The notes beneath the pieces are model-generated. The model was given only the letters and a program-made list of their open reading frames with translations, was not told the DNA's origin and searched no databases. A stretch of 64,000 bases of DNA from NCBI GenBank assembly GCA_002310135.1, contig DBYK01000001.1, positions 367,949 to 431,948 on the forward strand, written 5' to 3'. Positions 1-64,000 of this stretch are shown here, one piece after another. Source of the stretch: Bacillales bacterium UBA1188 (GTDB taxonomy: Bacteria > Bacillota_I > Bacilli_A > Izemoplasmatales > UBA1188). Within the stretch, counting starts at the first letter, position 1, and each line of letters starts with the position of its first letter. The position numbers and the translations under genes are program-made.

Positions 1-927
1 AGTTGGAAGACCAGTTGAATCTTCAGCAGCGCCTAAATTAGAAGTCTTGTCAGCAAGTTTAGCATCCCATTCTCCATCGTAGAATTGTTTTAATACTAAT
101 TGAACAGATGAAGATAATCCTTTAATTGCTGAAGTGATGATTTTAGAACTTAAACCAGCTTGGTCAGTATCAACACCAACAATCTTAGCATTAGCATTTT
201 CAGCTGCAGCAGCTATAACTGAGTTGAGCATTGAACCACCACAAGAGAATACTACTTGTGTTCCAGCTGTATACCATTGAGAAACTAGAGTTTGAAGTTC
301 ATTTGAAGCACTGAAGCTTGAGCCATATTTGAATGAAATCTTCATTTCAATTGGAGTTTCTAAATTTAAAGCTTTAGCAGCAGCATCAGCACCTTGCATA
401 AATCCATAGCAGAATCTATTGCATGCGAAGTTAGATCCTCCACCACCAAATACACCACCAAGTTTTCTATAGCCATCCATAACAACGGCATAACCAGCTA
501 AATATCCTGATTCTTGTTCTTTGTAAGAAATTGCAGTAACATTTGCTTTTCCAAAATTCCAACCATCAACGAATACGAATTTTACATCTGGATGATCTGT
601 AGCAACCTTTTCAATTGCAGCTTGTTGTAAGAAACCTGGAGCAACGATAATTTTTGCACCATTTTCAATAGCGTTTTCCATAGCAGCAATACGGTCATTA
701 TCAGTAGCGTTTTGACCATTTTCAGGTTGATAATAAGCGTAAGTTTTATTATTCTTTTCAGCGAAAGTCTTTGCACCTTCATAAGTACCTTGGTTGAAAC
801 CACCATCCATAAGTTGTCCAACGTCAGTAACAACAGCTATTTCAGCTTTTTTCTTGCCGCAACCTGCTAAAACAGAAAAGCTAACAGCAACTAATAAAAC
901 AGACATAATTAAAACTAACTTTTTCAT
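1..927 (-). CDS. BMP-family (PnrA/Med-like) ABC-transporter substrate-binding lipoprotein; 3' end lies outside the window
   Basis: Own translation of the minus strand from ATG 925-927: MKKLVLIMSVLLVAVSFSVLAGCGKKKAEIAVVTDVGQLMDGGFNQG... Signal peptide with LAGC lipobox; GGAGG RBS just upstream. The frame stays open to the window edge. Absent from the supplied ORF track. Confidence 0.8.
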   Translation of the reverse strand, partial: MKKLVLIMSVLLVAVSFSVLAGCGKKKAEIAVVTDVGQLMDGGFNQGTYEGAKTFAEKNNKTYAYYQPENGQNATDNDRIAAMENAIENGAKIIVAPGFLQQAAIEKVATDHPDVKFVFVDGWNFGKANVTAISYKEQESGYLAGYAVVMDGYRKLGGVFGGGGSNFACNRFCYGFMQGADAAAKALNLETPIEMKISFKYGSSFSASNELQTLVSQWYTAGTQVVFSCGGSMLNSVIAAAAENANAKIVGVDTDQAGLSSKIITSAIKGLSSSVQLVLKQFYDGEWDAKLADKTSNLGAAEDSTGLPT

Positions 928-1089
928 TCTTTCCTCCTATAAATGTTAATTTTACATATATGCATATTTATAATAGTCATATACATTTACATTGTATATG
1001 CAATGTCAATACTTTTCAAGTATTTTATAGTTCCAATTTCATTAAAAGTATCTAATTGTGAAAATATTTTTTTATGATAAAAAATGGTT

Positions 1090-1872
1090 TTAGTATCCTC
1101 TACTCGCTAAATCTCTACATAATTCATAATAAAATTCATAAACCTTTTCACGTTTTTTCTTGCTTGCTGAAAAACCATTAATTTCTGAATGTGATATTGA
1201 TTCTTTAAAGGCATTGCCTTTATATTCACCAAATGCTGCGGAATCATTTGATACTAAGCCATCAGAATCTTTATCTTTTTCAAAATGATGGAAGAATAGG
1301 AGTGGAATACCCATGATAAAATCATCTTTTGGTTTATCCATTTTTGTTGAATAACTTTGGCAATATACTTTATTACCTATATCGAACGTTTCCTCTTCTA
1401 TCGCATTTGATTCAGATAATTCTATGCATGCATTTAGTGAATCAGGATGCTTATCACCTAAAATCTTATACCAAGTGTTTATGAAGAAAGCGGTTGTCTT
1501 TAAAATCCATTTAGGTAATTTCAATATATTGGTTGCGATAGGACTTCCTTTATGAGGCGTGCACAAAGTAGTGAGACTTGATACTTTATCCTCCATATCT
1601 AGTTTCATTATCATATATTTAGAATCAAGTCCACCCTTAGAATGTGCAATAATGTTTACTTTATCGCACTTCATAGTATCTATTATTCTTAGAATTTCTT
1701 CTTTTAGTATTTGTGCATTGTTTTCTATCGTTCCGAAACTATCGATTTGACTTCTATAAACTGTATATCCTTTTTCATTCAGTTTTTTATCTATTTTTCC
1801 AAAAGATTTAAAAAATATAGTGTCTCGAACCGTTAGCCCATGGACAAGTACTATAGGATATTTTGTGTTCAC
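1090..1872 (-). CDS. alpha/beta hydrolase (small lipase/esterase-like)
   Basis: 260 aa with N-terminal PIVLVHGL and nucleophile elbow AHSKGG (A/G-x-S-x-G). GTG start preceded by a GAGGT RBS. Directly downstream of the GNAT gene. Confidence 0.7.
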   Translation of the reverse strand: MNTKYPIVLVHGLTVRDTIFFKSFGKIDKKLNEKGYTVYRSQIDSFGTIENNAQILKEEILRIIDTMKCDKVNIIAHSKGGLDSKYMIMKLDMEDKVSSLTTLCTPHKGSPIATNILKLPKWILKTTAFFINTWYKILGDKHPDSLNACIELSESNAIEEETFDIGNKVYCQSYSTKMDKPKDDFIMGIPLLFFHHFEKDKDSDGLVSNDSAAFGEYKGNAFKESISHSEINGFSASKKKREKVYEFYYELCRDLASRGY

Positions 1873-1885
1873 TAAAATACCTCAT

Positions 1886-2488
1886 TTATAATAATAAAGT
1901 TTCTTTATGAGAAAATTCAAACTCAATATTCTTTTTTGGATTTTTAAGAAGTGACATTACTCCTGGTTCAGATACGCCTAGATTAGTGCTGAAGACTAAT
2001 TTTCTATATGGAATAAAACCACATTTTTCTTGAACTCTTTTTGACCTATTATTTTTATCAAAGTGACTGCACAATAAAAAATCTAAATCATAATCATTGA
2101 ATAGATAATCGATCACTTTATTCACAGCTTCACACATAATCCCCCTTCCCCAATAATCTTTAGATAAAACAAAACCTAGTTCTCTTCCTTTATAATCTTT
2201 AAATTCAGTTAGTTCATCTTCTAGTTTATATCTTTCAATGCCTAATGAACCTATTACTTTATTGTTTTCTTTATAGACTATCGCGAAGGTTCTATCGTTA
2301 TTTATAAAATTATTAAGTATCTTTAGTGATTCTTCAGTGTTATTGTGATGAGGCCAACCAGCCATTTCACCAACCCCATCAACTTTTGCGTATTCATAAA
2401 AATCGGATAAATCTTCTATTTTCCATCCTCTAAGTATTAATCTTTCAGTTTCTAAAACTACATTATTGATACTAAAAATTGCGTTCAT
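1886..2488 (-). CDS. GNAT family N-acetyltransferase (RimJ/RimL-like)
   Basis: Trimmed to ATG 2488 (MNAIFSINNVVLETERLILRGW...). Carries a YWGRGIMCEAV acetyl-CoA loop-like motif. The extra 25 N-terminal codons in the track ORF are unsupported. Confidence 0.75.
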   Translation of the reverse strand: MNAIFSINNVVLETERLILRGWKIEDLSDFYEYAKVDGVGEMAGWPHHNNTEESLKILNNFINNDRTFAIVYKENNKVIGSLGIERYKLEDELTEFKDYKGRELGFVLSKDYWGRGIMCEAVNKVIDYLFNDYDLDFLLCSHFDKNNRSKRVQEKCGFIPYRKLVFSTNLGVSEPGVMSLLKNPKKNIEFEFSHKETLLL

Positions 2489-2650
2489 AATACTAACCCT
2501 TGTACTTCTTATAATAACATTATAACACATCATTCTTTTAAAAAATGGCCCTCTATAGCTCAAGTATTTGACTTAATACTTTAAATAATCTATTTTTTGA
2601 ATTATAATATTTTTAGAATTACATATAAAATTAAATATTTGGAGGAAAAA

Positions 2651-3496
2651 ATGATTTACGTATTATTCAATTCTAAATCTAACAATTCTCATGGCGAAGA
2701 GGATGCTAGAAAATGGGCAGAAAGGCTAACTCAAGATGTCGAATTTGTGGAGCTTGTTGGGCTTGACTACAAAAAATTCTTTGATGGTCTAACTGAAGAT
2801 GATGAAGCAATTCTATGTGGTGGAGATGGAACTGTAAATTATTTCGCTAATGAAATGTATGGATATGATTTCAAATGCAAATTATCTTATGTGAAATGTG
2901 GTTCAGGAAACGACTTCTATAGAGATGTAGAAGAATATGAAAAAGATGGAAAAATTGATTTTAAACCATTCCTTAAAAACTTACCACTAATTAAAGTAAA
3001 TGGAATTGAAAGAAGATTCTTAAATGGTATTGGTTATGGTCTTGATGGTGAAACTTGTCTTGTTGGAGATCAAATTAGAGAAAAAGATCCAGGAGCTAAA
3101 ATCAATTATACTAATATCGCAATAAAACTACTTCTTGGAGGATATACAGTTAGAAAGGCTACTGTTACTGTTGATGGAGTAACTAATGAATATGAAAATG
3201 TATGGCTTTCAAGTACTATGTTTGGTAAATATTATGGTGGCGGAATTATGGCTGCACCTAAACAAAATAGACTAAATGAAGAACACACTTGTACAGTAAC
3301 AACTCTATCAAGTACTGGAAGACTTAGGACTTTCTTAAGATTCCCTACTTTCTCAGGTGGAAAACACGATGGAAAGAAATGGATTAATCATACTGTAGGA
3401 CATAGTTTCAAAGTTTCCTTCGATATTCCATGTGCACTTCAAATAGATGGTGATGTAGTACCTGAAGTTAAGGAATACGAAGTTGTGATTGATTAG
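2651..3496 (+). CDS. diacylglycerol-kinase catalytic-domain lipid kinase (YegS/BmrU family)
   Basis: Trimmed to ATG 2651 behind GGAGG. DAGK_cat motifs CGGDGTVN and GSGNDF, plus C-terminal IDGD. Confidence 0.75.
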   Translation: MIYVLFNSKSNNSHGEEDARKWAERLTQDVEFVELVGLDYKKFFDGLTEDDEAILCGGDGTVNYFANEMYGYDFKCKLSYVKCGSGNDFYRDVEEYEKDGKIDFKPFLKNLPLIKVNGIERRFLNGIGYGLDGETCLVGDQIREKDPGAKINYTNIAIKLLLGGYTVRKATVTVDGVTNEYENVWLSSTMFGKYYGGGIMAAPKQNRLNEEHTCTVTTLSSTGRLRTFLRFPTFSGGKHDGKKWINHTVGHSFKVSFDIPCALQIDGDVVPEVKEYEVVID

Positions 3497-3498
3497 TT

Positions 3499-5031
3499 AT
3501 GAAAAAATATGATTGTGTAGTAATAGGTGCAGGAAATGGTGGTCTGAGTGCTGCAGTCAAAATTCTTATGGGTAAAAAAAGCTGCCTCGTATGTGAAAAG
3601 CACAATATACCTGGAGGTTTTGCGACATCTTTTGTAAGAGGTAGATTTGAATTTGAAGCTTCTCTTCATGAATTCAATGGAATAGGAAATGAGGAGATGT
3701 GTGGCAGCACAAAAAGAATGTTCGATGAACTTGAAGTAAGCGATTTAATAGAATGGATTCAAGTTAAAAATGCATATAGATTGATATCTAAAGAAGAAGG
3801 GATAGATTTCGTTCTTCCTTTTGGTATTGATAATATCATTAAAGCTTGTGATACATTATGTGAAAATGGCGGAATTGAGGCAAAAAAGATAATTGATTTA
3901 TCTAAAACAATTTATGAAGCTGTAGGATATTTAAGTGATTCAAAAGGTAACCCAGACCCTGAGGTTATGAAGACAAAATATTATGATTATCTTGCGACTT
4001 CTTCTTATTCTGTCAATGAAGTATTTGAATCCCTTAAAACTCCAAAAATCATTAAAAATGTTTTAAGCGCATATTGGAGTTATTTAGGAGTTGACTTCGA
4101 TAATATGAGTTTTGTGCATTATGCGAATATGACTTATTCATATTACAGTATGGGGGCTACTGTCCCTAAATATAGAAGTCATGAATTATCATTAGCGTTT
4201 GAGAAGAGAATTCATGATTTAGGAGGAGATATCTTCTATAACACTGAAGTTAAAAAGATTTTAACTGATGAAGTTGGTCATGTATCAGGTGTAGAACTTT
4301 CAAATGGTGAGGTAATTGAGACAAGACATGTTATTGCGAACTGTTCGCCACACGTTGTATATTCAAATATGTTAGACCCTAAAGTTGTCCCTGAAAGAGC
4401 TCTTAAATTATGCAATTTTAGGAAATTTGCGGGAAGAGGAATAACTATTTTCTTAGGACTTGATTCTTCTCCTGAAGAACTTGGAATAACTGAACATTCA
4501 TATTTCATTTATAATTCAAGTGATTCAGTAAAAATGTATAATGAGATGAAAGATCTTCATCATCATGTTGGCCAAGCAACTTGTTGTCTTAATAATGTTA
4601 ATCCTGATTGTTCTGAAAAAGGAACTACTATTCTTTATATGACATCTCTCTATTTTGATGATGCTTGGAAAGATGTTGAAGAAAAAGATTATTATAAATT
4701 CAAAAATGAAGTTGCGGAGAAATTTATTGAAGATTTTGAAGTTGCGACTGGCGCAAAAATAAAAGGTCATATAGAAGAAATAGCTATCGCAACGCCTCAA
4801 ACATACGCAAGATACACTGGACATCCTCAAGGAGTAATCTATGGGTATGAAGGTAAATATGATGACGGACTAATGGCGAGAATTATGATGGTTAATGAAG
4901 ATGCGTTTATTAAAGGTCTTAGATTTGGAGGAGCCTATGGTGAAAGAGAAATAGGTTATCCATCTTCATATAAGAGTGGTTATAATGAAGCTAAAAGAAC
5001 CCTAAAAGATATGGAAAAGGAGGGCTCATAA
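3499..5031 (+). CDS. FAD/NAD(P)-dependent oxidoreductase, phytoene-desaturase (CrtI/COG1233)-like
   Basis: 510 aa with N-terminal dinucleotide-binding VVIGAGNGGLSAA...E. Length and layout resemble CrtI-family amine-oxidase-fold enzymes. Start is 2 nt after the upstream stop. Confidence 0.7.
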   Translation: MKKYDCVVIGAGNGGLSAAVKILMGKKSCLVCEKHNIPGGFATSFVRGRFEFEASLHEFNGIGNEEMCGSTKRMFDELEVSDLIEWIQVKNAYRLISKEEGIDFVLPFGIDNIIKACDTLCENGGIEAKKIIDLSKTIYEAVGYLSDSKGNPDPEVMKTKYYDYLATSSYSVNEVFESLKTPKIIKNVLSAYWSYLGVDFDNMSFVHYANMTYSYYSMGATVPKYRSHELSLAFEKRIHDLGGDIFYNTEVKKILTDEVGHVSGVELSNGEVIETRHVIANCSPHVVYSNMLDPKVVPERALKLCNFRKFAGRGITIFLGLDSSPEELGITEHSYFIYNSSDSVKMYNEMKDLHHHVGQATCCLNNVNPDCSEKGTTILYMTSLYFDDAWKDVEEKDYYKFKNEVAEKFIEDFEVATGAKIKGHIEEIAIATPQTYARYTGHPQGVIYGYEGKYDDGLMARIMMVNEDAFIKGLRFGGAYGEREIGYPSSYKSGYNEAKRTLKDMEKEGS

Positions 5032-6198
5032 ATGTTTAAAAGAAATGAAAATCCAATGGTAGATGTCCAAAAAGGATTAAACATTGTTAATAAGAGAAGA
5101 GAAGCTATTGATAATTCTCCTTCTACTCCTCTTCCAAAATCATATAAAGTTAATGAACTCTCAAAATCTTTACATCCAGGAATGATTAAAGCGGAATTAA
5201 TTGATATTAAAGATTCAATATCTGATTATAAAATTTTAACTTTTAAATCATTATCTAAGAATAAAAGATTTCCATATTTTAAGGCAGGACAATTTATTAC
5301 AATTTCAGCTAGAGTTAAGGGTTCTATAGTTACAAGACCTTATTCAATTTATTCATCACCTAAAGATGCCTTAAATGGAATAATAGAAATAGGTGTAAAA
5401 AGAAGCGGATTCTTCTCTAATTTTTTAGTTGATGTAATAAAGATAGGAACAAAAGTTATGATTGGAGAGCCATCTGGAGATTTCTATTATGATAACTTAA
5501 GAGATAAAAAGAATATAGTTGGGATTGCGGGTGGATCAGGTGTTACTCCATTTGTATCTATGATTAAATCTTTAATTGAGGGCACAGATGACTTCAATCT
5601 AACATTATTTTATGGCGTTAGAAAAAGAGAATTTATGATGTATGATTTTAGTTCAATTAATGACCCAAGAATAAAGATTATAATTATATTATCTGAAGAA
5701 AAAGTTGATGGTTATGAATATGGCTTCATCACAAAAGATATTTTAAATAAATACCTTAAAGGTGATTATTCAGTCTTTATGTGCGGACCAGATCCTATGT
5801 ATGAGTTTGTTTCAAAAGAATTCGCTAAACTTGGGGTTGATTATCATAAAATAAGATTTGAACATAACACTATAGGAGATGATCCAACTCTTAAGCACAT
5901 TGAACATAAACTTACAGTACACTTAAGAGATGAGGTACACGTTATACCTTCTTATGAAAACGAAACCATACTTACAGCCATGGAAAAAGGAGGGTTATAT
6001 ACTCCATCTAGATGTAGAAGTGGATTCTGTGGGTTCTGTCACTCAAGATTAATAAGTGGAGATTATTATACTCCTTCTAAATATGATCATAGAAGAGGGG
6101 CAGATAAAAAATTTGGATATATTCATCCTTGTGCAACATATCCAAAAAGTGATATGGAAATAGATGTTCCACCACTAGATGAACTAAAGGAGTTATGA
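5032..6198 (+). CDS. ferredoxin-NAD(P) reductase-like flavoprotein with C-terminal 2Fe-2S ferredoxin domain
   Basis: Motifs RPYSIYS (FAD), GIAGGSGVTPF (NAD(P)H) and plant-type cluster CRSGFCGFCHS...HPC. The ATG abuts the upstream stop. Confidence 0.75.
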   Translation: MFKRNENPMVDVQKGLNIVNKRREAIDNSPSTPLPKSYKVNELSKSLHPGMIKAELIDIKDSISDYKILTFKSLSKNKRFPYFKAGQFITISARVKGSIVTRPYSIYSSPKDALNGIIEIGVKRSGFFSNFLVDVIKIGTKVMIGEPSGDFYYDNLRDKKNIVGIAGGSGVTPFVSMIKSLIEGTDDFNLTLFYGVRKREFMMYDFSSINDPRIKIIIILSEEKVDGYEYGFITKDILNKYLKGDYSVFMCGPDPMYEFVSKEFAKLGVDYHKIRFEHNTIGDDPTLKHIEHKLTVHLRDEVHVIPSYENETILTAMEKGGLYTPSRCRSGFCGFCHSRLISGDYYTPSKYDHRRGADKKFGYIHPCATYPKSDMEIDVPPLDELKEL

Positions 6199-6199
6199 T

Positions 6200-6871
6200 A
6201 TGACAACACCAGTAATTATATTCACAGTTGTATATTCGTTAGTGCTTGTTGCGTATTTCTTTACTGAAACAAGCGGAAAGATGTATTTAAGAGCCCCAAA
6301 TAAGGTTCTTCTTGCGCTTATGTTTTTCGTCTTTGCGTGTATAGTCTTTTCAATAGATGATAAATATTCTCTTCTTTCATATCATGGTTTATTTATGGCG
6401 GGATTATTTCTTGCGATGCTTGGGGATATATTTCTTCTATTTGATTTAAATAGAGGAGGAGATTTCTTCTTAGCAGGAAATGTGTGTTTCATCATCTATG
6501 AACTCTCAGTGCTTAGTCAACATTCAATTAAATTTAGTGAATATTGGTGGGTGATATTAGTATCTTTAATCTTACTTCTCACATATTATTTCCTTTTCAC
6601 TAAATTTGATAAGTTCTTTAAAATGGGGAAGATGAAATATCCAATGTTGTTTTATTTATCATCAATTACACTCCATGGAGTTATGGGGATTGCGGTGATG
6701 ATATATGTTCCATCTCTTCTTCTTTTAGGACTTGGTTCACTTCTATTCTTTATATCTGATTTGATACTTACAGTAGATAGATTCGCACTTAAAAACAATT
6801 GGAGCTTAAGAGCTAACAGCGCATTCTATTTTACTGGATTATTATTGATGGTTTTAAGTATGGTAGTTTAA
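6200..6871 (+). CDS. YhhN-family membrane protein (lysoplasmalogenase/TMEM86-like)
   Basis: 223 aa, polytopic. MLGDIFLL, LLFFISDLILTVDRF and YFTGLLLM align with E. coli YhhN motifs as I recall them. Start is 1 nt after the upstream stop. Confidence 0.65.
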   Translation: MTTPVIIFTVVYSLVLVAYFFTETSGKMYLRAPNKVLLALMFFVFACIVFSIDDKYSLLSYHGLFMAGLFLAMLGDIFLLFDLNRGGDFFLAGNVCFIIYELSVLSQHSIKFSEYWWVILVSLILLLTYYFLFTKFDKFFKMGKMKYPMLFYLSSITLHGVMGIAVMIYVPSLLLLGLGSLLFFISDLILTVDRFALKNNWSLRANSAFYFTGLLLMVLSMVV

Positions 6872-6876
6872 TAATT

Positions 6877-6904
6877 AAAAAAGACCTTACATAAGGTCTT
6901 TTAT
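6877..6904. terminator. bidirectional rho-independent terminator between two convergent operons
   Basis: aaaa-AAGACCTT-acat-AAGGTCTT-ttatt: perfect 8-bp stem flanked by an A-run and a T-run. Confidence 0.7.
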
Positions 6905-6907
6905 TAT

Positions 6908-8089
6908 TTAAAAATCTAATGAATCAATATTTGAAAGTAAATCATGAGCTTTTTTCTTAAATGTCTCAAGTTCAGCTTCAAATGTTGGTTCATTTTTTCT
7001 ATGTTTAGAAATATATTTAATCATATGAAGAGAATTAAGACATTTAATTTTATCATTCACTTCTTTTATCTTGCCTTCATCAGTAGTATTTAGATATAAC
7101 CTGATGAACTTAGGCCAAATCTGTGAATATAATTCTTCTTTCATTCCTAAGAAGTTTTCAATTAACTTAGGATTGATTTCACCAATACCAACATAAGCGA
7201 AATAGGTATTCGCAAGATCAAATATTCTATTTCCATAAGACAAAGTATCCATATCTATTATTAATGCTTCCCCATTTTGAAGCATAATGTTGTTTGTGTG
7301 AAAATCTCCATGAAGCATTTTAAGAGGTGCTTTTAAAGCTTTGATTAAGGCTTCTGCCTTATCGCTATCTTCTTTACTCAAAAAAATCTTAGATGCTTCA
7401 ATCCATTCACCACCAATTTCAGTATTCGCATTAGGCATATCAGTCGATTTAACTTCAGTTCCATGAATGATTTTTACAAGATCAACCATCTGTTCAACAT
7501 ATTTATCTAAATCATCTGGATTATTTTTGATTGCATCTGAAAGTGATAATGCATCTAGTAATTCAAATACTGAACCATATTTATCACCAACAACTACAAC
7601 ATCAAAAGGAATTACTGTAGGTACGCCTAAGATAAATGCTTTTCTTGCGAGGTCTCTTTCTCTATTTATTTCTGGTAGACTATCGCTATTTTTATATACT
7701 TTGATGATTGTATCATCATCATATTTATAAATAATGCCTTTAGCTCCTTTTCCAATCACTTTACAACCATCCACTGACATCTTTCTATAAGCTTTTTCGA
7801 TTGGAATCATTTCAGAGAAACCAGTCATCTCAAAGATTTCATATGCTTCAACAGAAACATTTATTATCTTTAAAGATTTTTCTTTTTTCTTTAGTCTTAA
7901 AACAACACGAAGACCGGCACTTGAAATATAATTCAGGTTTCTTGCGTCTATTATCACATCCCCTTCTTTATTTATAGATCTAATATCATTAATCTCAGTT
8001 TCTGTGGCTTCGGCGTTTGCTGAGTCTAATCTTTCATTTAGTTTTAAATATAAAGTATTGTCTTTAAACTCGTATGATATATAGTTCAT
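6908..8089 (-). CDS. STAS domain fused to an aminoglycoside/choline-kinase-like (protein-kinase-like fold) domain
   Basis: aa 1-100 form a STAS domain (NLNYISSAGLRVVL, MTGF). The remainder has Gly-loop GKGAKGIIY, IIKVYK, catalytic HGDFHTNNIM and IIDMDT. RBS AGAGGAG lies upstream. Confidence 0.7.
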   Translation of the reverse strand: MNYISYEFKDNTLYLKLNERLDSANAEATETEINDIRSINKEGDVIIDARNLNYISSAGLRVVLRLKKKEKSLKIINVSVEAYEIFEMTGFSEMIPIEKAYRKMSVDGCKVIGKGAKGIIYKYDDDTIIKVYKNSDSLPEINRERDLARKAFILGVPTVIPFDVVVVGDKYGSVFELLDALSLSDAIKNNPDDLDKYVEQMVDLVKIIHGTEVKSTDMPNANTEIGGEWIEASKIFLSKEDSDKAEALIKALKAPLKMLHGDFHTNNIMLQNGEALIIDMDTLSYGNRIFDLANTYFAYVGIGEINPKLIENFLGMKEELYSQIWPKFIRLYLNTTDEGKIKEVNDKIKCLNSLHMIKYISKHRKNEPTFEAELETFKKKAHDLLSNIDSLDF

Positions 8090-8100
8090 TTTGCTCCTCT

Positions 8101-10965
8101 TTATTTAATTCTCTTTTTAATTGTGAAAATATTTTTATCGTTTGTGAATTCATAGTGGACGCTATCCATTGACTTTTTAACCATATAAATACCTAAACCA
8201 CCAATAGATCTTTCTTCAGAAGATAATGTAATATCTGGATTATCTTTGGATAGAGGATTGAATGGAATGCCTGAATCAATGAATCTGATTGTGGCAATAT
8301 CATCTTTAATTAATATTCCGATAGTGGCATTCCCGGTTGAATCTATATAAGCATAATGAGCAATATTTATGAATATCTCTTCAATCGCTATAGATATTTG
8401 ATTAATAGCTTTCATAGATGCTTCTTTCTTTTCAAGTTCACCTATAATGAAGTTTGTGACATTTGCTAGTTCAGAATCTTGAGCTTTAAATGTTCTTTCA
8501 ATCATTGGATTTGAATCTCCATAATAACTTATCATTAACATTGTAATATCATCGAATTGTTCAGCTTCACCTTTGAATTTGTCGATATCAACTTTGATTC
8601 CTTTTAAGACTTCTTCCATTGATTCTTCTTTATGTTCATTTAAATAATTTATTAATCGAGGTTCTCCATATAATTCTTTATCTATATTGTTTGCTTCAGT
8701 AACGCCATCAGTATAAAGATAAATCTTATCGCCTGGATTTAAATCTAATTCTTGTGGTTTATAAATGAAACCATCTATACCACCTAATACTAAACCAGAT
8801 TTAGATTTGATATATTCAAAACCTTTATCTTTTCTATAGATGAGTGGTGGGTTATGGCCTGCATTCGCAAATGTGACATGTCCATTTGTGTAATCTAATA
8901 TACCCATCCAACATGTGACAAACATACCTGCATCATTATTACTGCACAGTTTGTTGTTCGCATCACTTAAAACTACATCTACTGGCTTTCCAGATTCAGC
9001 CATATTCTTAAGTAATGTTTTAGCTGTCATCATGAAGAGGGCTGCGGGTATACCTTTACCTGAAACATCCGCAACTAGGAATGCGACTTCGTGATCACTT
9101 ACCATATAGAAATCGTAGAAATCACCTCCAACTTCTTTTGCGGTATCCATAGTTGCATAAATATCAAAATATTTTAAAGCAGGGAATGGCGGGAATACTG
9201 ATGGTAAAGATGAGTGCTGGATGTTTTTCGCAAACGCTAATTCGTTGTCTATTCTTTGCGATTCTAGTTCTATATAATGTTTTAGAGTTGAAACTGTAGA
9301 GTTAATGTCATCTGATAGAGATGAAAATTCATCACTAGTATAAACATTCACTCTAGTATCTAAATTACCGCCTATAATTTTAGATAAACTATCATTAACT
9401 TCTCTTATGTTGTTCACTACATATTTTTTAATTAGGAAGTAGATGTGGAAGAAGAATATCGCAAACACTATTACTTCCATGAAAGAATTAACATATAATT
9501 GAGCATCTCTAGTCGAATAAGCTTCTTCTTCAGATAAAACACCAATAACTAAAAAATCAGTGAGTTTTTTATACATTACGAATACTTTTTCTTTATCTAT
9601 CGTCTTTCTTACTACTGACATTTCATCATTTTGATTTATTAATGATTCAACTGTTTCAGCTAAAGCGCTATCACTAGAAATGGGTTTATCGTTATTTTGA
9701 ATATCTTGGTTGTGCTTGTTTAAAATGATGTAGTAACCAGTACTTCCAATACGTCTTGATTCAGTATATTTAATTACTGTTTCTTCTATACTTTCTTCAT
9801 ATTTATCTTTATCATAACCAACTTGAATAAATTCAGTGTCGTTTAATTTAACAGCTGCATATTTCCTATATGTAGTTGAATCATATCCAATAGGCCCAAA
9901 TTCTTGAACCATTTCAAGCGTGTTTTGAGTATCTATTAAAACCATGAATGCATTAGACTGTTCAGAGCTACGCATATTAAAGCCTATATCAACATATTCT
10001 TGGTTAGTGCTCTTAATTATTAATCCAGTGCTATCCACAACATTTATTTCACTGATTTCAAACTCATTCATTAATGAAACTAAATCTATATCATTGTTGA
10101 ATCTGTATCTATTGACTATTTCATGGCTTTTCATAAGAAGAGATTCATTTAATAAATCTTCATCAGAATTCTTAATGATCTCAAAAGATACATCGTTGAT
10201 GTTTTGTTCTAAAAGATTGTTTGCTTGACTTAAAGCGGTCGATGTTTGAAGTTGATATACAAATAAAGTGGTTGCAAGATATGTTAGAACAATTGAAACT
10301 AATAACCAGTTTTGAACCTGTTGTGATATCTTTCTGTTTCTTGGCTCTCCGTTTCTTATCTTAAATGATACGAAAGAAACAAGAATAACAGATAACATTA
10401 CAGATATAGAATTAACTAACACCATTGGTATAGTACATATCTCAACTATTCTTATGGCTTCCAAAGGTTCATTTAAATGAGTGATGAAAATTAGTGTCAT
10501 ATGGACAGTCTCCATTACAACACCAGTCACAAGAGCTAAAGCCCATGTTGGACGTTTGTTATCAAACATAAATTTTCTTAAGAATGCAGCATAAAGACCT
10601 GCAAGAATAGTCGATATCGAGCATGCTACTTGAGAATACGCAAGTCCAGGTTTCCAGATGACCGCAAGAAATCTTTCAATTCCACCAATTAAACCTGAAA
10701 CAATTCCAGCATATGGGCCGAATATTAGGCCTGCGCAAAGTGGTGCTGCATCTCTTGCATTAGCGGTTGCCCCACCAATTTCTACACCAAATTCAGTGCC
10801 TACTATAGCAGCAAGTCCAAATACCACACCTATTATTATTTCTTGTCTTATTCTTGGTATATCATTGAAACTAGTTCTTTTCTTTAATATATGAAAAACT
10901 CCCGATAAAGTTATCGGAATTAAAGCACAAAGTGATAATTTTAAAATGATGTCGAAATCAAACAT
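8101..10965 (-). CDS. membrane sensor with PP2C/SpoIIE phosphatase and RsbW/SpoIIAB-type serine-kinase (HATPase) domains in one polypeptide
   Basis: Start moved to ATG 10965, because the track's TTG start lies inside the GGAGG RBS. Domain order:
- N-terminal multi-TM 5TMR-LYT-like region (ARDAAPLCAGLIFGPYAGIVSGLIGG)
- TM, ~250-aa extracytoplasmic region, TM
- HAMP-like segment
- PP2C motifs GGDFYDF, DVSGKG, TDGVTEA, DDITML
- C-terminal GGLGIYMVKKSMD ATP-lid. Confidence 0.8.
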   Translation of the reverse strand: MFDFDIILKLSLCALIPITLSGVFHILKKRTSFNDIPRIRQEIIIGVVFGLAAIVGTEFGVEIGGATANARDAAPLCAGLIFGPYAGIVSGLIGGIERFLAVIWKPGLAYSQVACSISTILAGLYAAFLRKFMFDNKRPTWALALVTGVVMETVHMTLIFITHLNEPLEAIRIVEICTIPMVLVNSISVMLSVILVSFVSFKIRNGEPRNRKISQQVQNWLLVSIVLTYLATTLFVYQLQTSTALSQANNLLEQNINDVSFEIIKNSDEDLLNESLLMKSHEIVNRYRFNNDIDLVSLMNEFEISEINVVDSTGLIIKSTNQEYVDIGFNMRSSEQSNAFMVLIDTQNTLEMVQEFGPIGYDSTTYRKYAAVKLNDTEFIQVGYDKDKYEESIEETVIKYTESRRIGSTGYYIILNKHNQDIQNNDKPISSDSALAETVESLINQNDEMSVVRKTIDKEKVFVMYKKLTDFLVIGVLSEEEAYSTRDAQLYVNSFMEVIVFAIFFFHIYFLIKKYVVNNIREVNDSLSKIIGGNLDTRVNVYTSDEFSSLSDDINSTVSTLKHYIELESQRIDNELAFAKNIQHSSLPSVFPPFPALKYFDIYATMDTAKEVGGDFYDFYMVSDHEVAFLVADVSGKGIPAALFMMTAKTLLKNMAESGKPVDVVLSDANNKLCSNNDAGMFVTCWMGILDYTNGHVTFANAGHNPPLIYRKDKGFEYIKSKSGLVLGGIDGFIYKPQELDLNPGDKIYLYTDGVTEANNIDKELYGEPRLINYLNEHKEESMEEVLKGIKVDIDKFKGEAEQFDDITMLMISYYGDSNPMIERTFKAQDSELANVTNFIIGELEKKEASMKAINQISIAIEEIFINIAHYAYIDSTGNATIGILIKDDIATIRFIDSGIPFNPLSKDNPDITLSSEERSIGGLGIYMVKKSMDSVHYEFTNDKNIFTIKKRIK

Positions 10966-10994
10966 TATAGTAGCCTCCAATTAGCAAGAATAGT

Positions 10995-11291
10995 TTATTC
11001 AATATCTATAATGTCTGAAAAACCAGTCATTTCAAATATATCTTTTATATCATCACATGCATTTATTATTTTCATGTGTCCAATTTTATTCATCTTTTTT
11101 TGAGATAGAAGCATTACACGTAATCCTGCTGAAGAGATGTATTCAAGATTCGAAAAATCAAAAACTAAATCAATAATTGAATCACCAAATTCATTCAATT
11201 TTTCTTCTAATTCTGGAGCCGTAACGGTATCTAATCTTCCCTCTAAAGCAACTACTGCTTTTCCTTCTTCTGTCAAAATGTTAATAGTCAT
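10995..11291 (-). CDS. STAS-domain anti-sigma-factor-antagonist-like protein (RsbV/SpoIIAA family)
   Basis: 98 aa. NLEYISSAGLRVML phospho-Ser motif and MTGF motif. First gene of the operon. Confidence 0.85.
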   Translation of the reverse strand: MTINILTEEGKAVVALEGRLDTVTAPELEEKLNEFGDSIIDLVFDFSNLEYISSAGLRVMLLSQKKMNKIGHMKIINACDDIKDIFEMTGFSDIIDIE

Positions 11292-11445
11292 ATAAATACC
11301 TCAAATATTGTCTTTTATGTAATTTATGATAACATAAATTAAAATTAAAAGATAGAATAATTATTTAACTAATTACTGCTTCTATATATATTACATAAAC
11401 AACATATCAATCATTAATAATTTCAGCATTTATGCCTATATAAAG

Positions 11446-11468
11446 AAAAAAACCACCATTTCTGATGG
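11446..11468 (-). terminator. rho-independent terminator closing island 1 transcription
   Basis: Minus strand reads GCCATCA-gaaa-TGGTGG followed by TTTTTTT. Confidence 0.55.
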
Positions 11469-11551
11469 CTTTAATAATTAAATACCAAAAACTAAAGCGT
11501 TCTTTATAACTTAATAGTTTTACCAACTAGTATCAATGTATGAATACATTA

Positions 11552-11767
11552 TTAATAGGCTTGGACATTTGTTAATACTTTTAACATATTCTTTATTTTC
11601 TTTTTTAAGCATATATCTAAGGCGTCTTCAAATGTATATCCAGCATATATTTTATCCATTCCGCCTGAGCCATTTATTGCTGATTTATATTTAACAAATT
11701 CATCAAGAAAACTAATTAATTCATTTTTTCTATTTAAAGAAGGCCTCTCATAGTGAAATTTTACCAT
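11552..11767 (-). pseudogene. possible 5' remnant of a COG3981-type GNAT acetyltransferase (71 codons)
   Basis: MVKFHYERPSLNRKNELISFLDEFVKYKSAINGSGGMDKI... resembles the N-terminus of ~175-aa acetyltransferases as I recall them. It terminates early and sits at the island edge. Confidence 0.3.
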
Positions 11768-11768
11768 T

Positions 11769-12623
11769 TTATTCAACTCCCAAATATTCAAGCGAGCTAA
11801 TAAACATTTCTTTATTTATATTATCAATATTGTAATCGGTATTAACGAAAGGAATTATATCTGACTTTAAAGAATTAAAATCTGTTTGTTCAAACCTTTC
11901 TTTTAATAGCTCTTTAATATCATCAATAGTATAATCTGATGTATCTTTATTTAAAGAATACTTTAATTTGTTTTTTAAATAATCCAAATTAATTTTTATA
12001 TTGTGAGAGACATAAAACATATAGTCATAATAATCTCTTCCTTTAGTTCTTTCTCTCCAGTTTCTTGTTATTAATGCATTTAATTTGCTTGCAAATAATG
12101 ATTCATAATTAAAACAATATATATTAGAAAACATTGGGGAATTAAGTAATTTCATTTCATATTTAGCTCCAGGTATAAATACAGTACTAACTTCAATTTT
12201 GATTGAAAGTAGTTTTTCTTTGTTCATATTAATTTTGCCAAAAAATTCACTAGCAATATCATAATGAGATATTTTTATATATCTTCTTCTAACTTCACCA
12301 CTATCATAATCTGATTTTGAATATACTATAGATTTTAAACCATATGATTCAAGTACAGTTATACATTTAGACATGTATTGATCAAAATCTAATTTATAGT
12401 CTTCACTTATTACTTGAAAATCTAAATCTTCACTAAATCTATCTAATCCATGAAAAATTCTTAAGCATGTGCCACCATAAAAGGCGACATTTTTAAAAAA
12501 TGATGTTTGAGCTAATGCATACAATATTATTTTTTGGGATATTTCTCTAAATGCATTTTCAAATTCATATATATTTTTAGGATTACTTAATTTTAAAGAT
12601 TCTAAAATATAATTATTAAACAT
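11769..12623 (-). CDS. abiEii: AbiEii/AbiGii-family nucleotidyltransferase toxin (type IV TA, DUF1814)
   Basis: 284 aa with GGTCLRIFHGLDRFSEDLDF, the family motif. Overlaps the upstream antitoxin gene by 8 nt. Confidence 0.8.
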   Translation of the reverse strand: MFNNYILESLKLSNPKNIYEFENAFREISQKIILYALAQTSFFKNVAFYGGTCLRIFHGLDRFSEDLDFQVISEDYKLDFDQYMSKCITVLESYGLKSIVYSKSDYDSGEVRRRYIKISHYDIASEFFGKINMNKEKLLSIKIEVSTVFIPGAKYEMKLLNSPMFSNIYCFNYESLFASKLNALITRNWRERTKGRDYYDYMFYVSHNIKINLDYLKNKLKYSLNKDTSDYTIDDIKELLKERFEQTDFNSLKSDIIPFVNTDYNIDNINKEMFISSLEYLGVE

Positions 12624-13203
12624 GCTTTGCCTCCAAATATTTTTTTAAAATTTTTAATGTCTTTGATGAATATAACTCACACAATTTAATAATTTTATCC
12701 TTATCTAGTTCATCAAATAATACCTCATCAATTCTTAAATCATCAAACAACAAATCCGTTAATTCTTTCTTATTGTTCCTTGGTGATATTACTGACAATA
12801 AATCAAGCAATGCTTTTTCCTTAGATGCCATCATAACCTTAACACCATCAATTTCAATTTGATTAATATCATATGGATAAGCATTTAAATTAACATCCTG
12901 ATATAAGAATAATCCGAAATTATTTTTATATTCCTTCTTCTTATTTTTTTTAAATGTAGCAGATTTTATAGCATATACTCTTTCAGGTATCATTCCATAA
13001 TAGGCTAAGGCTGTTTCAAAGGAAATATATGATGGTGATAATAAAACATTAGCAATTGTTAAAGGATCTGCATTCTTATTTGTTTCATATAATCCTCTTT
13101 TTAGTTTAATAAGATTATTATTTTTTTCCTCATATGCAATTTTGTTATAAATATTTGAATAATTTCTATATTCATATATTAACATGTCAATAGTCTTAAT
13201 CAT
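12616..13203 (-). CDS. abiEi: AbiEi-family antitoxin / transcriptional regulator
   Basis: Trimmed to ATG 13203 behind AGGAGG. LIKLKRGLYETN-type N-terminal wHTH pattern. Paired with AbiEii. Confidence 0.75.
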   Translation of the reverse strand: MIKTIDMLIYEYRNYSNIYNKIAYEEKNNNLIKLKRGLYETNKNADPLTIANVLLSPSYISFETALAYYGMIPERVYAIKSATFKKNKKKEYKNNFGLFLYQDVNLNAYPYDINQIEIDGVKVMMASKEKALLDLLSVISPRNNKKELTDLLFDDLRIDEVLFDELDKDKIIKLCELYSSKTLKILKKYLEAKHV

Positions 13204-13225
13204 ATTATTTCCTCCTGTTACTACT

Positions 13226-13254
13226 ATTATACAGTAGTTATTGGTGGAAATCAA
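13226..13254 (-). promoter_or_regulatory. abiE promoter (TTGATT-17-TATAAT) with inverted repeat ACTACT-N7-AGTAGT across the -10
   Basis: Minus strand reads TTGATTtccaccaataactactgTATAATagtagtaacAGGAGGaaataatATG. Confidence 0.6.
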
Positions 13255-13262
13255 GCATATTG

Positions 13263-13299
13263 TTAAAAAATAAAAAACTGACACTTTATTGTATCAGTT
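13263..13299 (-). terminator. strong rho-independent terminator insulating the abiE module
   Basis: Minus strand reads AACTGATAC-aataaa-GTGTCAGTT then TTTTTTATTTTTT. A homologous copy lies at 32545-32582. Confidence 0.7.
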
Positions 13300-13490
13300 T
13301 TATTGTTTAAATATGTCTTTATGCAACTCGTTATAATTGCTAAAAAGTGGAAATGATACTCGTTATACTTACATTTTCCTGCTAAAAAGTGGAAACTAGA
13401 GGAAAATTCGTAATCAAGATTTTTTTCGAGAAAAAATAATTATTTAAAGTAATAAGTGTTAAATAATAATTTGATGTAAAATGATATATT

Positions 13491-13531
13491 TTTAGCAAAA
13501 GAAAACACCTTTGATGTAATCGCGGGTGTTT
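13491..13531 (-). terminator. terminator of the MTase/nuclease operon
   Basis: AAACACC-N15-GGTGTTT hairpin 20 nt after the stop, followed on the minus strand by TTTTCTTTTG. Confidence 0.6.
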
Positions 13532-13550
13532 TAAATTCGTAAAGATTTTA

Positions 13551-15119
13551 CTAATTTTTAATAAGAACTCTTCCCAATGGTAACGTTGATTGAATCAAAC
13601 GAGCTATATCAGCCTTTCTAGCATTAATATAAGTTTCTTGTTCATTTTCAAATCTGTTAAAATCAACTGTGTTCATTGATGTTTGAAGTAAAATATCTCT
13701 TGAGATAATCGCATTATATTTTGCAACTTTATGAGTAATATATTGATTTTGAATACTCTTGTTAACTTGTTCACACAACAATATATAATTTCCTATATTA
13801 TCAATTAATTCTTTTTGCAATTCACGATGAGACGGCCATCCATTCCCAGCCCATTCAGAATCTGGATTCTGTGGATAAATATGTTCCAGATTAATAGTAT
13901 TAACATTAACAGTACCTGAAATATTTCGACAGATTACATCTATTATTAGCAATGCTTTTTTTAACCCTCTTGGAGTTGTAATCGCACCCAATTTATCAGT
14001 AAAATCATTTATATTAATTTGCCAAGTAACAACATCAGAATTTATTTTATTAATTAATGAGGAATTAATATCGTCTGGAGTTTTTCCTGTTTTAACAGCA
14101 TCTACAACATCATTTAATAAATATCTAAATGTTGTAGGGCTTCCGCCATTTAGAGTTAATACAATACTCATCATACATAATGGAACCATGACTTTAAGCA
14201 TATAGTCATGATTTGTATTTATATCAATATGCTTCATCGCTAATATATTTAACACATCTAAAAGAGTATTTCTATTAATATAGTTCACAACATATTTTAT
14301 TGGACTATTACCTATAGTATTTAACAGTGCAATTGTATCAACAAAATCTTGATATGTATTTCTGTCTTTTGTTACATTTTCTCTTAAGAATGTAATAATT
14401 TCCATGTTATCGAAATTCTTATCAAAATTGCTTGATTTTAATTTGTAATAACTAATAATAGATTGTCTAACTTCTTTCATTTTAGATGTATCAAATCTTA
14501 TTCCATATGCCAATGAATATTGATCTAATGCAGTTTTTATAACTTCATCTTTTGATAGTGGTTTACCCCCAGTATTGATTTGTTGAAATATATTAAATGC
14601 ATCATCAGCATTACTACATTTTTTCATATAAACATAAATATTATTTTTAATAATTTTTATAAAGTCATTAATTCTATCTATGTTATCACGAATAAAACTA
14701 TAAAAATCTAAATATACCTTTTTAAAAGGTGCTGTTGCATAGTTCGTGAAATGAGTTTCATACTTTTGTTGATTAGCAAAAACATCATATTTTATATCAA
14801 ATAAATCTATGTCGTCAATCACTAATCCATCTTCTGATGCAATAGTCTTAATAACTTTTATCAAATTATTCAAAGTTACTAATCTTTGCTGACCATCTGC
14901 AAACTTAATTCTTCCATCTTCTTCATAATAAATAAAATCTAAAAAATACAATTGTGATTGTTGATTATCTATTACCTTCAATAAATCTTCTTTTAATTGA
15001 ACTATTTCTTTTTCCTTCCAATCATAAAATCTTTGAAAAATAGGTATACCAATTTTTTTATTTTGCCAATCATATAATTTAATGTACTCAGAAGTAATAT
15101 CATTACTATTTATTAACAT
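13551..15119 (-). CDS. DUF262 + DUF1524 protein (GmrSD/SspE/BrxU-type nuclease architecture)
   Basis: N-terminal IPIFQRFYDW, ADGQQRLVTL and FQQINTGGKPLS. C-terminal His-Me finger LEHIYPQ ... NIGNYILLCEQVNKSIQN. Confidence 0.85.
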   Translation of the reverse strand: MLINSNDITSEYIKLYDWQNKKIGIPIFQRFYDWKEKEIVQLKEDLLKVIDNQQSQLYFLDFIYYEEDGRIKFADGQQRLVTLNNLIKVIKTIASEDGLVIDDIDLFDIKYDVFANQQKYETHFTNYATAPFKKVYLDFYSFIRDNIDRINDFIKIIKNNIYVYMKKCSNADDAFNIFQQINTGGKPLSKDEVIKTALDQYSLAYGIRFDTSKMKEVRQSIISYYKLKSSNFDKNFDNMEIITFLRENVTKDRNTYQDFVDTIALLNTIGNSPIKYVVNYINRNTLLDVLNILAMKHIDINTNHDYMLKVMVPLCMMSIVLTLNGGSPTTFRYLLNDVVDAVKTGKTPDDINSSLINKINSDVVTWQININDFTDKLGAITTPRGLKKALLIIDVICRNISGTVNVNTINLEHIYPQNPDSEWAGNGWPSHRELQKELIDNIGNYILLCEQVNKSIQNQYITHKVAKYNAIISRDILLQTSMNTVDFNRFENEQETYINARKADIARLIQSTLPLGRVLIKN

Positions 15120-15133
15120 ATTTTTTCACCCCA

Positions 15134-15511
15134 CTATGCCTTTTGGTAGACGATTCTTTCGCCTTTCTTTAATTCATTAATTTCTTTATATGCATAAATT
15201 CCATCTTGATTAGCTAGACCATCTGGATGAAATGCATTACTACTAAACAAATTACGAATTATAACTCTAAATCGTTCTTGGTTATTTGATGGTAATATTT
15301 CTTGAAAATAAAGTGGAATATTATCTAAATTATCACAAACAATATCATAATAAAGAGGTATAATTGTATCACTATCTATTGGACCATTATATTCAACAAT
15401 TTCTTGTACAGCAATTTCTCTTAAAATAACCCAAAAAGCATCGTGACCAACCTTTTTTGTTGATGCATATTTAAGTCTATGTATTTCTCTTTTTAATACG
15501 TCACCTAACAT
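15134..15511 (-). CDS. hypothetical 125-aa protein, translationally coupled between MTase and nuclease
   Basis: The ATG is 1 nt after the MTase stop, with RBS AGAGGTGA inside the MTase 3' end. I recognise no motif. Confidence 0.6.
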   Translation of the reverse strand: MLGDVLKREIHRLKYASTKKVGHDAFWVILREIAVQEIVEYNGPIDSDTIIPLYYDIVCDNLDNIPLYFQEILPSNNQERFRVIIRNLFSSNAFHPDGLANQDGIYAYKEINELKKGERIVYQKA

Positions 15512-15512
15512 T

Positions 15513-16622
15513 TCAGTTCACCTCTTTCTTTAACAAGAATAAATATTCTTTTACATGTATATCTCTATCTCTTAAGTTTCGACATCCTCTAAATACATTG
15601 TATTTTTTATCAAAAGCTCTTACTTCACCTAGTTGTTCCAACATTTCAACCATTTCTTCATATGATATAAAGCCTTCAGAATTATATGAAATCAAAATAT
15701 ATGTTGCATTTATATCATTGCAAAGCTGTCTCATTGATTCTAACGCCTCGTTTTTTTTGTTATATGTTGATTTATTCCAACCAACTGGAATACCAGAAAC
15801 GGAAGATACATTGTCAGGCTCTTTATAGTTATTTATTAAGTTCAACATAAAGTAATTTGATCCATAAGGGTGTTGGTTATATGGTGGGTCTAAATATGCT
15901 AAATCGACATGTGGCAACTGTTTACATATAACGTTTGAATCGCCTTGAAAAACATGAACATTACAATTGTTTTGACTTAGTATTGGCATTTTCAGTTCTA
16001 TATTTGCAAGAATTCTTTGCAAAGCATTTTTTCCATCGCCACCAAATTGTCCTATATGTGTTTTGGAATTTTTATAGAAGCCTTTAAATACTCCTGAGGT
16101 GTTGTTTTTGGTTGAAGCTTCATATAAAAGAGGACCTAAGAGTAAAGTCTTATAAGGTTCAGGAACTTCTTCAATATATTTTCGAGCAGTATCTAGATAA
16201 TTTGCATTTCTTGTTGTATAAAACACTCTTTCTCCAGGTTGTATATTTTTATCATCCTTTGGTGCATACAATCTAGAAATGAATCCATTTGTTTCTAAAG
16301 GATTATTTTTTAACTTATCAGTTATATCATCAAACCACTTTTTTAACTCGTTTAAATTAATATCACTTTCATTTGCTAAATAGCACCTATTTATCGTATT
16401 ACAATAATCCTCTAAGTCATTAGTATATAAGTTCTTTGAATACTGCTTTAAAAATCTAGAAACAATCCCTGATCCTGCAAAAACATCAAAAGTATCTATT
16501 TTGTCTACATTTAATTCATCGATGACAAGTTTAATTGCACTATCAATAAAATCTAAAAGAGATCTTTTATTTCCTAAATATGTAATTATTTGTTCTGTCA
16601 AATATACATTTCTTTCGGTCAT
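15513..16622 (-). CDS. N6-adenine DNA methyltransferase, D12 (Dam/M.FokI-like) class
   Basis: YLGNKRSLL, DVFAGSG (motif I), YLDPPYN (motif IV) and ILISYNSEG. These are collinear with M.FokI domain motifs as I recall them. Confidence 0.85.
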   Translation of the reverse strand: MTERNVYLTEQIITYLGNKRSLLDFIDSAIKLVIDELNVDKIDTFDVFAGSGIVSRFLKQYSKNLYTNDLEDYCNTINRCYLANESDINLNELKKWFDDITDKLKNNPLETNGFISRLYAPKDDKNIQPGERVFYTTRNANYLDTARKYIEEVPEPYKTLLLGPLLYEASTKNNTSGVFKGFYKNSKTHIGQFGGDGKNALQRILANIELKMPILSQNNCNVHVFQGDSNVICKQLPHVDLAYLDPPYNQHPYGSNYFMLNLINNYKEPDNVSSVSGIPVGWNKSTYNKKNEALESMRQLCNDINATYILISYNSEGFISYEEMVEMLEQLGEVRAFDKKYNVFRGCRNLRDRDIHVKEYLFLLKKEVN

Positions 16623-16796
16623 AATATTCCACGTCTTTCATAAAAAGTTATGAAGGCTTTGAAGTATCAAATTGTATGAATTATTAGAACGAAACGTTTA
16701 TTGATAAAATGTAGGAAAAATGTGGCAAATATCGTGCTTTATATAGAAATTTTGAGAAAAATATAGAATACTATATGAGATTTATTGAAGAATTTT

Positions 16797-16843
16797 AGAG
16801 GTATCAAAACGTATACATTTTTATATTGTTTGTTGATACCTCT
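16797..16843. repeat. inverted repeat AGAGGTATCAA-N25-TTGATACCTCT upstream of the recombinase gene
   Basis: Perfect 11-bp arms read directly from the sequence, 70 nt upstream of the recombinase start. Candidate res/crossover or operator site. Confidence 0.5.
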
Positions 16844-16913
16844 TTTAATTTGCTTTCAAACTTGATAAATCCTCCTTTTTATGGCTTTATATGTAGAAAT
16901 GGAGGTGAGTAAA

Positions 16914-17513
16914 TTGATTTATGCGTATATACGTGTTTCAACTAAACAACAGAAAATCGATAGACAATATGAAGAAATAAAAGCTCTTGATATTGATGAC
17001 AAGCATATCTATATTGATAAAGAATCAGGAAAAGACTTTGATAGAACCAATTATCAAAAATTAATTAAGAAAATAAAAAAAGACGACCTACTAATTGTTA
17101 AATCAATAGATCGTCTAGGTAGAAATTATAAAATGATATTAGATGAATGGGCTTATATAACTAAAACTAAAGAAGCTGATATTAAGGTACTTGATATGCC
17201 ACTTCTAGATACTAGAATTGAAGGAAAAAATCTAGTTGGCAAATTTATAAGTGATATAGTACTTCAAGTATTATCTTTTGTCGCTGAGAATGAAAGAAAT
17301 AATATTAAAGAGCGTCAAGCTGAAGGTATTCGAATTGCAAAAGAAAAAGGTGTTAAGTTTGGTAGGCCAAAAGTATCTACCCCACCTAACACCAATGAAA
17401 TATTAGATAAATATATAAATCATGAAATAACTAATACTGAAGCTGCAGAATTAATTGATGTATCAAGAGGAACATTCTTTAGATTAGTTAAAGAAAGAAA
17501 ACGTATAATATAG
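16914..17513 (+). CDS. small serine recombinase (resolvase/invertase family)
   Basis: IYAYIRVSTKQQKIDRQ catalytic-Ser motif and C-terminal HTH (TNTEAAELIDVSRGTFFRLV). Probable TTG start at 16914 behind GGAGGTG; the track ORF begins at 16881. Confidence 0.85.
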   Translation: MIYAYIRVSTKQQKIDRQYEEIKALDIDDKHIYIDKESGKDFDRTNYQKLIKKIKKDDLLIVKSIDRLGRNYKMILDEWAYITKTKEADIKVLDMPLLDTRIEGKNLVGKFISDIVLQVLSFVAENERNNIKERQAEGIRIAKEKGVKFGRPKVSTPPNTNEILDKYINHEITNTEAAELIDVSRGTFFRLVKERKRII

Positions 17514-17670
17514 CAATTAAAAGCCCACTACATAATTATTTTATGCAGTGAGCTTTCAATTATCTTTGTATTCAGAATATTTCTAATAGACCTCAATATT
17601 CAGCTTTCAAATTTTCAAACGGTTTTACTATTTTTACACAATCTAGTTATGCCATAATAAACTTCATTAT

Positions 17671-18009
17671 TTATAATTCTTCAATCTCTTTTGTGGCTAA
17701 ATCTTCAATATAAAACGTGCCATCGTTTATTTCATCAAGTCTATCTTTAATCTTTGCAAGTAATTCAAGAATCTCTTTTTTATTCTTTTTAGCAGTTGCT
17801 TCATTAAATATACATGGTTGATTGTTGACATCAAACTCGTAGCATTCAGAATACAATTCAGAACATCTTAAATTTAAATCAGGAAGAACTTTATCATCAT
17901 CGATGATGTCTATTCCAGTTAATGGTTCACCTGTTTCAATATCACTAGTCCAAATAGGACCTTGTAAGTAATCAAACATTAATTTGACTTTTTCTTTTTG
18001 ATTTATCAT
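17671..18009 (-). CDS. hypothetical acidic 112-aa protein (third gene of the XRE cassette)
   Basis: ATGA start/stop overlap with the upstream gene. No recognisable motif. Confidence 0.55.
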   Translation of the reverse strand: MINQKEKVKLMFDYLQGPIWTSDIETGEPLTGIDIIDDDKVLPDLNLRCSELYSECYEFDVNNQPCIFNEATAKKNKKEILELLAKIKDRLDEINDGTFYIEDLATKEIEEL

Positions 18010-18359
18010 TTTTTATACCTCGCTTTCAATTTAATGGCTTCTTTTTCCTTTATAGGGTATGCAGATACCATAAAACCATTTGTTCCTACACCAGTTAATA
18101 AATAATATTTACCATTATGTGGGTAATCACCTTTTTTGTATTTCCCACTGTCCCAAACAGGCCAAACTGCATCACCAAAAAATATCATTCCTAATAATTT
18201 CTTATTTGGAGTAATATATTTCCATTCAATTTCTAATCCTTGTTTTTCCATAAAGCCATATGCATCAAACGGAATTACCTTTTCTAATCTTTCTGGATAG
18301 AATTCTTTATTAAGTTCATCAGCCATAATTTCTAATTTTTCTTTTGAATAAAAATACAT
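18006..18359 (-). CDS. hypothetical 117-aa protein; N-terminus resembles ImmA/IrrE-like partners but has no HExxH
   Basis: Its position directly after the XRE gene is typical of ImmA. The sequence lacks any HExxH. Confidence 0.55.
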   Translation of the reverse strand: MYFYSKEKLEIMADELNKEFYPERLEKVIPFDAYGFMEKQGLEIEWKYITPNKKLLGMIFFGDAVWPVWDSGKYKKGDYPHNGKYYLLTGVGTNGFMVSAYPIKEKEAIKLKARYKK

Positions 18360-18369
18360 ATAATGCCAC

Positions 18370-18726
18370 CTACTTTTTGTTCATAATTTCTTCAATAATT
18401 TTAATCCATTCATCATCTCCTAAATTAAGGTCTTTTGCTTTACGTAATGCTACTCTCACATTTTGATTATCGCTAACATATTCTTTTAAATCTTGTGCAA
18501 TCGCATCTTTGCTACTAGCAGCTAAGTCAAATAATTCATTTGCTTCTTGTTGTGATAATTCAAGTACACTTACCATCTTTTCTAAGATTTCTTGTGTTGG
18601 AGCATTTCTTTTTGCTTTTTCAATATCACTCATATATGCTGGAGCAATACCAACTTTATCTGCAAACGCTCTTAATGTAATACCTTTTTCTTGTCTTTTT
18701 TCTTTAATAAATTCGCCGAATATCAT
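18370..18726 (-). CDS. XRE-family helix-turn-helix transcriptional regulator
   Basis: GITLRAFADKVGIAPAYMSDIEKAKRNAPT HTH_3-type motif. RBS GGAGG. Confidence 0.8.
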   Translation of the reverse strand: MIFGEFIKEKRQEKGITLRAFADKVGIAPAYMSDIEKAKRNAPTQEILEKMVSVLELSQQEANELFDLAASSKDAIAQDLKEYVSDNQNVRVALRKAKDLNLGDDEWIKIIEEIMNKK

Positions 18727-18773
18727 AATTCTACCTCCTATAATTATGTTAGCGTGTTAGCATTTACGCTTAC

Positions 18774-18802
18774 ATTATATCAAATTGAAATAGATTTGTC
18801 AA
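18774..18802 (-). promoter_or_regulatory. consensus sigma-A promoter TTGACA-17-TATAAT of the XRE cassette
   Basis: Minus strand reads TTGACAaatctatttcaatttgaTATAAT. An imperfect inverted repeat TTAGCGT-N10-ACGCTTA lies at 18749-18772, between the -10 and the RBS. Confidence 0.7.
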
Positions 18803-18861
18803 TTATTAGGCTTTAAAATATCTTTTTTTATCAAATGTTATTAAATAATAGCATCTGAAAT

Positions 18862-18895
18862 AAAAAAATCTCTATTATTCTTAGAATAATAGAGA
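18862..18895 (-). terminator. rho-independent terminator of the nnr-gltX-tRNA unit
   Basis: Perfect 12-bp stem TCTCTATTATTC-tta-GAATAATAGAGA, followed on the minus strand by TTTTTTT. Confidence 0.8.
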
Positions 18896-18907
18896 GTATG
18901 TTCTTAA

Positions 18908-18984
18908 TGGTAGCTCAGACGGGTTTCGAACCCGTGAATGCAGCCTTGAGAGGGCTGTGAGTTAGACCACTTCTCCACTGAGCC
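18908..18984 (-). tRNA. tRNA with anticodon CUC (Glu, hand-folded), CCA encoded
   Basis: GGCTCAG TG GAGAAGTGGTCTAACTC A CAGCC CTCTCAA GGCTG CATTC ACGGG TTCGAAA CCCGT CTGAGCT A CCA. G1-U72 wobble. Begins 3 nt after the gltX stop. Confidence 0.85.
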
Positions 18985-18987
18985 ATA

Positions 18988-20655
18988 TTAAGGTAACAAA
19001 TTAGTTACCTTTTTTATTCTTGATTCAATTTTTTGTTTTCCTAAAATCTTTTCAACATAGTATAGATTTGGAGAACTTCTTCTGCCAGTTAGGGTGATTC
19101 TTATTATTTCTGATGCATCACCTATAGTTCCTTGATAGAAATCAGGATTTTCTCTCATTTCCTTTTTATTTTGAGCGAAACCAAGAGGTTTCATAACTGA
19201 CTTAAGATTATTAAACCATTCTTCTTCGTTTAAATCAAGACCTAAATTATCTAAATGATTTAATAGAACTTTATCGATTATTTCTTTTGAGAATTTAGGA
19301 TTAAATTCAAATATATTATTTTTAATAATATTTTCATAATAATCATCATAGAAGAATGAAATGAATGGAATGATATCTTCAAATTTAGTATAGTCTTTTC
19401 TTGGGTTTTCTTTTTCTCTTTCTATGTTGATTATAGATTCAAAATAATCTCTATCTCTTAATATTAATTGTTCGAGTTCGCTGTTGTATGTATGAGCGTA
19501 AGATAACACTTGATCTGTGAATTCTTTTTTATTTAATCTTGATAATCTTTCTTTAGAGATATTATTTATTTTTTCTATATCGAAGAGCGCACCATCAACA
19601 CTGAATTTCTCAAAAGAAAAATTGAAATTATAGATATCGTCATCCATATGTTCTAATCTCCACTCTTCAAAATTAGAATTAGCGAGAGTAAATAAATATT
19701 CAATTAAAGCTTGTTTAGGGTAACCTGATTCTAAAAAGAATGATACCGCAGCCTCTTTATCTAATCTTTTAGATAATTTTCTTCTTTTGCCTTCATCTAA
19801 TTTCATTATTACTGGAAGATGGGCATATAATGGGGCCTCCCAGCCCATTCTTTCAAATAATTCTATATGAATAGGTAAACTTGAAAGCCATTCTTCTCCT
19901 CTTGTGACATGAGTAGTTCTCATAAAGTGATCATCACAAAGATGAGCGAAATGATAAGTTGGAAGACCATCAGATTTTAAAATAACTATGTGTTGATCGT
20001 TTTCAGTTAATTCAAGATCCCCTTTAATTAAATCATGAACTTTAATCTTATTCTGGTGACTTCCTTTAGATCTAAATCTTATTACATATTTATCTCCGTT
20101 TTGAATTCTATTAATAGCTTCAAGAGGGGTTAAGAAAGAACTAAGCGCATATTTCCCATAACAGCCTGGATTTTCTTTGTTCATTTCTTGTTTTTTTCTT
20201 ATTTCATTAAGTTCATCTTCAGATAAGAAACAAGGATATGCATCCCCTCTTCTTATGAGCTCTTTAATCACAGTATTATAAATCATAAATCTTTGAGATT
20301 GTTTATATGGACCATATTCACCTTTTTCATATGTTCCATAATAACCTTCAGTTGGAACTACATCAAATAAAGATAACTCTTTAAGTAATCTTTCTCCTGA
20401 ACCTTCTATTTCTCTTTTTGTATCAGTATCTTCAAGTCTTAAAATAAATACACCGTCTGTTTGTTTTTGGAACTTCTTGCAAACTAGCGCAGTAAAAAGA
20501 CTGCCAGAATGAAGAAATCCTGTAGGAGATGGTGCAAATCTACATACTATGGCGCCATCTTTAAGATTTCTTTTTGGATATCTTTTTTCTAAATCTTCTA
20601 TTGTTTCATCTACATCTTTAAATATTAAATCCGCTAATCTTTCTAAATCTGTCAT
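18988..20655 (-). CDS. gltX: glutamate--tRNA ligase, long (555-aa) form
   Basis: RFAPSPTGFLHSGSLFTALV (HIGH region), RLEDTDTKRE and KLSKR (KMSKS). Confidence 0.85.
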   Translation of the reverse strand: MTDLERLADLIFKDVDETIEDLEKRYPKRNLKDGAIVCRFAPSPTGFLHSGSLFTALVCKKFQKQTDGVFILRLEDTDTKREIEGSGERLLKELSLFDVVPTEGYYGTYEKGEYGPYKQSQRFMIYNTVIKELIRRGDAYPCFLSEDELNEIRKKQEMNKENPGCYGKYALSSFLTPLEAINRIQNGDKYVIRFRSKGSHQNKIKVHDLIKGDLELTENDQHIVILKSDGLPTYHFAHLCDDHFMRTTHVTRGEEWLSSLPIHIELFERMGWEAPLYAHLPVIMKLDEGKRRKLSKRLDKEAAVSFFLESGYPKQALIEYLFTLANSNFEEWRLEHMDDDIYNFNFSFEKFSVDGALFDIEKINNISKERLSRLNKKEFTDQVLSYAHTYNSELEQLILRDRDYFESIINIEREKENPRKDYTKFEDIIPFISFFYDDYYENIIKNNIFEFNPKFSKEIIDKVLLNHLDNLGLDLNEEEWFNNLKSVMKPLGFAQNKKEMRENPDFYQGTIGDASEIIRITLTGRRSSPNLYYVEKILGKQKIESRIKKVTNLLP

Positions 20656-20663
20656 ATTATCAC

Positions 20664-22145
20664 CTAATAATTTTTTAAAAGTTCTTTTAATACTTCTATT
20701 ACATCTCTTGGAATAGATGTATATGAACCATATTTTTTATTTAAGATATCCCCTGCAAGTCCAAACAAAAATGCACCCGCAAGAGTTGAATCTATAGAAC
20801 TATTATAACCCATAATACCCACAATTACTCCAGATAATATATCTCCACTTCCACCTTTTGATAGCGATGGAGAACCTGTGCTTATCAAATATATCTTTCC
20901 TCTATTAGATACAATGGTTGTTGTGCCTTTTAAAAGAAGAGTGCATTTATATTTTAGAGTGAATTCTTTTGCGTATTTAATAGGATCAAGCAGAATATCA
21001 CCTACACTAACATTTATGAGCCTTGAGAATTCTTTAACATGTGGAGTTAATACTATGCTTGCATAAGAATTATTGATTAATTCTAAATCTAATTTCGCTA
21101 AAGTGTTTATTCCATCTGCGTCAATCAATAACTTCTTATTATAGTTATTTAAAATATACTCTAAAATTTTAATATTATCTAAAGTATCAGAAATACCCAT
21201 ACCAAAAGCTAATGCTGATAAACCTTTAATCGCTTCTTCTATTTCTCCCTCGTTGAAAACGAAATTACCAAATTCATCAGATTCTATAGGATAAAGTGTT
21301 GATTCTAAGATATATGGAAGTATTGAATCAGCGATACTTTGAGGTGCGATTATTCGTGTAACGCCACAACCTACCCTAAGTGCTGCCTCTCCTAAACTTG
21401 AAAGTTTTATAGAACCTGAATATTTATATGATCCACCAAAAATACCTACATATCCATAAGTTGATTTATTAGAATTATATTTCCTCTTCTTAAAGATTTG
21501 TTTTAAGTCATCACCAGTATAAAGATAATATGTTTCTTTTTCATGTGGAATTCCTATATTATTACAAGCGAGACTATATATATAATCTTTAGCATCATTT
21601 AAGAAGTGACCAGGTTTTAAATACCCAAGCGCTACAGTTAAATCAGATAGTACTGCAAGATTTGTCTTTCCTGTATCAGCATCTAAACCTGTGTTAATAT
21701 CTATTGAAATAGTAAATGTTTCTAAAGAATTGATTTTATTGATAACTGATTTTACAGGTTCACTAATTTCACCTTTAAAACCTATCCCAAAAATAGCATC
21801 GACGAATGTATCATACCCAATAAAATTGAAATCATCACTATATTCAAATACTGGTATATGTTTTTCTATTGCGGTTGAAAGGAGGGCTAAAAGAGTAGGA
21901 CTACTTAACTTAAATAATTGAAGAATTTCAACATCATGTCCTTCATCTTTTAAGATATTTGCAAGAGCGAGACCATCACCACCATTATTACCTTTTCCGA
22001 TAATTATTAATGTTTTACCCATGAATTTATGTGACTGAAAAACGGCTCTTCCAGCCTTCATTATTAAATCTTCTAAAGTTGTAAGATTATCTATGGTGTA
22101 TTGGTCAGCTTCCCTCATCATAGAAGTGGACAAAACTTTTAACAT
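20664..22145 (-). CDS. nnr: bifunctional NAD(P)H-hydrate repair enzyme (epimerase/ADP-dependent dehydratase)
   Basis: YjeF-N motif GKGNNGGDGLALA plus a C-terminal carbohydrate-kinase-like domain (GGSGDILSG). ATG 22145 sits behind GGGAGAG; the track's TTG start was rejected. Confidence 0.85.
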   Translation of the reverse strand: MLKVLSTSMMREADQYTIDNLTTLEDLIMKAGRAVFQSHKFMGKTLIIIGKGNNGGDGLALANILKDEGHDVEILQLFKLSSPTLLALLSTAIEKHIPVFEYSDDFNFIGYDTFVDAIFGIGFKGEISEPVKSVINKINSLETFTISIDINTGLDADTGKTNLAVLSDLTVALGYLKPGHFLNDAKDYIYSLACNNIGIPHEKETYYLYTGDDLKQIFKKRKYNSNKSTYGYVGIFGGSYKYSGSIKLSSLGEAALRVGCGVTRIIAPQSIADSILPYILESTLYPIESDEFGNFVFNEGEIEEAIKGLSALAFGMGISDTLDNIKILEYILNNYNKKLLIDADGINTLAKLDLELINNSYASIVLTPHVKEFSRLINVSVGDILLDPIKYAKEFTLKYKCTLLLKGTTTIVSNRGKIYLISTGSPSLSKGGSGDILSGVIVGIMGYNSSIDSTLAGAFLFGLAGDILNKKYGSYTSIPRDVIEVLKELLKNY

Positions 22146-22278
22146 TTTCTCTCCCAATATATAAATATAATAGCAAAAATCTTTAAAATATTAAAGATTA
22201 TAGAAAAAGTATCGATTAGATATTTTTTATTCTTGAAACAATAATAAAATTGTGTTATTATTAAAAAGCGATGTAAAT

Positions 22279-22353
22279 AGGACCGTAGCCAAGTGGTTAA
22301 GGCAATGGACTTTGACTCCATCATCGAAGGTTCGAATCCTTCCGGCCCTGCCA
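22279..22353 (+). tRNA. tRNA-Gln (UUG)
   Basis: AGGACCG TA GCCAAGTGGTTAAGGC A ATGGA CTTTGAC TCCAT CATC GAAGG TTCGAAT CCTTC CGGCCCT G CCA. One A4-C69 mismatch. Confidence 0.9.
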
Positions 22354-22404
22354 ATATTTTATACCTATGGTCGATTTAAACATCGACTATATTTATAAAA
22401 TAAT

Positions 22405-22489
22405 GCGGGTGTGGCGAAACTGGCAGACGCGCAAGATTTAGGTTCTTGTACCGCAAGGCGTGCAGGTTCAAGTCCTGTCACCCGCACCA
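22405..22489 (+). tRNA. tRNA-Leu (UAG), long variable arm
   Basis: Acceptor GCGGGTG/CACCCGC, anticodon loop TTTAGGT, variable arm TACCGCAAGGCGT, CCA encoded. Confidence 0.9.
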
Positions 22490-22503
22490 ATAGTAAAAAA
22501 TAA

Positions 22504-22526
22504 ATGGCTCTAGGGCCATTTTTTTA
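22504..22526. terminator. bidirectional terminator after the tRNA pair / HTH gene
   Basis: ATGGC-tctagg-GCCAT followed by TTTTTTT. The reverse strand also has a T-rich tail. Confidence 0.65.
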
Positions 22527-22916
22527 ATCTATTAGAGAACTCGTATAACCATATTTAGTTAAATATTCATTTAATATAGCTAAATCATATATTTCATTTT
22601 CTATACAATACCTAATTATTAAAGAATATTTGGATGAAGATGCGAGAGTGTATCCCGCTTTTTTAAGCAAATATTTACATTCATGATTGTTTAGTTTTAA
22701 AGTGAATATTATCTTTAGGCATGTGCTAAGTGATGGATTGCATTTCTTTGAAATAATTGCGGACCAAGATTGTTTAGATATATTAGCTTTAGTATATAGG
22801 TCACTAGATTTAGAAAAACCATATTTATCCATAAGAAAATATAAATAGTCTACAAAATCATCTATCTTTTCTTTAGTTCTTGATTGTTTATATTTGATAT
22901 ATTCTTCAAGTGTCAT
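22524..22916 (-). CDS. hypothetical HTH-domain protein
   Basis: 130 aa. ANISKQSWSAIISKKCNPSLSTCLKIIFTL resembles an XRE-type HTH. Confidence 0.55.
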   Translation of the reverse strand: MTLEEYIKYKQSRTKEKIDDFVDYLYFLMDKYGFSKSSDLYTKANISKQSWSAIISKKCNPSLSTCLKIIFTLKLNNHECKYLLKKAGYTLASSSKYSLIIRYCIENEIYDLAILNEYLTKYGYTSSLID

Positions 22917-23022
22917 AAAAAACCATCCTTTCTTTTATTTTAACACAAAAGTAAAAACTCATTTTACCACTTTGTCAATAACAAGTGATATAATTCTTTT
23001 GTATTTAGGAGGAGTAAATAAA

Positions 23023-23676
23023 ATGTCAAGATTAAAAGATATTCATGATTACTTAATCTCAGTTGGAAAAAAGGAAGAGGAATTATTGAAATGTGATAAT
23101 TATTCTGTTTTTTTGTCTATGGAGATTTGTGAATATGCACATCGTAATCAAAAAAGAGAAAATGGAGAAGATTATGCTAATCATCCATTTAGATGCTTAG
23201 GAATGTATAGAGAATTCGTTGGAATAATTGAAAATGATCCTTTCTGTATTGATAAGGATATAATGCTTAAACACGGAATACCATTTGATGGTGTTCAAGA
23301 ATTATGCTTACTTCATGATGTAATTGAAGATACAGATTTTACAGTTAAAGATTTAGAAGAGATATTTGATGAATGTGGTTTAAAAACATATTTTTCTCTA
23401 TATATTGAAACACCATTAAAACTTATAACTCACAAAAAAAGCGATGATTATGATGAGTATATATCTCAAGTATTAAAACATCCGACTTCTTCTCTTGTGA
23501 AAATGCTTGATTTATATGATAATTTAAATCCTACTTCTTTAAATCAACTAAATGAAAAAGAAGAAAAAAGAATGATAGATTATTTATCTTATGTCATTGT
23601 GATAAATAGGGCATATGATTTTGTGAATAATATGAATAAATATAAGAAGGAATTTGAAAATGATAAAAATAATTAA
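23023..23676 (+). CDS. HD-domain hydrolase, (p)ppGpp-hydrolase (RelA/SpoT HD, SAH)-like
   Basis: Trimmed to ATG 23023 behind GGAGG. HRNQKRENGEDYANHP and LLHDVIEDT motifs. Confidence 0.7.
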   Translation: MSRLKDIHDYLISVGKKEEELLKCDNYSVFLSMEICEYAHRNQKRENGEDYANHPFRCLGMYREFVGIIENDPFCIDKDIMLKHGIPFDGVQELCLLHDVIEDTDFTVKDLEEIFDECGLKTYFSLYIETPLKLITHKKSDDYDEYISQVLKHPTSSLVKMLDLYDNLNPTSLNQLNEKEEKRMIDYLSYVIVINRAYDFVNNMNKYKKEFENDKNN

Positions 23677-23833
23677 AGAAGAAATTGAGGAAAGCATCAA
23701 GCTTAAAACAGACAAACTAGCTTGTATATTGTTTATGAATTTTATTATGGATGGAGATATTAATCATTTTCGAATTTTAGATAATATTGGTAAAAAAGAA
23801 AAAAGATTTGAAGAATATAAAAGAGAGAATTAA
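23660..23833 (+). CDS. candidate 57-aa ORF overlapping the HD gene's 3' end
   Basis: MIKIIKEEIEESIKLKTDKLACILFMNF... The ATG is 14 nt before the upstream stop. Below the track's size cut-off; no homology recognised. Confidence 0.3.
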   Translation: MIKIIKEEIEESIKLKTDKLACILFMNFIMDGDINHFRILDNIGKKEKRFEEYKREN

Positions 23834-23840
23834 TTCTCTC

Positions 23841-25058
23841 TTATAATCCTAAAAATTCATCTTCTTTAATACCATTTTTAATATTCTTTATATGATGATA
23901 GAGTTGGACATATTTTAAAGCACAAAATCTAGCTTTACCATCTAATTGGTATTGGTAATCTGATACATAAAAACTAGCTTTATGTTTCATAACTACACAT
24001 GAATCATAAATATCGCTAAGTGGTATTACTATTTCTTTTTTCTTAGAAGATACTCTTATTTCTTTATTATTTATTGTGACTAATCCATTTTTGATTAAAG
24101 CTCTTTTGCCTTTATATTTGATAATCTCATATAAAGTTACTTGATTATCACTAAAGATTACATCATCACTGATAAAAGGATCCATTTTTTGTATCTTTTC
24201 CTTTTGTATCTTGTCCCATAAAACAACATTTTTTACTTCCTTTTCTCCTTTTATCAGTGAGAAAGTCAAATCTTTGTTGTATCTAAGTTCATAACCGCAA
24301 TTAAAACAATGAACTTCATTTTTATGAGAATAAATAGTTTCAAATGAATCACAATTAGGGCAATAATAAATCGCTCTTTCTAGATATTCACTTAGGTGAT
24401 TATAATTCTTCTTCAATGGGTAATCAAATGGATTACATTTCAAGTTTTCAACTATAGTGTCATATAATTCTTTGTGTGTGCTTTTCTTAATTTCTTCAAC
24501 ATCAATTAGCTTTTTAAGCCTACAATAATTTGGATTCCTTCTTTTTTTATTTGACCATCTAGGATCAACAGAATATCCGCCTTCCATATTGAATATATAT
24601 ACAGGCACTTTAGCAACTTTAACAAGTTTAGCTATAGAATCATCTATGTGGCATAATTCTCCTGTATAAGTTCTATTTCCTTCTGGGAATATAGCAACTT
24701 TATGGCCTTCTTTTAGAACTCTTAGAATAGTTTTAACACATTTAAAATCTGAAACAGATTTTGATTTAGGAATAGGATTTACTGAATACTTTAAAAGACC
24801 ACCAATAAATTTTTTGTTGAATAAGTCATCTGTCGCAACATAATAACAGACTTTATCAGAGATGCTTAAACCAAGCTTTATTGGGTCAAAGCCTGAGATA
24901 TGATTAGATAGAATTAGTGCAGCACCATCATTAGTCTTCACTTCTTCTACTATAAAGTTGTCTTCAATTTCAACTAATAGTTTTAATATTGGTTTTGCGA
25001 TAGTACATAATACTTTATGTCTTTTCCTATACCAAGAGGTGTTTTTAGACTTATTCAT
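23841..25058 (-). CDS. lysophospholipid (1-acyl-glycerol-3-phosphate) acyltransferase family protein with C-terminal Zn-ribbon extension
   Basis: NHISGFDP (HX4D) and FPEGNRT motifs. The extra ~190 aa contain CPNC...CFNC. Confidence 0.75.
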   Translation of the reverse strand: MNKSKNTSWYRKRHKVLCTIAKPILKLLVEIEDNFIVEEVKTNDGAALILSNHISGFDPIKLGLSISDKVCYYVATDDLFNKKFIGGLLKYSVNPIPKSKSVSDFKCVKTILRVLKEGHKVAIFPEGNRTYTGELCHIDDSIAKLVKVAKVPVYIFNMEGGYSVDPRWSNKKRRNPNYCRLKKLIDVEEIKKSTHKELYDTIVENLKCNPFDYPLKKNYNHLSEYLERAIYYCPNCDSFETIYSHKNEVHCFNCGYELRYNKDLTFSLIKGEKEVKNVVLWDKIQKEKIQKMDPFISDDVIFSDNQVTLYEIIKYKGKRALIKNGLVTINNKEIRVSSKKKEIVIPLSDIYDSCVVMKHKASFYVSDYQYQLDGKARFCALKYVQLYHHIKNIKNGIKEDEFLGL

Positions 25059-25125
25059 ATACTTATTATAAAAAATATAAAATAAAGTTGCAAATAAAAC
25101 CTGTTTTTTTGCTTTTTAAAACTTA

Positions 25126-25160
25126 TGAAAACACTTTCATAAAATTTGAAAACATTTTCA
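25126..25160. promoter_or_regulatory. two tandem 14-bp palindromes TGAAAACACTTTCA / TGAAAACATTTTCA (LacI/CcpA cre-like operators)
   Basis: Read directly from the sequence. Centres are 21 bp apart and the pair abuts the -35 of the permease promoter. The central CG of the cre consensus is missing. Confidence 0.4.
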
Positions 25161-25190
25161 TTGATTTTTAAATTACTTTTTGTTTATAAT
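25161..25190 (+). promoter_or_regulatory. putative promoter TTGATT-18-TATAAT of the permease leader
   Basis: TTGATTtttaaattactttttgttTATAAT. Confidence 0.5.
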
Positions 25191-25223
25191 TATACAAGAA
25201 TAAAAAGAGAGAAAGGAATTGAA

Positions 25224-25322
25224 ATGACTAAAAAATCAATTAGTGCTAAGAAAAACGTTATATCATTCACTCGATTTTTTGATTTTTTGATTTCTCTTTC
25301 AAATAATATTTTAGTATTCTAA
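25224..25322 (+). CDS. candidate 32-codon leader peptide
   Basis: MTKKSISAKKNVISFTRFFDFLISLSNNILVF with an AAAGGA RBS. Contains U-tracts (cgaTTTTTTgaTTTTTTgaTTT) and ends 2 nt before the hairpin. Confidence 0.3.
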   Translation: MTKKSISAKKNVISFTRFFDFLISLSNNILVF

Positions 25323-25323
25323 A

Positions 25324-25350
25324 CATCAAGCATAGGGCTTGGTGTTTTTA
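25324..25350 (+). terminator. attenuator-type terminator in the permease leader
   Basis: CATCAAG-cataggg-CTTGGTG followed by TTTTTA, 38 nt before the permease ATG. Confidence 0.55.
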
Positions 25351-25387
25351 TTAAATAAGTTATATTGTATATACAAGGAGGGAAAGT

Positions 25388-26869
25388 ATGAAGTTATATT
25401 ACAATGTAGAAGATAAACCTAGTTTCAAAGAAACAATAGTGTTCGCATTACAACAACTCTTAGCTATCATGGCAGCAACTATTGCTGTACCAGCTATTGT
25501 TCAAAATGGTATGAGCCCATCTGCTGCATTATTCGGTGCAGGTGTAGGAACACTCGTTTACTTATTATTCACTAAATTTAAGAGCCCCGTATTCTTAGGA
25601 TCTTCATTCTCATTCTTACCATCAATGTTCGCTGCATTCGCTGGTGCTATAACAGTTGAAGCTGGATTCTTAGGATTAATCATTGGTGCTATATTAGCTG
25701 GATTAGTTTATGTAGTATTATCATTAGTTGTTAAATCAGTAGGTTCTAAATGGATTGACAAATTTATGCCAGCTGTAGTTATCGGCCCAACAGTTGCAAT
25801 TATAGGTCTTTGCTTAGCTAGAAATGCTATAGGCGATTTAATTGCTGGTGGTTTAACAGGTGCTATGGTTGATGGTAATGGAAACTTCATTATCTCTGCT
25901 GCCGAAACAGCAACAGAAGCTGGTGTATTCAACGCTAATTATTTATTATACTTAGCTTGTGGTTTAGTTACATTATTCACAACTATCTTATTCTCAGTTT
26001 ATGGCAAGGGATTCTTAAAGATGATACCATTCGTACTTGGTATACTTGCTGGATATATCTGCGCATCAATCTTAACAGGAATTGGTTGGATTGCATCTGT
26101 TGAAGCTTTAAAGGTTATCGACTTTACTAAATTTGCTCAACTCGGAACAATTGAAGGATGGATTCCACAATTCTCATTCATCAAAGCATTCAAAGGTATT
26201 TCTGATTTTGATAGCTTCGGATCATTCATGGCATACTTCGGTACAATCGCAGTTGCTTATGTACCAGTAGGACTCGTAGTATTCGCTGAACATATCGCAG
26301 ACCACAAAAACATTTCTTCTATCATTGAAAGAGATTTATTAGTTGAACCAGGTTTAAATAGAACATTACTCGGTGATGGTGTTGGTTCTATGGCTGGTGC
26401 ATTCTTTGGTGGATGTCCTAACACAACATATGGTGAATCAATTGGATGTGTTGCAATCAGTGGAAATGCTTCAGTAGTAACTATTCTTACAACATCTATT
26501 ATGGCAATCGTAATCTCATTCATCGGTCCATTCTCAATCTTCTTATCAACTATTCCATCATGTGTAATGGGTGGTGTATGTATAGCTCTTTATGGCTTCA
26601 TCGCTGTATCAGGTTTAAAGATGATTCAAAAGGCAGACCTTGGTGATAATAGAAACTTATTCGTTGTTTCATTAATCTTAATTGCCGGTGTTGGTGGATT
26701 TGGTCTAAACTTCAGTGGTGTAGTATTAACTGATATCGCTTGTGCATTATTACTTGGTATTTTAGTAAATGTTGTTGTTTCAAGAAAAAAGAATGATGAC
26801 AATAACCAAGAAGTAGCTCAAGAAGAAAACCAAGAAGTTGTTCAAGAAACAGTTCAAGAAGGAGAATAA
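25388..26869 (+). CDS. NCS2-family nucleobase:cation symporter, uracil permease-like
   Basis: 493 aa. FAEHIADH and NTTYGESIGCVAISG match UraA/PyrP-type motifs (EHIGH, TTYGENIGV). RBS AAGGAGGG. Confidence 0.85.
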   Translation: MKLYYNVEDKPSFKETIVFALQQLLAIMAATIAVPAIVQNGMSPSAALFGAGVGTLVYLLFTKFKSPVFLGSSFSFLPSMFAAFAGAITVEAGFLGLIIGAILAGLVYVVLSLVVKSVGSKWIDKFMPAVVIGPTVAIIGLCLARNAIGDLIAGGLTGAMVDGNGNFIISAAETATEAGVFNANYLLYLACGLVTLFTTILFSVYGKGFLKMIPFVLGILAGYICASILTGIGWIASVEALKVIDFTKFAQLGTIEGWIPQFSFIKAFKGISDFDSFGSFMAYFGTIAVAYVPVGLVVFAEHIADHKNISSIIERDLLVEPGLNRTLLGDGVGSMAGAFFGGCPNTTYGESIGCVAISGNASVVTILTTSIMAIVISFIGPFSIFLSTIPSCVMGGVCIALYGFIAVSGLKMIQKADLGDNRNLFVVSLILIAGVGGFGLNFSGVVLTDIACALLLGILVNVVVSRKKNDDNNQEVAQEENQEVVQETVQEGE

Positions 26870-26886
26870 TTCTCCTTCTTTTTTTA
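26858..26886 (+). terminator. rho-independent terminator of the permease gene
   Basis: GAAGGAGAA-taa-TTCTCCTTC followed by TTTTTTTT. The stop codon sits in the loop. Confidence 0.75.
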
Positions 26887-26928
26887 ATAAAAATAGACTC
26901 AATCAAGAGTCTATTTTTGCGTTTTATA

Positions 26929-27792
26929 TTATACTTTTACTTTAGTTTGTTGAGTATTAAATAATCCAACAATAAAGAATATTATAAATATTAATATATC
27001 CACAACTACTATTGTTGGGCCAACTGGGGTACTAAATAATATAGAAGATAATATTCCAAAAATTGATGAGAATATCGAAATAATTGCGGAGGATATAATA
27101 ACTGATTTAAAGCTTTTAAATACTCTCATTGCGGAAAGCGCAGGGAATACTATAAGCGCAGATATTAAAAGTGAACCAACGAGATTCATCGCAAGCACTA
27201 TTACTATCGCGATAATTATAGCGAGTAAATAGTTATAAAAGGATGTGTTTATTCCTGTTGCCTTAGAGAAGTTTTCATCAAAGGTAATAGAGAATATTTT
27301 ATTATAAAAAAGAATAAAGAATAATAATACAACCACTGATAATACTACACATATTATTACCTCTGTACTAGATAATGTGAGTATTGATATTGAACCAAAT
27401 AATGTTGAACATACATCAGCGGTTATATTAGATGAGGTTGGGAATATGTTTATAAGGAGATAACCAATTGCGATAGCACCTACTGATATCATTGCGAGCT
27501 GAGCATCTCCTTTTATTTTTGCGTTTTGTCCACTTTTCATAAGAAGTATTGCGGCAAGTATTGTAATAGGCATCGCAAGAAGCATTTCATTTGTAAGACC
27601 AACAATTGCAGCTACACTTAATGCACCAAAGGCAACATGAGAGAGCCCATCACCAATAGTTGAATATCTTTTTAATACTAATGTAACACCTAGTATTGAT
27701 GCGGTTAGGGCTATTAAAACTCCAACTATTAGAGCGTACCATACAAATGGAAAATGAAAATAATAACTTATTGTTTCAATTAACTCTTTCAT
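26929..27792 (-). CDS. znuB: metal (zinc) ABC transporter permease
   Basis: Polytopic ZnuB/TroCD-like protein. ATG 27792 is 1 nt after the znuC stop. Confidence 0.8.
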   Translation of the reverse strand: MKELIETISYYFHFPFVWYALIVGVLIALTASILGVTLVLKRYSTIGDGLSHVAFGALSVAAIVGLTNEMLLAMPITILAAILLMKSGQNAKIKGDAQLAMISVGAIAIGYLLINIFPTSSNITADVCSTLFGSISILTLSSTEVIICVVLSVVVLLFFILFYNKIFSITFDENFSKATGINTSFYNYLLAIIIAIVIVLAMNLVGSLLISALIVFPALSAMRVFKSFKSVIISSAIISIFSSIFGILSSILFSTPVGPTIVVVDILIFIIFFIVGLFNTQQTKVKV

Positions 27793-27793
27793 A

Positions 27794-28492
27794 TTATTTA
27801 CCCCCATCAATGAATATCTTCCCAAAATCACTATTTAGATATTCAGTTTTAGTTCCGAAGAATACTTTATTTCCAATATGCAATATTTTATTCGCATATT
27901 TAACTGCTTCTTTTACATCATGAGAAATCATTATAATAGTGATTCCTTCTTTATTTAGATTATTTATTAGTTCATACATCTCTTGTGTTACTATAGGGTC
28001 AAGTCCTGATACAGGTTCATCAAGTAGAAGTATTTTTGTTGTAGAACAAAGAGCTCTTGAAAGGAGCACTCTTTGCATCTGGCCACCAGATAATTCTTTA
28101 TATGGATATTTTTCATAACCACTTAAACCCATTTTATTAATATTTGCTTTTGCTATTTCTTTTTCTTCTTTTGTATAAAATGGTCTAAAACCATTAATAG
28201 ACGCAAAGCCAGATAAGACTATTTCAAAGACAGATGCGGGAAAATCTTTTTGAACAATAGTTTGTTGAGGAAGATAGCCTATACCATTTCTTTTTAGGCT
28301 TTCATCCATCTTTATTTCCCCTTTGATAGGTTTTATTAATCCAAGAATAGTTTTTATCAGTGTTGACTTACCTGTTCCGTTTTCGCCAACTATCGCAAGA
28401 TAATCTCCAGAGTCAATACTGAAAGATAAGTCTTTTACCACTATTCCAGTTTCATATCCTATTGATAAATTGTCACATGAAAGTTGAGTCAT
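27794..28492 (-). CDS. znuC: metal (zinc) ABC transporter ATP-binding protein
   Basis: Walker A GENGTGKST, signature LSGGQMQR, Walker B LLLDEP. Confidence 0.85.
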   Translation of the reverse strand: MTQLSCDNLSIGYETGIVVKDLSFSIDSGDYLAIVGENGTGKSTLIKTILGLIKPIKGEIKMDESLKRNGIGYLPQQTIVQKDFPASVFEIVLSGFASINGFRPFYTKEEKEIAKANINKMGLSGYEKYPYKELSGGQMQRVLLSRALCSTTKILLLDEPVSGLDPIVTQEMYELINNLNKEGITIIMISHDVKEAVKYANKILHIGNKVFFGTKTEYLNSDFGKIFIDGGK

Positions 28493-28505
28493 AATATTTC
28501 TCCTT

Positions 28506-29456
28506 TTAACTTAATGCAATTCTTAATACATTGAGATTTTCTTCCATAATAGAATAATAAGATTTTCCATTATCTATTTCTTTTTTTGTTGCGGATTGAA
28601 GAGAATCAAGAACTAAAATCTGTTGATTGTGATTCTTAGTATTATCTTTGATTGTTCTTGCGATTGAATCATCTGATTTTTCAAGTATCAATATTACATT
28701 TAATCCAAGTTCATCCACTTTATTAGATAAGAAGATAATAGTATTGAAACTTGCGTTTGCCTCCGCAGAACAACCACTAAATGCTGCATAATATTTTATA
28801 TTATAATCATCTACTAAATATCTAAATGGGAATCTATCCCCAAATAAAATAGTATCTTTTTCTTTTTCACTAACTAATTCGCTATATCTTTCATCTAATA
28901 AAGATAATTTATTAGAATATGATGTTGCGTTTTCCATATATTCTCTCTTATGAGATGGATCAATTTCAATAAGTGCGTTCTTTATTTCTTCTACATAAAA
29001 AATTGCGTTCTTTAAAGACAACCAAACATGTTCATCAAATTCTATTTCATCATCATCTTCCTCTTCATGAGTCATTCCTTCAACAGTTTCTTCTTCTTTA
29101 GCTTTTTCGCCTAATAGGCTTAATAAATTTAAGATGATCATATTTTCATTTGATTTGTTTTTGAGTGCATCATCTACCCATTTATCTGATTCACCACCCA
29201 CATGAATAAAAAGATCACAAGTTGATATTTTAACCATATCTTCTACTGATGCTTGATAATTATGCAAATCAAGTCCTTTATCTGATAGAAGAGTTAAATT
29301 TACTGAATCTACGCTACCTATAATATTTTTTGTCCAATCATATTCTGAGAAATTCACAGCAACAACACTTATTTTTTCATCTTCTTTTAATTTACAAGAT
29401 GAAAGAAAACAAATTGATAATATTAATATAAATAATAAACTAATTACTTTTTTCAA
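28506..29456 (-). CDS. znuA: metal (zinc) ABC transporter substrate-binding lipoprotein
   Basis: ZnuA-like, with acidic/His loop THEEEDDDEIEFDEH. Preferred TTG start at 29456 gives MKKVISLLFILILSICFLSSC (lipobox). The track ORF extends to 29510, overlapping zur. Confidence 0.8.
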   Translation of the reverse strand: MKKVISLLFILILSICFLSSCKLKEDEKISVVAVNFSEYDWTKNIIGSVDSVNLTLLSDKGLDLHNYQASVEDMVKISTCDLFIHVGGESDKWVDDALKNKSNENMIILNLLSLLGEKAKEEETVEGMTHEEEDDDEIEFDEHVWLSLKNAIFYVEEIKNALIEIDPSHKREYMENATSYSNKLSLLDERYSELVSEKEKDTILFGDRFPFRYLVDDYNIKYYAAFSGCSAEANASFNTIIFLSNKVDELGLNVILILEKSDDSIARTIKDNTKNHNQQILVLDSLQSATKKEIDNGKSYYSIMEENLNVLRIALS

Positions 29457-29463
29457 TTTATAT

Positions 29464-29856
29464 TTAACCTCTACATTCTTTGCATATACCATAAATAATG
29501 GTTTCATCACTATCTAGCTCAAAACTTGATTCTTCTTCTAGTTTCTTTGTGAGTAAATTTGTTGTATTAGGTTCTAAATGAGTAGTCTTCCCACATTTGA
29601 TACAAGATATATGAATATTGCCTTTGCATTCATCATGATCTAAATATTGATAATATATCTTTCTACTTCCTGCTTTACTTATTCTTTTAAGTTTTCCGTC
29701 TTTTTCAAGTGATGATAAGTTTCTATAAATTGCGCTTTCACTGATCTTCTCATCAACAAGCGCAGATAATATATCTTCTGTTGAAAGATACTCATCAATA
29801 TGAAGAGATAAATAATTTACTAATATTGATCTTTGTTTAGTGCTGTATTTTTGCAT
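29464..29856 (-). CDS. zur: Fur-family metalloregulator, probably Zur
   Basis: CIKCGK...CKEC structural Zn site and an N-terminal wHTH. Heads the znu operon. ATG 29856 sits behind GGAGG. Confidence 0.75.
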   Translation of the reverse strand: MQKYSTKQRSILVNYLSLHIDEYLSTEDILSALVDEKISESAIYRNLSSLEKDGKLKRISKAGSRKIYYQYLDHDECKGNIHISCIKCGKTTHLEPNTTNLLTKKLEEESSFELDSDETIIYGICKECRG

Positions 29857-29866
29857 AAGAACCTCC

Positions 29867-29889
29867 AATTTGCGAGTTAATCGCAAATT
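29867..29889. promoter_or_regulatory. palindromic operator AATTTGCGA-N5-TCGCAAATT (candidate Zur box)
   Basis: Perfect 9-bp arms, lying between the -10 and the RBS of zur. Confidence 0.5.
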
Positions 29890-29918
29890 ATTATATCAAA
29901 GATATAACTTTGAGTCAA
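29890..29918 (-). promoter_or_regulatory. zur-znu promoter TTGACT-17-TATAAT
   Basis: Minus strand reads TTGACTcaaagttatatctttgaTATAAT, immediately followed by the palindrome. Confidence 0.65.
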
Positions 29919-29956
29919 TAAAAAAATGAACCTTTATAGGCTCATTTACTTTGTAA

Positions 29957-30406
29957 TTAAAATAACTCTTTTATTATATTAGATACTTGAATAAGTGTAT
30001 CTACATCATCTTCGTTATAATTGTCTATATTATCACTATCTAGATCAATAACTCCTAGGACTTTAGAATCTTTAATGATTGGAACAACTACTTCACTTCT
30101 TGCGCTACTTGAGCAAGCGATATAATTATCTATCTTACTCACATCGCTAACTAATATAGGAGTCTTCTTTATAGCTGATTCGCCACATACACCTTTCCCA
30201 AATTTTATTTTAGTACACGCAAGAGGACCTCTATATGGTCCAAGATATAGAACATCTTCTTCTTTTAGTACAAGATAAAATCCGAACCAAGAAGTACCTC
30301 TAAATTTATCAAATAATATAGTCGCTAAATTTGATAAATTACTTATAAGAGGTATATCTTTTTCTATCATAGAATTTGTAAGATCAATTATTGTTTTATT
30401 TATCAT
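29957..30406 (-). CDS. GAF-domain protein (free methionine-R-sulfoxide reductase/YebR-like)
   Basis: Trimmed to ATG 30406. The ~150-aa single GAF pattern (WFGFYLV..., ACTKIKFGKGVCG, VPI...GVIDLDS) is typical of the MsrC family. Confidence 0.75.
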   Translation of the reverse strand: MINKTIIDLTNSMIEKDIPLISNLSNLATILFDKFRGTSWFGFYLVLKEEDVLYLGPYRGPLACTKIKFGKGVCGESAIKKTPILVSDVSKIDNYIACSSSARSEVVVPIIKDSKVLGVIDLDSDNIDNYNEDDVDTLIQVSNIIKELF

Positions 30407-30537
30407 ATTTTTATCTCTTTTTAAAGTGTAGCACAAATATATATTAGTGTGCAATATACTTGATTATGCCATACTTAAAGATTGTTCAATTTAAAAGTTA
30501 AGGCTTCCACTACCATAGTTAGTAATTGAGGTGAATA

Positions 30538-30798
30538 TTATTTCATAATCTTTTCAAATTCAAACATTCCATCACCGCCATCACCTATAAAGTCATTTGG
30601 CATATTTGGATCAGGTTTATATTTATTCCAAAATGAAATAATATGAAATTTTAATTTATTAACATAATAATGAATATTTCTAGTGTCAAAATATGGAGTA
30701 CATGTTTGCCATATTTTTGTTTCTTTATATAGATTTTCTATTTCTTTATTAGAGGCATATAAAAATAATTCAAGCGCTTTTTTATCATTTGCTGACAC
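30538..30798 (-). CDS. hypothetical 86-aa protein
   Basis: GTG start with a weak RBS and no motif recognised. Could be a remnant. Confidence 0.35.
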   Translation of the reverse strand: MSANDKKALELFLYASNKEIENLYKETKIWQTCTPYFDTRNIHYYVNKLKFHIISFWNKYKPDPNMPNDFIGDGGDGMFEFEKIMK

Positions 30799-30858
30799 AC
30801 TATAACCAATTATTTTCTTTTACCGCCAATTGTAATAATAATTATAACTCTATAATTT

Positions 30859-32115
30859 TTAAATATCTAAACTATTGGGATTAAGCAAGAAATCCTCAAG
30901 TCCAATATACAGAATACCTTTTTCATCGTACCAAGGAACATAGCAGTCCTTAACAACCACTATTTTCTTAAATGAATCCGTTATTTTATTTAAGCCACGA
31001 GTTTCTTGATTAATTTTATCTTGATTTTCCAAAGCGTATGCAGATTGAATATAATACTTTGCATTTCCTTTATTACATACAAAATCAACTTCATATTGTT
31101 TTCTTTGACTCTTTTTATTTTCGTCTTTATAATTAACTTCCACTATACCGACATCAACAGAATATCCACGAATAATAAGTTCATTATAAATAATGTTTTC
31201 CATAGTATGAGTTGGCTCATTTTGTCTAAAATTAATTCTGGCGTTTCTTAATCCAATATCTTCAAAATAATATTTAAATGGAGAATCTATATACGCCTTA
31301 CCTTTTATATCGTATCTTTGAACCTTGCTTATTAGGAATGCATCCATAAAACAATCTAAATAATTTGATATAGTCATCCTATTAATTTTAATATGTTTAA
31401 CTGATTCATAAACATTAACAAGTTTAGTTGGATTGGTAAGCGATCCGATTGCAGATGAAATAATATCTAATAATTCACCTAATACATCCTTATCTTTTTT
31501 TAAATCGTTTCTATCAATTATATCGGTTAAATATACATTTTCGACCAAATTATATAAATATAAATTTTTGGCTTCATGTGAATCCATATCTACTAAAGCA
31601 GGCATTCCACCATAAATAGAATATTCAGAGTAGGCATTATGCTTATCGCCTTTATATGAATCATAAAACTCTTTAAATGAAAGAGGGTGCACTCTAACCT
31701 CATCTCCTCTTCCTCTAAATTCAGTAATTATATCACTTGATAAAAACTTGGAATTAGAACCTGTAACATAAACATCTATGTTTTTTTGTTTTAAAAGTCC
31801 ATTAAGCAATAACTCAAAACCATCAACCAACTGTATCTCATCTAAGAAAATATAATATTTTTTATCATTTCTTATTTTTGATTTAATGTATTCATTTAGT
31901 TTTCTTTTGTCTTGTAAATCTTCAAATTCAACTGAATCAAGTGAAATTTCTATAATTTGATTATCTTCTACTCCGCTATCGATTAAATGTTTTTTGAACA
32001 ATTCAAATAATAGATATGATTTACCGCATCTTCTAATGCCCGTAATAACTTTAATCATTCCATTCCATTTTTTTGATATTAGTTTATTTAAATATTCATC
32101 TCGTTTTATTAACAT
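30859..32115 (-). CDS. AAA+ ATPase with C-terminal DUF4143 (COG1373 family)
   Basis: Trimmed to ATG 32115 behind GGAGG. Walker A GIRRCGKSYLL, Walker B FLDEIQ, C-terminal EVDFV nuclease-like motif. Confidence 0.8.
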   Translation of the reverse strand: MLIKRDEYLNKLISKKWNGMIKVITGIRRCGKSYLLFELFKKHLIDSGVEDNQIIEISLDSVEFEDLQDKRKLNEYIKSKIRNDKKYYIFLDEIQLVDGFELLLNGLLKQKNIDVYVTGSNSKFLSSDIITEFRGRGDEVRVHPLSFKEFYDSYKGDKHNAYSEYSIYGGMPALVDMDSHEAKNLYLYNLVENVYLTDIIDRNDLKKDKDVLGELLDIISSAIGSLTNPTKLVNVYESVKHIKINRMTISNYLDCFMDAFLISKVQRYDIKGKAYIDSPFKYYFEDIGLRNARINFRQNEPTHTMENIIYNELIIRGYSVDVGIVEVNYKDENKKSQRKQYEVDFVCNKGNAKYYIQSAYALENQDKINQETRGLNKITDSFKKIVVVKDCYVPWYDEKGILYIGLEDFLLNPNSLDI

Positions 32116-32133
32116 ATCAAAACCTCCAATGAT

Positions 32134-32238
32134 TATTTTTGCGTATGGACGCATTTTTAGACACTGATATTGTATCCTATATATTTTAAAAAATCAAGAG
32201 TGTTAGCAACTATTTTTGCGTATGGACGCATTTTTAGA
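32134..32238. repeat. two identical 28-bp direct repeats TATTTTTGCGTATGGACGCATTTTTAGA (32134-32161, 32211-32238) bracketing a TTGATT-17-TACAAT promoter
   Basis: Read directly from the sequence. Each copy contains the hairpin/inverted repeat TGCGT-atgg-ACGCA. Period 77 bp. Confidence 0.7.
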
Positions 32239-32544
32239 TAATTGAATTTTATAAAAAAGATGATAATGACTCCTAATTTGACCTAGATTTTTGTTGCTTT
32301 TTATCCCTTGATCACCATATGAAGGTTTGGAGATGATTTTGACCACCCTGTTTTTTGAAAAAAGTTAAAATATTTTTTTAAGGCGTAAAAAAGATCACCA
32401 GCATTGCTGCCAGTGACCAATAAATAAGGATAATAGTATATTCGTGCTTTTCACAAATAAGAAGTAACAAAAAAGAGCAAATAAAAAAGGCTACTTCACC
32501 TGAATTTAAGTAAAATGTACCTAAAAACAAGTAAAATAGCCCTT

Positions 32545-32582
32545 AAAAATAAAAAAAGGACTGATATTTATTGTATCAATCC
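32545..32582 (-). terminator. strong rho-independent terminator (homologue of 13263-13299)
   Basis: Minus strand reads GGATTGATA-caataaa-TATCAGTCC then TTTTTTTATTTTT. Confidence 0.7.
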
Positions 32583-32658
32583 TGTTGTTTCAATATGTGA
32601 AAGGTAAGTATTGATAATACAATGCACCCTCTATAGATGAAGGTGCACTATATAAACC

Positions 32659-32704
32659 TATATTTTCAAGCATATACACAAGTGACGTGTGACTAGCGTG
32701 ACAG
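32659..32704. repeat. left inverted repeat (GTGAC-rich)
   Basis: The reverse complement, ctgtcacgctagtcacacgtcacttgtgtatatgcttgaaaatata, aligns with 37101-37148 at roughly 75-80% identity by eye. Confidence 0.6.
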
Positions 32705-32769
32705 ATGTGACACTTAGTTATGATTTGCACGCTTTATACAAAAAATTTTTATATAGTTAATAAGTATCA

Positions 32770-34059
32770 TTAATTTTTTAATGCAGTTATTGGGATAATA
32801 TAAACTCCATCAGCATTTTTATATGCCATATTACCAACACCATAAATAACACATTTCATTATCGGCTCTTTACCACCATTATCAACTATATCTTTGCATA
32901 CTTTGATTAAATTGTTTGAGCCTTCTTCTGCTTTGTTTAATCCTAATTTTATCTCTATGGCACACCAATTGCCATCTTCAAGTTCTATAACTGCATCAAT
33001 TTCATTATTTTTATAATCTTGGTAGTGAAATAATTTGGCGTTTATAGCTTGAGCATATATAGACAAATCTCTTTCAACCATTGCTTCAAACATAAAACCA
33101 AAAGTTTTTAAATCATTCATCATTTTCTTTGGAGTTAATTTAAGCATTGCACATGCCATTGCGGGATCAGAAAAATGTCTTTTTTCCATTTGTTTAACAC
33201 GTAAAGAAGATCTTATGTTTGATGAAAAGGGTTCTTGATTGTTAAACAAAAACATTCTATTAAACGCATCTAAATATTTGGATAAAGTATTTTTGCTAAT
33301 GGAGGAATTATCATTTTCTATTATGTCATTTAAAATACTTTGATTAGAAACAGTTGTTGATTCGTTTCTAGCAAGTGATTTTAAAATAAGTTTCGCTTTA
33401 TGTTCATTATAATCAATATCTTTATCTAATTGTTTTAAATCAGTTTTTGCAACATTCTCCATATATCCTAAAGCTAATTCATCACAATCATTTACACTAA
33501 CATCAATATTTCCAGGCCATCCACCTCTAACAATTAAATAAGCTAATTTTTCAAGATTTGTTTCTTCTAACACTTTTGATTCAAATTTATTTTCACATAA
33601 GTCCTTTAAAGAAATAACCCCACTTGAATCACCAGATTCATATAATGACATCGTATTCATTCTAATACTTTTAATTCTTCCTGTACCACTATGCAAAACA
33701 CCTTTATTAATTGGTGTTGATGATCCCGTTAAAATTATTTGACCCTTGCCGCCACTTTCATCAACAAAAGCTCTTGTTGCATCCCATAATGCTGGAACTT
33801 CTTGCCATTCATCAATTAAGCGAGGAGCATCCCCTTTTAAAACGGTATAAGGTTCAAGTTCAGCAAGCATTCTATTAGAAAAATTACCACTTGGATCACC
33901 AACAAGAAATTCGCTATTAGCATGATGCGATGATGTCCAAGTTTTTCCACACCATTTAGGCCCTTCAATACAAATAGCACCGAATATTCTCAAATCTCTT
34001 TTTACTAGTTCATCAACTATTCTTGCTTTGTATGTAGAATAATTAGTTATTTTCTTCAT
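32770..34059 (-). CDS. AAA+ ATPase with C-terminal DUF4143 (COG1373 family), second paralogue
   Basis: Walker A GPKWCGKTWT, Walker B LIDEWQ, C-terminal EIDAV...AIEIK (D..ExK) motif. Confidence 0.8.
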   Translation of the reverse strand: MKKITNYSTYKARIVDELVKRDLRIFGAICIEGPKWCGKTWTSSHHANSEFLVGDPSGNFSNRMLAELEPYTVLKGDAPRLIDEWQEVPALWDATRAFVDESGGKGQIILTGSSTPINKGVLHSGTGRIKSIRMNTMSLYESGDSSGVISLKDLCENKFESKVLEETNLEKLAYLIVRGGWPGNIDVSVNDCDELALGYMENVAKTDLKQLDKDIDYNEHKAKLILKSLARNESTTVSNQSILNDIIENDNSSISKNTLSKYLDAFNRMFLFNNQEPFSSNIRSSLRVKQMEKRHFSDPAMACAMLKLTPKKMMNDLKTFGFMFEAMVERDLSIYAQAINAKLFHYQDYKNNEIDAVIELEDGNWCAIEIKLGLNKAEEGSNNLIKVCKDIVDNGGKEPIMKCVIYGVGNMAYKNADGVYIIPITALKN

Positions 34060-34099
34060 AGCATCACAACTCCTCTATATTGTTCACGTATATTTTATC

Positions 34100-34168
34100 A
34101 AACTGAACCATATTTGTCAACAAAACTGACCCATATTTTTAAACTAAACTGACCCAATTTTAAAATTA
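34100..34168. repeat. three tandem 23-bp repeats with core AAACTGA(A/C)CCA, overlapping a TTGACA-17-TAAAAT promoter
   Basis: Units start at 34100, 34123 and 34146. The -35 is at 34115-34120 and the -10 at 34092-34097 (minus strand). Confidence 0.7.
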
Positions 34169-34290
34169 AGATTTTTAGTATGATATGCATATTTTATACA
34201 ACAAAAATATTTAAAAAACAAGGTTAATACAACTTGACTTTAAACCTCTTTAGAGTGATAGATAGACACAACTTTAAGGAGGTTTTTATT

Positions 34291-34470
34291 ATGCGTCATA
34301 AACAAATTGAAGGCGAAATAAAATATAGGTTTGCATGTCTTCTTCTAAATCAAATGCTTAAAGATAAATTTATAACAAAAGATGAACTTATATCATTTAA
34401 GAAAAAGCTCATTAAAAAATATAAACCTATAATTAGTGTGTTGGAGGAAATCGATGAAAAAGATAATTAA
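34291..34470 (+). CDS. small 59-aa protein preceding the recombinase gene
   Basis: ATG 34291 behind AGGAGG. MRHKQIEGEIKYRFACLLLNQMLKDKFITKDELISFKKKLIKKYKPIISVL. As I recall, similar small genes often precede large serine recombinases in Clostridia. Confidence 0.5.
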   Translation: MRHKQIEGEIKYRFACLLLNQMLKDKFITKDELISFKKKLIKKYKPIISVLEEIDEKDN

Positions 34471-35307
34471 AGAAATTACTCCAATAAAGAAAAAGGTTGA
34501 AAATGCACCTACTAAAAAACGAGTCGCAGCATATGCTAGAGTATCAACAGATTAGGATGAACAATTTACTTCATACGAAGCTCAAATTGATTATTACACT
34601 AAATACATCAAAGCCAATGATGAATGGGAATTAGTACAAGCTGAACTTGAACTTAATAATCAAGTAGAAGTCGTGGAAACAACGTATTATGCGGTAGAGT
34701 CATATGCGCCGATTGTGGTTCTATATATGGACCTAAGGTATGGCATTCAAATGATATCTATAGACATGTCGTATGGCAATGTAATAATAAGTTTAACGGA
34801 ACTAAATGCACTACTCCTACTCTTGATGAAGAAACAATTAAAAATGCCTATTTAAAAGCATTAAACATCCTTCTAAAAGATAAAGAACTTCTTATTTCAA
34901 ATCTTCTTCTAGTAAAAGAAAAACTACTAGATGTTAATCTATCCAAGCCTATGGAACAAGCCAAGAATGAAATGCTAGTAGTTAGTGGTTTATGTGACCA
35001 ACACATCTTCAACAAAGAAAAGAAACAAATGAAATATGAGGCTTACATGGAAGAATATGTAGATCTGGTTAAAAGATTTACTGAAGCTCAGGATAAATAC
35101 AATAAGCTTATGGCTGAACAAGTCGATAGAAATAGACAATCAATTAAGCTTCAAGCATTCATCAATGAGATTAAAGCTACCAATACACTTAATTTAGAAT
35201 TTAACGATAAACTCTTCAATTTAACAATCATCAACATAAAAGTATATAAAGATAGCCACCACGAATTCAATTTCAAAGATGGCTCAACAATAAACATTGA
35301 TATTTGA
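34454..35307 (+). pseudogene. large serine recombinase, disrupted (in-frame TAG at 34553-34555 plus internal deletion/frameshift)
   Basis: N-terminus reads MKKIIKEITPIKKK..RVAAYARVSTD*DEQFTSYEAQIDYY. After ~34640 the Zn-ribbon/coiled-coil C-terminus continues in another frame (CGRVICADCGSIYGPKVWHSN..WQCNNKFNGTKC...). The central catalytic and recombinase domains are missing. Confidence 0.8.
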
Positions 35308-35400
35308 TTACCCTAGTTAGTAGCTAGGGCTATTTTTTATAATACAATTAAAAAGACTCACCACATTTAGAAATTAATCTATTTGCAGTGAGTCATTTTT

Positions 35401-35904
35401 TTAATTATCATCCTTGTCCCATCTATATTTAGGATTATTTTTTCTTTTTTCTTTAAACCAAGATAATCTTTCATTAAATGACATCATATATTCACTAGGC
35501 TTTTCATCAGGCATATCTTCAAACCCAGTATCTTCCCAACCGCAAACTGGGCATATATCAGATGATAATTCATCAGCAAATTCATATTCTCCACAAACAG
35601 GACATTTATGTGGCGTTGGTTCAGGCATATGTTCTTCAAAATAATCATAGTTTGGGTTTTCTTTAATTTTGTTATCAAACCATTCCTTATATTCATTAAC
35701 TGACATTTCATTGAATCCTTCTTTAGAATCAGGATTTTCAGCTTGATGCAGATCATAAATCCATCCGCAATGCCCACATTGTACTTCACCACTTAAATAT
35801 TCTTCTAAATCTTCATCGAATGAATTTTTATTTGGCCCTGAAAAATACATGCCATCGCAGACAGGACACATCATTGGTTTAAATTTTTTATTTATTTTAT
35901 CCAT
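35401..35904 (-). CDS. cysteine-rich CPCC-family protein (two tandem Zn-ribbon modules)
   Basis: CPVCDGMYF...CGHCGWIYD and CPVCGEYEF...CPVCGWEDTGFED. The second matches the CPCC-domain pattern. Confidence 0.7.
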   Translation of the reverse strand: MDKINKKFKPMMCPVCDGMYFSGPNKNSFDEDLEEYLSGEVQCGHCGWIYDLHQAENPDSKEGFNEMSVNEYKEWFDNKIKENPNYDYFEEHMPEPTPHKCPVCGEYEFADELSSDICPVCGWEDTGFEDMPDEKPSEYMMSFNERLSWFKEKRKNNPKYRWDKDDN

Positions 35905-36050
35905 TTCTTTTCTCCTTTCTTAGAAATATACCACGTGCTCTTACCATAATGCCTATATGACACTATATAGCCATCTTTTGTAACTTCTACCAACACATTG
36001 GTCTTAGGATTATATTTATATGTTGTGCCATTTTTATCAATAATAGTCAT
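35892..36050 (-). CDS. candidate 52-aa ORF overlapping the start of the CPCC gene
   Basis: MTIIDKNGTTYKYNPKTNVLVEVTKDGYIVSYRHYGKSTWYISKKGEKKWIK. Below the track's size cut-off. Its 3' end contains the RBS and ATG of the next gene. Confidence 0.35.
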   Translation of the reverse strand: MTIIDKNGTTYKYNPKTNVLVEVTKDGYIVSYRHYGKSTWYISKKGEKKWIK

Positions 36051-36052
36051 CT

Positions 36053-36098
36053 CGAATTCAATTTCAAAGATGGCTCAGTAATAAATATTGAACTCTAG
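36053..36098 (+). pseudogene. orphan 3' fragment of a second large serine recombinase gene
   Basis: 25 nt are identical to 35262-35286 (cgaattcaatttcaaagatggctca). It ends in a stop and a similar terminator hairpin (ctctag...ctagag TTTTTT). Confidence 0.6.
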
Positions 36099-36117
36099 TT
36101 TAGCAGGCTAGAGTTTT

Positions 36118-36984
36118 TTATTGTAAAAAATACTTATTCTCAAACTCTTTATAATAATTCACAAGATTATTATTGCCATTTACTATATTTAGTGTCATTG
36201 GAATTAAATCTTCCCAATATAGCGAGACAACATTGGATAATGAATCATTCGCATCTTTAATTGCATTTTGTAATTCATCATAAGTCCCTTGATTATTCTT
36301 CATTGTAATAAAAAAACAATAATCACCTTTAATTGAATTACCATAAACCATATTTCTATATGCCTGATAATGCTTACTCATAAAAATTTTCCAGTTATCA
36401 GATTCTAAAATAAATTTAAGGTTTGTTCCATTTTCGATAAGTGGCTTATAAATATCATTAAATGTTTTGAATGGTTTACTTGCTGTTGTTTTTGTTTCTA
36501 TGTCTTTTTCTGTATATTTAATCTCAAAATAGTAATTATGACCTTCTTCATCTTCACAATAAAAATCAAAATTAGTACTATTAGGAATTAATACTTTTTC
36601 AAATTCATGTTTTCTTATTTTAATATTCTTTTTTAAGATATATGCTAGTAAAGCATTTAAATACTCATAATCATTGTTTAATAGTATTGCAAAGAAATTA
36701 ATACACATAGTTTGGCTTGAATTCAAATGATGCCAATAACTATGCCTTTTAATTTTTGATGATTCTGTTTTTGCTTCATCGCACATATAATTTCTTAATT
36801 TTACTTCTAAAGGTTCAGGAAGGATATGTTCATATTCTCCATGATCAATAAATTCTTTTGTTTTTTTATTATATGTTATAAAATGACCACAACCATCAAT
36901 GTCTAATTTTTGTTTTTTATAATCAACAAGATGACGAATAATAGTATCATTAAAGTTGTTTATATTCTTGCTATCTTTATTCAA
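36118..36984 (-). CDS. hypothetical protein with PD-(D/E)XK nuclease-like motif
   Basis: 288 aa. FDFYCEDEEGHNYYFEIKY gives a D...ExK pattern, and HHLNSSQTMCINFF lies upstream. Family not recognised. Confidence 0.55.
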   Translation of the reverse strand: MNKDSKNINNFNDTIIRHLVDYKKQKLDIDGCGHFITYNKKTKEFIDHGEYEHILPEPLEVKLRNYMCDEAKTESSKIKRHSYWHHLNSSQTMCINFFAILLNNDYEYLNALLAYILKKNIKIRKHEFEKVLIPNSTNFDFYCEDEEGHNYYFEIKYTEKDIETKTTASKPFKTFNDIYKPLIENGTNLKFILESDNWKIFMSKHYQAYRNMVYGNSIKGDYCFFITMKNNQGTYDELQNAIKDANDSLSNVVSLYWEDLIPMTLNIVNGNNNLVNYYKEFENKYFLQ

Positions 36985-37100
36985 CTATAATCATCTCCTT
37001 TTTACTATTATAACTTTATAAATCAAAGCGATTTAATCTACATATATTATACCATAATTTACATGACGAATAATATCACTGGTTCTAGATTCTGTCTCGT

Positions 37101-37148
37101 TTGTCACACTAGTCACGTGTCACGTGGGGGTATACTTATAAAAATATA
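37101..37148. repeat. right inverted repeat (GTCAC-rich)
   Basis: ttgtcacactagtcacgtgtcacgtgggggtatacttataaaaatata. Partner of 32659-32704. Confidence 0.6.
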
Positions 37149-37367
37149 TATTCTTATATATGCCTGTATATAGTAAGTAGTAGTTTAACAATTATTAGTA
37201 GTATAACGATTTATATTTATATATATTATTGTTGTTATAGATATATCTACTACTTTTTCTATTTCTAAGGCCAAAATACCAATAAAATCATATATATTTG
37301 CAGTATTTATACCTATATAAAGAAAAAAAACAGCCAATATTTTGGTATTGACTGTACTTAACTCTAA

Positions 37368-37452
37368 TGGTGGAAAGAGATGGATTCGAACCATCGAACT
37401 CGTAGAGAGTGGATTTACAGTCCACCGCGTTTAGCCTCTTCGCTATCTTTCC
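37368..37452 (-). tRNA. tRNA-Tyr (GUA), long variable arm
   Basis: Acceptor GGAAAGA/TCTTTCC, anticodon arm GTGGA-CTGTAAA-TCCAC, variable arm TCTCTACGAGTTC, T arm GATGG-TTCGAAT-CCATC, A73, CCA. Confidence 0.9.
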
Positions 37453-37527
37453 ATTTTCACGGCTTAATTATTATATCATAATAAATGAGACTTTATCAAG
37501 ATATTTTTTAATTAAGCTGTGGAAGTT

Positions 37528-38514
37528 TTATTTATCAATAATTTGGATATTAAATCTACCCGCAAGTCGCCAAATTGGAATAATAGATATGAAGGCTTCT
37601 GGATCATATTTTTTAACAATACTTACGTAGTGATTGCATTCATATTTTTGTACTACAACATTCAATATTTTCTTCTTGTTTCCTGTGAATTCGCCTACAG
37701 CGTCAAAAGTTGTTAGGCCATGAGGAAGCTCTCTTAAAAGAGCTTTTGAAAGGAAATCTCCGTTCTCTGTGATGATTTCAATTTTAACTTTATTATATGA
37801 TGTGTGAACGAAATCTAAGACAGTAGATGCTAATGCGAATGATGTTAGAGTATATAAAGCTGTAGAAATGGCGCTTCCTATTGCGGTTGAACTTGTATTT
37901 GATACAAAGAAACTAAATAAAGCACCGAGTAAAACTATTATAGAACTGATGATTAGGTTTATAACTCCTACAGATTTATCTTTTTTAATGTTTAAATATT
38001 GACATAAAGTGATGATGCCACCAGATGTTGCACCACGTCTCATCATAAGTCCGTTAGACAATCCACCAATTACCGCACTTACAATTGCACATGACATAAT
38101 ATCATATGTTCCATCTGCGTGTTTGAATATTCCAAAACCAATCCAAAAAGAAGGAAAACATAATACTATTGTTTGAACTATAGATGATATTAAAGTATAT
38201 ATTGCGTATTTTTTTGATAATTTAAAGAAGGCAAGTATATTAAATGGTAAAAGGAATAATAAATTAAGAATTCCTAAATATTGTGAAAAAGCATCCCATC
38301 CTTCTTTTCCGTGTATTAATAATCCTAAAAAATGGAGAACCAATTGCGCAATACCTGTCACACCTCCAGAATAAAGACCTACTGGATCTAGAAGAGTTAT
38401 TGTGGAAATAGATAAAAATGTGGACGCTATAACAACTATAATGATAGATGTAATAGTCGATAATTGACTGCTTTTTTTATTATCTTTAACAATTTTATTA
38501 ATATTTTCTGACAT
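37528..38514 (-). CDS. YitT-family membrane protein (DUF2179 C-terminal domain)
   Basis: GGVTGIAQL motif, polytopic N-terminus plus a soluble C-terminus. ATG 38514 sits behind AAGAGG; the track's TTG start at 38538 lies inside metG. Confidence 0.8.
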   Translation of the reverse strand: MSENINKIVKDNKKSSQLSTITSIIIVVIASTFLSISTITLLDPVGLYSGGVTGIAQLVLHFLGLLIHGKEGWDAFSQYLGILNLLFLLPFNILAFFKLSKKYAIYTLISSIVQTIVLCFPSFWIGFGIFKHADGTYDIMSCAIVSAVIGGLSNGLMMRRGATSGGIITLCQYLNIKKDKSVGVINLIISSIIVLLGALFSFFVSNTSSTAIGSAISTALYTLTSFALASTVLDFVHTSYNKVKIEIITENGDFLSKALLRELPHGLTTFDAVGEFTGNKKKILNVVVQKYECNHYVSIVKKYDPEAFISIIPIWRLAGRFNIQIIDK

Positions 38515-38515
38515 T

Positions 38516-40108
38516 TTATGCCTCTTTAGTGAGTTCAATGCTCATGCTTTCAATTAGTTCTTCTTTTGCCTGCTGTGGATTATTTTCTCTTAAAAATAAT
38601 GGCTTTTCTAAAGAAGAAACATTATATTCTTCTATTTCAAATAATTTAGGATTTAAAAGAGATGTAAATTCTTGATTTAATCCAAGAGCTTCATAAATTG
38701 ATGGAACACATTTAACTAATACTGGTTCATATAGAATTGTTTGAATTCTAATAGCTTCAAGAAGCATATATAACACAGCTTCAAGTTCATCCATTTCTTG
38801 ATTCTTAAAGAGAACCCATGGAGTTGTTTCATCTATTAATTTATTAGTACGTGATACAAATTTATTTAAATCTTGTAATGCTTTATCATATCTAAAATCA
38901 TATAGATCATCATGATACAACTTAATAGTTTCTATCATCACATTCTTCACATCTTTTAGATATATATTATTTGATTCTTTTTTATGAACCTTAGAATTAA
39001 AATATTTGTTCGCCATAGAAATTGTTCTAGATACTAAATTTCCAAAATCATTAACTAGATCAGAATTGTATCTAGATATAAAATCTTCAGGTGTAGAAAT
39101 GGTATCTGAAAGACTTGGGAATTCTCTTAAAATATAATATCTAAATGCATCAGAACCATATTTATCAACGAATGTCTTAGGATATATTACATTTCCTTTA
39201 GACTTACTCATCTTTTCGCCATACATTAAAATCCAGTTATGAGTATAAAGAGTAAAATTAATAGGAATATCAAGGCTCATTAGGAATATAGGCCAAAAGA
39301 TTGCGTGGAATCTTAAGATATCTTTTGCGACTACATGTACTACTTCAGAATTTAACCAATATTTTTGATACAAGCTATTATCTTCTTCTAAGAAATTAAG
39401 AGATGTTAAATAATTGAATAATGCATCTAGCCAAACATAAGCTATATGTTTAGGGTCTGATTTAATTGGAATGCCCCATTTAAAAGTTGAGCGAGATACT
39501 GATAAATCTTGTAGACCTTGTTTAATAAATGAAACAACTTCATTCTTTTTTCCTTCTGGAACTATAAATCTAGGATGTGTTTCAATATATTCTAGGAGCC
39601 TATCTTGATATTTAGATAATCTAAAGAAATATGAAGGTTCTTTTGCACTTATTACTTTTCTTCCGCAAGATGGGCATATTTTATCAGGACCAACTTCACT
39701 TTGAGTGTAGAATGTTTCACAATCAACACAATAAAGTCCATCATATTCACCTAAATAGATATCACCTTTTTTAATCATAAGTTCATATACTTCTTGAACT
39801 TGTTCAATATGATTTTTGTCTGTAGTTCTTACAAAATAATCATAATCGCAATCCAAATAATGCCATAAATCTTTGGCATTATTAGCTAATCTATCTGTAA
39901 ATTCTTGTGGATCTAAACCTTTTAGTGATGCATTCTTTTCTACTTTTTGACCATGTTCATCCATACCAGTTAAAAATCTAGTATCATAGCCCATGCTTCT
40001 TTTATATCTTTTTAAAGCATCACATAGAATAGTTGTTGATGAACTACCTATGTGAAGTCTTCCAGAAGAATAATATATTGGAGTTGTAATATAAAAGTTT
40101 TTCTTCAT
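38516..40108 (-). CDS. metG: methionine--tRNA ligase
   Basis: PIYYSSGRLHIGS (HIGH), Zn knuckle CVDC...CPSC, KMSKSKGN. Confidence 0.95.
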   Translation of the reverse strand: MKKNFYITTPIYYSSGRLHIGSSSTTILCDALKRYKRSMGYDTRFLTGMDEHGQKVEKNASLKGLDPQEFTDRLANNAKDLWHYLDCDYDYFVRTTDKNHIEQVQEVYELMIKKGDIYLGEYDGLYCVDCETFYTQSEVGPDKICPSCGRKVISAKEPSYFFRLSKYQDRLLEYIETHPRFIVPEGKKNEVVSFIKQGLQDLSVSRSTFKWGIPIKSDPKHIAYVWLDALFNYLTSLNFLEEDNSLYQKYWLNSEVVHVVAKDILRFHAIFWPIFLMSLDIPINFTLYTHNWILMYGEKMSKSKGNVIYPKTFVDKYGSDAFRYYILREFPSLSDTISTPEDFISRYNSDLVNDFGNLVSRTISMANKYFNSKVHKKESNNIYLKDVKNVMIETIKLYHDDLYDFRYDKALQDLNKFVSRTNKLIDETTPWVLFKNQEMDELEAVLYMLLEAIRIQTILYEPVLVKCVPSIYEALGLNQEFTSLLNPKLFEIEEYNVSSLEKPLFLRENNPQQAKEELIESMSIELTKEA

Positions 40109-40112
40109 AAAA

Positions 40113-40664
40113 TTACCTTAAAATAGATTTTTCAACCTTAATTCTATCTTCTTTTCCTTTTAAATATTCTAATATTGCAAGACCAAATTCAATTGAATAG
40201 TTCATGCTTCTTCCTGTAATTACATTATTTGATACAACAAAACTTTTACCTTTTTGATATTTTCCATCAGTGATTTTTTCCTCAAACCCATCATAGCAGG
40301 TATATTTATTGTCACCTATTACACCTGCCTTTGATAAAACTGTAGGACCAGCACAAATAGCTGAAACAAATTTTTTATTATCATTAAATTTTTTGATGAT
40401 TGATAATAATTCTTTTGATTCAAGCATAGCGTTTACGCCTTTTAGGCCACCTGGGATAATGAGCCCATAAGCATCATCAATCAGTTCATCACTAAAATTA
40501 TCAATAGTCATATCAGCTTTAATTATGAGTCCATGGCTTAAAGTTACAAATAAATCATCAATAGAAACTAAAAGTACATCAATTTTTCCTCTTTTTAAAA
40601 CATCTACAGTAGTTACAAGCTCAGAATCTTCGCTTCCGTTTGCGACAAATGCGTATACTTTCAT
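40113..40664 (-). CDS. DJ-1/PfpI family protein
   Basis: 183 aa with nucleophile elbow SAICAGP. Confidence 0.85.
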   Translation of the reverse strand: MKVYAFVANGSEDSELVTTVDVLKRGKIDVLLVSIDDLFVTLSHGLIIKADMTIDNFSDELIDDAYGLIIPGGLKGVNAMLESKELLSIIKKFNDNKKFVSAICAGPTVLSKAGVIGDNKYTCYDGFEEKITDGKYQKGKSFVVSNNVITGRSMNYSIEFGLAILEYLKGKEDRIKVEKSILR

Positions 40665-41503
40665 TTTTTACACCTCAAATATTCATTATATAATTCACTA
40701 GATTTAATTCCAGTAGTCTTAGATAACATCTTAGTGGCTTCTTTTAGTGAAAAGCCATCGTTTATTATTTTAGTCAATTCTAAAATAATATCAACATCTT
40801 TTTTAATGGTTTCTTTCCTTCCTTCAACAATTAATACCATTTCACCTTTTAAATCTTTAGGGAATGATTCATATTCACTTAAATTAAATTCTATAGTTTC
40901 TTCATATAGCTTTGTGATTTCTCTTGTGAGAGTTGCGTTTCTTTCTCCAAATATTTTAAACATAAGTTCTATTGTTGAATTTATTCTTAAAGGAGATTCA
41001 TAAAAACATATTGAGAAAGGATAATCTTTTAAAGATTCAAGTTCACTTTTTTTCTTGCTAATCTTATGATCTAGAAAACCATAAAACAGGTATGGTTTTA
41101 TAGGCATCCCAGACATAATCATCGCAGAAACTTGGGCAGAAGGTCCAGGAATTGGTGTTACTTTAATCCCTAAATCTAGGGATTTCCTCACAAGTTCATA
41201 ACCAGGGTCAGAAATTACTGGAGTTCCTGCATCACTTATTAAACCAACAGTATTATTATTCTTTAATAAAGAGATAATATAATCTTCTTTTTCACCTTTT
41301 GAATAATCATGAAAAGAATCAAGAGTTCTATCAATATTATATTCTTTTAATAATTTTTTTGTTACTCTTGTATCTTCACAAAAAAGATAATCCACATTCT
41401 TAATAACCTCAATCGCTCTAAATGTGATATCTTTTAGATTTCCTATTGGTGATGATATTAGGAATAATTCACCTTTATTTATATATTCACTTGATCTCTT
41501 CAT
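40661..41503 (-). CDS. rsmI: 16S rRNA (cytidine1402-2'-O)-methyltransferase
   Basis: LFLISSPIGNLKDITFRA and EDTR motifs. Position matches yabC in the B. subtilis tmk-holB-yaaT-yabB-yabC order. Confidence 0.85.
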   Translation of the reverse strand: MKRSSEYINKGELFLISSPIGNLKDITFRAIEVIKNVDYLFCEDTRVTKKLLKEYNIDRTLDSFHDYSKGEKEDYIISLLKNNNTVGLISDAGTPVISDPGYELVRKSLDLGIKVTPIPGPSAQVSAMIMSGMPIKPYLFYGFLDHKISKKKSELESLKDYPFSICFYESPLRINSTIELMFKIFGERNATLTREITKLYEETIEFNLSEYESFPKDLKGEMVLIVEGRKETIKKDVDIILELTKIINDGFSLKEATKMLSKTTGIKSSELYNEYLRCKK

Positions 41504-42239
41504 TTTCTTCACCATAATGGAAATATTCTAATACTTCCTTAGAATATTCGGATTTTTCATTATAAATATATAGAGGTTCTTCTATTTTAAAGCCATGAGT
41601 AGGAGCATTTTTAACTGCCTCTATTAAAAAAATATAAGAATCTTTCTTCATCTTAGGATAGACAAATCTTACTCTTTTTGGGGTTAATTTATTATTATTT
41701 AATAATTCAAGAGTTTCTAAAAATCTTTCAGTTTTTTGAACTAGATTGATTGAACCGCCATCAATTAAAAGATATGATGCAACCTTGATTATATCTTCCA
41801 TATTTATTAAAACTTCATGCCTTGCGATTAAAAGGCTCGGATTAGCATTTTTAAGCGCTGTATCATTCAATCTGAAATATGGAGGGTTTGAAACAACTGT
41901 TGAAAAAGAATGTTTAGGAAATATCTCAGGTAAATCTTTAATATCCATATTCAATATTTCTATTTGATTTGTTAATTTATTAAGCTCTACGCTTCTTTTA
42001 GCTCTTATGGATGCATCTTCTTGTATTTCAACACCATAAATTTTTGATTTAGTAAACATAGATAAGTAAAGTGGGATTGCACCTGAACCTGTGCCAAGAT
42101 CGATGATACCTTTTTCTTTTTTCTTAAGCTTGATAAAGAAAGAAAGGAGGCATGAGTCAATAGAATAACTATACGCATCCTTATCTTGTATTATTTTAAG
42201 TGAATTTTTATAAGCTAAAATTGTGTCGATTTTTTCCAT
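41487..42239 (-). CDS. class I SAM-dependent methyltransferase (TrmN6/YabB-like, NPPY)
   Basis: DLGTGSGAI (motif I), SNPPYF (motif IV). Confidence 0.75.
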   Translation of the reverse strand: MEKIDTILAYKNSLKIIQDKDAYSYSIDSCLLSFFIKLKKKEKGIIDLGTGSGAIPLYLSMFTKSKIYGVEIQEDASIRAKRSVELNKLTNQIEILNMDIKDLPEIFPKHSFSTVVSNPPYFRLNDTALKNANPSLLIARHEVLINMEDIIKVASYLLIDGGSINLVQKTERFLETLELLNNNKLTPKRVRFVYPKMKKDSYIFLIEAVKNAPTHGFKIEEPLYIYNEKSEYSKEVLEYFHYGEENEEIK

Positions 42240-42240
42240 T

Positions 42241-43023
42241 TTATTGACTTAATTCTATTTCTTCTCCTGTATCCATCTTAATGGTTACAGTTCTACTATC
42301 GTTATCAATGTTCACAATAACGCCTTCACCATTTTCAAGTTTTACTTTTTCTCCTATACTTAATTCTTTCTTATCTCCATTATCTTTTGAATATAAGAAA
42401 TCTTCAAAAGAAATGCAGCATAATAATTTTCCACATAAACCTGAAATAGCGGTAGGGTTTAAAGATAAATTTTGGTTTTTAGCCATTTTAATTGTGACAT
42501 TTTGAATGTCGCCTAAAAACTTCTTGCAGCACACTTCCATACCACATATTCCAATGCCACCTATGATTCTTGATGCATCTCTTGGGCCAACTTGACGAAG
42601 TTCAATTCTTGTTTTATAGACTGAGGCTATTTCTTTAACTAATTCTCTGAAGTCTACTCTTCCTTCCGCACTGAAATAAACTAGTAGTTTAGTTCTATCT
42701 AAAGTATATTCACAGTCTAGAAATTTCATCTCAAGATTTGATTTATCTATTATTTCTTTAAGACCATTATATAATTCTGGTTTATCTCTTAAATTAGCTT
42801 CATAATCATCTAAATCTTTTTGAGTAGCCTTTCTTACAACGTTCTTAAGTTCACCTATTATTTCTTCTTCTTTAATCTCTTTATAACCTTGAGTAATAGT
42901 TCCTATTTCAAGACCTCTTATTGTGTCTACAACTACTTTATCTCCAATATTTAGATTTGTAATAGATCCGAAATAATACTTTTTATTGTTTCCTCTAAAG
43001 CTTACACCTACTACATTTGCCAT
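42241..43023 (-). CDS. ricT: PSP1-domain protein (RicT/YaaT-like)
   Basis: PSP1 C-terminal pattern with the CCKKF/CC cysteine cluster. Synteny after holB. Confidence 0.85.
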   Translation of the reverse strand: MANVVGVSFRGNNKKYYFGSITNLNIGDKVVVDTIRGLEIGTITQGYKEIKEEEIIGELKNVVRKATQKDLDDYEANLRDKPELYNGLKEIIDKSNLEMKFLDCEYTLDRTKLLVYFSAEGRVDFRELVKEIASVYKTRIELRQVGPRDASRIIGGIGICGMEVCCKKFLGDIQNVTIKMAKNQNLSLNPTAISGLCGKLLCCISFEDFLYSKDNGDKKELSIGEKVKLENGEGVIVNIDNDSRTVTIKMDTGEEIELSQ

Positions 43024-43027
43024 ATAT

Positions 43028-44011
43028 TTACCTCTTTATTCCCATCTCCATTTTTAGAAGTATTGTATCTAGATGAAGATGAAGATTAATAGCTCTTGAG
43101 TTATTTACATTTCTTTTTATCTCAAGTAAATCTTTGATATATGTACTAATCTTTTCCTTAGTATAATAACTCGCAAGAGCGATAATTCTATCTTTTTCAC
43201 TTATAAATTTAATATCATCATTTCCAATGAAAATATTCAATATATCCCTTAAATATATGATCATTAAACTGATGAAAAAATCTTGTTTAATATCACTATC
43301 TAAAAGGGAGTATTCTTCATTTAAGACTAAAATTATGGAATCATTTAATTCATATTTTTCACTAAACATATCTATAACTAAATTATAGATAGACATCATA
43401 TCTTCATCCCTGATAATCTCTCTTACTCTTTCTTCTTTTTGAGTATATTCTAAGATAGGATTTAAGATATAATCTGGATATTCACCCCTTAATTTTTCGT
43501 GTAATGCATTAATGTTTAGTGGTCTAAAGTTTATAAGCTGACATCTTGAAATGATTGTATCCAAAAGATTATTCAAATTCTCAATTAAAAATATAATATA
43601 TACATCATCTATTGGCTCTTCAACAAATTTCAAAAGGGCATTAGATGCATTGATATTTAAACTATCCGCATCTTCAAATATAAAAAACCTTGGCCCTTCT
43701 TCTAAAGATGTCTGATTAGATTCATAAATATATTCTCTTACCACATCTACGCTTGTGACTGTCTTCTTATCTTTTTTAATCCAAAAAACATTTAAAGAAG
43801 TTTCTTCATCTATTTTTTTAGACATATATGATTCTTCTAAAGATACATTAAGCCACTTCGCGTAAATCAATTTAATAAAATATTTAGCCATTTCTTTTTT
43901 AGATGAAGAACTATCACCATAAAAAATTAAGGCATGAGGAACATGCCCTTTTTTTATCATATTTGATAGTTGCCTATAAACTAATGGTTGTTCTTCTTCT
44001 AAATAATTCAT
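43028..44011 (-). CDS. holB: DNA polymerase III subunit delta'
   Basis: HALIFYG..., FEDAD, SRCQ motifs. Synteny after tmk. Confidence 0.8.
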   Translation of the reverse strand: MNYLEEEQPLVYRQLSNMIKKGHVPHALIFYGDSSSSKKEMAKYFIKLIYAKWLNVSLEESYMSKKIDEETSLNVFWIKKDKKTVTSVDVVREYIYESNQTSLEEGPRFFIFEDADSLNINASNALLKFVEEPIDDVYIIFLIENLNNLLDTIISRCQLINFRPLNINALHEKLRGEYPDYILNPILEYTQKEERVREIIRDEDMMSIYNLVIDMFSEKYELNDSIILVLNEEYSLLDSDIKQDFFISLMIIYLRDILNIFIGNDDIKFISEKDRIIALASYYTKEKISTYIKDLLEIKRNVNNSRAINLHLHLDTILLKMEMGIKR

Positions 44012-44014
44012 GAA

Positions 44015-44641
44015 TTACAATATTTCCTTAATCAAATTAAAACAATCAAAAGCGACTTCTTTAATAGATCTTTCGCCATTAACTGCCTTTATTCTATCAG
44101 GATATCTCTTAACGAGTTCAAGATATCCATCATGAGTTTTTTCGTGAAAACTCACAGATTCCTTGTCTAATCTATTAACCTCGTGAGAATCTGAGTGTTC
44201 TAATATTCTTTTAATTCCAGTTTTAGGATCTACATCTATAAATATAGTTAGGTCAGGATATTTTCCATCGATTGCAAATTCATTTATATCTTTTACTTTA
44301 TCTATCCCAAGACCACGTGCATAACCTTGATATGCTAAAGATGAATCAACATATCTATCACATATTACAACTTTACCTTGTTTTAAAAGAGGTAATACTT
44401 TTTGAACTAGATGTTGCCTTCTACTTGCAGCATATAAGAAAGCTTCACAAAGAGGGTCCATATCTGTATTGTTTACATCATGAATAACTGTTCTAACTTG
44501 TTCAGCGATAGCGACACCTCCAGGTTCACGAGTTGTCACAACGTCATATCCTTGAACCTTTAAATATCTTTCAACTTCTTTTATTACTGATGTTTTCCCA
44601 GAACCATCAGTTCCCTCAAAAGTGATAAATTTACCTTCCAT
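44015..44641 (-). CDS. tmk: thymidylate kinase
   Basis: FITFEGTDGSGKTS P-loop and DRY motif. Confidence 0.95.
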   Translation of the reverse strand: MEGKFITFEGTDGSGKTSVIKEVERYLKVQGYDVVTTREPGGVAIAEQVRTVIHDVNNTDMDPLCEAFLYAASRRQHLVQKVLPLLKQGKVVICDRYVDSSLAYQGYARGLGIDKVKDINEFAIDGKYPDLTIFIDVDPKTGIKRILEHSDSHEVNRLDKESVSFHEKTHDGYLELVKRYPDRIKAVNGERSIKEVAFDCFNLIKEIL

Positions 44642-44692
44642 AAAAAGATCCTCCTATATAATTATTATTTCACATTTTAATTATTTTTATAT

Positions 44693-45715
44693 TTAATAAT
44701 TAATTTTTATCAAATAAAGTCCTGAAGAAGGAGCTAATTTCCTATCTAAAGACTTAGTTTTAAGTTCAAGCATTTCTTTTATACTTCCCTTATCTTTATT
44801 CACAATTTCAACTATAGTGCCCACAATAAATCTAATCATATTATGTAAGAAGCCACTTCCTTTAAAATGAAAGATGATTTGTTCATTTTTCTTTATAGCG
44901 TATGCTTCAAAAAGAGTTCTTGTGGTGTTTTCTTTTTCACCTCTTGAAAAAGAAATAAAATTATGTTCACCTATTAAAGATTTCAATTCTTCATTGATTT
45001 TATCTATTGATTTTACCTTTTTATACCAAACATAATCCTTATTAAATACTGAATATTCACCTGTATCAATTATATATTCGTATTCTTTGGATATAGTATC
45101 ATATCTAACATTGAATAATTGACTTCTGCTATATGCTTTTTTTATTCTTATATCTAAAGGTAAAAGATTATTTAAGGCATATTTATATTTATCAGGTGAA
45201 ATATTGAATGATTCAAACTGAACAACTTGCGCTTTTGCGTGAACACCTCTATCAGTTCTAGATGAAATAATGACATCAACGTCCTTGTTTATCATCTTTT
45301 TAAGAGCAATTATTAATTCATCTTGAATGGTATTTAGTTTAGGATTTTTTTGTTTCTGCATCCCATAATAATTCTTGCCATCATATTCTATTTCAAGAAC
45401 AACATTTGTTTTTGACTCATCATATTTGGTAGTAATTATTGCCTCAAGTTCTTCTTTATAATTCATTTTAAATTTAGATATATATTTTATCGAATTATGA
45501 AAAAAATACATAATATAATGAGAATCTTCTTCAAAGATTTTAATATCACTAATATCATCTCTTAAACTAGATATATATTTTATAGATTCTTCTCTATCAA
45601 ATAATAGTTCTTCCTTTTCAGTTCTTATAGCTTGAAAACTATCAGGTAAAACCAATGAATCATCTTTATGATTTAGATAATTGATTATAGATTCTAAGGA
45701 AGGATGTATAGACAT
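44693..45715 (-). CDS. truA: tRNA pseudouridine38-40 synthase with ~95-aa N-terminal extension
   Basis: The TruA core starts near VVLEIEYDGKNYYGMQKQ, with catalytic RTDRGVHA. An internal Met (MNYKEEL, near 45466) is an alternative start. Confidence 0.85.
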   Translation of the reverse strand: MSIHPSLESIINYLNHKDDSLVLPDSFQAIRTEKEELLFDREESIKYISSLRDDISDIKIFEEDSHYIMYFFHNSIKYISKFKMNYKEELEAIITTKYDESKTNVVLEIEYDGKNYYGMQKQKNPKLNTIQDELIIALKKMINKDVDVIISSRTDRGVHAKAQVVQFESFNISPDKYKYALNNLLPLDIRIKKAYSRSQLFNVRYDTISKEYEYIIDTGEYSVFNKDYVWYKKVKSIDKINEELKSLIGEHNFISFSRGEKENTTRTLFEAYAIKKNEQIIFHFKGSGFLHNMIRFIVGTIVEIVNKDKGSIKEMLELKTKSLDRKLAPSSGLYLIKINY

Positions 45716-46659
45716 ATTGCGCCTCCTAAGAATAATGTCACAATAACTAAAGCAACAGTATCTTTATAGTTCCATTTTAGAATATGATACCTTGTTTTTG
45801 GTTTTCCAGGAACAAAGTTACGTGATAACATTGCATCTGCAAGTTCATCACTTCTTTCAAATGAAATAACGAACATAGGAACAAGTAGAGATACTAGTTG
45901 TTTAATTCTTTTGATTAAAGAACCATTTTTAAAATCTGCACCTCTTGCGGCTTGTGCATCCATTATTTTATATGCTTCATCTAAAATAGTAGGAATGTAT
46001 CTTAAAGCGATAGTGATAATTAAAGCTATCTCTTCAGGATTGATTTTAAATATTTTAAGTGGTCTAAAAAGCCACTCTATCGCAAGCGTTAAATCAGTCG
46101 GTTTTGTGGTTAGAGTTAGAAGTGTAGATATAAATACAATAGTAATTAATCTAAAGAAGACAAACAAACTTGTGTTTAAACCCTCTTTATAAATATTTAA
46201 ATCAAATGGATTAAACAACTCTACAAAACTTAAATATTTCAAAGATATGAATATTAAACTCAAATATACAAGCAACCATAAGAATTTTAGTTTTAAATAT
46301 TTTAAAGATATAAAATATATAATTGTGATTAGTAAAATAGCTGAAATAGATGTTAAAGAGAAATATAATTTAGTGTTATAAATGATATCTCCTTGTCTAT
46401 TGAACAATAATTGAAATATGAACACAAATAAAGATAATATGAGAAGTGGTTTAAGCCCTTTAATAGCTTTTATTATAGATAATCTTGCGGTTAAAAGTAG
46501 AATAATTATTAAAGCCAGTGATACTAAAATAGCGTAGACATTTTTAAAAAAGAAGATTGCGACCATAAGGACAATGGTTGAAATAATCTTCGCTCTTGGG
46601 TCTAATTTATGTAGGTATGAATTACCAGGTACATACTGGCCTAATACAAAATTATTCAT
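45694..46659 (-). CDS. ecfT: energy-coupling factor transporter transmembrane subunit
   Basis: GQYVPGNSYLHKLDPRAKI N-terminus and ARGADF motif. Confidence 0.85.
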   Translation of the reverse strand: MNNFVLGQYVPGNSYLHKLDPRAKIISTIVLMVAIFFFKNVYAILVSLALIIILLLTARLSIIKAIKGLKPLLILSLFVFIFQLLFNRQGDIIYNTKLYFSLTSISAILLITIIYFISLKYLKLKFLWLLVYLSLIFISLKYLSFVELFNPFDLNIYKEGLNTSLFVFFRLITIVFISTLLTLTTKPTDLTLAIEWLFRPLKIFKINPEEIALIITIALRYIPTILDEAYKIMDAQAARGADFKNGSLIKRIKQLVSLLVPMFVISFERSDELADAMLSRNFVPGKPKTRYHILKWNYKDTVALVIVTLFLGGAICLYILP

Positions 46660-47512
46660 CTTTTAATAATTCTTCTAACAATTCTTCTTTACTTTCTAAT
46701 AATTGATTGATGTTTTTGTTTAATTTTTCATTAATCATTTTCGATATGATAAAAGTGTCTGGATAATCGATATGAGCATCTTTTACTATATCTAAATGAT
46801 TTAAGAATAGTTCTTCTTTAGTTCCATCATATTTGATAGTTCTATCCGCAACTACGATTACTCTTTTAGCGTATTCCATAACGATGTTCATATCATGAGT
46901 TATAAAAACAACTGTTTTATGAAGATCTCTATTTAGTACTCTAAATAACTCAATCATCTTTTTCTTAGTTTCAGGATCTAAGCCTGCGGTAGGTTCATCA
47001 AAAACTAAGATATCTGGTTCCATCGCAAGTATTCCAGCAATTGAAACGATTTTCTTTTCTCCACCAGATAATTGAAAAGGACTTTTTTCATAAAATGATT
47101 CATCAATTCCAACAAGATTGAGCGCTTTTATTGCGATTTCTTTAGCTTCTTCTTTTTTATAACCAAAATTCATTGGCGCAAACATTACATCATTTAAAAC
47201 TGTCTCTTCAAATAATTGATAATCACTGAATTGGAAAACAAGCCCAACGTGCTTTCTAATGGAATTGTAGTTCTCTTTTCTTTTTCTTATCTTTTTTATT
47301 GTGATACCCATTACATTCGCTTCACCTAATGTAGGAATCTTAAGGGCATTAAATAAAGATACAAGAGTAGATTTACCACTACCAGATTCGCCAATGATTG
47401 CGATCATCTCATCGCGTTCATTTATTTCTAAAGAAACATTTTTAAGTGCGTATTTTGTTCCTTTTCTTTTTGGATTATAAGAATAACTTACTTCTTTGAG
47501 GCTAATTCCCAT
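46652..47512 (-). CDS. ecfA2: ECF transporter ATPase
   Basis: GESGSGKST, LSGGEKK, VFDEPTAGLDP. Confidence 0.9.
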   Translation of the reverse strand: MGISLKEVSYSYNPKRKGTKYALKNVSLEINERDEMIAIIGESGSGKSTLVSLFNALKIPTLGEANVMGITIKKIRKRKENYNSIRKHVGLVFQFSDYQLFEETVLNDVMFAPMNFGYKKEEAKEIAIKALNLVGIDESFYEKSPFQLSGGEKKIVSIAGILAMEPDILVFDEPTAGLDPETKKKMIELFRVLNRDLHKTVVFITHDMNIVMEYAKRVIVVADRTIKYDGTKEELFLNHLDIVKDAHIDYPDTFIISKMINEKLNKNINQLLESKEELLEELLKDE

Positions 47513-48294
47513 AATAGATTTAAAACCTCCTTATTCTTATAATTATTTTTCTTTAATTCATGAAAAAGGTATAGTGATGTAGGCATTTCAAGACTTGACT
47601 TTGCCAAACAATCATAATCTAGTAATACATCTAGTGTTTTTCCGTCTCTTATAATCTTTCCATTATATAAAACAATACATCTATCTGAAAGAAGAGCTTC
47701 ATCCATATTATGAGTAATCATAATAATTGTTTTGCCTTTTTCCTTTAAAGATTTAACAACGTTTATAAAATCTTCTCTACCTTTTGGATCAAGCATAGAA
47801 GTTGATTCATCTAAAATTAAAATATCTGGTTCCATTGCTAAAATAGATGCAATAGCAGCGCGTTGTTTCTCACCACCAGATAAATTAGATGGCATCTCAT
47901 ATTTGTATTCAATCATCCCAACAAGATTTAAGGCGTCATCTATTTTCTTTTCCATTTCTTGTGGATTAACTTCAAGATTCTCAAGCCCAAAAGCGATATC
48001 ATCTTCTATAGATGTTGCGACAAATTGATTGTCTGGATTTTGGTATACTATACCTATCTTTTTTCTTATTTCATAGATATTTTCTTCATTAAGTGCTAGG
48101 CCATCTATTTTAATAGTTCCTTCTTTAGCTGATAAAATACCTATTAACAATTTAGATAAAGTGGATTTACCACTTCCATTATGTCCAATCAATGAAACCC
48201 ATTCACCTTTATCAATATTAAAAGATACACCATCAAGTGCATTAACAGTTTCATCTTCATATTTATATACTAAGTTTAAAACTTCAATAAGCAT
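47488..48294 (-). CDS. ecfA1: ECF transporter ATPase
   Basis: GHNGSGKST, LSGGEKQR, ILDESTSMLDP. Confidence 0.9.
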   Translation of the reverse strand: MLIEVLNLVYKYEDETVNALDGVSFNIDKGEWVSLIGHNGSGKSTLSKLLIGILSAKEGTIKIDGLALNEENIYEIRKKIGIVYQNPDNQFVATSIEDDIAFGLENLEVNPQEMEKKIDDALNLVGMIEYKYEMPSNLSGGEKQRAAIASILAMEPDILILDESTSMLDPKGREDFINVVKSLKEKGKTIIMITHNMDEALLSDRCIVLYNGKIIRDGKTLDVLLDYDCLAKSSLEMPTSLYLFHELKKNNYKNKEVLNLLWELASKK

Positions 48295-48393
48295 TTTTTA
48301 CCTCAACTTATTATTATATCATATAATAAGTTAGAATTGTAAAAGCACTTTATGAATTGAAAAAATGAAAAAACTCCAATAACTCTATTGGGA

Positions 48394-48543
48394 CTAAAAT
48401 ATTATTTTATTGCTTATTCTTATGACATCATTCGATATAGTTTCACTATTATTAGTGGAAGGAAGTGTTGTTTCGTTTGGTTTAATATTACAAGCTAAAA
48501 GAAAGCTACATATAAAAATAACTATAAAAAATATTTTTTTCAT
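48394..48543 (-). CDS. candidate 49-aa lipoprotein
   Basis: MKKIFFIVIFICSFLLACNIKP... (lipobox LLAC) with RBS GAGGAGGAG. It has its own terminator hairpin (CCAATAGAGTTATTGG + T-run) at 48368-48396. Below the track's size cut-off. Confidence 0.4.
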   Translation of the reverse strand: MKKIFFIVIFICSFLLACNIKPNETTLPSTNNSETISNDVIRISNKIIF

Positions 48544-48582
48544 ATTGCACTCCTCCTCTTCTCATCTTTAGTATATCATACA

Positions 48583-48624
48583 TCATAAAATAAACCCCAA
48601 TAGTTTTTTGTACTATTGAGGTTT
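48583..48624 (-). terminator. terminator after rplQ
   Basis: 12-bp stem AAACCTCAATAG/CTATTGGGGTTT (one mismatch), followed by TTTATTTTAT on the minus strand. Confidence 0.6.
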
Positions 48625-48636
48625 AATAATTAACTA

Positions 48637-49002
48637 TTATTTTACAAATCTAATTAAAGCCATTGGGGCTCCATCGCCTACTCTTGGAGCGAGTTTGAAG
48701 ATTTGTGTGTAACCACCATTTCTTTCTTTATGTTTAGGGGCAATTTCATCAAATAGAATTTGAGTTGCGGTTTTGCCTTCAGAATTTTTAAGTGGTCTTA
48801 AGGTTTCCATAACGTTTCTTCTTGCGGCTAGAGTTCCTTCTTTTGCAGTTGTGACTAGTTTTTCAACTATGCCTTGAACTAATTTTGCTTTCTTTAGAGT
48901 TGTTTTTATTTCGCCATGAAGAATAAGTTGAGTAGAGAGGTCTCTAACTAAAGCTTTTCTAGATGACATATCGCGATTTAATTGCGTAAATTTGTTTGAC
49001 AT
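48637..49002 (-). CDS. rplQ: 50S ribosomal protein L17
   Basis: LNRDMSSRKALVRDLSTQLILHGEIKTT matches the L17 N-terminus. Last gene of the alpha operon. Confidence 0.97.
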   Translation of the reverse strand: MSNKFTQLNRDMSSRKALVRDLSTQLILHGEIKTTLKKAKLVQGIVEKLVTTAKEGTLAARRNVMETLRPLKNSEGKTATQILFDEIAPKHKERNGGYTQIFKLAPRVGDGAPMALIRFVK

Positions 49003-49014
49003 ATATCCTCCATA

Positions 49015-50022
49015 TTAATGATGAGCGAAAGAGAGTCCCATCTCGTTTAACTTGTCTTTTATTTCTTTTAGGGATTTCTTTCCTAAGTTTCTGATCTTCA
49101 TCATATCTTCTTCAGTTTTTTCTGTGAGTTCAGAAACTTTCTTGATTCCAAATCTCTTAAGGCAGTTGTATGATCTAACGCTTAAATCAAGATCTTCTAT
49201 TAGTCTATCAGGTGTTTGATTTTCTTTTTCTTCGATAGCAACACCACCTGTTGTAGAACCTTCCTCTTCAGCTTTCTTAGATAGGAGTAATACAGGTTCT
49301 AGTTGATCTCTTAAATATTTTGCAGCTTTAGCTACAGCATATTCAGGAGTAACTCCACCATTTGTATAAACTTCAAGAATCAATTCTTCATAGTTAGGAT
49401 TATCAAGAATTCTATATTTATTAACATGATATGCAACACGTGTTACAGGAGTATAGATTGAATCAATAGGAATTACTTCGCTTTCGCCTTCATAATATTT
49501 TCTATTTTCTTCTGCACTCTTGTAGCCTATGCCTCTTCTTGCAGTCATGCTGATTCTGAGCCTTCCTTCATTTACTCTACAGATATATTGATCTTTATTG
49601 ACAATTTCAACTTCATCATCAGTAATGATATCTTCTGCAGTAACGGTTCTTGGGCCTTCTAAATCAATTTCAAGATTATCTTTTTCTATTTTTTCGTCGT
49701 TTAAGAATTTTAAAACAACGCCTTTTAAATTTAATACTATTCCAGTTACATCTTCTACTACACCAGCAATTGATGAAAATTCATGTTGAATGCCATCAAT
49801 TTTAATTGATGTAATGGCAGCTCCTGGAAGACTTGCGAGTAACACTCTTCTTAGTGCGTTACCTACTGTTAAACCATAGCCTCTTTCAAGTGGTTTAATA
49901 GATAAAACTGCACTATTCTCACCTGTTTGTGTAATAACTGCCTTTGGAGCAATGAGTTTTAATTCATCATTAGATTGACTGACCATATCAGTTTCTAATA
50001 AAGCATCTTTCATTTCTGGCAT
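49015..50022 (-). CDS. rpoA: DNA-directed RNA polymerase subunit alpha
   Basis: PLERGYGLTVGNALRRVLL and a C-terminal HhH domain (LDLSVRSYNCLKR). Confidence 0.97.
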   Translation of the reverse strand: MPEMKDALLETDMVSQSNDELKLIAPKAVITQTGENSAVLSIKPLERGYGLTVGNALRRVLLASLPGAAITSIKIDGIQHEFSSIAGVVEDVTGIVLNLKGVVLKFLNDEKIEKDNLEIDLEGPRTVTAEDIITDDEVEIVNKDQYICRVNEGRLRISMTARRGIGYKSAEENRKYYEGESEVIPIDSIYTPVTRVAYHVNKYRILDNPNYEELILEVYTNGGVTPEYAVAKAAKYLRDQLEPVLLLSKKAEEEGSTTGGVAIEEKENQTPDRLIEDLDLSVRSYNCLKRFGIKKVSELTEKTEEDMMKIRNLGKKSLKEIKDKLNEMGLSFAHH

Positions 50023-50031
50023 AATAACCTC

Positions 50032-50415
50032 CTAACCACGAGGTCTCTTTGGTGGACGACATCCATTGTGTGGGATTGGAGTCGTATCACAAATTGATGT
50101 GATTTCAAGTCCAGCAACCGCTAAAGATCTAACTGCAGTATCTCTTCCTGGTCCTGGTCCTTTAACTTCAACTTCTACTTTTTTCATTCCGCAATCCATA
50201 GCTGCTTTAGCTGCTGCTTCACTTGCGAGTCCTGCAGCAAATGGAGTTGATTTTTTAGATCCCTTATATCCTACAGCACCTGCTGAACTCCAAGATACTA
50301 AATTGCCTTGTGGATCAGTGATTGATACTATAGTGTTATTGAATGTTGAATGAATATGTGCGATACCATAAGGGATATTTTTCTTAACACGACGTTTTTT
50401 ACTTGTAGTTGCCAT
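50032..50415 (-). CDS. rpsK: 30S ribosomal protein S11
   Basis: [18 protein letters not shown]. Confidence 0.97.
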
Positions 50416-50433
50416 TGTAACTATCCTCCCTTA

Positions 50434-50799
50434 TTATTTCTTCTTATTAGTAACGGTCTTCTTTGGACCTTTACGTGTTCTAGCGTTGTTTCTTGTATTT
50501 TGTCCTCTAACAGGTAGACCTTTTCTATGTCTAATACCTCTATAGCATCCAATATCCATTAAACGCTTGATATCGTTAGTGACGTCTCTACGTAAGTCAC
50601 CTTCGATTTTATATTTAGAAACTTCTGTTCTAATTTTAGTTAATTCTTCATCAGTTAAATTTTTAACTCTTGTGTCTTCTGATATTCCAGTTTCTTTTAG
50701 AATTTTCTTAGAAATGCTTAATCCTATACCATAAATATAAGTTAGGGAAATAACGACTCTTTTATCATTAGGAATATCTACACCTACTATACGTGCCAT
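50434..50799 (-). CDS. rpsM: 30S ribosomal protein S13
   Basis: [15 protein letters not shown]. Confidence 0.97.
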
Positions 50800-50816
50800 C
50801 TTTTTCTTGTTTCTCC

Positions 50817-50933
50817 TTATTTACCTTGTCTTTGTTTATGTTTAGGATTTTCACAAATTACCATTACAACACCATGTCTTTTAATAACTTTGCATTTGTC
50901 GCAAATCTTTTTTACTGAAGGTCTTGTTTTCAT
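50817..50933 (-). CDS. rpmJ: 50S ribosomal protein L36 (Zn-binding form)
   Basis: Own translation gives [38 protein letters not shown]. Too short for the track. Confidence 0.95.
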
Positions 50934-50941
50934 TAATTTGA

Positions 50942-51175
50942 TTATTCTCCTTTTTTATTATTGTATCTCCTCGTAATTCTGCCACGTGATAAATCATAAG
51001 TTGAAACTTCAACTTTTACTTGTTGTCCTTGCAAAATGCGTATGTTGTTTATACGGATTTTGCCAGATACGTGCGCATGGATACGATGTCCATTATTAAG
51101 TTCTACAATGAATTCGGTATTTGGCAATACCTCAGCAATTGTACCATCGAATTCGATTACATCATCTTTTGCCAT
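50942..51175 (-). CDS. infA: translation initiation factor IF-1
   Basis: [22 protein letters not shown]... Confidence 0.97.
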
Positions 51176-51213
51176 TCATTTCTCCTTAAATTTATCTCTA
51201 GTCTCTTTCTTCC

Positions 51214-51879
51214 TTAGAGATTTGAAGAAGAAAGAGACTTTCTTTCGTTAAGATTTTTCATAACTACTTGATAGAGATCTATTGTGTCTAGTGACCCATC
51301 AACGTTCATAATTAAACCTTCTTTAATATAATAATCGATTAATGGGGCAGTTTGATTGTTGTATACATTAAGTCTTTCTTTAATAGCTTCTATCTTATCG
51401 TCGGCTCTTGTGATAACTTCGCCACCGCATTTGTCACATACACCTTCAACTTTAGGGTTGTGATTTCTTGTGTTATAGATAGCGCCACACTCTTTGCATA
51501 CTCTTCTTGATGAGAGTCTTTCTATTACAAGATCATCATCAACTATTAAATTAATAACTGCGTCAAGTTCTATTCCAAGATCATCCATGTTCTTTTTTAG
51601 TGCTTGAGCTTGATTAATAGTGCGTGGATATCCATCAAAGATATAATCTTTATTTGGATTTTCTACAAGGATTTTCTTAATAATATCATTTGTAACTTCA
51701 TCAGGAACTAAGTTACCTTTTCTGATATAGGAATTAGCAAGAAGTCCAAGTTCTGATTGAGAAGCAATTTCTCTTCTAAATATATCTCCAGTTGATAAAT
51801 GGATTAAATTATTCTTTTTGAACTCTTCGCAGATTGAGCCTTTACCGGCTCCTGGTTTTCCTAAAATCACAAAATTCAT
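51214..51879 (-). CDS. adk: adenylate kinase (Zn-lid type)
   Basis: GKPGAGKGS P-loop and lid CKECG...CDKCGG. Confidence 0.97.
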   Translation of the reverse strand: MNFVILGKPGAGKGSICEEFKKNNLIHLSTGDIFRREIASQSELGLLANSYIRKGNLVPDEVTNDIIKKILVENPNKDYIFDGYPRTINQAQALKKNMDDLGIELDAVINLIVDDDLVIERLSSRRVCKECGAIYNTRNHNPKVEGVCDKCGGEVITRADDKIEAIKERLNVYNNQTAPLIDYYIKEGLIMNVDGSLDTIDLYQVVMKNLNERKSLSSSNL

Positions 51880-51887
51880 ATTTTCTC

Positions 51888-53189
51888 CTATGCTAAAAAG
51901 CCAGCATATTTTTGTTCTTGAGCATCAGCTTTAATTTGACGCCATGTCTCAATAGCAACACCAACAACGATCATCATAGATGTTCCGCCAACTTCGATTG
52001 ATGATGAAGCACCAAGCATAGTTGCGAATGTTGGAAGTGATGCAATAACAACTAGATAGATAGCGCCAAATAAGGTAACGTTAAATATTGTTTTGGATAG
52101 ATATTGCTCAGTTTCATATCCTGGACGATATCCAGGGATATATGCACCACGTTTTTGTAAATCTTCTGCAGTCTTCTGTGGATTGATTTGTAAGAATGTA
52201 TAGAAAATTGAGAAGAAGAATATTAATAGTACATATATTACGTAACCTAAGATACTACTTGATGAGAATATTTGATATAACCAATTATAAGCTGTTGGAT
52301 TAGAATTATATAATCCTGCATAAGAGATTATAGTTAGAGGTATTCCCATTAATGTAGATGCGAAGATTACTGGGATAACTGATGCAGAGTTAAGTTTGAT
52401 TGGAAATACTGATTCACTTGAGCCTCTAAATTTAGCAGCTCCAGGTCTATTAGAGTATTGTATTTGAATCTTTCTTTGACTCGCTTCCATAAATACTATA
52501 CCGATTATTACTGCGAAGAATAAGAGGAGCGAGAATGCTGCGCTTAAATATTTAGCGAATGCAACATTTTGTCCTGATATATCGTTAATTAGTGATTTGA
52601 TAGAACCAGGTAGAGAGATTATGATACCCATAGCGATTAATAGTGAAGTACCATTTCCAACACCATATTGAGTGATTAGATCAGCAAACCAAATACAAAG
52701 TGCTGATCCAGCTGTTAAAGTTATAACTACTGCCATTAAACCTATAAATGAGGTTCTTTGATACTGGAATATTTGGTCTTTCATACCAAATGTTGTTCCA
52801 ATAGCTTGAATGAAAGCAACTATGATACCTAAATATCTTGTGAGTTGGCTTAATTTTTTACGACCTTCTTCACCTTCTTCTTTCCATTCAGCTAATACTG
52901 GAATTATGTCCATTTCTAATAGTTCAACTATGATAGATGCGGTGATATAAGGTGAAACACCTAATGCAATAATAGAATATGTTCTTAAACTGTCTCCTGT
53001 AAAAGAGTTAATAATACCAATAAATCCTTGAGCTTCATCAGATGAGAATAATTCAACACCCTTAACTGCTGGAATCATTGTGCAAATCTTGTATACTAGG
53101 AAGATTCCAAGTGTAAATAATATCTTGAGAGCAACTTCCTTAATCTTTTGTTGCTTTTCTTTGTTTTGGAAGACTTTTGTTTTTTCCAT
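51888..53189 (-). CDS. secY: preprotein translocase subunit SecY
   Basis: 433 aa, 10-TM pattern. Lies between rplO and adk. Confidence 0.97.
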   Translation of the reverse strand: MEKTKVFQNKEKQQKIKEVALKILFTLGIFLVYKICTMIPAVKGVELFSSDEAQGFIGIINSFTGDSLRTYSIIALGVSPYITASIIVELLEMDIIPVLAEWKEEGEEGRKKLSQLTRYLGIIVAFIQAIGTTFGMKDQIFQYQRTSFIGLMAVVITLTAGSALCIWFADLITQYGVGNGTSLLIAMGIIISLPGSIKSLINDISGQNVAFAKYLSAAFSLLLFFAVIIGIVFMEASQRKIQIQYSNRPGAAKFRGSSESVFPIKLNSASVIPVIFASTLMGIPLTIISYAGLYNSNPTAYNWLYQIFSSSSILGYVIYVLLIFFFSIFYTFLQINPQKTAEDLQKRGAYIPGYRPGYETEQYLSKTIFNVTLFGAIYLVVIASLPTFATMLGASSSIEVGGTSMMIVVGVAIETWRQIKADAQEQKYAGFLA

Positions 53190-53626
53190 TAGAGCACCTC
53201 AACTTTGCCTTGAGCGCCTTCTATTTTTGCTTTAGCATTGAGAGAAACTTTATCAACTTTTACAGTTAAAGATTTTGTAATTTCACCATTTCCAAGCACT
53301 TTAACAAGTTTAGCATCCTTATCAATTAAGTTAGCTTTAATTAAAGCTTCTTTATCTACTAATGAACCATTATCAAATACTTCGAGCTTAGAGAGATTAA
53401 CAATTGCATATTCTTTTCTAAATACATGAGTGAATCCTCTCTTCGCAATTCTTTTATATAGTGGAGTTTGACCACCAGTGAAACCTAAACGAACTCCTCC
53501 ACCAGCACGTGCTCCAGCACCTTTTTGACCTCTAGCTGAAGTCTTTCCATGTGAACCGTAGCCACGTCCTAATATTTTTTTAGAATGGATACTACCATCT
53601 GTGTATTTTAAATTATCAAGACCCAT
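53189..53626 (-). CDS. rplO: 50S ribosomal protein L15
   Basis: Trimmed to ATG 53626 behind AAGGAGG. GRGYGSHGKTSARGQKG. Confidence 0.95.
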   Translation of the reverse strand: MGLDNLKYTDGSIHSKKILGRGYGSHGKTSARGQKGAGARAGGGVRLGFTGGQTPLYKRIAKRGFTHVFRKEYAIVNLSKLEVFDNGSLVDKEALIKANLIDKDAKLVKVLGNGEITKSLTVKVDKVSLNAKAKIEGAQGKVEVL

Positions 53627-53627
53627 A

Positions 53628-53813
53628 TTAAGCCTCCTTAATCTCTTCAACAGCAACTAGATGACTAATAGTATTAATCATTCCTCTTACTTGTTTTGAG
53701 TCATTTTTTTCAACTGAACTATGAAGCTTGTGAAGTCCTAAAGCTTTTACAGTTGCAATTTGATTTGGTTTTCTTGTAATAGGGCTCTTTATCAATGTAA
53801 TTTTTAATTTCAT
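53628..53813 (-). CDS. rpmD: 50S ribosomal protein L30
   Basis: [12 protein letters not shown]... Confidence 0.95.
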
Positions 53814-54433
53814 TATCCGAGCACCTTCCTTACATCGATTCCTCTTACTTCAGCAACTTGATCAGCAGAACGTAAATTCTTTAATGCATCAAATGTAGCT
53901 CTAACTACATTTACTGGAGTATGAGAACCAAGTGATTTACTTAATACGTCTTCAATACCAGCGAGTTCCATAACGGCACGCACAGCACCACCAGCAGATA
54001 CACCAGTACCAGGAACTGCAGGTTTTAATAAAACTGAACCAGCTCCATAGTGGCCTACTACTTGGTGAGGAATTGTAGTGCCATAAAGAGGAACTTTAAC
54101 TAGATTCTTTTCAGCATCTTTAGCTGCTTTCTTGATTGCATCTGGTACTTCATGAGCTTTACCAGTACCAAATCCAACTAGACCTTTACCATCTCCAATA
54201 ACAACTAAAGCATTGAAACGAAGTCTTCTACCACCCTTAACAACCTTAGTTATTCTTCCTACAGAGATTAACTTTTCTTGATAAGGTGATTCTTCTTCTT
54301 TTCTTTCTTCTCTTCTTCTTGGACGACGATCAGATGAAGTTCTTCTAGCTCCTTTAGCCTCTTGAGCTTGTTGTACTACTTCTTGTTCTTGAGCATTATC
54401 TTCAACTTGGATATCTAATTCTTTATCTTCCAT
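53813..54433 (-). CDS. rpsE: 30S ribosomal protein S5 (charged N-terminal extension)
   Basis: [27 protein letters not shown] 54433 sits behind GGAGGA. Confidence 0.95.
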
Positions 54434-54444
54434 TTTCAATCCTC

Positions 54445-54795
54445 CTAGAACTTTAATCCTGCTTCACGAGCAGCTTCAGCTAAAGCTTTTACTCTTCCAT
54501 GATAGATATATCCACCACGGTCGAATACTACTTCACTAACACCAACTTTCTTGGCGTTTTCAGCAATCATCTTTCCTACTTCTTTAGCGGCTTCACAATT
54601 TGAACCATGTTCAAGTTTTAAACTTGATGCACTAGCAAGTGTAACGCCTTTAGTATCATCGATGATTTGTGCATAAATATGCATATTAGAACGGAAAACA
54701 TCTAATCTTGGACGTTCTGATGTTCCATTAACAGTTTTTCTTACGCGCGCATGTCTTTTAAGTCTTTGCGCATTGGAATCATAGATCTTAATCAT
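54445..54795 (-). CDS. rplR: 50S ribosomal protein L18
   Basis: [18 protein letters not shown]. Confidence 0.97.
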
Positions 54796-54796
54796 A

Positions 54797-55339
54797 TTAC
54801 TTAGCTGTCTTTCCTTCCTTATGTCTTACTTTTTCGCCTTTATATCTGATACCTTTTCCATGATATGGTTCAGGTTTTCTTATGCCTCTAATGTAGGCAG
54901 CGAATTCTCCAACAACTTGTTTGTTTGCGCCTATTACTACGCAATCTGTTTGAGTTGGGAGTTCAACAGTAATTCCTTCAGGTAGTGGAACTACTTTAGG
55001 GTTTGAATAACCAGCAATTACTGTTAATTCTCTTGGATTATTTAGGACAAATCTGTAACCTGTTCCTTTAATTTCAAGAGCTACTTTAAAGTTTTCATGA
55101 GCACCTACTATCATATTGTTTAGTAGAGCTCTTGCAGTTCCGTGATATACAGGACTGAATAGAGTTGGATGTTCTGGTAGACTAACGTGTACTTCGTTGT
55201 TTTCTACTGTTATTACAACATCATCTTTAAAAGTTTGTGTAAGTGTTCCTTTTGGTCCTTTAACAGTTATAACGTTTCCGTTTTGTTCTACTGTTACGCC
55301 TTCTGGAATCACTATAGCTTTTTTACCTATACGACTCAT
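54797..55339 (-). CDS. rplF: 50S ribosomal protein L6
   Basis: [17 protein letters not shown]. Confidence 0.97.
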
Positions 55340-55345
55340 AACTTT

Positions 55346-55747
55346 TTACCATATATAGGCGATAACTTCGCCACCTATATTTTGTTTTCTCGCATCTTTA
55401 TCAGCCATAATACCTTTAGATGTGGAAATGATTGCAACACCGAGACCATTAAGTACTTTAGGTAATTTCTCAGATTGTGCATAAACTCTTAAGCCAGGCT
55501 TAGAGATTCTCTTGAGTCCTTGGATAACTCTTTCATTATTAGATAAGTATTTAAGTGATACTTCTATTACATTGTGATGAGATTTTTCATCTCTTTTAAC
55601 TTTGTAGTCTAGAATGTATCCTTCAACTCTCATAACTTCTAATATTTCAGTTTTTGTGCGTGATAGAGGAACGATTACAGTCTTCATCTTCATCGCGTTT
55701 GCGTTTCTGATACGAGTTAACATATCAGCAATTGGATCAGTCATCAT
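55346..55747 (-). CDS. rpsH: 30S ribosomal protein S8
   Basis: [15 protein letters not shown]. Confidence 0.97.
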
Positions 55748-55761
55748 ATATTACTTTCCTC

Positions 55762-55947
55762 CTACCAACTTGATTTTCTTACTCCAGGGATTTTTCCTTC
55801 TGAAGCTAATTCTCTAAAACAAATACGACATAGATGGAACTTGCGATATACGGCATGTGGACGACCACATCTTTCGCATCTTGTATAAACTCTTGTGGAG
55901 AACTTTTGAGGTCTCTTTGATCTTATAATTTGTGATGTTTTTGCCAT
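55762..55947 (-). CDS. rpsZ: 30S ribosomal protein S14 type Z (Zn-ribbon, 61 aa)
   Basis: [23 protein letters not shown]. Confidence 0.97.
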
Positions 55948-55949
55948 AA

Positions 55950-56498
55950 TTATTCACCCCTATGTTGGAATGGAACACCAACAAGTTTTAATAGTTCATA
56001 ACATTCAGCATCAGTTTTAGCTGTAGTTACGATAACTATATCCATGCCACGAACTTTAGTAACCTTATCCAAATTAATTTCTGGGAAGATTATTTGTTCT
56101 TTAACACCTAATGTGTAATTTCCTCTACCATCAAAGGCTTTAGGAGAAACACCTCTAAAGTCTCTAACACGAGGAAGAGTAATTGAAACGAGCTTATCTA
56201 GGAATTCATACATTCTTTCGCCTCTTAATGTAACCTTAGCACCTATCTTCATTCCTTCACGAAGTTTGAAGTTAGCTATAGATTTCTTGGCGATAGTGAT
56301 GATTGGTTTTTGACCAGTTATTTGAGTTAAATCACTAACTGCATCATCTAATAACTTAGAATTTTGGATAGAATCACCAACACCCATATTCACAACAATC
56401 TTAACAACTTTTGGACATTGCATAATTGTAGTGTAATTGAATTTCTTAATTAAAGCTGGTTGGATTTCACTTAAATATCTTTCATGTAGTCTATTCAT
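55950..56498 (-). CDS. rplE: 50S ribosomal protein L5
   Basis: ATG 56498 behind [28 protein letters not shown]. Confidence 0.96.
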
Positions 56499-56510
56499 AT
56501 TATTCACCTA

Positions 56511-56858
56511 CTAATCCAACTCTTCGTTTGTCTTCTTAGAATAACGAACCTTCCTAGAAACAGTTGGAGCGTTTTTCTTCTTTGATTGTTGAGTTACAAC
56601 TTTGTAACCAACACGAGTTCTAACCTTATCTTTTCCGACAACAAGCATAACATTTGAAGCGTGAATCTTAGCTGCTTTATCAACGATACCACCATCTGGA
56701 TTTGAGTTAGATGGTTTTTCATGATGCTTGTTAACTTTTAGGTTTTCACCATCGAGGACTAATTTGTTTTCTTTTTGAAGTACAGCGACAACTTTAGCTT
56801 TTTTGCCTTTATCTTGACCGCTGATGATTACAACTTCATCACCTTTTTTAAAGTTCAT
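56511..56858 (-). CDS. rplX: 50S ribosomal protein L24
   Basis: KKGDEVVIISGQDKGK (KOW motif). Confidence 0.96.
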   Translation of the reverse strand: MNFKKGDEVVIISGQDKGKKAKVVAVLQKENKLVLDGENLKVNKHHEKPSNSNPDGGIVDKAAKIHASNVMLVVGKDKVRTRVGYKVVTQQSKKKNAPTVSRKVRYSKKTNEELD

Positions 56859-56866
56859 AAGTCCTC

Positions 56867-57235
56867 CTATAATACCTCAGGAGCTAAAGATACGATCTTT
56901 GTGAATTCTTTTTCACGAAGTTCTCTAGCAACTGGTCCAAAAATACGAGTACCTTTAGGGTTCTTATCATTATCTACTATAACTGCAGCATTATCATCGA
57001 ATTTGATTGATGAACCATCAGGTCTTTGAATACTTCTTTTTGTTCTAACGATAACTGCTTTAACAATATCAGATTGTTTAACAGTACCATCACTAGATGC
57101 ACTCTTAACAGTCGCAACGATGATATCACCAATGTGTGCGAATCTTCTATGAGTTCCACCTAATACTTTAATACACATAATAGTTTTTGCACCGGAATTA
57201 TCCGCAACTCTTAATCTTGAAAAAGTTTGAATCAT
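56867..57235 (-). CDS. rplN: 50S ribosomal protein L14
   Basis: [17 protein letters not shown]. Confidence 0.97.
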
Positions 57236-57244
57236 AGTTGCCTC

Positions 57245-57505
57245 CTATACAATAACTTTCTTTTCTAAGATTTTAACTAAACGATAACGCTTAGTTGCGC
57301 TTAGAGGACGAGTCTCCATGATTTCAACTTTATCGCCAACTTTAGCTTCATTGTTTTCATCATGTGCTCTAAATTTCTTACTAGACATAACTCTCTTAGA
57401 ATATAGAGGATGTTTTTTGTAAGTATCAACTTTTACAGTAATAGTCTTATCATTTGTATCACCAACAACGATACCAACGAAAGTTTTACGAGTATTTCTT
57501 TCCAT
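57245..57505 (-). CDS. rpsQ: 30S ribosomal protein S17
   Basis: ATG 57505 behind [26 protein letters not shown]. Confidence 0.95.
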
Positions 57506-57515
57506 ACTTTTCCTC

Positions 57516-57713
57516 CTATTCCTCTCCTCTTCTCTCATTTAATACAGTTGAGAGACGAGCGATAGTTTTTCTTGCTTTCTTTATGTCTGCAGTATTTTCA
57601 AACTGGCCTGTAGCTTGTTTGAAACGATAATTGAATAAGTCTTTCTTTAAATCTTTAATGTTTTTAACGATTTCTTCATTAGAGAGTTTTCTGATTTCTT
57701 CAATTCTCATCAT
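57516..57713 (-). CDS. rpmC: 50S ribosomal protein L29
   Basis: 65 aa, lying between rplP and rps[19 protein letters not shown]. Confidence 0.95.
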
Positions 57714-57715
57714 AA

Positions 57716-58129
57716 TTATTCAACCTCCCTTTTAACCATCTTTGTTAGTACTGGGAGTTTTGCTGCGCCAAGACGGAATGCTTCTTTAGCCATTTCTTCA
57801 GAAACACCAGCTACTTCGAAAAGAATAACTCCTTCTTTTACAACAGCAACGTATCCTTCAACTGAACCTTTACCAGAACCCATACGAACTTCTAGAGGCT
57901 TCTTAGTTTTAGCTAGATGAGGGAAAACTTTAATCCATACTTTTCCTGTTCTATCTAAGTATCTTGTGATGGCAACTCTGGCAGCTTCAAGTTGACGAGC
58001 AGTAACCCATGCACCTTCTTTAGCAACTAGACCAAATTCTCCAAACGCAAGTTCAGTTCCACCTTTTGCATGGCCTTCATAAGAAAGTCTATGTGGACGA
58101 CGATACTTAGTTCTTTTTGGCATTAACAT
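57716..58129 (-). CDS. rplP: 50S ribosomal protein L16
   Basis: ATG 58129 behind [19 protein letters not shown]. Confidence 0.96.
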
Positions 58130-58802
58130 GTCTTCTATCCTCCCTAGTATTTCTTTCGTCATCATCAGGAGTTCCTTTTAACACTTCACCTTTATAGATC
58201 CATACTTTAACACCTAAAATACCATAAGTAGTATTAGCTTCAGTATGAGCATAGTCTATATTAGCTCTTAGAGTATGTAGTGGAACATTACCTTCAGAAT
58301 AACCTTCGCTTCTTGCGATTTCAGCACCGGCAAGTCTTCCTGAAATTAATGTTTTGCATCCCTTAGCTCCAGCTTTTAGAGCTCTTGTGATAGCGAGTTT
58401 TTGAACTCTTCTAAATGATGCACGATTTTCAAGTTGTCTTGCGATACTATCAGCAACTAATGTTGCGTCTGTTTCAGGACGTCTTACTTCCTTAACATTA
58501 ACGAATACTTGTTTAGAAGTTAATTTAGATAATTCTTCTACAGCTTCTTTCTTAATAGCGCCTTCTCTACCAATTACCATACCAGGTTTAGCAGTAAATA
58601 ATGTAACGATGAGACGGTTCTTACTTCTTTCGATAACTACTTTAGCGATTGAAGCATTATAGAATTTCTTATTAACGTATTTTCTAACTTTTAAATCTTC
58701 TTCGAGAAGGTTTGGAACTTCTTTATTGCTTGCATACCATCTAGCATCCCAATTCTTGTTGATGCCAAGTCTTAAACCATTAGGATTAACTTTTTGTCCC
58801 AT
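58107..58802 (-). CDS. rpsC: 30S ribosomal protein S3
   Basis: [14 protein letters not shown]. Confidence 0.97.
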
Positions 58803-58805
58803 AGA

Positions 58806-59141
58806 TTATTCCCTCTCTCCTAACACACAAACGATTGAACTAGTTCTCTTTAAGATTGCGAAGCCTTGTCCTTTAGCATGAGGTTGCATTCTCTTTAGAG
58901 TTGGTCCTTCATTTGCATAGATTTCTTTTACATAAAGCTTTTCAGAATTCATATTGAAATTGTTTTCTGCATTAGCTTTGCATGAATTTATAACCTTTAA
59001 TATAGGTTTAGCTGCGCCACGATTAACGTTCTTTAAAATGGCTTCAGCTTCTTTGTAGTCTTTTCCTCTAACTAGGTCTAGAACTAATCTAACTTTACGA
59101 GGAGCAATTCTTATCATTGAAACACTTGCTTTAGCTTCCAT
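58806..59141 (-). CDS. rplV: 50S ribosomal protein L22
   Basis: MEAKASVSMIRIAPRKVRLV. Confidence 0.97.
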   Translation of the reverse strand: MEAKASVSMIRIAPRKVRLVLDLVRGKDYKEAEAILKNVNRGAAKPILKVINSCKANAENNFNMNSEKLYVKEIYANEGPTLKRMQPHAKGQGFAILKRTSSIVCVLGERE

Positions 59142-59152
59142 AACAAATCCTC

Positions 59153-59428
59153 CTATTTATTTCCTTTATCGCCAGAAGTGTGGCCTTTAAAGTTTCTTGT
59201 TAGAGCAAATTCTCCTAGTTTGTGTCCAACCATATCTTCAACTACGTATACAGGAACATGTTGTTTTCCGTTATATACTGCTATTGTAAGTCCTACAAAC
59301 TCTGGGAAGATAGTAGAACGTCTTGACCATGTTTGGATAACTTTCTTTGCTTTAGAATTATGAGCTTCTTTAACTTTCTTCATTAAAGATTCGTCACAGA
59401 ATGGACCTTTTTTAATTGATCTTGACAT
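59153..59428 (-). CDS. rpsS: 30S ribosomal protein S19
   Basis: [10 protein letters not shown]... Confidence 0.97.
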
Positions 59429-59438
59429 ATCCTATCTC

Positions 59439-60272
59439 CTATTTAGCGTTCCTTCTCTTCATAATGAACTTATTAGAAGGATTCTTCTTGCTTCTTGTCT
59501 TAACACCAAGAGCTTTTTTACCCCAAGGGGTTAGTGGTGCTTTATGTCCAATTGGTTGAGTACCTTCACCACCACCGTGAGGGTGATCTACTGGGTTCAT
59601 AACAGAACCACGAACAGTTGGACGAATACCATAATGTCTAGTTTTACCAGCTTTACCTACGTAAATTAGTGAACGTTCACCATTACATACTGTACCGATA
59701 GTAGCTCTACATGTATTTTTAAATCTTCTCATTTCACCACTAGAAAGTCTAATGATAACAAAGTCGCCATCTTTACCAAGTATTTGAGCGCTTGCACCAG
59801 CACTTCTAACTAGTTGTGCACCATGACCTGGATTTAATTCTAAGTTGTGAATGAATGTACCTACTGGAATATTTCCTACTGGAAGAGCATTACCAGTTTT
59901 GATATCAACATCATTTCCAGAGATTACTTTATCTCCTACTTCTAATCCTTCAGGACGAATGATATATCTTTTTTCTCCATCTGGATATTGAATTAAAGAG
60001 ATAAATGCAGTTCTAATTGGATCGTATTCGATAGTTTTTACAGTTCCTTCGATACCATCTTTATTTCTCTTGAAATCGATGATTCTATATCTTTGTTTTT
60101 CTCCGCCACCTTGATGACGAACAGTGATTTTACCTTGGTTATTTCTACCACCCTTTTTCTTTAAGGCAACAGTTAATGATTTTTCTGGAACATTTGTAGT
60201 AATCTCTTTGTAGTCGAGAGCACTCATGTTTCTTGTGCCGTTAGTGATAGGCTTATATTTTCTAATTCCCAT
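59439..60272 (-). CDS. rplB: 50S ribosomal protein L2
   Basis: [15 protein letters not shown]...GGGEG. Confidence 0.97.
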
Positions 60273-60280
60273 AATAATTC

Positions 60281-60562
60281 CTATTTAGCGTAGATATCAA
60301 TCTTATCGCCTTCAGCTAGTGTAACCACTGCCTTTTGTTGAGCTGGTAGGAATCCAGTATATCTCCCTACTCTCTTACTCTTTGGAAGAGTGTTGATCAT
60401 ATTAACATCAGTAACATGAACTTTGAAAATTTCTTCGATAGCTTTTTTAACATCAATCTTAGTTGCTTTTTTAGAAACTTCGAATGTGTATTTACCTTTT
60501 TCAACAAGCTTCATACTCTTTTCAGTAATGATAGGCTTCTTTATAATTTCATAACTATTCAT
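60281..60562 (-). CDS. rplW: 50S ribosomal protein L23
   Basis: Position and sequence ([11 protein letters not shown]). Confidence 0.96.
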
Positions 60563-61184
60563 CTAATAAAGCCTCCTCAAAATATTTAACAACGTCTTTA
60601 GTGACTACTAAGCTATCAGCATTTAGTACATCATATACGCTTGTATGACTATCCATACATGCAGCTGCATAATATAGATTTCTAATAGATAACTCAAGAT
60701 TTTCATTAACTTCATCGACAAGTACTAATACTTTTCCTAAAGCTTTAATGTTATCTAATACTTTTGCGAATTCTTTAGTCTTAGGTTCTTCAAGTTTTAA
60801 TGAATCTAATACTATAAAGTTTCCAGTTTCTACTTTTTCAGATAAAGCAATTCTTAATGCTTGTCTTCTAACTTTTCTATTTACTGAGAAACTATAATCT
60901 CTTGGATGAAGTTCAAACACATGTCCACCACCTCTATATTGAGGAGCACGAATTGTACCTTGACGAGCATGTCCAGTTCCTTTTTGTCTATAAGGCTTCT
61001 TTCCACCGCCTGATACATCGCTACGATTCTTAGTTTGGCTTGAACCGATTCTCATCGCAGCTCTTTGTGATTTAACTACATCATAAATAATTTGATCGTT
61101 CCATTCTTGATTGAATACTTTTTCGTTTAATTTAAGAGATGAAACAACTTCACCTTGCATATTTAACACATCGATTTTAGACAT
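60555..61184 (-). CDS. rplD: 50S ribosomal protein L4
   Basis: GGGKKPYRQKGTGHARQGTIRAPQ. Confidence 0.97.
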   Translation of the reverse strand: MSKIDVLNMQGEVVSSLKLNEKVFNQEWNDQIIYDVVKSQRAAMRIGSSQTKNRSDVSGGGKKPYRQKGTGHARQGTIRAPQYRGGGHVFELHPRDYSFSVNRKVRRQALRIALSEKVETGNFIVLDSLKLEEPKTKEFAKVLDNIKALGKVLVLVDEVNENLELSIRNLYYAAACMDSHTSVYDVLNADSLVVTKDVVKYFEEALLDE

Positions 61185-61196
61185 ATTTCAAGTCTC

Positions 61197-61829
61197 CTAT
61201 ACAGTCTTCTTTAAAGAAGCTTTAACGAATACTAATCCTTTCTTAGGTCCAGGAACGTTTCCTTTAACGAGAATTAAGTTCTTTTCAGGAATTACATCAA
61301 CAACTGATAAATTTTGAACTGTTCTCTTCCAAGCACCCATATGTGAAGGTAATCTTTTACCTTTGAATACGCGGTTTGGAGCTATAGCACCCATTGAACC
61401 GATTCCTCTATGATATTTTGAACCATGTCCCATAGGTCCTCTATGTTGGTTGTTTAATTTGATTGGACCAGCATATCCTTTACCAATTGCTGTACCGCTA
61501 GCATCTACGAAATCACCAGCTTTGAACATATCAACATTAACTACATCACCAACATTTAATGTTATATCTTTACATCTAACTTCAGAGATACATCTTTTTG
61601 GTTCTGAGTTAGCTTTCTTGCAGTGAGCTACAACTGCTTTAGTAGAATTTGCTTCTTTAATAGTTTCAAATCCTAATTGATAAGCAGAATATCCGTCATT
61701 TTCTTTTGTTTTAATTTGTAAAACGGTATTTCCACCTTTTGCTTCTAGTACTGTTACAGGTACTAATAATCCTTTTTCGTTGAACACTTGTGTCATTCCA
61801 ACTTTTCTTGTAAGTATTGCATTTCTCAT
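61197..61829 (-). CDS. rplC: 50S ribosomal protein L3
   Basis: KVGMTQVFNEKG. Confidence 0.97.
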   Translation of the reverse strand: MRNAILTRKVGMTQVFNEKGLLVPVTVLEAKGGNTVLQIKTKENDGYSAYQLGFETIKEANSTKAVVAHCKKANSEPKRCISEVRCKDITLNVGDVVNVDMFKAGDFVDASGTAIGKGYAGPIKLNNQHRGPMGHGSKYHRGIGSMGAIAPNRVFKGKRLPSHMGAWKRTVQNLSVVDVIPEKNLILVKGNVPGPKKGLVFVKASLKKTV

Positions 61830-61837
61830 ATAATCAC

Positions 61838-62146
61838 CTACTTAAGTTGAATATCAACACCGCTTGGAAGGTCTAATCTCATTAATGCATCAATAGTTGC
61901 TTGAGTTGGTCTAATGATGTCGATTAGTCTCTTGTGTGTTCTTCTTTCAAATTGTTCTCTTGAATCCTTATTGACATGTGGACTTCTAAGTACTGTGAAG
62001 ACTTCCTTGTCAGTAGGTAGTGGGATAGGACCAGCAACCTTTGTGCCAGTTCTACTAGCTGCATCAACGATACGTTTTGCAGATTGATCTAATAACTTTG
62101 CGTCATAAGATTTTAGCTTAATTCTAATTGTTTTTCTTGCTACCAT
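61838..62146 (-). CDS. rpsJ: 30S ribosomal protein S10
   Basis: [16 protein letters not shown]. Confidence 0.97.
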
Positions 62147-62266
62147 GTGTTGCTCCTTTCTAAATTCTATAGTATTTTATCTGAGAGTTCCCTGCTCACT
62201 ATGACAACACCATCTAGTGTAGCAGCAACATCTCAATATTTATGCATGCATTCGCACGCGAAATAT

Positions 62267-62295
62267 ATTATATATTCTATATATAGAAATGTCAA
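62267..62295 (-). promoter_or_regulatory. consensus promoter TTGACA-17-TATAAT of the S10 operon
   Basis: Minus strand reads TTGACAtttctatatatagaataTATAAT, about 120 nt upstream of the rpsJ ATG. Confidence 0.7.
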
Positions 62296-62378
62296 ATTAT
62301 TTTTTTACATATTTTTATTTATATACATATTTTGTGTGTTTTTGGTTACATAAATAGCGCATAACCCTTATTTTCAAA

Positions 62379-62404
62379 TAAAAAACCTAGGACAAAATCC
62401 TAGG
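62379..62404 (-). terminator. terminator after rplL
   Basis: CCTAGG-attttgt-CCTAGG followed by TTTTTTA on the minus strand. Confidence 0.75.
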
Positions 62405-62421
62405 CATTTTATTAAGAAAAA

Positions 62422-62799
62422 CTATTTAATTTCTACAGTAGCGCCTGCATCTTCAAAGATTTTCTTGATTGGTTCTGCTTCTTCAGGAGTGATGTTTTCC
62501 TTAATTGGTTTTGGAGCAGCATCAACGATTCCCTTAGCTTCGATTAGACCAACACCAAGTAAATCTCTAACAGCTTTAATAACAGCAACTTTTGAAGCAC
62601 CAACAGATGCTAAGATTACTGATACATTCTTTGGACCTTCTTCTTCAGCAGGAGTTGCAGCTTGAGCTGGACCTTGAACTGCTACAGCACTAGGGTCAAC
62701 GCCAAATTCTTCTTTCATTGCATCTACCCATTCTTTGATTTCGAGTAGAGTCATTTCTTTTAATGATTCAATAAATTGTTCTTTTGTAATTTTTGCCAT
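62422..62799 (-). CDS. rplL: 50S ribosomal protein L7/L12
   Basis: Ala-rich hinge and C-terminal KAVRDLLGVGLIEAKGIVD. Confidence 0.97.
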   Translation of the reverse strand: MAKITKEQFIESLKEMTLLEIKEWVDAMKEEFGVDPSAVAVQGPAQAATPAEEEGPKNVSVILASVGASKVAVIKAVRDLLGVGLIEAKGIVDAAPKPIKENITPEEAEPIKKIFEDAGATVEIK

Positions 62800-62817
62800 G
62801 ATTAATATCTCCTTAGA

Positions 62818-63315
62818 TTATTCTTTTGCTTCTGGATTGGCTATCATATTTAAGCCAAGGGCTAATTGTTGTAATGGTTGTAACATACCACCAGCAATCA
62901 TAGTAAGCATGCCCATTCTTGATGGTAATTGAGAAATAGCTAATATTTCTTCTTTTGTGCAGTATTGTCCATCAACAACACCGTCTTTGATTTTAAGTTT
63001 TTTGTTTTTCTTTTGGAAAGCAGCAGCGGCTTTAGGACCATCAACTGACTCGTTTTTTGAGAATATTAGACAAGATGGACCTTCAATATCATTTAATTGA
63101 TTAAATCCATTTTCTAAAGCAGCTCTTTTGATGATATTGTTAGTAACGACCTTTAAAAAACAATTGTCATCTCTAAGAGCTTTTCTTAATTCTTCCATTT
63201 GTTGAACAGTAAGTCCTGCATATTCACATAGGAAATAAGACTTACTCTCTTGCATCTTTTTAACGAGTTCCTCTACAGCACTGGCTTTCGAAGCAATAAT
63301 GTTTTGATTTGCCAT
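62818..63315 (-). CDS. rplJ: 50S ribosomal protein L10
   Basis: 165 aa, upstream of rplL. YFLCEYAGLTVQQMEELR. Confidence 0.96.
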   Translation of the reverse strand: MANQNIIASKASAVEELVKKMQESKSYFLCEYAGLTVQQMEELRKALRDDNCFLKVVTNNIIKRAALENGFNQLNDIEGPSCLIFSKNESVDGPKAAAAFQKKNKKLKIKDGVVDGQYCTKEEILAISQLPSRMGMLTMIAGGMLQPLQQLALGLNMIANPEAKE

Positions 63316-63461
63316 AAAAGTGTTCTCCTATAAAAATAAAACCTCTTTCCGTGAGAAAGAGGAAAAATAATACTATTATCCAATCAAATCTCAGCGGGAA
63401 ATTAAGTGCTCAAGCACACCAGCTATCTTAGATATATATTCTTTTTTTATTGTTTCTTTAA
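63316..63461 (-). promoter_or_regulatory. ribosomal protein L10 leader (autoregulatory attenuator)
   Basis: Intergenic rplA-rplJ RNA with structured stems (GTGCTTGAGCAC). A terminator, CCTCTTTC-tcac-GGAAAGAGG + TTTTATTTTT (63332-63362), lies just before the rplJ RBS, as in the Firmicute L10 leader. Confidence 0.55.
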
Positions 63462-64000
63462 CTAATATTGGATCTTGATTCCAGGACCCATAGTTGAAGA
63501 AAGGGTAATGTTTTTGATAAAAGTTCCTTTAACTGTTGCAGGTTTTAGTTTCTTGAATAATTCAACAGTTGTGTTGATGTTTTCAACTAATTTTTCATCT
63601 GAGAATGATACTTTTCCGATGCCAAGTTGAATATTACCAACTTTATCAACACGGTATTCAACTTTACCTGCTTTGATATCAGCAATAGCTTTTGTCAAAT
63701 CGTTTGTTACTGTTCCAGTCTTAGGGTTAGGCATTAAACCTTTAGGTCCAAGTACTCTACCTAGTTTTCCAATAACAGCCATCATATCTGGTGTTGCAAC
63801 TACAGTATCGAAGTCGAACCATCCACCCATAATCTTTTGAACATATTCATCATCACCAACATAATCAGCACCAGCAGCTTCAGCTTCTTTAGCTTTTTCA
63901 CTTCTTGCGAATACTAAGACTTTCTTAGTTTTACCAGTACCATTTGGTAATACGAATGCTCCTCTTAAGTTTTGTTCAGCTTTACGAGGGTCAAGATTTA
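63462..64000 (-). CDS. rplA: 50S ribosomal protein L1; 5' end lies outside the window
   Basis: The frame is open to the window edge: ...[63 protein letters not shown]... The track shows only the part from an internal Met. Confidence 0.95.

Follow-up and report, generated by a model that had tools for sequence, protein, structure and literature searches.

Which reaction would bring together a lipid kinase, a CrtI-like flavoenzyme, an FNR-like reductase and a YhhN protein, whose genes stand almost without gaps in the 64,000-nt stretch of Bacillales bacterium UBA1188 DNA analysed here (the window)? Together they probably encode an undescribed oxygen-free pathway by which unsaturated or ether lipids are processed. 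As reported in the initial annotation and seen in the ORF listing and the terminator scan, the four co-directional ORFs (2651-6871) are spaced by 2, 0 and 1 nt and end at a common terminator; because of these gaps, the internal ribosome-binding sites and the single terminator, they form one operon and a single functional unit (Table 1). The terminator hairpin is shared with the convergent gene at 6908-8089 and folds at -11.5 kcal/mol (z = -4.7), a value equalled by 0 of 200 shuffles. Regarding the start of the operon, promoter-like sites in the region are as numerous as expected from shuffling, so the one listed is only a candidate.

Table 1. Genes and signals of the four-gene operon, in coordinates of the window.
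Feature	Position	Strand	Details
Candidate promoter	2580-2608	+	TTTAAA, 17-nt spacer, TATAAT; consensus scan, 10/12 matches
Shine-Dalgarno GGAGG	2641-2645	+	5 nt before kinase ATG 2651; read from sequence
Lipid kinase ORF	2651-3496 (open frame from 2597)	+	ATG at 2651; 281 aa
Flavoenzyme ORF	3499-5031	+	510 aa
Shine-Dalgarno AAGGAGGG	5018-5025	+	inside upstream gene
Reductase ORF	5032-6198	+	388 aa
Shine-Dalgarno AAGGAG	6187-6192	+	inside upstream gene
YhhN ORF	6200-6871	+	223 aa
Intrinsic terminator hairpin, bidirectional	6879-6902	both	terminator scan; 10-bp stem then T-run

The four-gene arrangement is far beyond chance, as the order kinase-flavoenzyme-reductase-YhhN recurs with differing flanks in 25/25 sufficiently long clade-A loci, counted as those with a flavoenzyme at least 62% identical to that of the window, the six exceptions stopping at a contig edge. 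This neighbourhood comparison, proposed as a check in the initial annotation, adds co-conservation to the case for a single unit, and the cluster was found again in searches begun from YhhN and likewise from the kinase. Most members of the clade come from metagenomes of rumen and digesters, and the MAG labels include Bacilli, Oscillospiraceae, Mogibacterium, Erysipelotrichaceae, Eggerthellaceae and Cloacimonetes. Neither a characterised member nor a publication dealing with the cluster was found, the named members all coming from uncultured MAGs, and the three cluster-specific subfamilies hold no characterised member either. The operon is thus widely conserved yet uncharacterised, its hosts being uncultured rumen and gut anaerobes.

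All four family assignments made initially hold in Pfam profile searches, and the motifs then quoted (GGDGT, GSGNDF, RPYS, the GGSGVTPF region and the cysteines) are present and conserved in homologues. Since the assignments hold and the genes are co-conserved, neither of two outcomes named beforehand as contrary to the proposal, failed profile searches and lack of co-conservation, was obtained. The reductase possesses FAD_binding_6, NAD_binding_1 and a C-terminal plant-type [2Fe-2S] Fer2 domain, an architecture shared with Hcr, PaaE, BenC, MmoC and phthalate dioxygenase reductase, the C-terminal position of Fer2 being that of Hcr and PaaE. Its nearest NCBIfam models are the Hcr-type NADH oxidoreductase, PaaE and BenC (E 1e-36 to 1e-37), and MmoC is also among the closest families. 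All cofactor motifs of these reductases are present, with C328, C333, C336 and C367 of the 2Fe-2S site kept in 69-70/70 sequences, the R-x-Y of RPYS in 70/70, and a GGxGxxP motif conserved in homologues. Hcr, PaaE, BenC and MmoC all hand NADH electrons to a terminal enzyme, serving as NAD(P)H-driven donors; however, the terminal enzyme here would be a CrtI-superfamily flavoprotein instead of an oxygenase or hybrid-cluster protein, and the operon reductase is extended at its N terminus by ~47 residues, the last of which form an invariant H-P-G motif.

The reductase adjoins the flavoenzyme on its 3' side in all ~80 loci extending far enough, and among the 150 best family representatives nine are fusions of the two, with 851-918 aa and both domain orders. 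Seven of these were checked with Pfam: P0490 has the order FNR-Fer2-CrtI-like, and P0574, P0587, P0611, P0618, P0623 and P0633 have the order CrtI-like-FNR-Fer2. Because adjacency is universal and natural fusions occur, the reductase can be regarded as the dedicated electron-transfer partner of the flavoenzyme, as first suggested. Such a partner had been considered unusual for a CrtI-type enzyme, but there is a precedent in Castellaniella defragrans, where the limonene dehydrogenase CtmAB is accompanied by the 2Fe-2S ferredoxin CtmE and the NADH:ferredoxin oxidoreductase CtmF (PMC4109377). Both systems genetically link a COG1233 (phytoene-dehydrogenase-like) flavoenzyme, whose substrate in Ctm is hydrophobic and unsaturated and is converted without O2, to a 2Fe-2S/flavin reductase chain dedicated to it. 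Besides these similarities, CtmAB is a heterodimer whereas the operon flavoenzyme is one subunit, CtmE and CtmF are separate proteins of another lineage whereas the operon has one FNR-Fer2 fusion protein, and the Ctm system lacks the kinase and YhhN.

This precedent raises the alternative that the flavoenzyme works oxidatively, as an allylic dehydrogenase or hydroxylase like limonene dehydrogenase, passing electrons from its substrate to the [2Fe-2S] cluster and FAD of the reductase and then to NAD(P)+ or another acceptor. Although COG1233 CtmAB genetically needs CtmE, clustered with CtmF (PMC4109377), and the related delta-24 desaturase works at allylic positions (PMC11061730), we consider this highly improbable. 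The covalent-flavin consensus of CtmAB and delta24-SD, G-F-[LR]-x-[NS]-[TL]-H-A, is absent from the window flavoenzyme and all 150 family representatives, where only a looser F-x-x-S-L-H motif is present, and the single-subunit form also departs from the heterodimer. Moreover, Ctm is oxidative in a denitrifier, and the positive-potential acceptor required by limonene dehydrogenase, the sole known oxidative COG1233 dehydrogenase, is unlikely in rumen fermenters (PMC12583861).

The flavoenzyme itself has Amino_oxidase/NAD_binding_8 domains in Pfam and scores 83.8 (carot_isom), 60.9 (CrtD) and 60.7 bits (crtI_fam) in NCBIfam, that is, 61-84 bits against cut-offs of 238-587, the top match being carotenoid isomerase with 84 bits vs 587; its sequence matches in the PDB reach an E-value of only 1e-5. 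Its AF2 model (pLDDT 82, pTM 0.84) is closest in Foldseek to 4rep (TM 0.76/0.79), then to 3ka7 and 4dgk. With CRTISO/CrtI/CrtD (TIGR02730, TIGR02734; PDB 4rep, 4dgk) it has in common the fold, a dinucleotide-binding motif at the N terminus and the G-x-F-x-F-[DE] region, and R47-G-R-F-E-F-E-A-S-L-H-E58 is invariant in 85/85 sequences. The original description as CrtI-like therefore stands for the superfamily, and the enzyme is related to CrtI at that level only. It also differs in setting, as no carotenoid genes lie near the operon, the hosts are non-pigmented anaerobes, and known members of these families use quinones, O2 or free reduced flavin instead of a dedicated FNR-[2Fe-2S] protein.

These profiles and folds bear on a second alternative, in which the pair would reduce a double bond of a plant- or host-derived isoprenoid alcohol or polyene (such as phytol, geranylgeraniol, a retinoid or a carotenoid) and the kinase would phosphorylate the isoprenoid alcohol. 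The closest profiles (carotenoid isomerase, CrtD, CrtI) and the closest folds, those of carotenoid desaturases, agree with it, as do habitats rich in chlorophyll-derived phytol and carotenoids and the existence of vertebrate retinol saturase, a CRTISO relative which carries out a net reduction. However, all carotenoid-family scores are far under the curated cut-offs, YhhN is left without a role, DAGK_cat kinases are not known to act as isoprenol kinases, and isoprenoid genes are absent from the surroundings of all loci examined, making this explanation quite improbable.

Regarding the direction of the electrons, flow from NAD(P)H to the flavoenzyme seems the most likely, because the reductase is closest to the NADH donors Hcr, PaaE, BenC and MmoC, the hosts are anaerobes of gut and rumen that live by fermentation, the best flavoenzyme profile is that of carotenoid isomerase, which needs reduced FAD and isomerises without net redox, giving a family precedent (PMC3382138), and the one known oxidative COG1233 dehydrogenase is considered unable to work in strongly reduced habitats (PMC12583861). 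This direction, which we infer together with the substrate being a lipid and with the succession of the steps, is drawn from analogy and from our own thermodynamic estimate, given below.

The kinase contains DAGK_cat (PF00781, E 1.9e-11) and YegS_C (PF19279, E 9e-7), with GGDGT and GSGNDF kept in 25/25 homologues, and by this architecture and its GGDGT nucleotide-binding motif it belongs to the soluble lipid kinases of the DgkB/YegS/BmrU type (TIGR00147; PDB 3s40, 3t5p). It differs from the known members by scoring only 44 bits against TIGR00147 (NCBIfam cut-off 118.65) and by weak best PDB matches (4wrr, 3s40, 3t5p; E ~6e-6), and it falls in a distinct subfamily of 1428 matches (57-83% identity), located in the four-gene operon in every context examined.

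The YhhN protein matches PF07947 over profile positions 6-181/182 (59.3 bits vs cut-off 25.6; E 5e-16) and is predicted to be an eight-TM integral membrane protein, with eight helices in its AF2 model (pLDDT 94). Both features are similar to the lysoplasmalogenases TMEM86A/B, LpYhhN (Legionella) and Rv1401 (M. tuberculosis) (PMC3137066, PMC9052158, PMC11994398). K35, G75, D76, G179, S186, D187 and Y210 are invariant; of the eight TMEM86A/B residues whose need was shown by mutagenesis or proposed (PMC11994398), six are retained, including the G-D, G, S-D and Y sites on which activity depends, and K35 is probably a seventh. In contrast to those enzymes, an invariant Asn94 stands where the family has His, there is an additional invariant motif N-R-G-G-D-F-F, and the protein belongs to a separate subfamily (328 detected members), found in the four-gene operon in every case examined. 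To our knowledge, E. coli YhhN has no assigned function, and with Asn in place of His, family membership is therefore no proof of lysoplasmalogenase activity; the protein is a homologue of vinyl-ether hydrolases with putative activity.

The CrtI-type fold of the flavoenzyme, the lipid-kinase family of the kinase and the six TMEM86A/B residues kept by YhhN point to a lipid substrate, as does the TetR regulator preceding the flavoenzyme-reductase pair in > 40 loci, such regulators being typical of genes responding to hydrophobic ligands. That this lipid is a plasmalogen or ether lipid is plausible, the one pointer to it being YhhN, by its family name and conserved catalytic residues. The route would share the lipid class and the kind of organism (strict anaerobes) with PlsA/PlsR, a benzoyl-CoA-reductase/dehydratase-type enzyme converting an ester to a vinyl ether (PMC9702350). 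However, it is distinct, as initially proposed, since none of the four proteins is homologous to PlsAR or has a PlsA/PlsR-type domain in Pfam, and no gene of that type is present in the operon or its neighbours.

A vinyl-ether hydrolase could also close a pathway that cleaves ether lipids independently of oxygen and would do in anaerobes what alkylglycerol monooxygenase does with O2: the kinase would phosphorylate an alkyl- or prenyl-glycerol, the flavoenzyme would make the vinyl ether by alpha,beta-desaturation of the saturated ether or by a reduced-flavin-dependent shift of an allyl-ether double bond, and YhhN would hydrolyse it to an aldehyde and glycerol phosphate. The gene order equals these steps, the strict co-conservation agrees with the need for all three activities, and the clade is enriched in methanogen-rich habitats (rumen, digesters), where ether lipids are abundant. 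In addition, CrtI-family enzymes act beside existing isoprenoid double bonds, and CRTISO isomerises with reduced flavin (PMC3382138). Nevertheless, this scheme is improbable, as NAD+-coupled desaturation of a saturated ether would be uphill by ~55-60 kJ/mol in our estimate, which assumes a vinyl-ether/alkyl-ether couple near 0 V vs -0.32 V for NAD+, and the related oxidative enzyme requires a positive-potential acceptor (PMC12583861). Furthermore, another role would have to be assumed in the clade lacking YhhN and kinase, and the free sn-2 hydroxyl and phospho-head group required by known YhhN enzymes narrow the substrates (PMC9052158).

The reading that we favour, tentatively, is that an NAD(P)H-fed flavoenzyme saturates or isomerises a lipid C=C, beside a lipid kinase and YhhN, on unusual glycerolipids. 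The reductase would oxidise NAD(P)H and pass the electrons singly from its FAD to its C-terminal [2Fe-2S] cluster and from there to the FAD of the CrtI/CRTISO-like flavoenzyme, which would then saturate a C=C of a lipid hydrocarbon chain or, alternatively, isomerise it with reduced flavin and no net redox, as CRTISO does. In the rumen/digester clade, which includes the window, this redox pair may have recruited the DgkB/YegS-type kinase and the YhhN vinyl-ether hydrolase homologue for glycerolipids other than ordinary diacyl phospholipids, the candidates being mono-/diradylglycerols and lyso-lipids with alk-1-enyl (plasmalogen-type) or otherwise unsaturated chains. The kinase would bring free glycerolipid back into the phosphorylated pool, YhhN would strip vinyl-ether-linked chains off the lyso form and the pair would remove or move a chain double bond. 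In this way strict anaerobes would salvage, detoxify or remodel ether or unsaturated lipids, whether exogenous or their own. The division of labour is loose, as saturase and vinyl-ether hydrolase are alternative, not sequential, fates of a vinyl ether.

Comparison with a human-gut sister clade (~50% identity), which has the flavoenzyme-reductase pair, usually behind TetR, without kinase or YhhN, shows that the conserved core is this pair only, and its reaction therefore cannot depend on vinyl-ether lipids. The initial interpretation is thus partly supported: the four genes are co-conserved and form a single unit, but the redox chemistry has no intrinsic link to plasmalogens. A pair occurring without YhhN is also accounted for by biohydrogenation or detoxification of unsaturated fatty acids, in which it would act as an NAD(P)H saturase or reduced-flavin isomerase on dietary PUFA, free or esterified, and kinase and YhhN would be accessories handling other products of rumen lipolysis. 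The spread of the pair alone behind TetR in human-gut Clostridia-type MAGs agrees with this, as does the four-gene clade coming mostly from rumen and digester metagenomes, that is, from habitats with plentiful C18 polyunsaturated acids, which are toxic to Gram-positive bacteria. However, the strict co-inheritance and translational coupling of cluster-specific YhhN and kinase subfamilies are left unexplained, no connection with genera known for biohydrogenation was found, and the cluster has no fatty-acid-binding or activating gene, so that we regard this explanation as unlikely. A CMAS-type methyltransferase, of a family acting on acyl-chain double bonds, lies directly 3' of YhhN and would suit it, but in one lineage only. 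At a greater distance, a 27%-identical flavoenzyme-reductase pair with a divergent TetR is found on a Ligilactobacillus plasmid.

The operon consists of four forward-strand open reading frames of 281, 510, 388 and 223 codons (2651-6871), encoding a kinase, a CrtI-like flavoenzyme, an FNR-[2Fe-2S] reductase and a YhhN protein, with stop-to-start distances of 2, 0 and 1 nt. The best start of the kinase gene is the ATG at 2651, downstream of a GGAGG at 2641-2645, and the sign of the GC skew flips at around 2560, in the divergent promoter region. A strong Shine-Dalgarno sequence for each of the third and fourth genes lies within the gene before it, the usual signature of translational coupling. 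The initial annotation of a four-gene, zero-gap operon with a shared terminator was correct in every detail, and its view of the genes as a single functional unit has been borne out. Its four family assignments also hold, with Pfam domains in all four proteins and NCBIfam agreement at the superfamily level only.

Features of the operon, the rest of the window and related loci (window positions, unless residues or another locus are named)
Feature	Position	Strand	Remark
Class-2 lipase/DUF676-type alpha/beta hydrolase	1090-1872	-	divergent from operon
GNAT acetyltransferase	1886-2563	-	divergent from operon
Kinase gene	2651-3496	+	
Flavoenzyme gene	3499-5031	+	
Shine-Dalgarno for reductase gene	5018-5025	+	AAGGAGGG, inside flavoenzyme gene
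Reductase gene	5032-6198	+	
Shine-Dalgarno for YhhN gene	6187-6192	+	AAGGAG, inside reductase gene
YhhN gene	6200-6871	+	
Single hairpin and T-run terminator	6879-6902		-11.5 kcal/mol, z = -4.7 vs shuffles; common to operon and convergent gene
N-terminal STAS (anti-sigma antagonist) and APH/choline-kinase-like phosphotransferase fusion	6908-8089	-	
5TM-LYT sensor, SpoIIE/PP2C phosphatase and HATPase_c_2 anti-sigma kinase domain	8101-10980	-	959 aa
Stand-alone STAS protein	10995-11291	-	
AbiEii toxin	11769-12623		
Partner overlapping AbiEii	12616-13284		222 aa
GmrSD-type restriction enzyme	13551-15119		
Dam-class N6-adenine methyltransferase	15513-16622		
Serine resolvase	16881-17513		
PlsC-type acyltransferase	23841-25058	-	405 aa, longer than family norm
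AAA_14 and DUF4143 ATPases, two paralogues	30859-32154; 32770-34059		
REase-ARP restriction endonuclease-like gene	36118-36984		
YhhN predicted helices	residues 3-23, 28-52, 62-80, 86-107, 112-135, 143-169, 171-195, 200-222		AF2 model
CMAS-type SAM methyltransferase in related loci	L093 7877-8638; L036 11590-12348; L094 3603-4364		directly after YhhN, same strand; one lineage only

Related loci were obtained from metagenome contigs with an alignment-based query (80 loci), with more loci coming from protein look-ups; the genome collection, queried with a single flavoenzyme sequence, returned two close relatives only. When sorted by tblastn with the four window proteins, the loci split cleanly into two clades. 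In clade A (31 loci, mostly from rumen, digester and biogas metagenomes), the flavoenzyme is 62-84% identical to that of the window, and the kinase-flavoenzyme-reductase-YhhN order is present in all 25 loci that are long enough, the other six stopping at the contig end. Gene-neighbourhood co-conservation, a check named in the initial annotation, is found in this clade, with flanks that vary between loci. Bacilli, Oscillospiraceae, Mogibacterium, Erysipelotrichaceae, Eggerthellaceae and Cloacimonetes are among the labels of the clade A MAGs, and some of these labels may be binning errors. Searches seeded with the YhhN protein or with the kinase return to the same cluster. Clade B (57 human gut loci, flavoenzyme 49-53% identical to the window) possesses the flavoenzyme and the reductase only, adjacent in 55/55 loci long enough, with no kinase or YhhN gene within 8 kb. 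Judging from this gene content, the true conserved core is the flavoenzyme-reductase pair.

More than 40 loci, a few of them in clade A, encode a TetR-family regulator upstream of the redox pair; the family assignment of these regulators is uninformative, their best match being a weak one to FabR (E 8e-4). Besides TetR, no other recurring neighbour was found by all-against-all clustering of the flanking ORFs and targeted tblastn. A CMAS-type methyltransferase, a 211-aa protein, DJ-1/PfpI, HAD phosphatases and metallophosphoesterases occur in one lineage each, the CMAS (cyclopropane/mycolic-acid synthase) family being one that modifies double bonds of lipid acyl chains.

Regarding the flavoenzyme, it carries the Amino_oxidase/NAD_binding_8 Pfam domains, and all its NCBIfam scores are below cut-off (carot_isom, 83.8 vs 586.9 bits; CrtD, 60.9 vs 549.7; crtI_fam, 60.7 vs 238.1), placing it with the CrtI/phytoene desaturase family (TIGR02734, COG1233) at the superfamily level only. 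Its AlphaFold model (pLDDT 82, pTM 0.84) has a predicted CrtI-type three-domain fold with an N-terminal FAD Rossmann motif, and Foldseek matched it to the gamma-carotenoid desaturase 4rep (E 4e-24, TM 0.76/0.79) and to CrtI 4dgk (E 2e-17); the sequence similarity to any solved structure is marginal (E 1e-5). The GxGxxG at residues 10-15 is invariant in the homologues. These profile similarities fit a RetSat-like isoprenoid saturase, a rival reading that leaves the YhhN protein without a role. No crtB/crtM/crtY-type neighbours, and so no carotenoid biosynthetic context, were found in the window or in the roughly 95 related loci. BfaA, the reductase of 10-methyl fatty-acid synthesis, was considered as a fold relative and was dropped as a family comparison on its description as an FAD-linked oxidoreductase whose proposed reaction is likened to MurB (PMC5660069).

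A second motif, R-G-R-F-E-F-E-A-S-L-H-E at flavoenzyme residues 47-58 (window 3637-3672), is invariant in 85/85 close homologues; the family form is G-R-F-E-F-E-x-S-L-H, with His57 kept in 89 of the 118 aligned distant representatives. This motif overlaps the CrtI G-F-x-F-D-x-G-P region and is loosely similar to the covalent-flavin histidine motif of limonene dehydrogenase and delta24-SD, without matching it. The covalent-flavin consensus of CtmAB and delta24-SD is G-F-[LR]-x-[NS]-[TL]-H-A near the N-terminus (PMC11061730), and its strict form had no match in the window flavoenzyme or in 150 family representatives. Additionally, each locus has one flavoenzyme gene, and the heterodimer of paralogous subunits of the CtmAB/delta24-SD type was not seen; membership of the limonene-dehydrogenase clade was rejected on this motif and on the subunit composition. 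An oxidative enzyme resembling Ctm is disfavoured by the consensus missing from all 150 representatives, by the single flavoenzyme subunit and by the habitat. The limonene dehydrogenase system CtmAB/CtmEF is still the closest system-level precedent (PMC4109377), which weakens the earlier claim that an FNR-ferredoxin partner is unusual for a CrtI-type flavoenzyme. Nevertheless, the architecture is different: the flavoenzyme is one subunit, FNR and Fer2 are joined in its partner protein, some relatives carry both proteins naturally in one chain, and the hosts are strict anaerobes.

The reductase has the Pfam domains FAD_binding_6, NAD_binding_1 and Fer2, in the FAD-NAD-Fer2 order of the Hcr/PaaE type. 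Its RxYS, GGxGxxP and Cx4Cx2C...C motifs are kept in 60-70 of 70 homologues, and the four cysteines of the cluster are found in 69-70 of the 70 sequences. The nearest named families are Hcr-type NADH oxidoreductase, PaaE and BenC; its best NCBIfam scores are below cut-off (127 vs 383 bits for the Hcr type, 126 vs 421 for PaaE), and no named reductase matches it at the equivalog level. About 47 residues extend the protein at its N-terminus (residues 1-50, window 5032-5180); this extension, which the Hcr/PaaE-type relatives do not have, bears a terminal H-P-G motif invariant in 68-70 of 70 homologues and could be a docking element for the flavoenzyme.

Single-chain fusions of 851-918 aa with both modules account for nine of the best 150 family representatives. 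Two of the nine are P0624 and P0625, and the Pfam check covered the other seven: P0490 is arranged as FNR-Fer2-flavoenzyme, and P0574, P0587, P0611, P0618, P0623 and P0633 as flavoenzyme-FNR-Fer2. Independent fusions in both orders are classic evidence for a physical and functional partnership and, together with the adjacency in all long-enough loci, support the reductase as the dedicated partner that had been proposed for the flavoenzyme. The pairing theme reaches deep into the family, as seen in a plasmid of Ligilactobacillus acidipiscis ESL0726 (NZ_CP113927.1, 22708-25733), where a 511-aa flavoenzyme with 27% identity is followed after 2 nt by an FNR-like protein of 276 aa, lacking Fer2 and having H-P-G too, with a divergent TetR gene upstream. 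This locus adjoins lactate oxidase-like, pyruvate oxidase, FAD synthetase and riboflavin genes, and no relative of the flavoenzyme above 27% identity was found in the plasmid search. The cultured host of this distant pair could serve as an experimental entry point.

Electrons from NAD(P)H are passed singly to a terminal enzyme by Hcr, PaaE, BenC, MmoC and other FNR-[2Fe-2S] proteins of this kind. High-potential acceptors are not obvious in the hosts, which are fermentative anaerobes, and limonene dehydrogenase is, to our knowledge, the one COG1233 enzyme known in the oxidative direction. It needs a positive-potential acceptor and was judged inoperable in highly reduced habitats by its discoverers (PMC12583861). 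By our own estimate, C=C/C-C couples, vinyl ether/alkyl ether included, lie near 0 V, and C-C oxidation with NAD+ would cost roughly 55-60 kJ/mol, the reduction by NAD(P)H being strongly favourable. From the FNR analogy, the host metabolism, the limonene dehydrogenase precedent and this redox estimate, we infer that electrons flow into the flavoenzyme. It would then saturate a double bond, or stay reduced for a non-redox isomerisation as in CRTISO, its best profile match, which requires reduced flavin (PMC3382138). Features pointing to a lipid substrate are the CrtI-type fold, the TetR regulator and, in clade A, the lipid kinase and the membrane-embedded YhhN protein. Fatty-acid biohydrogenation by the redox pair, as a rival reading, accounts well for clade B and the rumen bias but leaves the obligatory YhhN protein and kinase of clade A unexplained.

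The kinase has the DAGK_cat and YegS_C domains, each above threshold, and its motifs GGDGT (57-61) and GSGNDF (84-89) are kept in 25/25 sequences. Its TIGR00147 score (YegS/Rv2252/BmrU) is 44.1 bits, below the cut-off of 118.65, and it is classed here as a divergent branch of these lipid kinases.

The YhhN protein matches PF07947 with 59.3 bits (gathering threshold 25.6), residues 35-220 covering positions 6-181 of the 182 in the profile, and its AF2 model (pLDDT 94, pTM 0.90) predicts eight transmembrane helices; there is no solved structure of the family for fold comparison. The protein was aligned to what we take to be the human TMEM86B sequence, whose motif spacing agrees with the published residue numbers once a constant shift of 7 is allowed for, and E. 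coli YhhN from the annotated genome was an independent anchor of the alignment. The proposed active site of TMEM86A/B comprises eight residues proposed as essential and mostly confirmed by mutagenesis, K43/53, G81/87, D82/88, H104/108, G182/175, S189/182, D190/183 and Y213/206 (PMC11994398). In the alignment to this assumed TMEM86B sequence, G75, D76, G179, S186, D187 and Y210 coincide with that set and are invariant in 21/21 sequences, K35, also invariant, lies 3 residues off the aligned Lys, and the His position of the family is occupied by an invariant Asn94. Only 328 relatives were found in the YhhN search, indicating a dedicated subfamily; by its sequence, the protein belongs to a separate one with an altered active-site residue.

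Considering its four genes, clade A is most economically read as a salvage, detoxification or remodelling module for non-standard glycerolipids, the putative substrates being mono- or diradyl species that are of the plasmalogen type or unsaturated in some other way. The kinase would put free glycerolipids back into the phosphorylated pool, the redox pair would remove or shift a chain double bond, and YhhN would strip vinyl-ether chains off lyso forms, as described for the Mycobacterium tuberculosis protein, which protects against toxic lysolipids in this way (PMC9052158). The plasmalogen pathway initially proposed is plausible but unproven. The anaerobic plasmalogen synthase PlsA/PlsR was not found in the 64-kb window, where 27 Pfam-profiled ORFs lack such a domain and no ORF exceeds 959 aa. 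A further reading, which we consider improbable, is anaerobic breakage of glycerol ether lipids in gut and rumen anaerobes: the kinase would prime an alkyl-, prenyl- or alkenyl-glycerol, the flavoenzyme, which its own FNR-[2Fe-2S] partner would drive or keep reduced, would make or tune the vinyl ether, and YhhN would release the aldehyde. Such cleavage would explain the order of the genes and why all three activities are needed. Its thermodynamics are awkward, except where the flavoenzyme isomerises an allyl ether instead of desaturating a saturated one. If true, the operon would be a functional counterpart of alkylglycerol monooxygenase, which depends on O2 and tetrahydrobiopterin, and a bacterial YhhN protein would for the first time have an assigned partner pathway.

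No paper was found on the operon cluster or any of its members, a silence attributable to the named members coming all from uncultured MAGs, and no precedent for the combination of the redox pair, kinase and YhhN was found in the literature. Each component belongs to a known superfamily, and for three of the four the score against the nearest named family is below the curated cut-off. A new gene cluster and enzyme architecture is well-supported, with a catalytic protein of the CrtI/CRTISO superfamily wired to an NAD(P)H-FAD-[2Fe-2S] reductase, two-component and sometimes naturally fused. The flavoenzyme family comprises 305 clusters at 50% identity (E ≤ 1e-30) when 1.84 billion representatives are searched exhaustively; it is common in metagenomes of the human gut and the rumen, yet has no characterised member. 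Its dedicated donor is mechanistically informative, as the reductive and isomerising members of the superfamily have poorly known electron sources. In addition, the four-gene form offers a specific pathway context for bacterial YhhN and a candidate role for the divergent DgkB-like kinase. The possible activities touch rumen lipid biohydrogenation, anoxic plasmalogen and ether-lipid turnover and the question of how saturated alkyl glycerol ethers arise in anaerobes, and the compact operon (4.2 kb) suits heterologous expression.

In the rest of the window, the lipase is suggestive beside a lipid operon, and tblastn of the related loci found it and the GNAT gene beside the cluster in no locus other than the window. 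Otherwise, the gene for the PlsC-type acyltransferase, 17 kb away from the operon, is the sole obvious lipid gene. A partner-switching-type signalling module adjoins the operon on the reverse strand (6908-11291), having an unusual STAS-APH fusion, and is not kept beside the operon in other loci. It is followed by a small defence and mobile island (11769-17513), with the GC content falling to 23-25% at 11-12 kb, and the ATPases and REase-ARP gene at 30859-36984 may constitute another defence locus.

Follow-up and report, generated by a model that had tools for sequence, protein, structure and literature searches.

A three-gene operon from a rumen bacterium encodes a STAS–APH-like kinase fusion, a membrane kinase/phosphatase sensor and a free STAS protein, with no sigma factor

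The features of the locus are listed in Table 1, within a window that comprises the whole 64-kb stretch of DNA analysed. Three minus-strand genes of a rumen bacterium encode a 98-aa STAS protein, a 954-aa membrane sensor and a 393-aa STAS–APH-like kinase fusion, and a check of the open reading frames found all three where the initial annotation had placed them. The gap between the sensor and fusion genes was again measured as 11 nt; that between the STAS and sensor genes had been given as 14 nt and is instead 29 nt, with the sensor starting at an ATG at 10965 that is preceded by a GGAGG RBS. The open frame of the sensor does reach a TTG at 10980; only with that start would the gap be 14 nt. 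The free STAS gene has a GAGG RBS ahead of its ATG, and the RBS sites together with the flanking terminators define one transcription unit. The hairpin at the end of the upstream gene forms the 5' boundary of the operon promoter region. None of the three proteins has a match in PADLOC.

Table 1. Positions of the operon genes, their domains and the flanking terminators.
Feature	Position	Strand	Evidence
Terminator-like hairpin, end of upstream gene	11449-11472	-	10-bp stem then T-run
Free single-domain STAS protein, 98 aa	10995-11291	-	Pfam STAS 1.5e-12
Membrane sensor with PP2C phosphatase and RsbW-type Ser kinase, 954 aa	8101-10965	-	Pfam, motifs, model
5TMR-LYT module, sensor residues 32-196	10378-10872	-	PF07694 (5TM-5TMR_LYT) 1.6e-31
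Extracytoplasmic domain, sensor residues 240-493	9487-10248	-	between TM7 (221-239) and TM8 (494-512)
HAMP-like linker, sensor residues 514-562	9280-9426	-	PF00672 E 8.7e-4
PP2C/SpoIIE phosphatase domain, sensor residues 624-813	8527-9096	-	PF07228 (SpoIIE) 9.5e-56
HATPase_c_2 (RsbW/SpoIIAB-type GHKL Ser kinase), sensor residues 827-951	8113-8487	-	PF13581 1.4e-15
STAS–APH-like kinase fusion, 393 aa	6908-8089	-	
STAS domain, fusion residues 3-100	7790-8083	-	PF01740 4.8e-12
APH/choline-kinase-like phosphotransferase domain, fusion residues 104-393	6911-7780	-	PF01636 3.6e-15
Bidirectional intrinsic terminator, common to operon 3' end and convergent YhhN gene	6879-6902	both	

The sensor had been described as a 5TMR-LYT module, an ectodomain of about 250 residues, a HAMP-like linker and PP2C and HATPase domains, and Pfam and hydropathy agree with this, the HAMP-like part being weak (20 bits against a 25-bit gathering score, with the linker helical in the model). 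Hydropathy gives eight TM helices, six of them within the N-terminal 200 residues, with 254 aa separating TM7 from TM8. This ectodomain is probably double-Cache-like: in the model it begins with a long stalk helix, after which come two alpha/beta modules, and it matches the dCache chemoreceptor model 9a65 in a structure search, one sensor homologue (P0144) has a single precomputed dCache_1 match, and the sole Pfam hint is a weak one to Cache_WalK (E 0.068). The PP2C domain keeps all four metal-binding motifs (GGDFYD613, DVSGKG633, YTDGV751 and DDIT805) and superposes on SiaA-PP2C (6k4e) with a TM score of 0.85, and the N-box (862), G1 (896) and G2 (922) boxes of the HATPase domain are present. 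The best structural match of the AF2 model (pLDDT 83.8) is 3ke6, the fused RsbU and RsbW domains of Rv1364c, to the cytoplasmic half (6.5e-16). The sensor family has 1891 matches sharing this architecture.

Both STAS domains contain YISSAGLR, as first noted. In an alignment to SpoIIAA the equivalent of phospho-Ser58 is the second Ser of YISSAGL, and the likely phospho-acceptors are S57 of the fusion and S54 of the free STAS protein. Y54, S56, S57, A58, G59, L60 and R61 of the fusion are invariant in 25 homologues. The free protein scores above the cutoff of the anti-sigma-factor antagonist model TIGR00377 (3.7e-18) and belongs to a conserved class of its own, apart from the fused STAS domains, with 128 of its 128 nearest neighbours in that class. 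The free STAS proteins are anciently separate, independently conserved paralogues, and therefore have a conserved role of their own; the decoy function first proposed for the free protein is a putative one.

The kinase-like fold and intact motifs proposed for the fusion are borne out by Pfam, Foldseek and conservation: G113/G115/G118, K130, E144, H260-x-D262-x4-N267 and D279 are invariant in 25 homologues, the test for degenerate catalytic residues came out negative, and we regard the domain as a putative catalytically intact kinase. The AF2 model has a pLDDT of 93.3, with a pTM of 0.77 for the fusion, and the best Foldseek matches are APH(2''), APH(3') and capreomycin phosphotransferase (about 1e-9). 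It shares the bilobal fold and full catalytic motifs of this superfamily (PF01636), although identity to APH-type kinases is merely 13-17%, and it falls below every specific-subfamily cutoff (106.9 against 228.2 for TIGR02172, and 28 against 29 for choline kinase). Profiles also weakly match CotS, Bud32 and SrkA-like protein kinases of the same superfamily, and HopBF1 in one relative; because of these matches the substrate may be a protein instead of a small molecule.

The fusion family contains 387 clusters at E ≤ 1e-30 and has several hundred genome matches, mostly in gut and rumen Clostridia. NCBI names its members only 'anti-sigma factor antagonist', and, in line with the initial annotation, we found no functional description of the STAS–APH family in the literature. 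The association of the genes is not due to chance, because this gene set is found again in dozens of unrelated genomes. The reported absence of a sigma factor also holds: there is none within the window, and at the other 82 loci none was found inside the operon or adjoining it. A scan reaching 10 kb around the fusion in those 82 loci gave only five sigma-like ORFs, each 2.3-6.7 kb away; among in-operon neighbours (n=117) no family repeats more than four times.

Several patterns emerge from the relatives. First, in the 40 loci where the fusion is flanked on either side by 5 kb or more, the commonest neighbour is HD_4 (28/40 loci), followed by HATPase (26/40), free STAS (25/40) and PP2C (23/40). 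The HD_4 partner, which has no counterpart in the operon of the window, belongs to a 188-aa RelA/SpoT-type hydrolase family that keeps the RSH/Mesh1 catalytic set, and it appears to be an active enzyme; a kinase-only relative also adjoins an HD_4 gene. Secondly, in many relatives a HATPase gene that stands alone and encodes 135-184 aa lies immediately before the HD_4 and fusion genes, in the order [HATP][HD][STAS-KIN][STAS], and the last two are very frequently adjacent; 14 of the 40 lack a HATPase gene within 5 kb, and therefore the switch components need not be co-encoded. Thirdly, fusions between the parts are found. STAS-HD_4 proteins occur inside the same operons, and HD_4-STAS-APH, HD_4-APH, HD-CE-STAS-APH and STAS-APH-PHP proteins occur in nature; these tie the predicted kinase to phosphohydrolases, with STAS as an apparently portable regulatory module. 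Because of this neighbour linkage and these fusions, the data suggest a kinase and phosphohydrolase pair under STAS phospho-control. Single-chain HATPase_c_2-STAS-APH and STAS-APH-HATPase_c_2 proteins are known too, and since they exist they point indirectly to action of the RsbW-like kinase on the fused STAS domain.

On balance, we consider it somewhat probable that the operon is a sigma-less serine-phosphorylation unit, analogous to a two-component system, in which the STAS domains are the receiver-like parts. The membrane sensor would detect a signal through its 5TMR-LYT module, its dCache-like ectodomain or both, relay it through the HAMP-like linker and set the balance between its RsbW-type kinase and PP2C phosphatase activities, which we infer to write and erase phosphate on S57 in the fusion and on S54 in the free STAS. 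The APH-like kinase would be the output, and its activity or location would depend on the phosphorylation state of its STAS domain: the fusion would lie unattached in the cytoplasm, or at the membrane in complex with the HATPase domain of the sensor. Its substrate would most likely be a small molecule. The HD_4 phosphohydrolase adjoining or fused in most relatives probably reverses or complements the kinase reaction, and the operon described here would be a version without that hydrolase in cis. Against this reading weigh the 14 relatives with no HATPase gene nearby, the missing HD_4 gene in the window, the weak protein-kinase profile matches and the pTM of the fusion model.

Three other readings were weighed. 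An unlikely one is a genuine partner switch in which an enzyme takes the place of sigma: the HATPase domain would sequester or inhibit the APH-like kinase (and HD_4 in relatives), dephosphorylated free STAS would compete for the HATPase and free the enzyme, and phosphorylation would merely reset the antagonist. The [HATP][HD][STAS-KIN][STAS] order mirrors that of a canonical anti-sigma gene adjoining its target, the free STAS class is separately conserved, and SiaABCD and HsbR/HsbA are precedents in which switch components control enzymes through binding. However, a passive target would have no need of a STAS domain, whereas the enzyme carries one whose phospho-acceptor motif is invariant, and the HATPase-STAS-APH single chains better fit a kinase and its substrate in cis. 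We give a still smaller chance to the APH-like domain being a protein kinase within the switch that acts on the free STAS, its own STAS or HD_4. The Hanks-type kinase PknD has an anti-anti-sigma factor as a substrate in M. tuberculosis, and the frequent [STAS-KIN][STAS] adjacency, the 14 relatives without a nearby HATPase gene and the weak protein-kinase profile matches would fit; yet small-molecule kinases (APH, choline kinase, APH(2''), APH(3') and capreomycin phosphotransferase) come out on top in the Pfam, NCBIfam and structure comparisons, the canonical STAS kinase (HATPase_c_2) is nearly always in the module when the sensor is present, and repeated fusion with three distinct phosphohydrolase folds suggests a common small phospho-substrate, not a protein. 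It is very improbable that this is an ordinary antagonist system in which the HATPase is anti-sigma for a sigma encoded elsewhere and the kinase is accessory or degenerate: the NCBI name, the TIGR00377 score and an inspection of this genome confined to the window allow it, but no sigma gene lies in the window, nor inside or adjoining the operon at any of the other 82 loci, the invariant catalytic residues argue against a degenerate appendage, and the HD_4 linkage and fusion point to enzyme chemistry, not transcription.

As a candidate sigma-less phosphorylation unit, the operon can be compared with several known systems. It shares its STAS antagonist, HATPase_c_2 kinase and PP2C phosphatase families, and the phospho-serine position on STAS helix 2, with RsbU-RsbV-RsbW-SigB and SpoIIE-SpoIIAA-SpoIIAB-SigF of Bacillus, but lacks a sigma factor, carries kinase and phosphatase on one membrane protein and has one STAS domain fused to an enzyme. 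HsbR-HsbA of P. aeruginosa has an RsbW-type kinase and PP2C on one polypeptide that act on a STAS output, and the single-polypeptide arrangement is also common to SypE-SypA, Rv1364c (M. tuberculosis) and the operon sensor. In SypE-SypA (Vibrio fischeri) these domains act on a STAS output with no sigma factor (review). The inputs of these systems are REC or PAS domains, whereas that of the operon is 5TMR-LYT, dCache-like and HAMP; the STAS outputs of the SypE-SypA group are stand-alone, whereas that of the operon is kinase-fused.

The initial annotation knew of no characterised system with this design; that stands for the STAS–APH family, but phospho-controlled STAS-effector fusions were described in 2026. 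In All4160/HenR/Alr3423 of Anabaena PCC 7120, PP2C and RsbW-type kinases set the STAS serine of a STAS-sugar transferase, and enzyme activity is regulated directly, not transcription (bioRxiv 10.64898/2026.04.08.717354). All4160 likewise has an N-terminal STAS fused to an enzyme, in its case an exopolysaccharide sugar transferase rather than an APH-like kinase, and its kinase and phosphatase are separate proteins, without a free STAS paralogue or HD_4 partner. In CapK-CapS, a GHKL kinase phosphorylates the conserved serine of a STAS fused to an output domain (EMBO J 2026, PMC13373217); unlike the window operon, CapS has a wHTH repressor as output, responds to ssDNA, lacks a PP2C and controls phage-defence operons. 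Finally, the writer/eraser-like pairing or fusion, in relatives, of the kinase with an HD_4 bearing RSH catalytic residues recalls long RSH Rel/SpoT, Mesh1 and the (p)ppApp hydrolase, although the hydrolase's partner in Rel/SpoT is a nucleotidyl-transferase-fold synthetase and in these relatives an APH-fold kinase, and the operon of the window has no HD_4 gene.

The design principle thus has precedents in the STAS–glycosyltransferase All4160, the STAS–wHTH CapS and the sigma-less dual kinase/phosphatase switch of SypE/SypA. The pairing of the fusion with HD_4 in most relatives is a new finding, not visible from the window alone, and the signalling unit is widespread in gut anaerobes.

The organization of the partner-switching operon and of the DNA on either side of it is summarized in the table, and several features are evident. 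First, three co-directional minus-strand open reading frames coding for a free STAS protein, a membrane sensor and a STAS-kinase fusion protein are present at the coordinates at which the initial annotation had placed them. Secondly, the gap of 11 nt reported between the sensor and fusion genes stands, and that between the free STAS and sensor genes is 29 nt rather than 14, because we take the ATG at 10965, which is supported by a ribosome binding site, as the sensor start; the 14-nt figure corresponds to an upstream TTG located inside that binding site. Thirdly, hairpins bound the operon at both ends. The genome derives from a rumen (bovine gut) metagenome.

Features of the operon and its surroundings in the window
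Feature	Coordinates	Strand	Remarks
PGAP1/DUF676 esterase	1090-1872		near four-gene plus-strand run
DAGK_cat lipid-kinase-like gene	2597-3496	+	tight run converging on fusion gene
Amine-oxidase/desaturase-like gene	3499-5031	+	same run as DAGK_cat
FNR-like FAD/NAD/2Fe-2S reductase	5032-6198	+	same run as DAGK_cat
YhhN	6200-6871	+	last gene of the run
Bidirectional terminator	6902-6879		3' end of operon; common to convergent YhhN gene
Fusion gene	6908-8089	-	393 aa; GAGGAG before ATG at 8089
Sensor gene	8101-10965	-	954 aa; GGAGG before ATG at 10965
Free STAS gene	10995-11291	-	98 aa; GAGG before ATG at 11291
Terminator-like hairpin	11472-11449		5' of operon, then AT-rich spacer
Mobile defence islet	11552-17513		compact; directly upstream of operon
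AbiEii toxin gene	11769-12623		in islet
Putative AbiEi partner	12616-13284		adjoins AbiEii
GmrSD	13551-15119		in islet, then 125-aa ORF
D12-class adenine methyltransferase	15513-16622		in islet
Serine resolvase	16881-17513		in islet
Alarmone-hydrolase-like ORF	22894-23676	+	probable start ATG at 23023

The C-terminal half of the fusion protein matches Pfam APH (PF01636) at 3.6e-15, with 56.8 bits against a gathering cutoff of 23.2, and its catalytic set (G113/G115/G118, K130, E144, H260-x-D262-x4-N267 and D279) is invariant in 25 homologues. The AF2 model (pLDDT 93.3, pTM 0.77) has a bilobal kinase fold whose nearest solved structures by Foldseek are APH(2''), APH(3') and capreomycin phosphotransferase (~1e-9, 13-17% identity); APH(2'')-Ib (3uzr), for example, is matched at 8.6e-10 beside many other APHs. 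The proposal of an APH-like kinase with intact catalytic motifs is thus well supported by profile, residues and fold. The kinase passes no specific subfamily model in Pfam or NCBIfam; the best of these, TIGR02172 (a Fibrobacter paralogous kinase-like family), scores 106.9 bits, well under its cutoff of 228.2.

Both STAS domains are recognized by Pfam (4.8e-12 for the fused domain and 1.5e-12 for the free protein, which also matches NCBIfam TIGR00377 above its cutoff), and the residue that aligns with Ser58 of SpoIIAA, at the start of helix 2, is S57 of the fused domain and S54 of the free protein. The motif Y54-I-S56-S57-A-G-L-R of the fused domain shows no variation among 25 homologues (47-76% identity), and the original domain calls and conserved serine motif are therefore upheld. 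Among 128 STAS sequences, every one has its nearest neighbor within its own class, free or fused, with identities of ~0.52 within classes and 0.35 between them (0.41 for the pair in the window), so that the free protein is no recent copy of the fused domain; to judge by these comparisons, the two are old classes, each conserved separately.

Eight hydrophobic helices are present in the sensor, TM7 and TM8 being separated by 254 aa, and it also contains 5TM-5TMR_LYT (1.6e-31), a weak HAMP (8.7e-4), SpoIIE/PP2C (PF07228, 9.5e-56) and HATPase_c_2 (PF13581, 1.4e-15) domains, such that phosphatase and RsbW-type kinase reside on one polypeptide. All four PP2C metal-binding motifs are present, as are GHKL kinase boxes N, G1 and G2 at residues 862, 896 and 922. 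In the AlphaFold model (pLDDT 83.8) the ectodomain, for which there is no significant Pfam match, consists of a long helical stalk and, after it, two alpha/beta modules, and the ectodomain/HAMP part matches a dCache chemoreceptor model in Foldseek. The best structural match of the sensor is to the fused RsbU-RsbW domains of Mycobacterium tuberculosis Rv1364c (3ke6, 6.5e-16), followed by the PP2C domains of RssB, SiaA, SpoIIE and RsbX. Pfam, motifs and Foldseek thus agree with the initial reading of a PP2C and RsbW-type HATPase sensor behind a 5TMR-LYT module and an ectodomain. This architecture is itself a large family (1891 database matches), and we found no literature on 5TMR-LYT-SpoIIE sensors in open-access papers and bioRxiv. 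In one relative a mechanosensitive-channel (MS_channel) gene (L087:88-885) lies directly upstream of an operon encoding, in order, STAS, 5TMR sensor, STAS-HD and STAS-APH proteins, and in two others (L003 and L011) the sensor gene comes after one for a periplasmic binding protein; such neighbors may hint at the input signal.

The fusion protein has 4332 database matches, and the best 120 of these are nearly all of about 390 aa with STAS and APH domains, the few that are named being called "anti-sigma factor antagonist". When the kinase half alone was searched exhaustively, 387 clusters (defined at 50% identity) were obtained at E <= 1e-30, a number that rises to 1109 at E <= 1e-10; the kinase starts near residue 101-105 in most clusters, and most are therefore STAS-fused. 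At least 585 matching stretches were verified when one genome was scanned for each species. Among the matches listed, the majority are from Clostridia (Lachnospiraceae, Oscillospiraceae and Acutalibacteraceae), mostly of gut or rumen, and some are assigned to prominent commensals of humans. Coprococcus catus VPIC661 and Flavonifractor sp. An82 are represented by isolates, Roseburia intestinalis and Faecalibacterium prausnitzii by metagenome bins assigned to them; a few matches carry the label Erysipelotrichales, Spirochaetia, Fibrobacterota or Bacteroidota, the Bacteroidota bins being possibly contaminated. As had been supposed, no functional description of the fusion family emerged, with nothing on STAS-APH fusions or TIGR02172 in open-access papers and bioRxiv.

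Gene order in the relatives is variable, and the PP2C and HATPase parts are either fused or split. Forty loci have 5 kb or more of sequence on each side of the fusion gene; among these, HATPase_c_2, free STAS and PP2C lie within 5 kb of it in 26, 25 and 23 respectively, and an HD_4 gene in 28. The parts of the module, their integrity and their linkage are thus clear, and the module is real, well-defined and widespread. The 188-aa HD_4 protein (Pfam HD_4, 2.1e-21), a RelA/SpoT-type hydrolase, is the commonest neighbor of the fusion; of the 77 loci surveyed, about 50 have it directly upstream. Its residues H15, R20, PYIxHP, H54-D55, E58-D59, D122 and N126, which we take from comparison with Mesh1 and Rel to be the catalytic set of RelA/SpoT-type hydrolases, are kept in 114 members. 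STAS-HD_4 fusions form three clusters, each operonic with a sensor, a free STAS and a STAS-kinase fusion, and natural fusions of HD_4-STAS-APH, HD_4-APH, HD-CE-STAS-APH and STAS-APH-PHP composition attach three different phosphohydrolase folds to the APH-like kinase; one triple fusion was verified as a called gene. HATPase_c_2-STAS-APH and STAS-APH-HATPase_c_2 fusions also occur. Because of the natural fusions, and of a kinase-only relative placed directly after an HD_4 gene, the HD_4 and kinase pair looks like the core of the module, with STAS as a putative regulatory add-on.

Rare long forms of the kinase include P0496 (951 aa, GH3-STAS-APH), P0406 (668 aa, HD-CE-STAS-APH) and P0376 (705 aa, STAS-APH-PHP); GH3 is an acyl-adenylate amido synthetase, and from its fusion one might suspect a carboxylate or an amino-acid conjugate as the substrate. 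We also note a MatE transporter with a C-terminal RsbW-like HATPase_c_2 domain (L073:13109-14839; also in L046, L021, L051 and L076) in the same operon as the fusion, with Formyl_trans_N and LPG_synthase_C genes before it and a second HAMP-PP2C-HATPase sensor after it; from its domain content it is predicted to be another membrane-anchored RsbW-like partner for STAS proteins.

The HD_4 gene is absent from the operon in the window and from its closest relatives (L006 and L007). An ORF 11.6 kb from the operon carries the RelA/SpoT-hydrolase hallmark motifs AHRNQKRENGEDYANHP and LLHDVIEDTD. Among PDB sequences it matches the (p)ppApp hydrolase 7smg best (3e-8), and then Mesh1 and Rel N-terminal domains. 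It is divergent, with no Pfam match even at E <= 5, and belongs to a subfamily other than that of the 188-aa partner.

Three further readings of the operon's target or role were weighed. The first is a membrane-lipid theme, suggested by the run of genes converging on the fusion gene. In two loci (L059 and L074) YhhN and a lipase-like hydrolase follow the free STAS gene on the same strand within the operon, LPG_synthase_C, Formyl_trans_N and MatE-HATPase occur together in five loci, an alpha/beta-hydrolase in nine and MFS_1_like in five. Recurrence of the window's own lipid neighbors is confined to YhhN at L013 and DAGK_cat at L042 (8 kb away), and the FNR-like and amine-oxidase neighbors recur in none of the surveyed loci; the link is non-recurrent, and we treat the hint as anecdotal. 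Phage defence was considered because AbiE, GmrSD, methyltransferase and resolvase genes sit just upstream, but the three proteins have no PADLOC matches and the islet, whose GC content is 24-28% versus ~31% in the operon, is not conserved beside the module in relatives. Finally, a linked cognate sigma factor as the target finds no support in two iterative HMMs (one seeded with RpoD regions 2-4 and one with an ECF sigma factor, and run on all ORFs of 50 aa or more from the 64-kb window and 85 loci) or in a Pfam census of 117 non-core genes in same-strand runs, in which no family is present in more than four and no sigma factor recurs. Neither HMM found a sigma factor in the window, and gene calls of the public contig, which cover the same DNA, include no sigma domain within ~8 kb on either side. 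Across the other 82 loci there are five sigma-like ORFs (two group-1/3-like and three ECF-like), all outside the operon at distances of 2.3-6.7 kb from the fusion, which bears out the original view that no sigma factor is encoded in the operon or its flanks.

The operon resembles the RsbV/RsbW/RsbU module in its STAS, HATPase_c_2 kinase and PP2C components but differs in having no linked sigma factor, the target that such modules usually encode in the operon. Partner switches without sigma factors are established, as in SypE/SypA, BtrUVW, RbaVW and HmpUVW (reviewed previously), and kinase and phosphatase on a single protein are already known from SypE (same review). The sensor shares this single-chain arrangement with SypE, HsbR and Rv1364c, whose input domains are REC or PAS, whereas its own input is a 5TMR-LYT module, a dCache-like ectodomain and HAMP. 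The suggestion that no system of this design had been characterized holds only in part, since two STAS-output precedents were described experimentally in 2026: All4160, a STAS-sugar transferase under the control of HenR and Alr3423 (bioRxiv 10.64898/2026.04.08.717354), and CapS, a STAS-wHTH repressor phosphorylated by CapK (PMC13373217). In these, as in the fusion protein, an N-terminal STAS domain bearing a serine that is conserved and a C-terminal effector form one chain; alongside the fusion gene a cognate GHKL kinase (and phosphatase) is encoded, in the adjacent sensor gene. The working principle would be alike and the effector is of another protein family, APH-like kinase in place of Bac_transf or wHTH. 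What is new is the APH-fold kinase output with a 5TMR-LYT/dCache-like membrane input, together with the two conserved STAS paralogues and the family-wide coupling to RelA/SpoT-type and other phosphohydrolases.

We infer the direction of control and the chemistry of the module as follows. The sensor would determine how its kinase and phosphatase activities are balanced, these activities would write and erase phosphate on both STAS domains, and the output would be the fused APH-like kinase, controlled either through contact between the STAS and kinase domains of one molecule or through its alternate tethering to the HATPase domain at the membrane and release from it. The kinase substrate is probably a small molecule, and in the relatives HD_4 probably reverses or complements the reaction. 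We speculate, while regarding it as rather unlikely, that the APH-like kinase and HD_4 are a writer/eraser pair for a phosphorylated small molecule whose level is set by the sensor via STAS serine phosphorylation. One candidate would be a nucleotide carrying phosphate on a ribose hydroxyl; small alarmone hydrolases and Mesh1 reverse such chemistry.

Partner-switching modules are usually taken to be regulators of sigma factors, and the database label "anti-sigma factor antagonist" hides a large unstudied family. From the domain organization, STAS would be a phospho-regulated handle on enzymes, always the APH-like kinase and often a RelA/SpoT-type hydrolase too, and so the finding extends the very recent idea of direct enzyme control by partner switches, offers a defined three- or four-protein system that could be rebuilt in vitro, and draws attention to a kinase product, possibly a new metabolite or signal. 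For annotation, it is a reason not to apply the labels "anti-sigma antagonist" or "aminoglycoside phosphotransferase" by transfer to genes of the fusion family. If the kinase and HD_4 were indeed a writer/eraser pair, they would constitute a messenger-type pathway not recognized before, with a wide distribution among anaerobes of gut and rumen; bins and isolates that are assigned to Faecalibacterium, Roseburia and Coprococcus would be among its carriers.

Follow-up and report, generated by a model that had tools for sequence, protein, structure and literature searches.

A methyltransferase, an orphan-fold protein and a GmrSD-fold nuclease form a conserved operon that looks like an undescribed restriction-modification-style defence system

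Nucleases of the GmrSD family are usually annotated automatically as type IV, i.e., modification-dependent, enzymes. The stand-alone types GmrSD, BrxU and HEC-06 are indeed single-gene, modification-dependent systems with no cognate methyltransferase (MTase). A preliminary description of the locus studied here had stated that enzymes of this fold normally need no cognate MTase; some of them, namely SspE and DndI, do depend on a host modification, which is phosphorothioation (PMC11662687). DndI (of the IscS-DndBCDE-DndI system; PDB 9JFL) damages the host's own DNA when the phosphorothioate mark is missing, and thus follows the logic of restriction-modification (R-M; PMC11662687). SspE (of the SspABCD-SspE system; PDB 7DRR, 7DRS, and 6JIV), a GmrSD-fold NTPase/nickase of about 770 aa, is activated by sensing the phosphorothioate and is harmless without it, so that in this system as well a host-made mark decides between self and non-self. 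Since both SspE and DndI use host phosphorothioation, R-M logic has a precedent in this fold, and only a methyl mark would be new. A further type IV-family precedent in modification-protected R-M is an NTP-dependent McrBC-like nuclease that acts on an unmodified site and is accompanied by cognate MTases (PMC12707154). In C-protein-controlled R-M operons, finally, a small HTH controller gene and an operator lie upstream; many relatives of the locus described below have an upstream HTH gene, but the locus itself does not. The McrBC-like precedent presumably corresponds to the LlaJI-type systems, which have two MTases and no counterpart of a small protein, and whose nuclease (AAA+ McrB with McrC) belongs to a family unrelated to the ParB-like, His-Me type.

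In the window (i.e., the whole 64,000-nucleotide stretch of gut bacterial DNA that was analysed), three genes follow each other on the minus strand in the order MTase (M), small protein (S), and nuclease with GmrSD_N and GmrSD_C domains (R), and are followed by a hairpin:

15513..16622, minus strand: 369-aa N6-adenine DNA MTase of the D12 (alpha) class, encoded first in the operon and proposed to mark self DNA (ORF, Pfam, PADLOC)
15134..15511, minus strand: orphan-family protein of 125 aa (signature RNLFSSNAFHPDGLANQ), proposed to serve the nuclease as a reader of DNA or methylation state, or as an adaptor (ORF)
13551..15119, minus strand: GmrSD-fold nuclease, 522 aa (Pfam GmrSD_N and GmrSD_C)
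13497..13532, minus strand: hairpin (approximately 13532-13502) and U-run directly 3′ of the nuclease stop codon, probable intrinsic terminator (RNA fold)

The ORFs and junctions agreed with the tight three-gene operon of the preliminary description, with intergenic gaps of 1 nt between the MTase and small genes and 14 nt between the small and nuclease genes. The MTase gene ends in 5′-...GAG GTG AAC TGA-3′, followed by a single base and the ATG of the small gene, and because the MTase end abuts this ATG, the ribosome-binding site of the small gene (GAGGTG) falls inside the MTase gene; both the 1-nt distance and the internal ribosome-binding site, as described before, can be seen in the sequence. 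The small gene ends in TAG, and its 14-nt spacer towards the nuclease ATG contains GGGGTGA. As for the terminator that was said to close the operon, a hairpin with a U-run is present (CUUUU follows it), but it is weak (–10 kcal/mol, z = –2.3 vs. shuffled sequences) and was not detected in a consensus terminator scan because its loop is long and structured; the operon terminator is thus weak though plausible. The neighbouring genes in the window include AbiEi/AbiEii, a serine recombinase, and an HTH operon (Pfam, PADLOC), placing the cassette within a defence island in which AbiEi/AbiEii adjoin it (PADLOC).

The 522-aa nuclease carried both Pfam domains (GmrSD_N, 1.7e-20; GmrSD_C, 3.8e-12) and all motifs that had been named for it (IPIFQRFYDW, DGQQRL, EHIYPQ, and NIGNYILLCEQVNKSIQN). 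Its N-terminal part is a ParB-like DUF262 predicted NTPase (PIFQRFY.W, DGQQR, NTGGKPL), and its C-terminal part a DUF1524 His-Me finger (NLEHIYPQ, NIGN, VNK...N). The catalytic motifs, including PIFQRFY.W, ADGQQR, NLEHIYPQ, NIGN, and VNK..N, did not vary among 21 homologs, which extend down to 47% identity, and both catalytic centres are under selection. When the AF2 model of the nuclease (pLDDT 87.4) was compared to the PDB with Foldseek, the best fold matches were DndI (1.3e-10), SspE (3.6e-6), and BrxU (4.3e-5). The best PADLOC profile was HEC-06 (8.1e-26), a partial match in two stretches (20-98 and a C-terminal piece) of 562 positions, followed by weaker, partial matches to Orf5 (5e-22) and SspE (1e-13). 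We take the Orf5 profile to represent DndI, although this is a guess.

DndI shares with the window nuclease its DUF262 (DGQQR NTPase) and DUF1524 domains and its position beside host DNA-modification genes, although the sequence identity is only about 15%. The two systems differ in their mark, which is a backbone phosphorothioation made by the Dnd proteins in one case and m6A from a single MTase gene in the other, and in the small partner protein, which the DndI system lacks. No Dnd or Ssp modification proteins were matched among the window neighbours (Pfam, PADLOC). SspE differs from the trio in being a single protein, with neither MTase nor small partner. GmrSD, BrxU, and HEC-06 share the two Pfam domains and the catalytic motifs; for HEC-06, however, no full-length profile match was obtained and the genetic context differs. 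Moreover, and unlike the stand-alone GmrSD types, the clade of the window nuclease (at least 42% identity) was never found without the MTase and small genes.

The first gene product had been called a D12-class adenine MTase, an assignment borne out by the SAM-binding and catalytic motifs DVFAGSG and YLDPPYN in its translation and by matches to Pfam MethyltransfD12 (6.6e-19, residues 15-327) and PADLOC MTase_II (PDLC03257; 5.4e-119, full length); its gene adjoins the S-R pair. The 125-aa protein, in which no motif had been recognised, likewise gave no match in Pfam, PADLOC, NCBIfam, PHROGs, or PDB sequences. It has 259 close homologs, yet a search of 1.84 billion proteins gave no more than 30 cluster representatives. 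Its AF2 model is confident (pLDDT 95.6) and shows five helices and one beta-hairpin, and a Foldseek search against PDB and BFVD returned no significant match and no assignable DNA-binding fold. The small protein is therefore a new family by both sequence and fold. It was also considered as a hidden restriction endonuclease (REase), and this was rejected, as the predicted fold lacks PD-(D/E)XK, HNH, and GIY-YIG features and the protein co-evolves with the nuclease. In two distant homologs (P0143 and P0150), the small-protein domain stands N-terminal to an HNH_2 nuclease whose HNH module is related to one that is elsewhere fused to the McrB-N reader domain, and the P0143 gene lies directly 3′ of a trio. 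In terms of domain architecture, the small protein thus looks like a nuclease-associated reader. Its pI varies between 5.1 and 9.8 across homologs and is not consistently basic (5.6, i.e., mildly acidic, in the window copy).

Co-conservation of the three genes, named beforehand as a test of the proposal, was found from both directions. The trio recurred in 65 sources representing about 43 lineages (<90% identity), and the M-S-R order was the same at every locus wherever the contig allowed, in small-protein-centred searches (all 32 loci, L001-L032) as well as in nuclease-centred ones, where the small gene and a D12 MTase lay upstream in 27/27 loci, counting those whose nuclease shares at least 42% identity and whose contig reaches further upstream. 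One lineage had two extra genes inserted in the trio. The MTase/small gene spacing ranged from –14 to +9 nt and the small gene/nuclease spacing from –17 to +18 nt in 61 related loci; since the same tight spacing recurs throughout these, the arrangement is not due to chance. The next-nearest GmrSD relatives (21-25% identity) had neither an MTase nor a small gene beside them. The pairwise identities of S and R correlated with r = 0.68, against 0.39 and 0.45 for either of them vs. the MTase, and S and R thus behave as one unit. In L004 and L023 the nuclease is broken while the MTase is intact. The strict genetic linkage to an m6A MTase suggests that the nuclease is functionally tied to a mark on host DNA.

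The trio is common in gut metagenomes, with a known range so far of gut Bacillota and Mollicutes-like lineages only. No small-protein homologs were found in PLSDB plasmids, INPHARED phages, or IMG/VR, nor nuclease homologs in plasmids. PADLOC did not recognise the trio as a system, matching only the MTase and nuclease as single proteins and the small protein not at all. A literature search for a system of an m6A MTase with DUF262/DUF1524 likewise found no paper on the trio. What it yielded was confined to type IV enzymes of the stand-alone kind, to phosphorothioate systems, and to a speculative remark in the Menshen paper, according to which genomes without modification might be the targets of ParB-DUF262 domains. 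The suspicion that the module is uncatalogued thus held at the level of both systems and papers. Being absent from PADLOC and common in gut metagenomes, the trio would add to the defence catalogue of poorly cultured gut lineages.

The MTase also has close relatives outside the trio. Three type II R-M loci (L037-L039) encode MTases that are 66-68% identical to that of the window over their whole length, including the putative target-recognition region (residues 76-235). In these loci M is followed by R in an overlapping or abutting arrangement, and R is a 233-aa PD-(D/E)XK EcoRI-like enzyme (8e-12 vs. EcoRI, with the GNAIER motif; PADLOC REase_II 3e-22), which was found after the MTase in two different genomic contexts. 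Since an EcoRI-family REase follows these 67%-identical MTases, the small protein and nuclease take the place that R has in an ordinary type II system. In the window, this R slot consists of two genes (i.e., an orphan-fold protein and a DUF262 predicted NTPase with a His-Me nuclease) rather than one NTP-independent REase from a recognised family.

The m6A target site of the MTase may contain AATT, given that the nearest relatives outside the trio are paired with enzymes of the EcoRI family. Palindrome avoidance in the 64-kb window was uninformative as a guide to this site, with depletion of GATC (0.42) and CATG (0.66) and no notable depletion of AATT (0.90) or GAATTC (0.95). The MTases of the trio fall into two clades that are about 50% identical (approximately 43% in the putative recognition region), and the MTase has been exchanged between these clades without a matching change in S and R. 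Specifically, the MTase of L001 and L003 belongs to clade B, and their S (73%) and R (64%) resemble those of the window. This swap is awkward for a sequence-specific S/R, unless the two clades have the same specificity or it is m6A as such that the reader senses.

Which genes make up the trio, their order, how tightly they are coupled, and that they are strictly inherited together is directly observed. These observations fit a reading to which we give about an even chance, namely an R-M-like defence in which m6A would protect the host, while the small protein and the predicted NTP-dependent GmrSD-fold nuclease would attack unmarked DNA. The D12 MTase would mark a short sequence in the host DNA with m6A. 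The 125-aa protein would bind the nuclease and recognise for it either the site or whether the site is methylated, the ParB-like NTPase (DGQQR) would act as a nucleotide-driven switch, and the His-Me finger would nick or cut unmarked DNA, host DNA being spared because it is methylated. Translation in the order M, S, R could help methylation to stay ahead of restriction, and the Xre-type HTH regulator of many relatives could add C-protein-like control. An unconventional R-M system (with the GmrSD-fold nuclease as R and the small protein as adaptor, specificity or controller factor) or an uncatalogued module had been proposed before, and the co-conservation, the EcoRI-family REase in the R slot, and the upstream HTH genes speak for that proposal; the cleavage of unmethylated DNA is what we infer. 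Also in favour of the R-M-like reading are the S-R unit, the reader-like architecture of S, the selection on both catalytic centres, the precedent of DndI and SspE, and the loci in which the nuclease has decayed beside an intact MTase. In the most far-reaching reading, which we put at somewhat below even, the trio would be the first system to do with methylation what the phosphorothioate-coupled GmrSD-fold systems do with their mark, a small protein of new fold reading the mark or its absence and controlling a ParB-type NTPase/His-Me nuclease that destroys unmarked DNA.

If the R-M-like reading is true, the GmrSD fold has also been recruited to methylation-protected restriction, which would extend the phosphorothioate case of DndI and SspE, and annotation pipelines mislabel the GmrSD systems of this clade. 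The trio would then be a new R-M architecture, with a two-part R that includes a novel reader subunit. Should the small protein read methylation state or sequence, it would represent a DNA-reader module of a new kind, which also occurs in fusions to HNH nucleases. Moreover, one MTase family with either an EcoRI-like REase or a two-gene R unit would offer a natural experiment on the exchange of R modules.

Several observations go against the R-M-like reading. The modification dependence of stand-alone GmrSD, BrxU, and HEC-06 is the opposite logic, the pI of the small protein is variable and no DNA-binding fold could be assigned to it, and AATT and GAATTC are not depleted in the window. In L009, moreover, a frameshifted MTase gene lies beside intact small and nuclease genes. 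The frameshift stems from one base missing in an A7 run, in a metagenome assembly that elsewhere hardly differs from L011, and it may be artefactual, through assembly or slippage. For this reason, L009 was not accepted as showing that a nuclease lacking its MTase does no harm.

An alternative that we consider unlikely is modelled on SspE, i.e., m6A does more than block cutting, and the S-R complex would have to sense it on host DNA to drive its NTPase cycle, come off self DNA, and become able to nick foreign DNA. A missing MTase would then leave the system inert and not toxic. SspE, itself a DUF262-DUF1524 protein, senses phosphorothioate in this manner and is harmless in cells without the mark (PMC11662687), and it is the second-best fold match of the nuclease. 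Sensing would also explain a viable MTase frameshift in L009, and it would tolerate MTase clade swaps, since a protein that reads m6A as such need not be matched to the surrounding sequence. Nevertheless, in structure the nuclease matches DndI, toxic in the absence of its mark, better than SspE; SspE profiles match its sequence weakly and only in part; and an EcoRI-family REase in the same slot fits the logic of a nuclease blocked by methylation more simply.

Improbable, too, is a type IV system in which the small protein and nuclease cut phage DNA with modified bases, and the MTase is a separate entity that is orphan/epigenetic or protects against another system. All characterised stand-alone relatives work in this way, including HEC-06, the nuclease's best (though partial) PADLOC profile at 8e-26. 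The small-protein-like domain of P0143 sits where related HNH enzymes carry the modified-base reader McrB-N, and L009 appears to tolerate its MTase frameshift. However, an independent MTase would not be expected to persist in about 43 lineages in a fixed order and with overlapping or nearly overlapping genes, close members of its type II R-M family pair with a classical REase, and an HTH gene ahead of the MTase in about half of the loci would have no obvious need. Very unlikely is a toxin-antitoxin or abortive infection module, with the small protein as an inhibitor that is released or degraded upon infection and the MTase as an accessory: the gene is small, lies immediately 5′ of the nuclease gene (often overlapping it) and co-evolves with it, AbiEi/AbiEii adjoin the cassette, and the window protein is mildly acidic, but the cis fusion of homologous domains to HNH nucleases is unusual for an inhibitor, the charge of the protein is not conserved, and the obligatory MTase and the EcoRI-REase substitution are left unexplained.

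Upstream of the MTase gene, the window contains the following features:

16662..16707, minus strand: promoter-like site TTATCA, 16 nt, AATAAT (promoter scan, match at 16707..16680)
16797..16843, no strand assigned: perfect inverted repeat with 11-nt arms, AGAGGTATCAA and TTGATACCTCT, set 25 nt apart in the interval that separates the recombinase gene from the MTase operon
16881..17513, plus strand: serine recombinase (resolvase/invertase), divergent from the operon (Pfam Resolvase, 7.6e-27)

Xre-type HTH genes were found directly upstream of the MTase in about half of the fetched loci, co-directional in 14 and divergent in another 14. No HTH ORF was present in the 258-bp interval between recombinase and MTase in the window, and the window copy has lost, or never had, such a regulator. 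The promoter-like site falls within the block AATAATTCATACAATTTGATACTT, which is kept in related loci and which in L041 and L008-L011 precedes the HTH regulator gene that is absent from the window.

The arms of the 11-nt repeat show compensating changes in L008 (GAAGTAC...GTACTTC) and L041, and in both of these loci an inverted repeat overlaps the ribosome-binding site of the HTH gene. The repeat is possibly a recombinase or operator site. An invertible promoter, and hence phase variation, was considered in view of the divergent, invertase-like recombinase and rejected, as the sole strong inverted repeat has its arms only 25 nt apart; because of this close spacing, it fits a binding site better. 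The recombinase also matched the NCBIfam Mpi-family invertase model (7.7e-22, under that model's cutoff), and its homologs (57-86% identity) occupied the same divergent position at 15 other fetched loci, being recurrent but not universal.

The three genes proposed in the preliminary description were confirmed as a compact operon, all on the minus strand:

16622..15513, minus strand: MTase, 369 aa (Pfam MethyltransfD12, 6.6e-19; PADLOC MTase_II PDLC03257, 5.4e-119, full length)
15511..15134, minus strand: small protein, 125 aa, without family match
15119..13551, minus strand: nuclease, 522 aa (Pfam GmrSD_N, 1.7e-20; GmrSD_C, 3.8e-12)
about 13532-13497, minus strand: hairpin plus U-run 3′ of the nuclease stop, candidate terminator (–10 kcal/mol, z = –2.3)

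The Pfam matches bear out the original assignment of the first gene to the D12-class MTases (its DVFAGSG motif preceding DPPYN) and of the third to the DUF262+DUF1524 proteins. The tight coupling first described was also found in the sequence: a single base separates the MTase TGA from the small gene's ATG, and the ribosome-binding site of the small gene (GAGGTG) is located within the MTase coding sequence. The TAG of the small gene is in turn followed by 14 nt, including GGGGTGA, before the nuclease ATG. The terminator said to close the operon held up in part: the hairpin and U-run are present and make a plausible, though weak, terminator, on which a consensus terminator scan gave no call.

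The trio is a real, strictly conserved unit, as the survey suggested at the outset revealed from two directions. Searches for the small protein yielded 259 close homologs, and in all 32 loci reached in this way, drawn from public assemblies and species-representative genomes, the order was MTase, small gene, nuclease as far as the contigs extend. An independent metagenome scan centred on the nuclease (29 loci, nuclease identity ≥ 42%) recovered the small gene in 27 out of 27 loci having upstream DNA, and the MTase in every locus with enough upstream sequence, while the next GmrSD relatives found (21–25% identity) had neither. The census totals 65 sources from about 43 lineages (< 90% identity), with spacings of –14 to +9 nt between MTase and small gene and –17 to +18 nt between small gene and nuclease. 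The hosts are gut or rumen MAGs of Bacilli, Acholeplasmatales, Erysipelotrichaceae, Christensenellaceae and Clostridia, and no mobile-element copies were found in plasmid, phage and IMG/VR collections. The architecture is kept in distant loci in which the small protein is 221 aa with a Cys-rich tail (L035/L036) or the nuclease gains a C-terminal DUF4357 (L034). In one lineage (L078/L079), small gene and nuclease are separated by two extra genes of unassigned family (L078 5459-6201; L079 1475-2217), encoding a 137-aa protein that looks membrane-bound from its hydrophobic N-terminus and a 110-aa protein; the nuclease stop codon there overlaps a further gene, of 100 aa.

Both catalytic centres of the nuclease are covered by motifs (PIFQRFY.W, ADGQQR, NTGGKPL, NLEHIYPQ, NIGN and VNK..N) that are invariant in 21 homologs down to 47% identity. 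Its AF2 model (pLDDT 87.4) matched only GmrSD-fold structures in the PDB via Foldseek, i.e., DndI (9JFL, E 1.3e-10), SspE (7DRR, E 3.6e-6) and BrxU (7P9M, E 4.3e-5).

The small protein, in which no motif had been recognised, proved an orphan, with zero matches in Pfam, NCBIfam, PADLOC, PHROGs and PDB sequences, and a set of 1.84 billion proteins contains no more than 30 cluster representatives of it. Its very confident AF2 model (pLDDT 95.6; five helices, then a C-terminal beta-hairpin) has no significant structural neighbour in the PDB or BFVD. Conservation is strong: the alignment of 30 sequences contains 38 invariant columns, with the signature RNLFSSNAFHPDGLANQ. In two distant homologs of about 320 aa (P0143 and P0150), the small-protein domain is N-terminal to an HNH_2 nuclease, and a Paenibacillus protein with an N-terminal McrB-N reader domain has an HNH related to that of P0143. 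This places the small-protein fold where related nucleases have DNA-reader domains, and mainly from this position we infer a reader or specificity subunit. P0143 (320 aa) itself directly follows a complete trio in the same orientation (L033, 1941-9051), and is succeeded by a 583-aa protein combining GIY-YIG with an SLFN-group-3 helicase and by an unassigned protein of 440 aa, an array that possibly forms one larger composite system with a shared MTase.

The window MTase belongs to a very large family (at least 8000 matches). Two members (P0352 and P0363), 66–68% identical to it over a span that includes the putative target-recognition region (residues 76–235), are each followed, in two unrelated genomic contexts, by an abutting or overlapping gene for a 233-aa EcoRI-family REase (8e-12 versus EcoRI, GNAIER recognition motif included; PADLOC REase_II, 3e-22). 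Since the trio MTases diverge from each other as much or more (57–79% identity in clade A), the EcoRI-linked MTases are nested among them. The small gene and nuclease fill the R slot, where type II systems encode the REase, in what is otherwise a type II system of the usual kind.

The trio MTases form two clades about 50% identical to one another. The co-variation between small protein and nuclease (r = 0.68) is stronger than that of either with the MTase (0.39 and 0.45), and L001/L003 combine a clade-B MTase with a small protein and a nuclease that resemble those of the window (73% and 64%, respectively), indicating that small gene and nuclease move as a unit with an exchangeable MTase. In L009, one A is missing from an A7 run (about 5521), frameshifting the MTase and leaving small gene and nuclease intact; apart from this indel, L009 differs from L011 by one substitution in about 3.3 kb, and the frameshift reflects either genuine slippage or faulty assembly.

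In 28 fetched loci, the gene immediately preceding the MTase encodes an Xre-type HTH protein; 14 of these genes run in the direction of the MTase (products of about 67 aa) and the other 14 are divergent (48–94 aa). None precedes the MTase in the window; in its closest relative, L041, the HTH gene is situated between the MTase and a conserved promoter-like block that the window shares. Counting the window, 16 loci have a homologous serine recombinase gene as their divergent neighbour. The recombinase/MTase intergenic region (16797-16843) carries a perfect 11-nt inverted repeat, whose arms show compensating changes in L008 and L041 and which could serve the two divergent promoters jointly as a res-like or operator site.

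The trio is best read as a new form of R-M in which a GmrSD-fold nuclease works with a novel small protein. The host would be protected by m6A from the MTase, recognition would be supplied by the small protein, and its complex with the nuclease would attack unmarked DNA via an NTP-driven ParB-like switch and the His-Me nuclease; we consider the chances of this R-M-like mechanism evenly balanced. In its favour are the obligatory association with an MTase, the replacement of the REase in its slot, regulators resembling C proteins, a gene order that puts the MTase first, and two loci (L004 and L023) in which a broken nuclease accompanies an intact MTase. Further support comes from two GmrSD-fold nucleases, DndI and SspE, that are linked to phosphorothioate marking of host DNA; DndI is toxic when this mark is missing (PMC11662687). 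In an SspE-like alternative, which is rather unlikely, the system would sense m6A and be inert without its MTase. Against the R-M-like mechanism count the L009 frameshift beside an intact nuclease (possibly an artefact), MTase swapping between clades, which is awkward for a sequence-matched reader, and small proteins that are not consistently basic. The modification dependence of all stand-alone GmrSD enzymes characterised so far also counts against it. A plain type IV enzyme whose MTase is a mere passenger is an unlikely alternative. Type IV GmrSD enzymes are stand-alone, without a cognate modification gene, a feature that the window nuclease lacks despite its GmrSD fold. That the small protein acts as an inhibitor, or has a role of the TA type, seems improbable.

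Among known systems, the trio is not Dnd or Ssp, because phosphorothioation genes are absent, nor canonical type II R-M, because two genes fill its R slot, the first with an unmatched fold and the second NTPase-linked. PADLOC recognised its proteins individually only, in line with the earlier suspicion that the system is uncatalogued, and a non-exhaustive literature search found no description of an m6A MTase + DUF262/DUF1524 system; the Menshen analysis offers only speculation that ParB-DUF262 domains might target non-modified genomes.

In the window, the trio belongs to a low-GC island (11400-18990; GC 0.24–0.28 versus 0.30–0.35 in the flanks), with a SpoIIE-like phosphatase/STAS pair on one side and a glutamyl-tRNA-synthetase-like gene on the other, that looks like a tRNA-adjacent defence islet:

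11769-13284, minus strand: AbiEi/AbiEii type IV toxin-antitoxin pair (PADLOC: AbiEi, 222 aa, 2.1e-57; AbiEii, 284 aa, 1e-71)
17671-18802, minus strand: three-gene operon of an Xre HTH (118 aa, 18726..18370) and overlapping unassigned 117-aa and 112-aa genes
18908-18984, minus strand: tRNA-Glu(ctc), island edge

The mutually overlapping AbiEi/AbiEii genes, immediately downstream of the trio, recur in L040 (identical MTase) and are absent from the other trio loci. Upstream of AbiEi (13338-13395), the 16-nt sequence TGCTAAAAAGTGGAAA is found in two identical copies 42 bp apart, a direct repeat that may be an AbiEi autoregulatory operator. The three-gene operon has a perfect TTGACA-17-TATAAT promoter with TG extension (18802..18774), and its HTH protein weakly matches capH and controller-protein profiles in PADLOC. 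Across the whole window, GATC is strongly under-represented (99 observed versus 235 expected, ratio 0.42), and CATG stands at 0.66, which suggests that the lineage has long been exposed to restriction specific for GATC and CATG, apparently independently of the trio. The window further contains an L10 leader (Rfam RF00557, 52.5 bits; 63326-63450, minus strand) and three further tRNA genes (22279-22486, plus strand; 37371-37452, minus strand).
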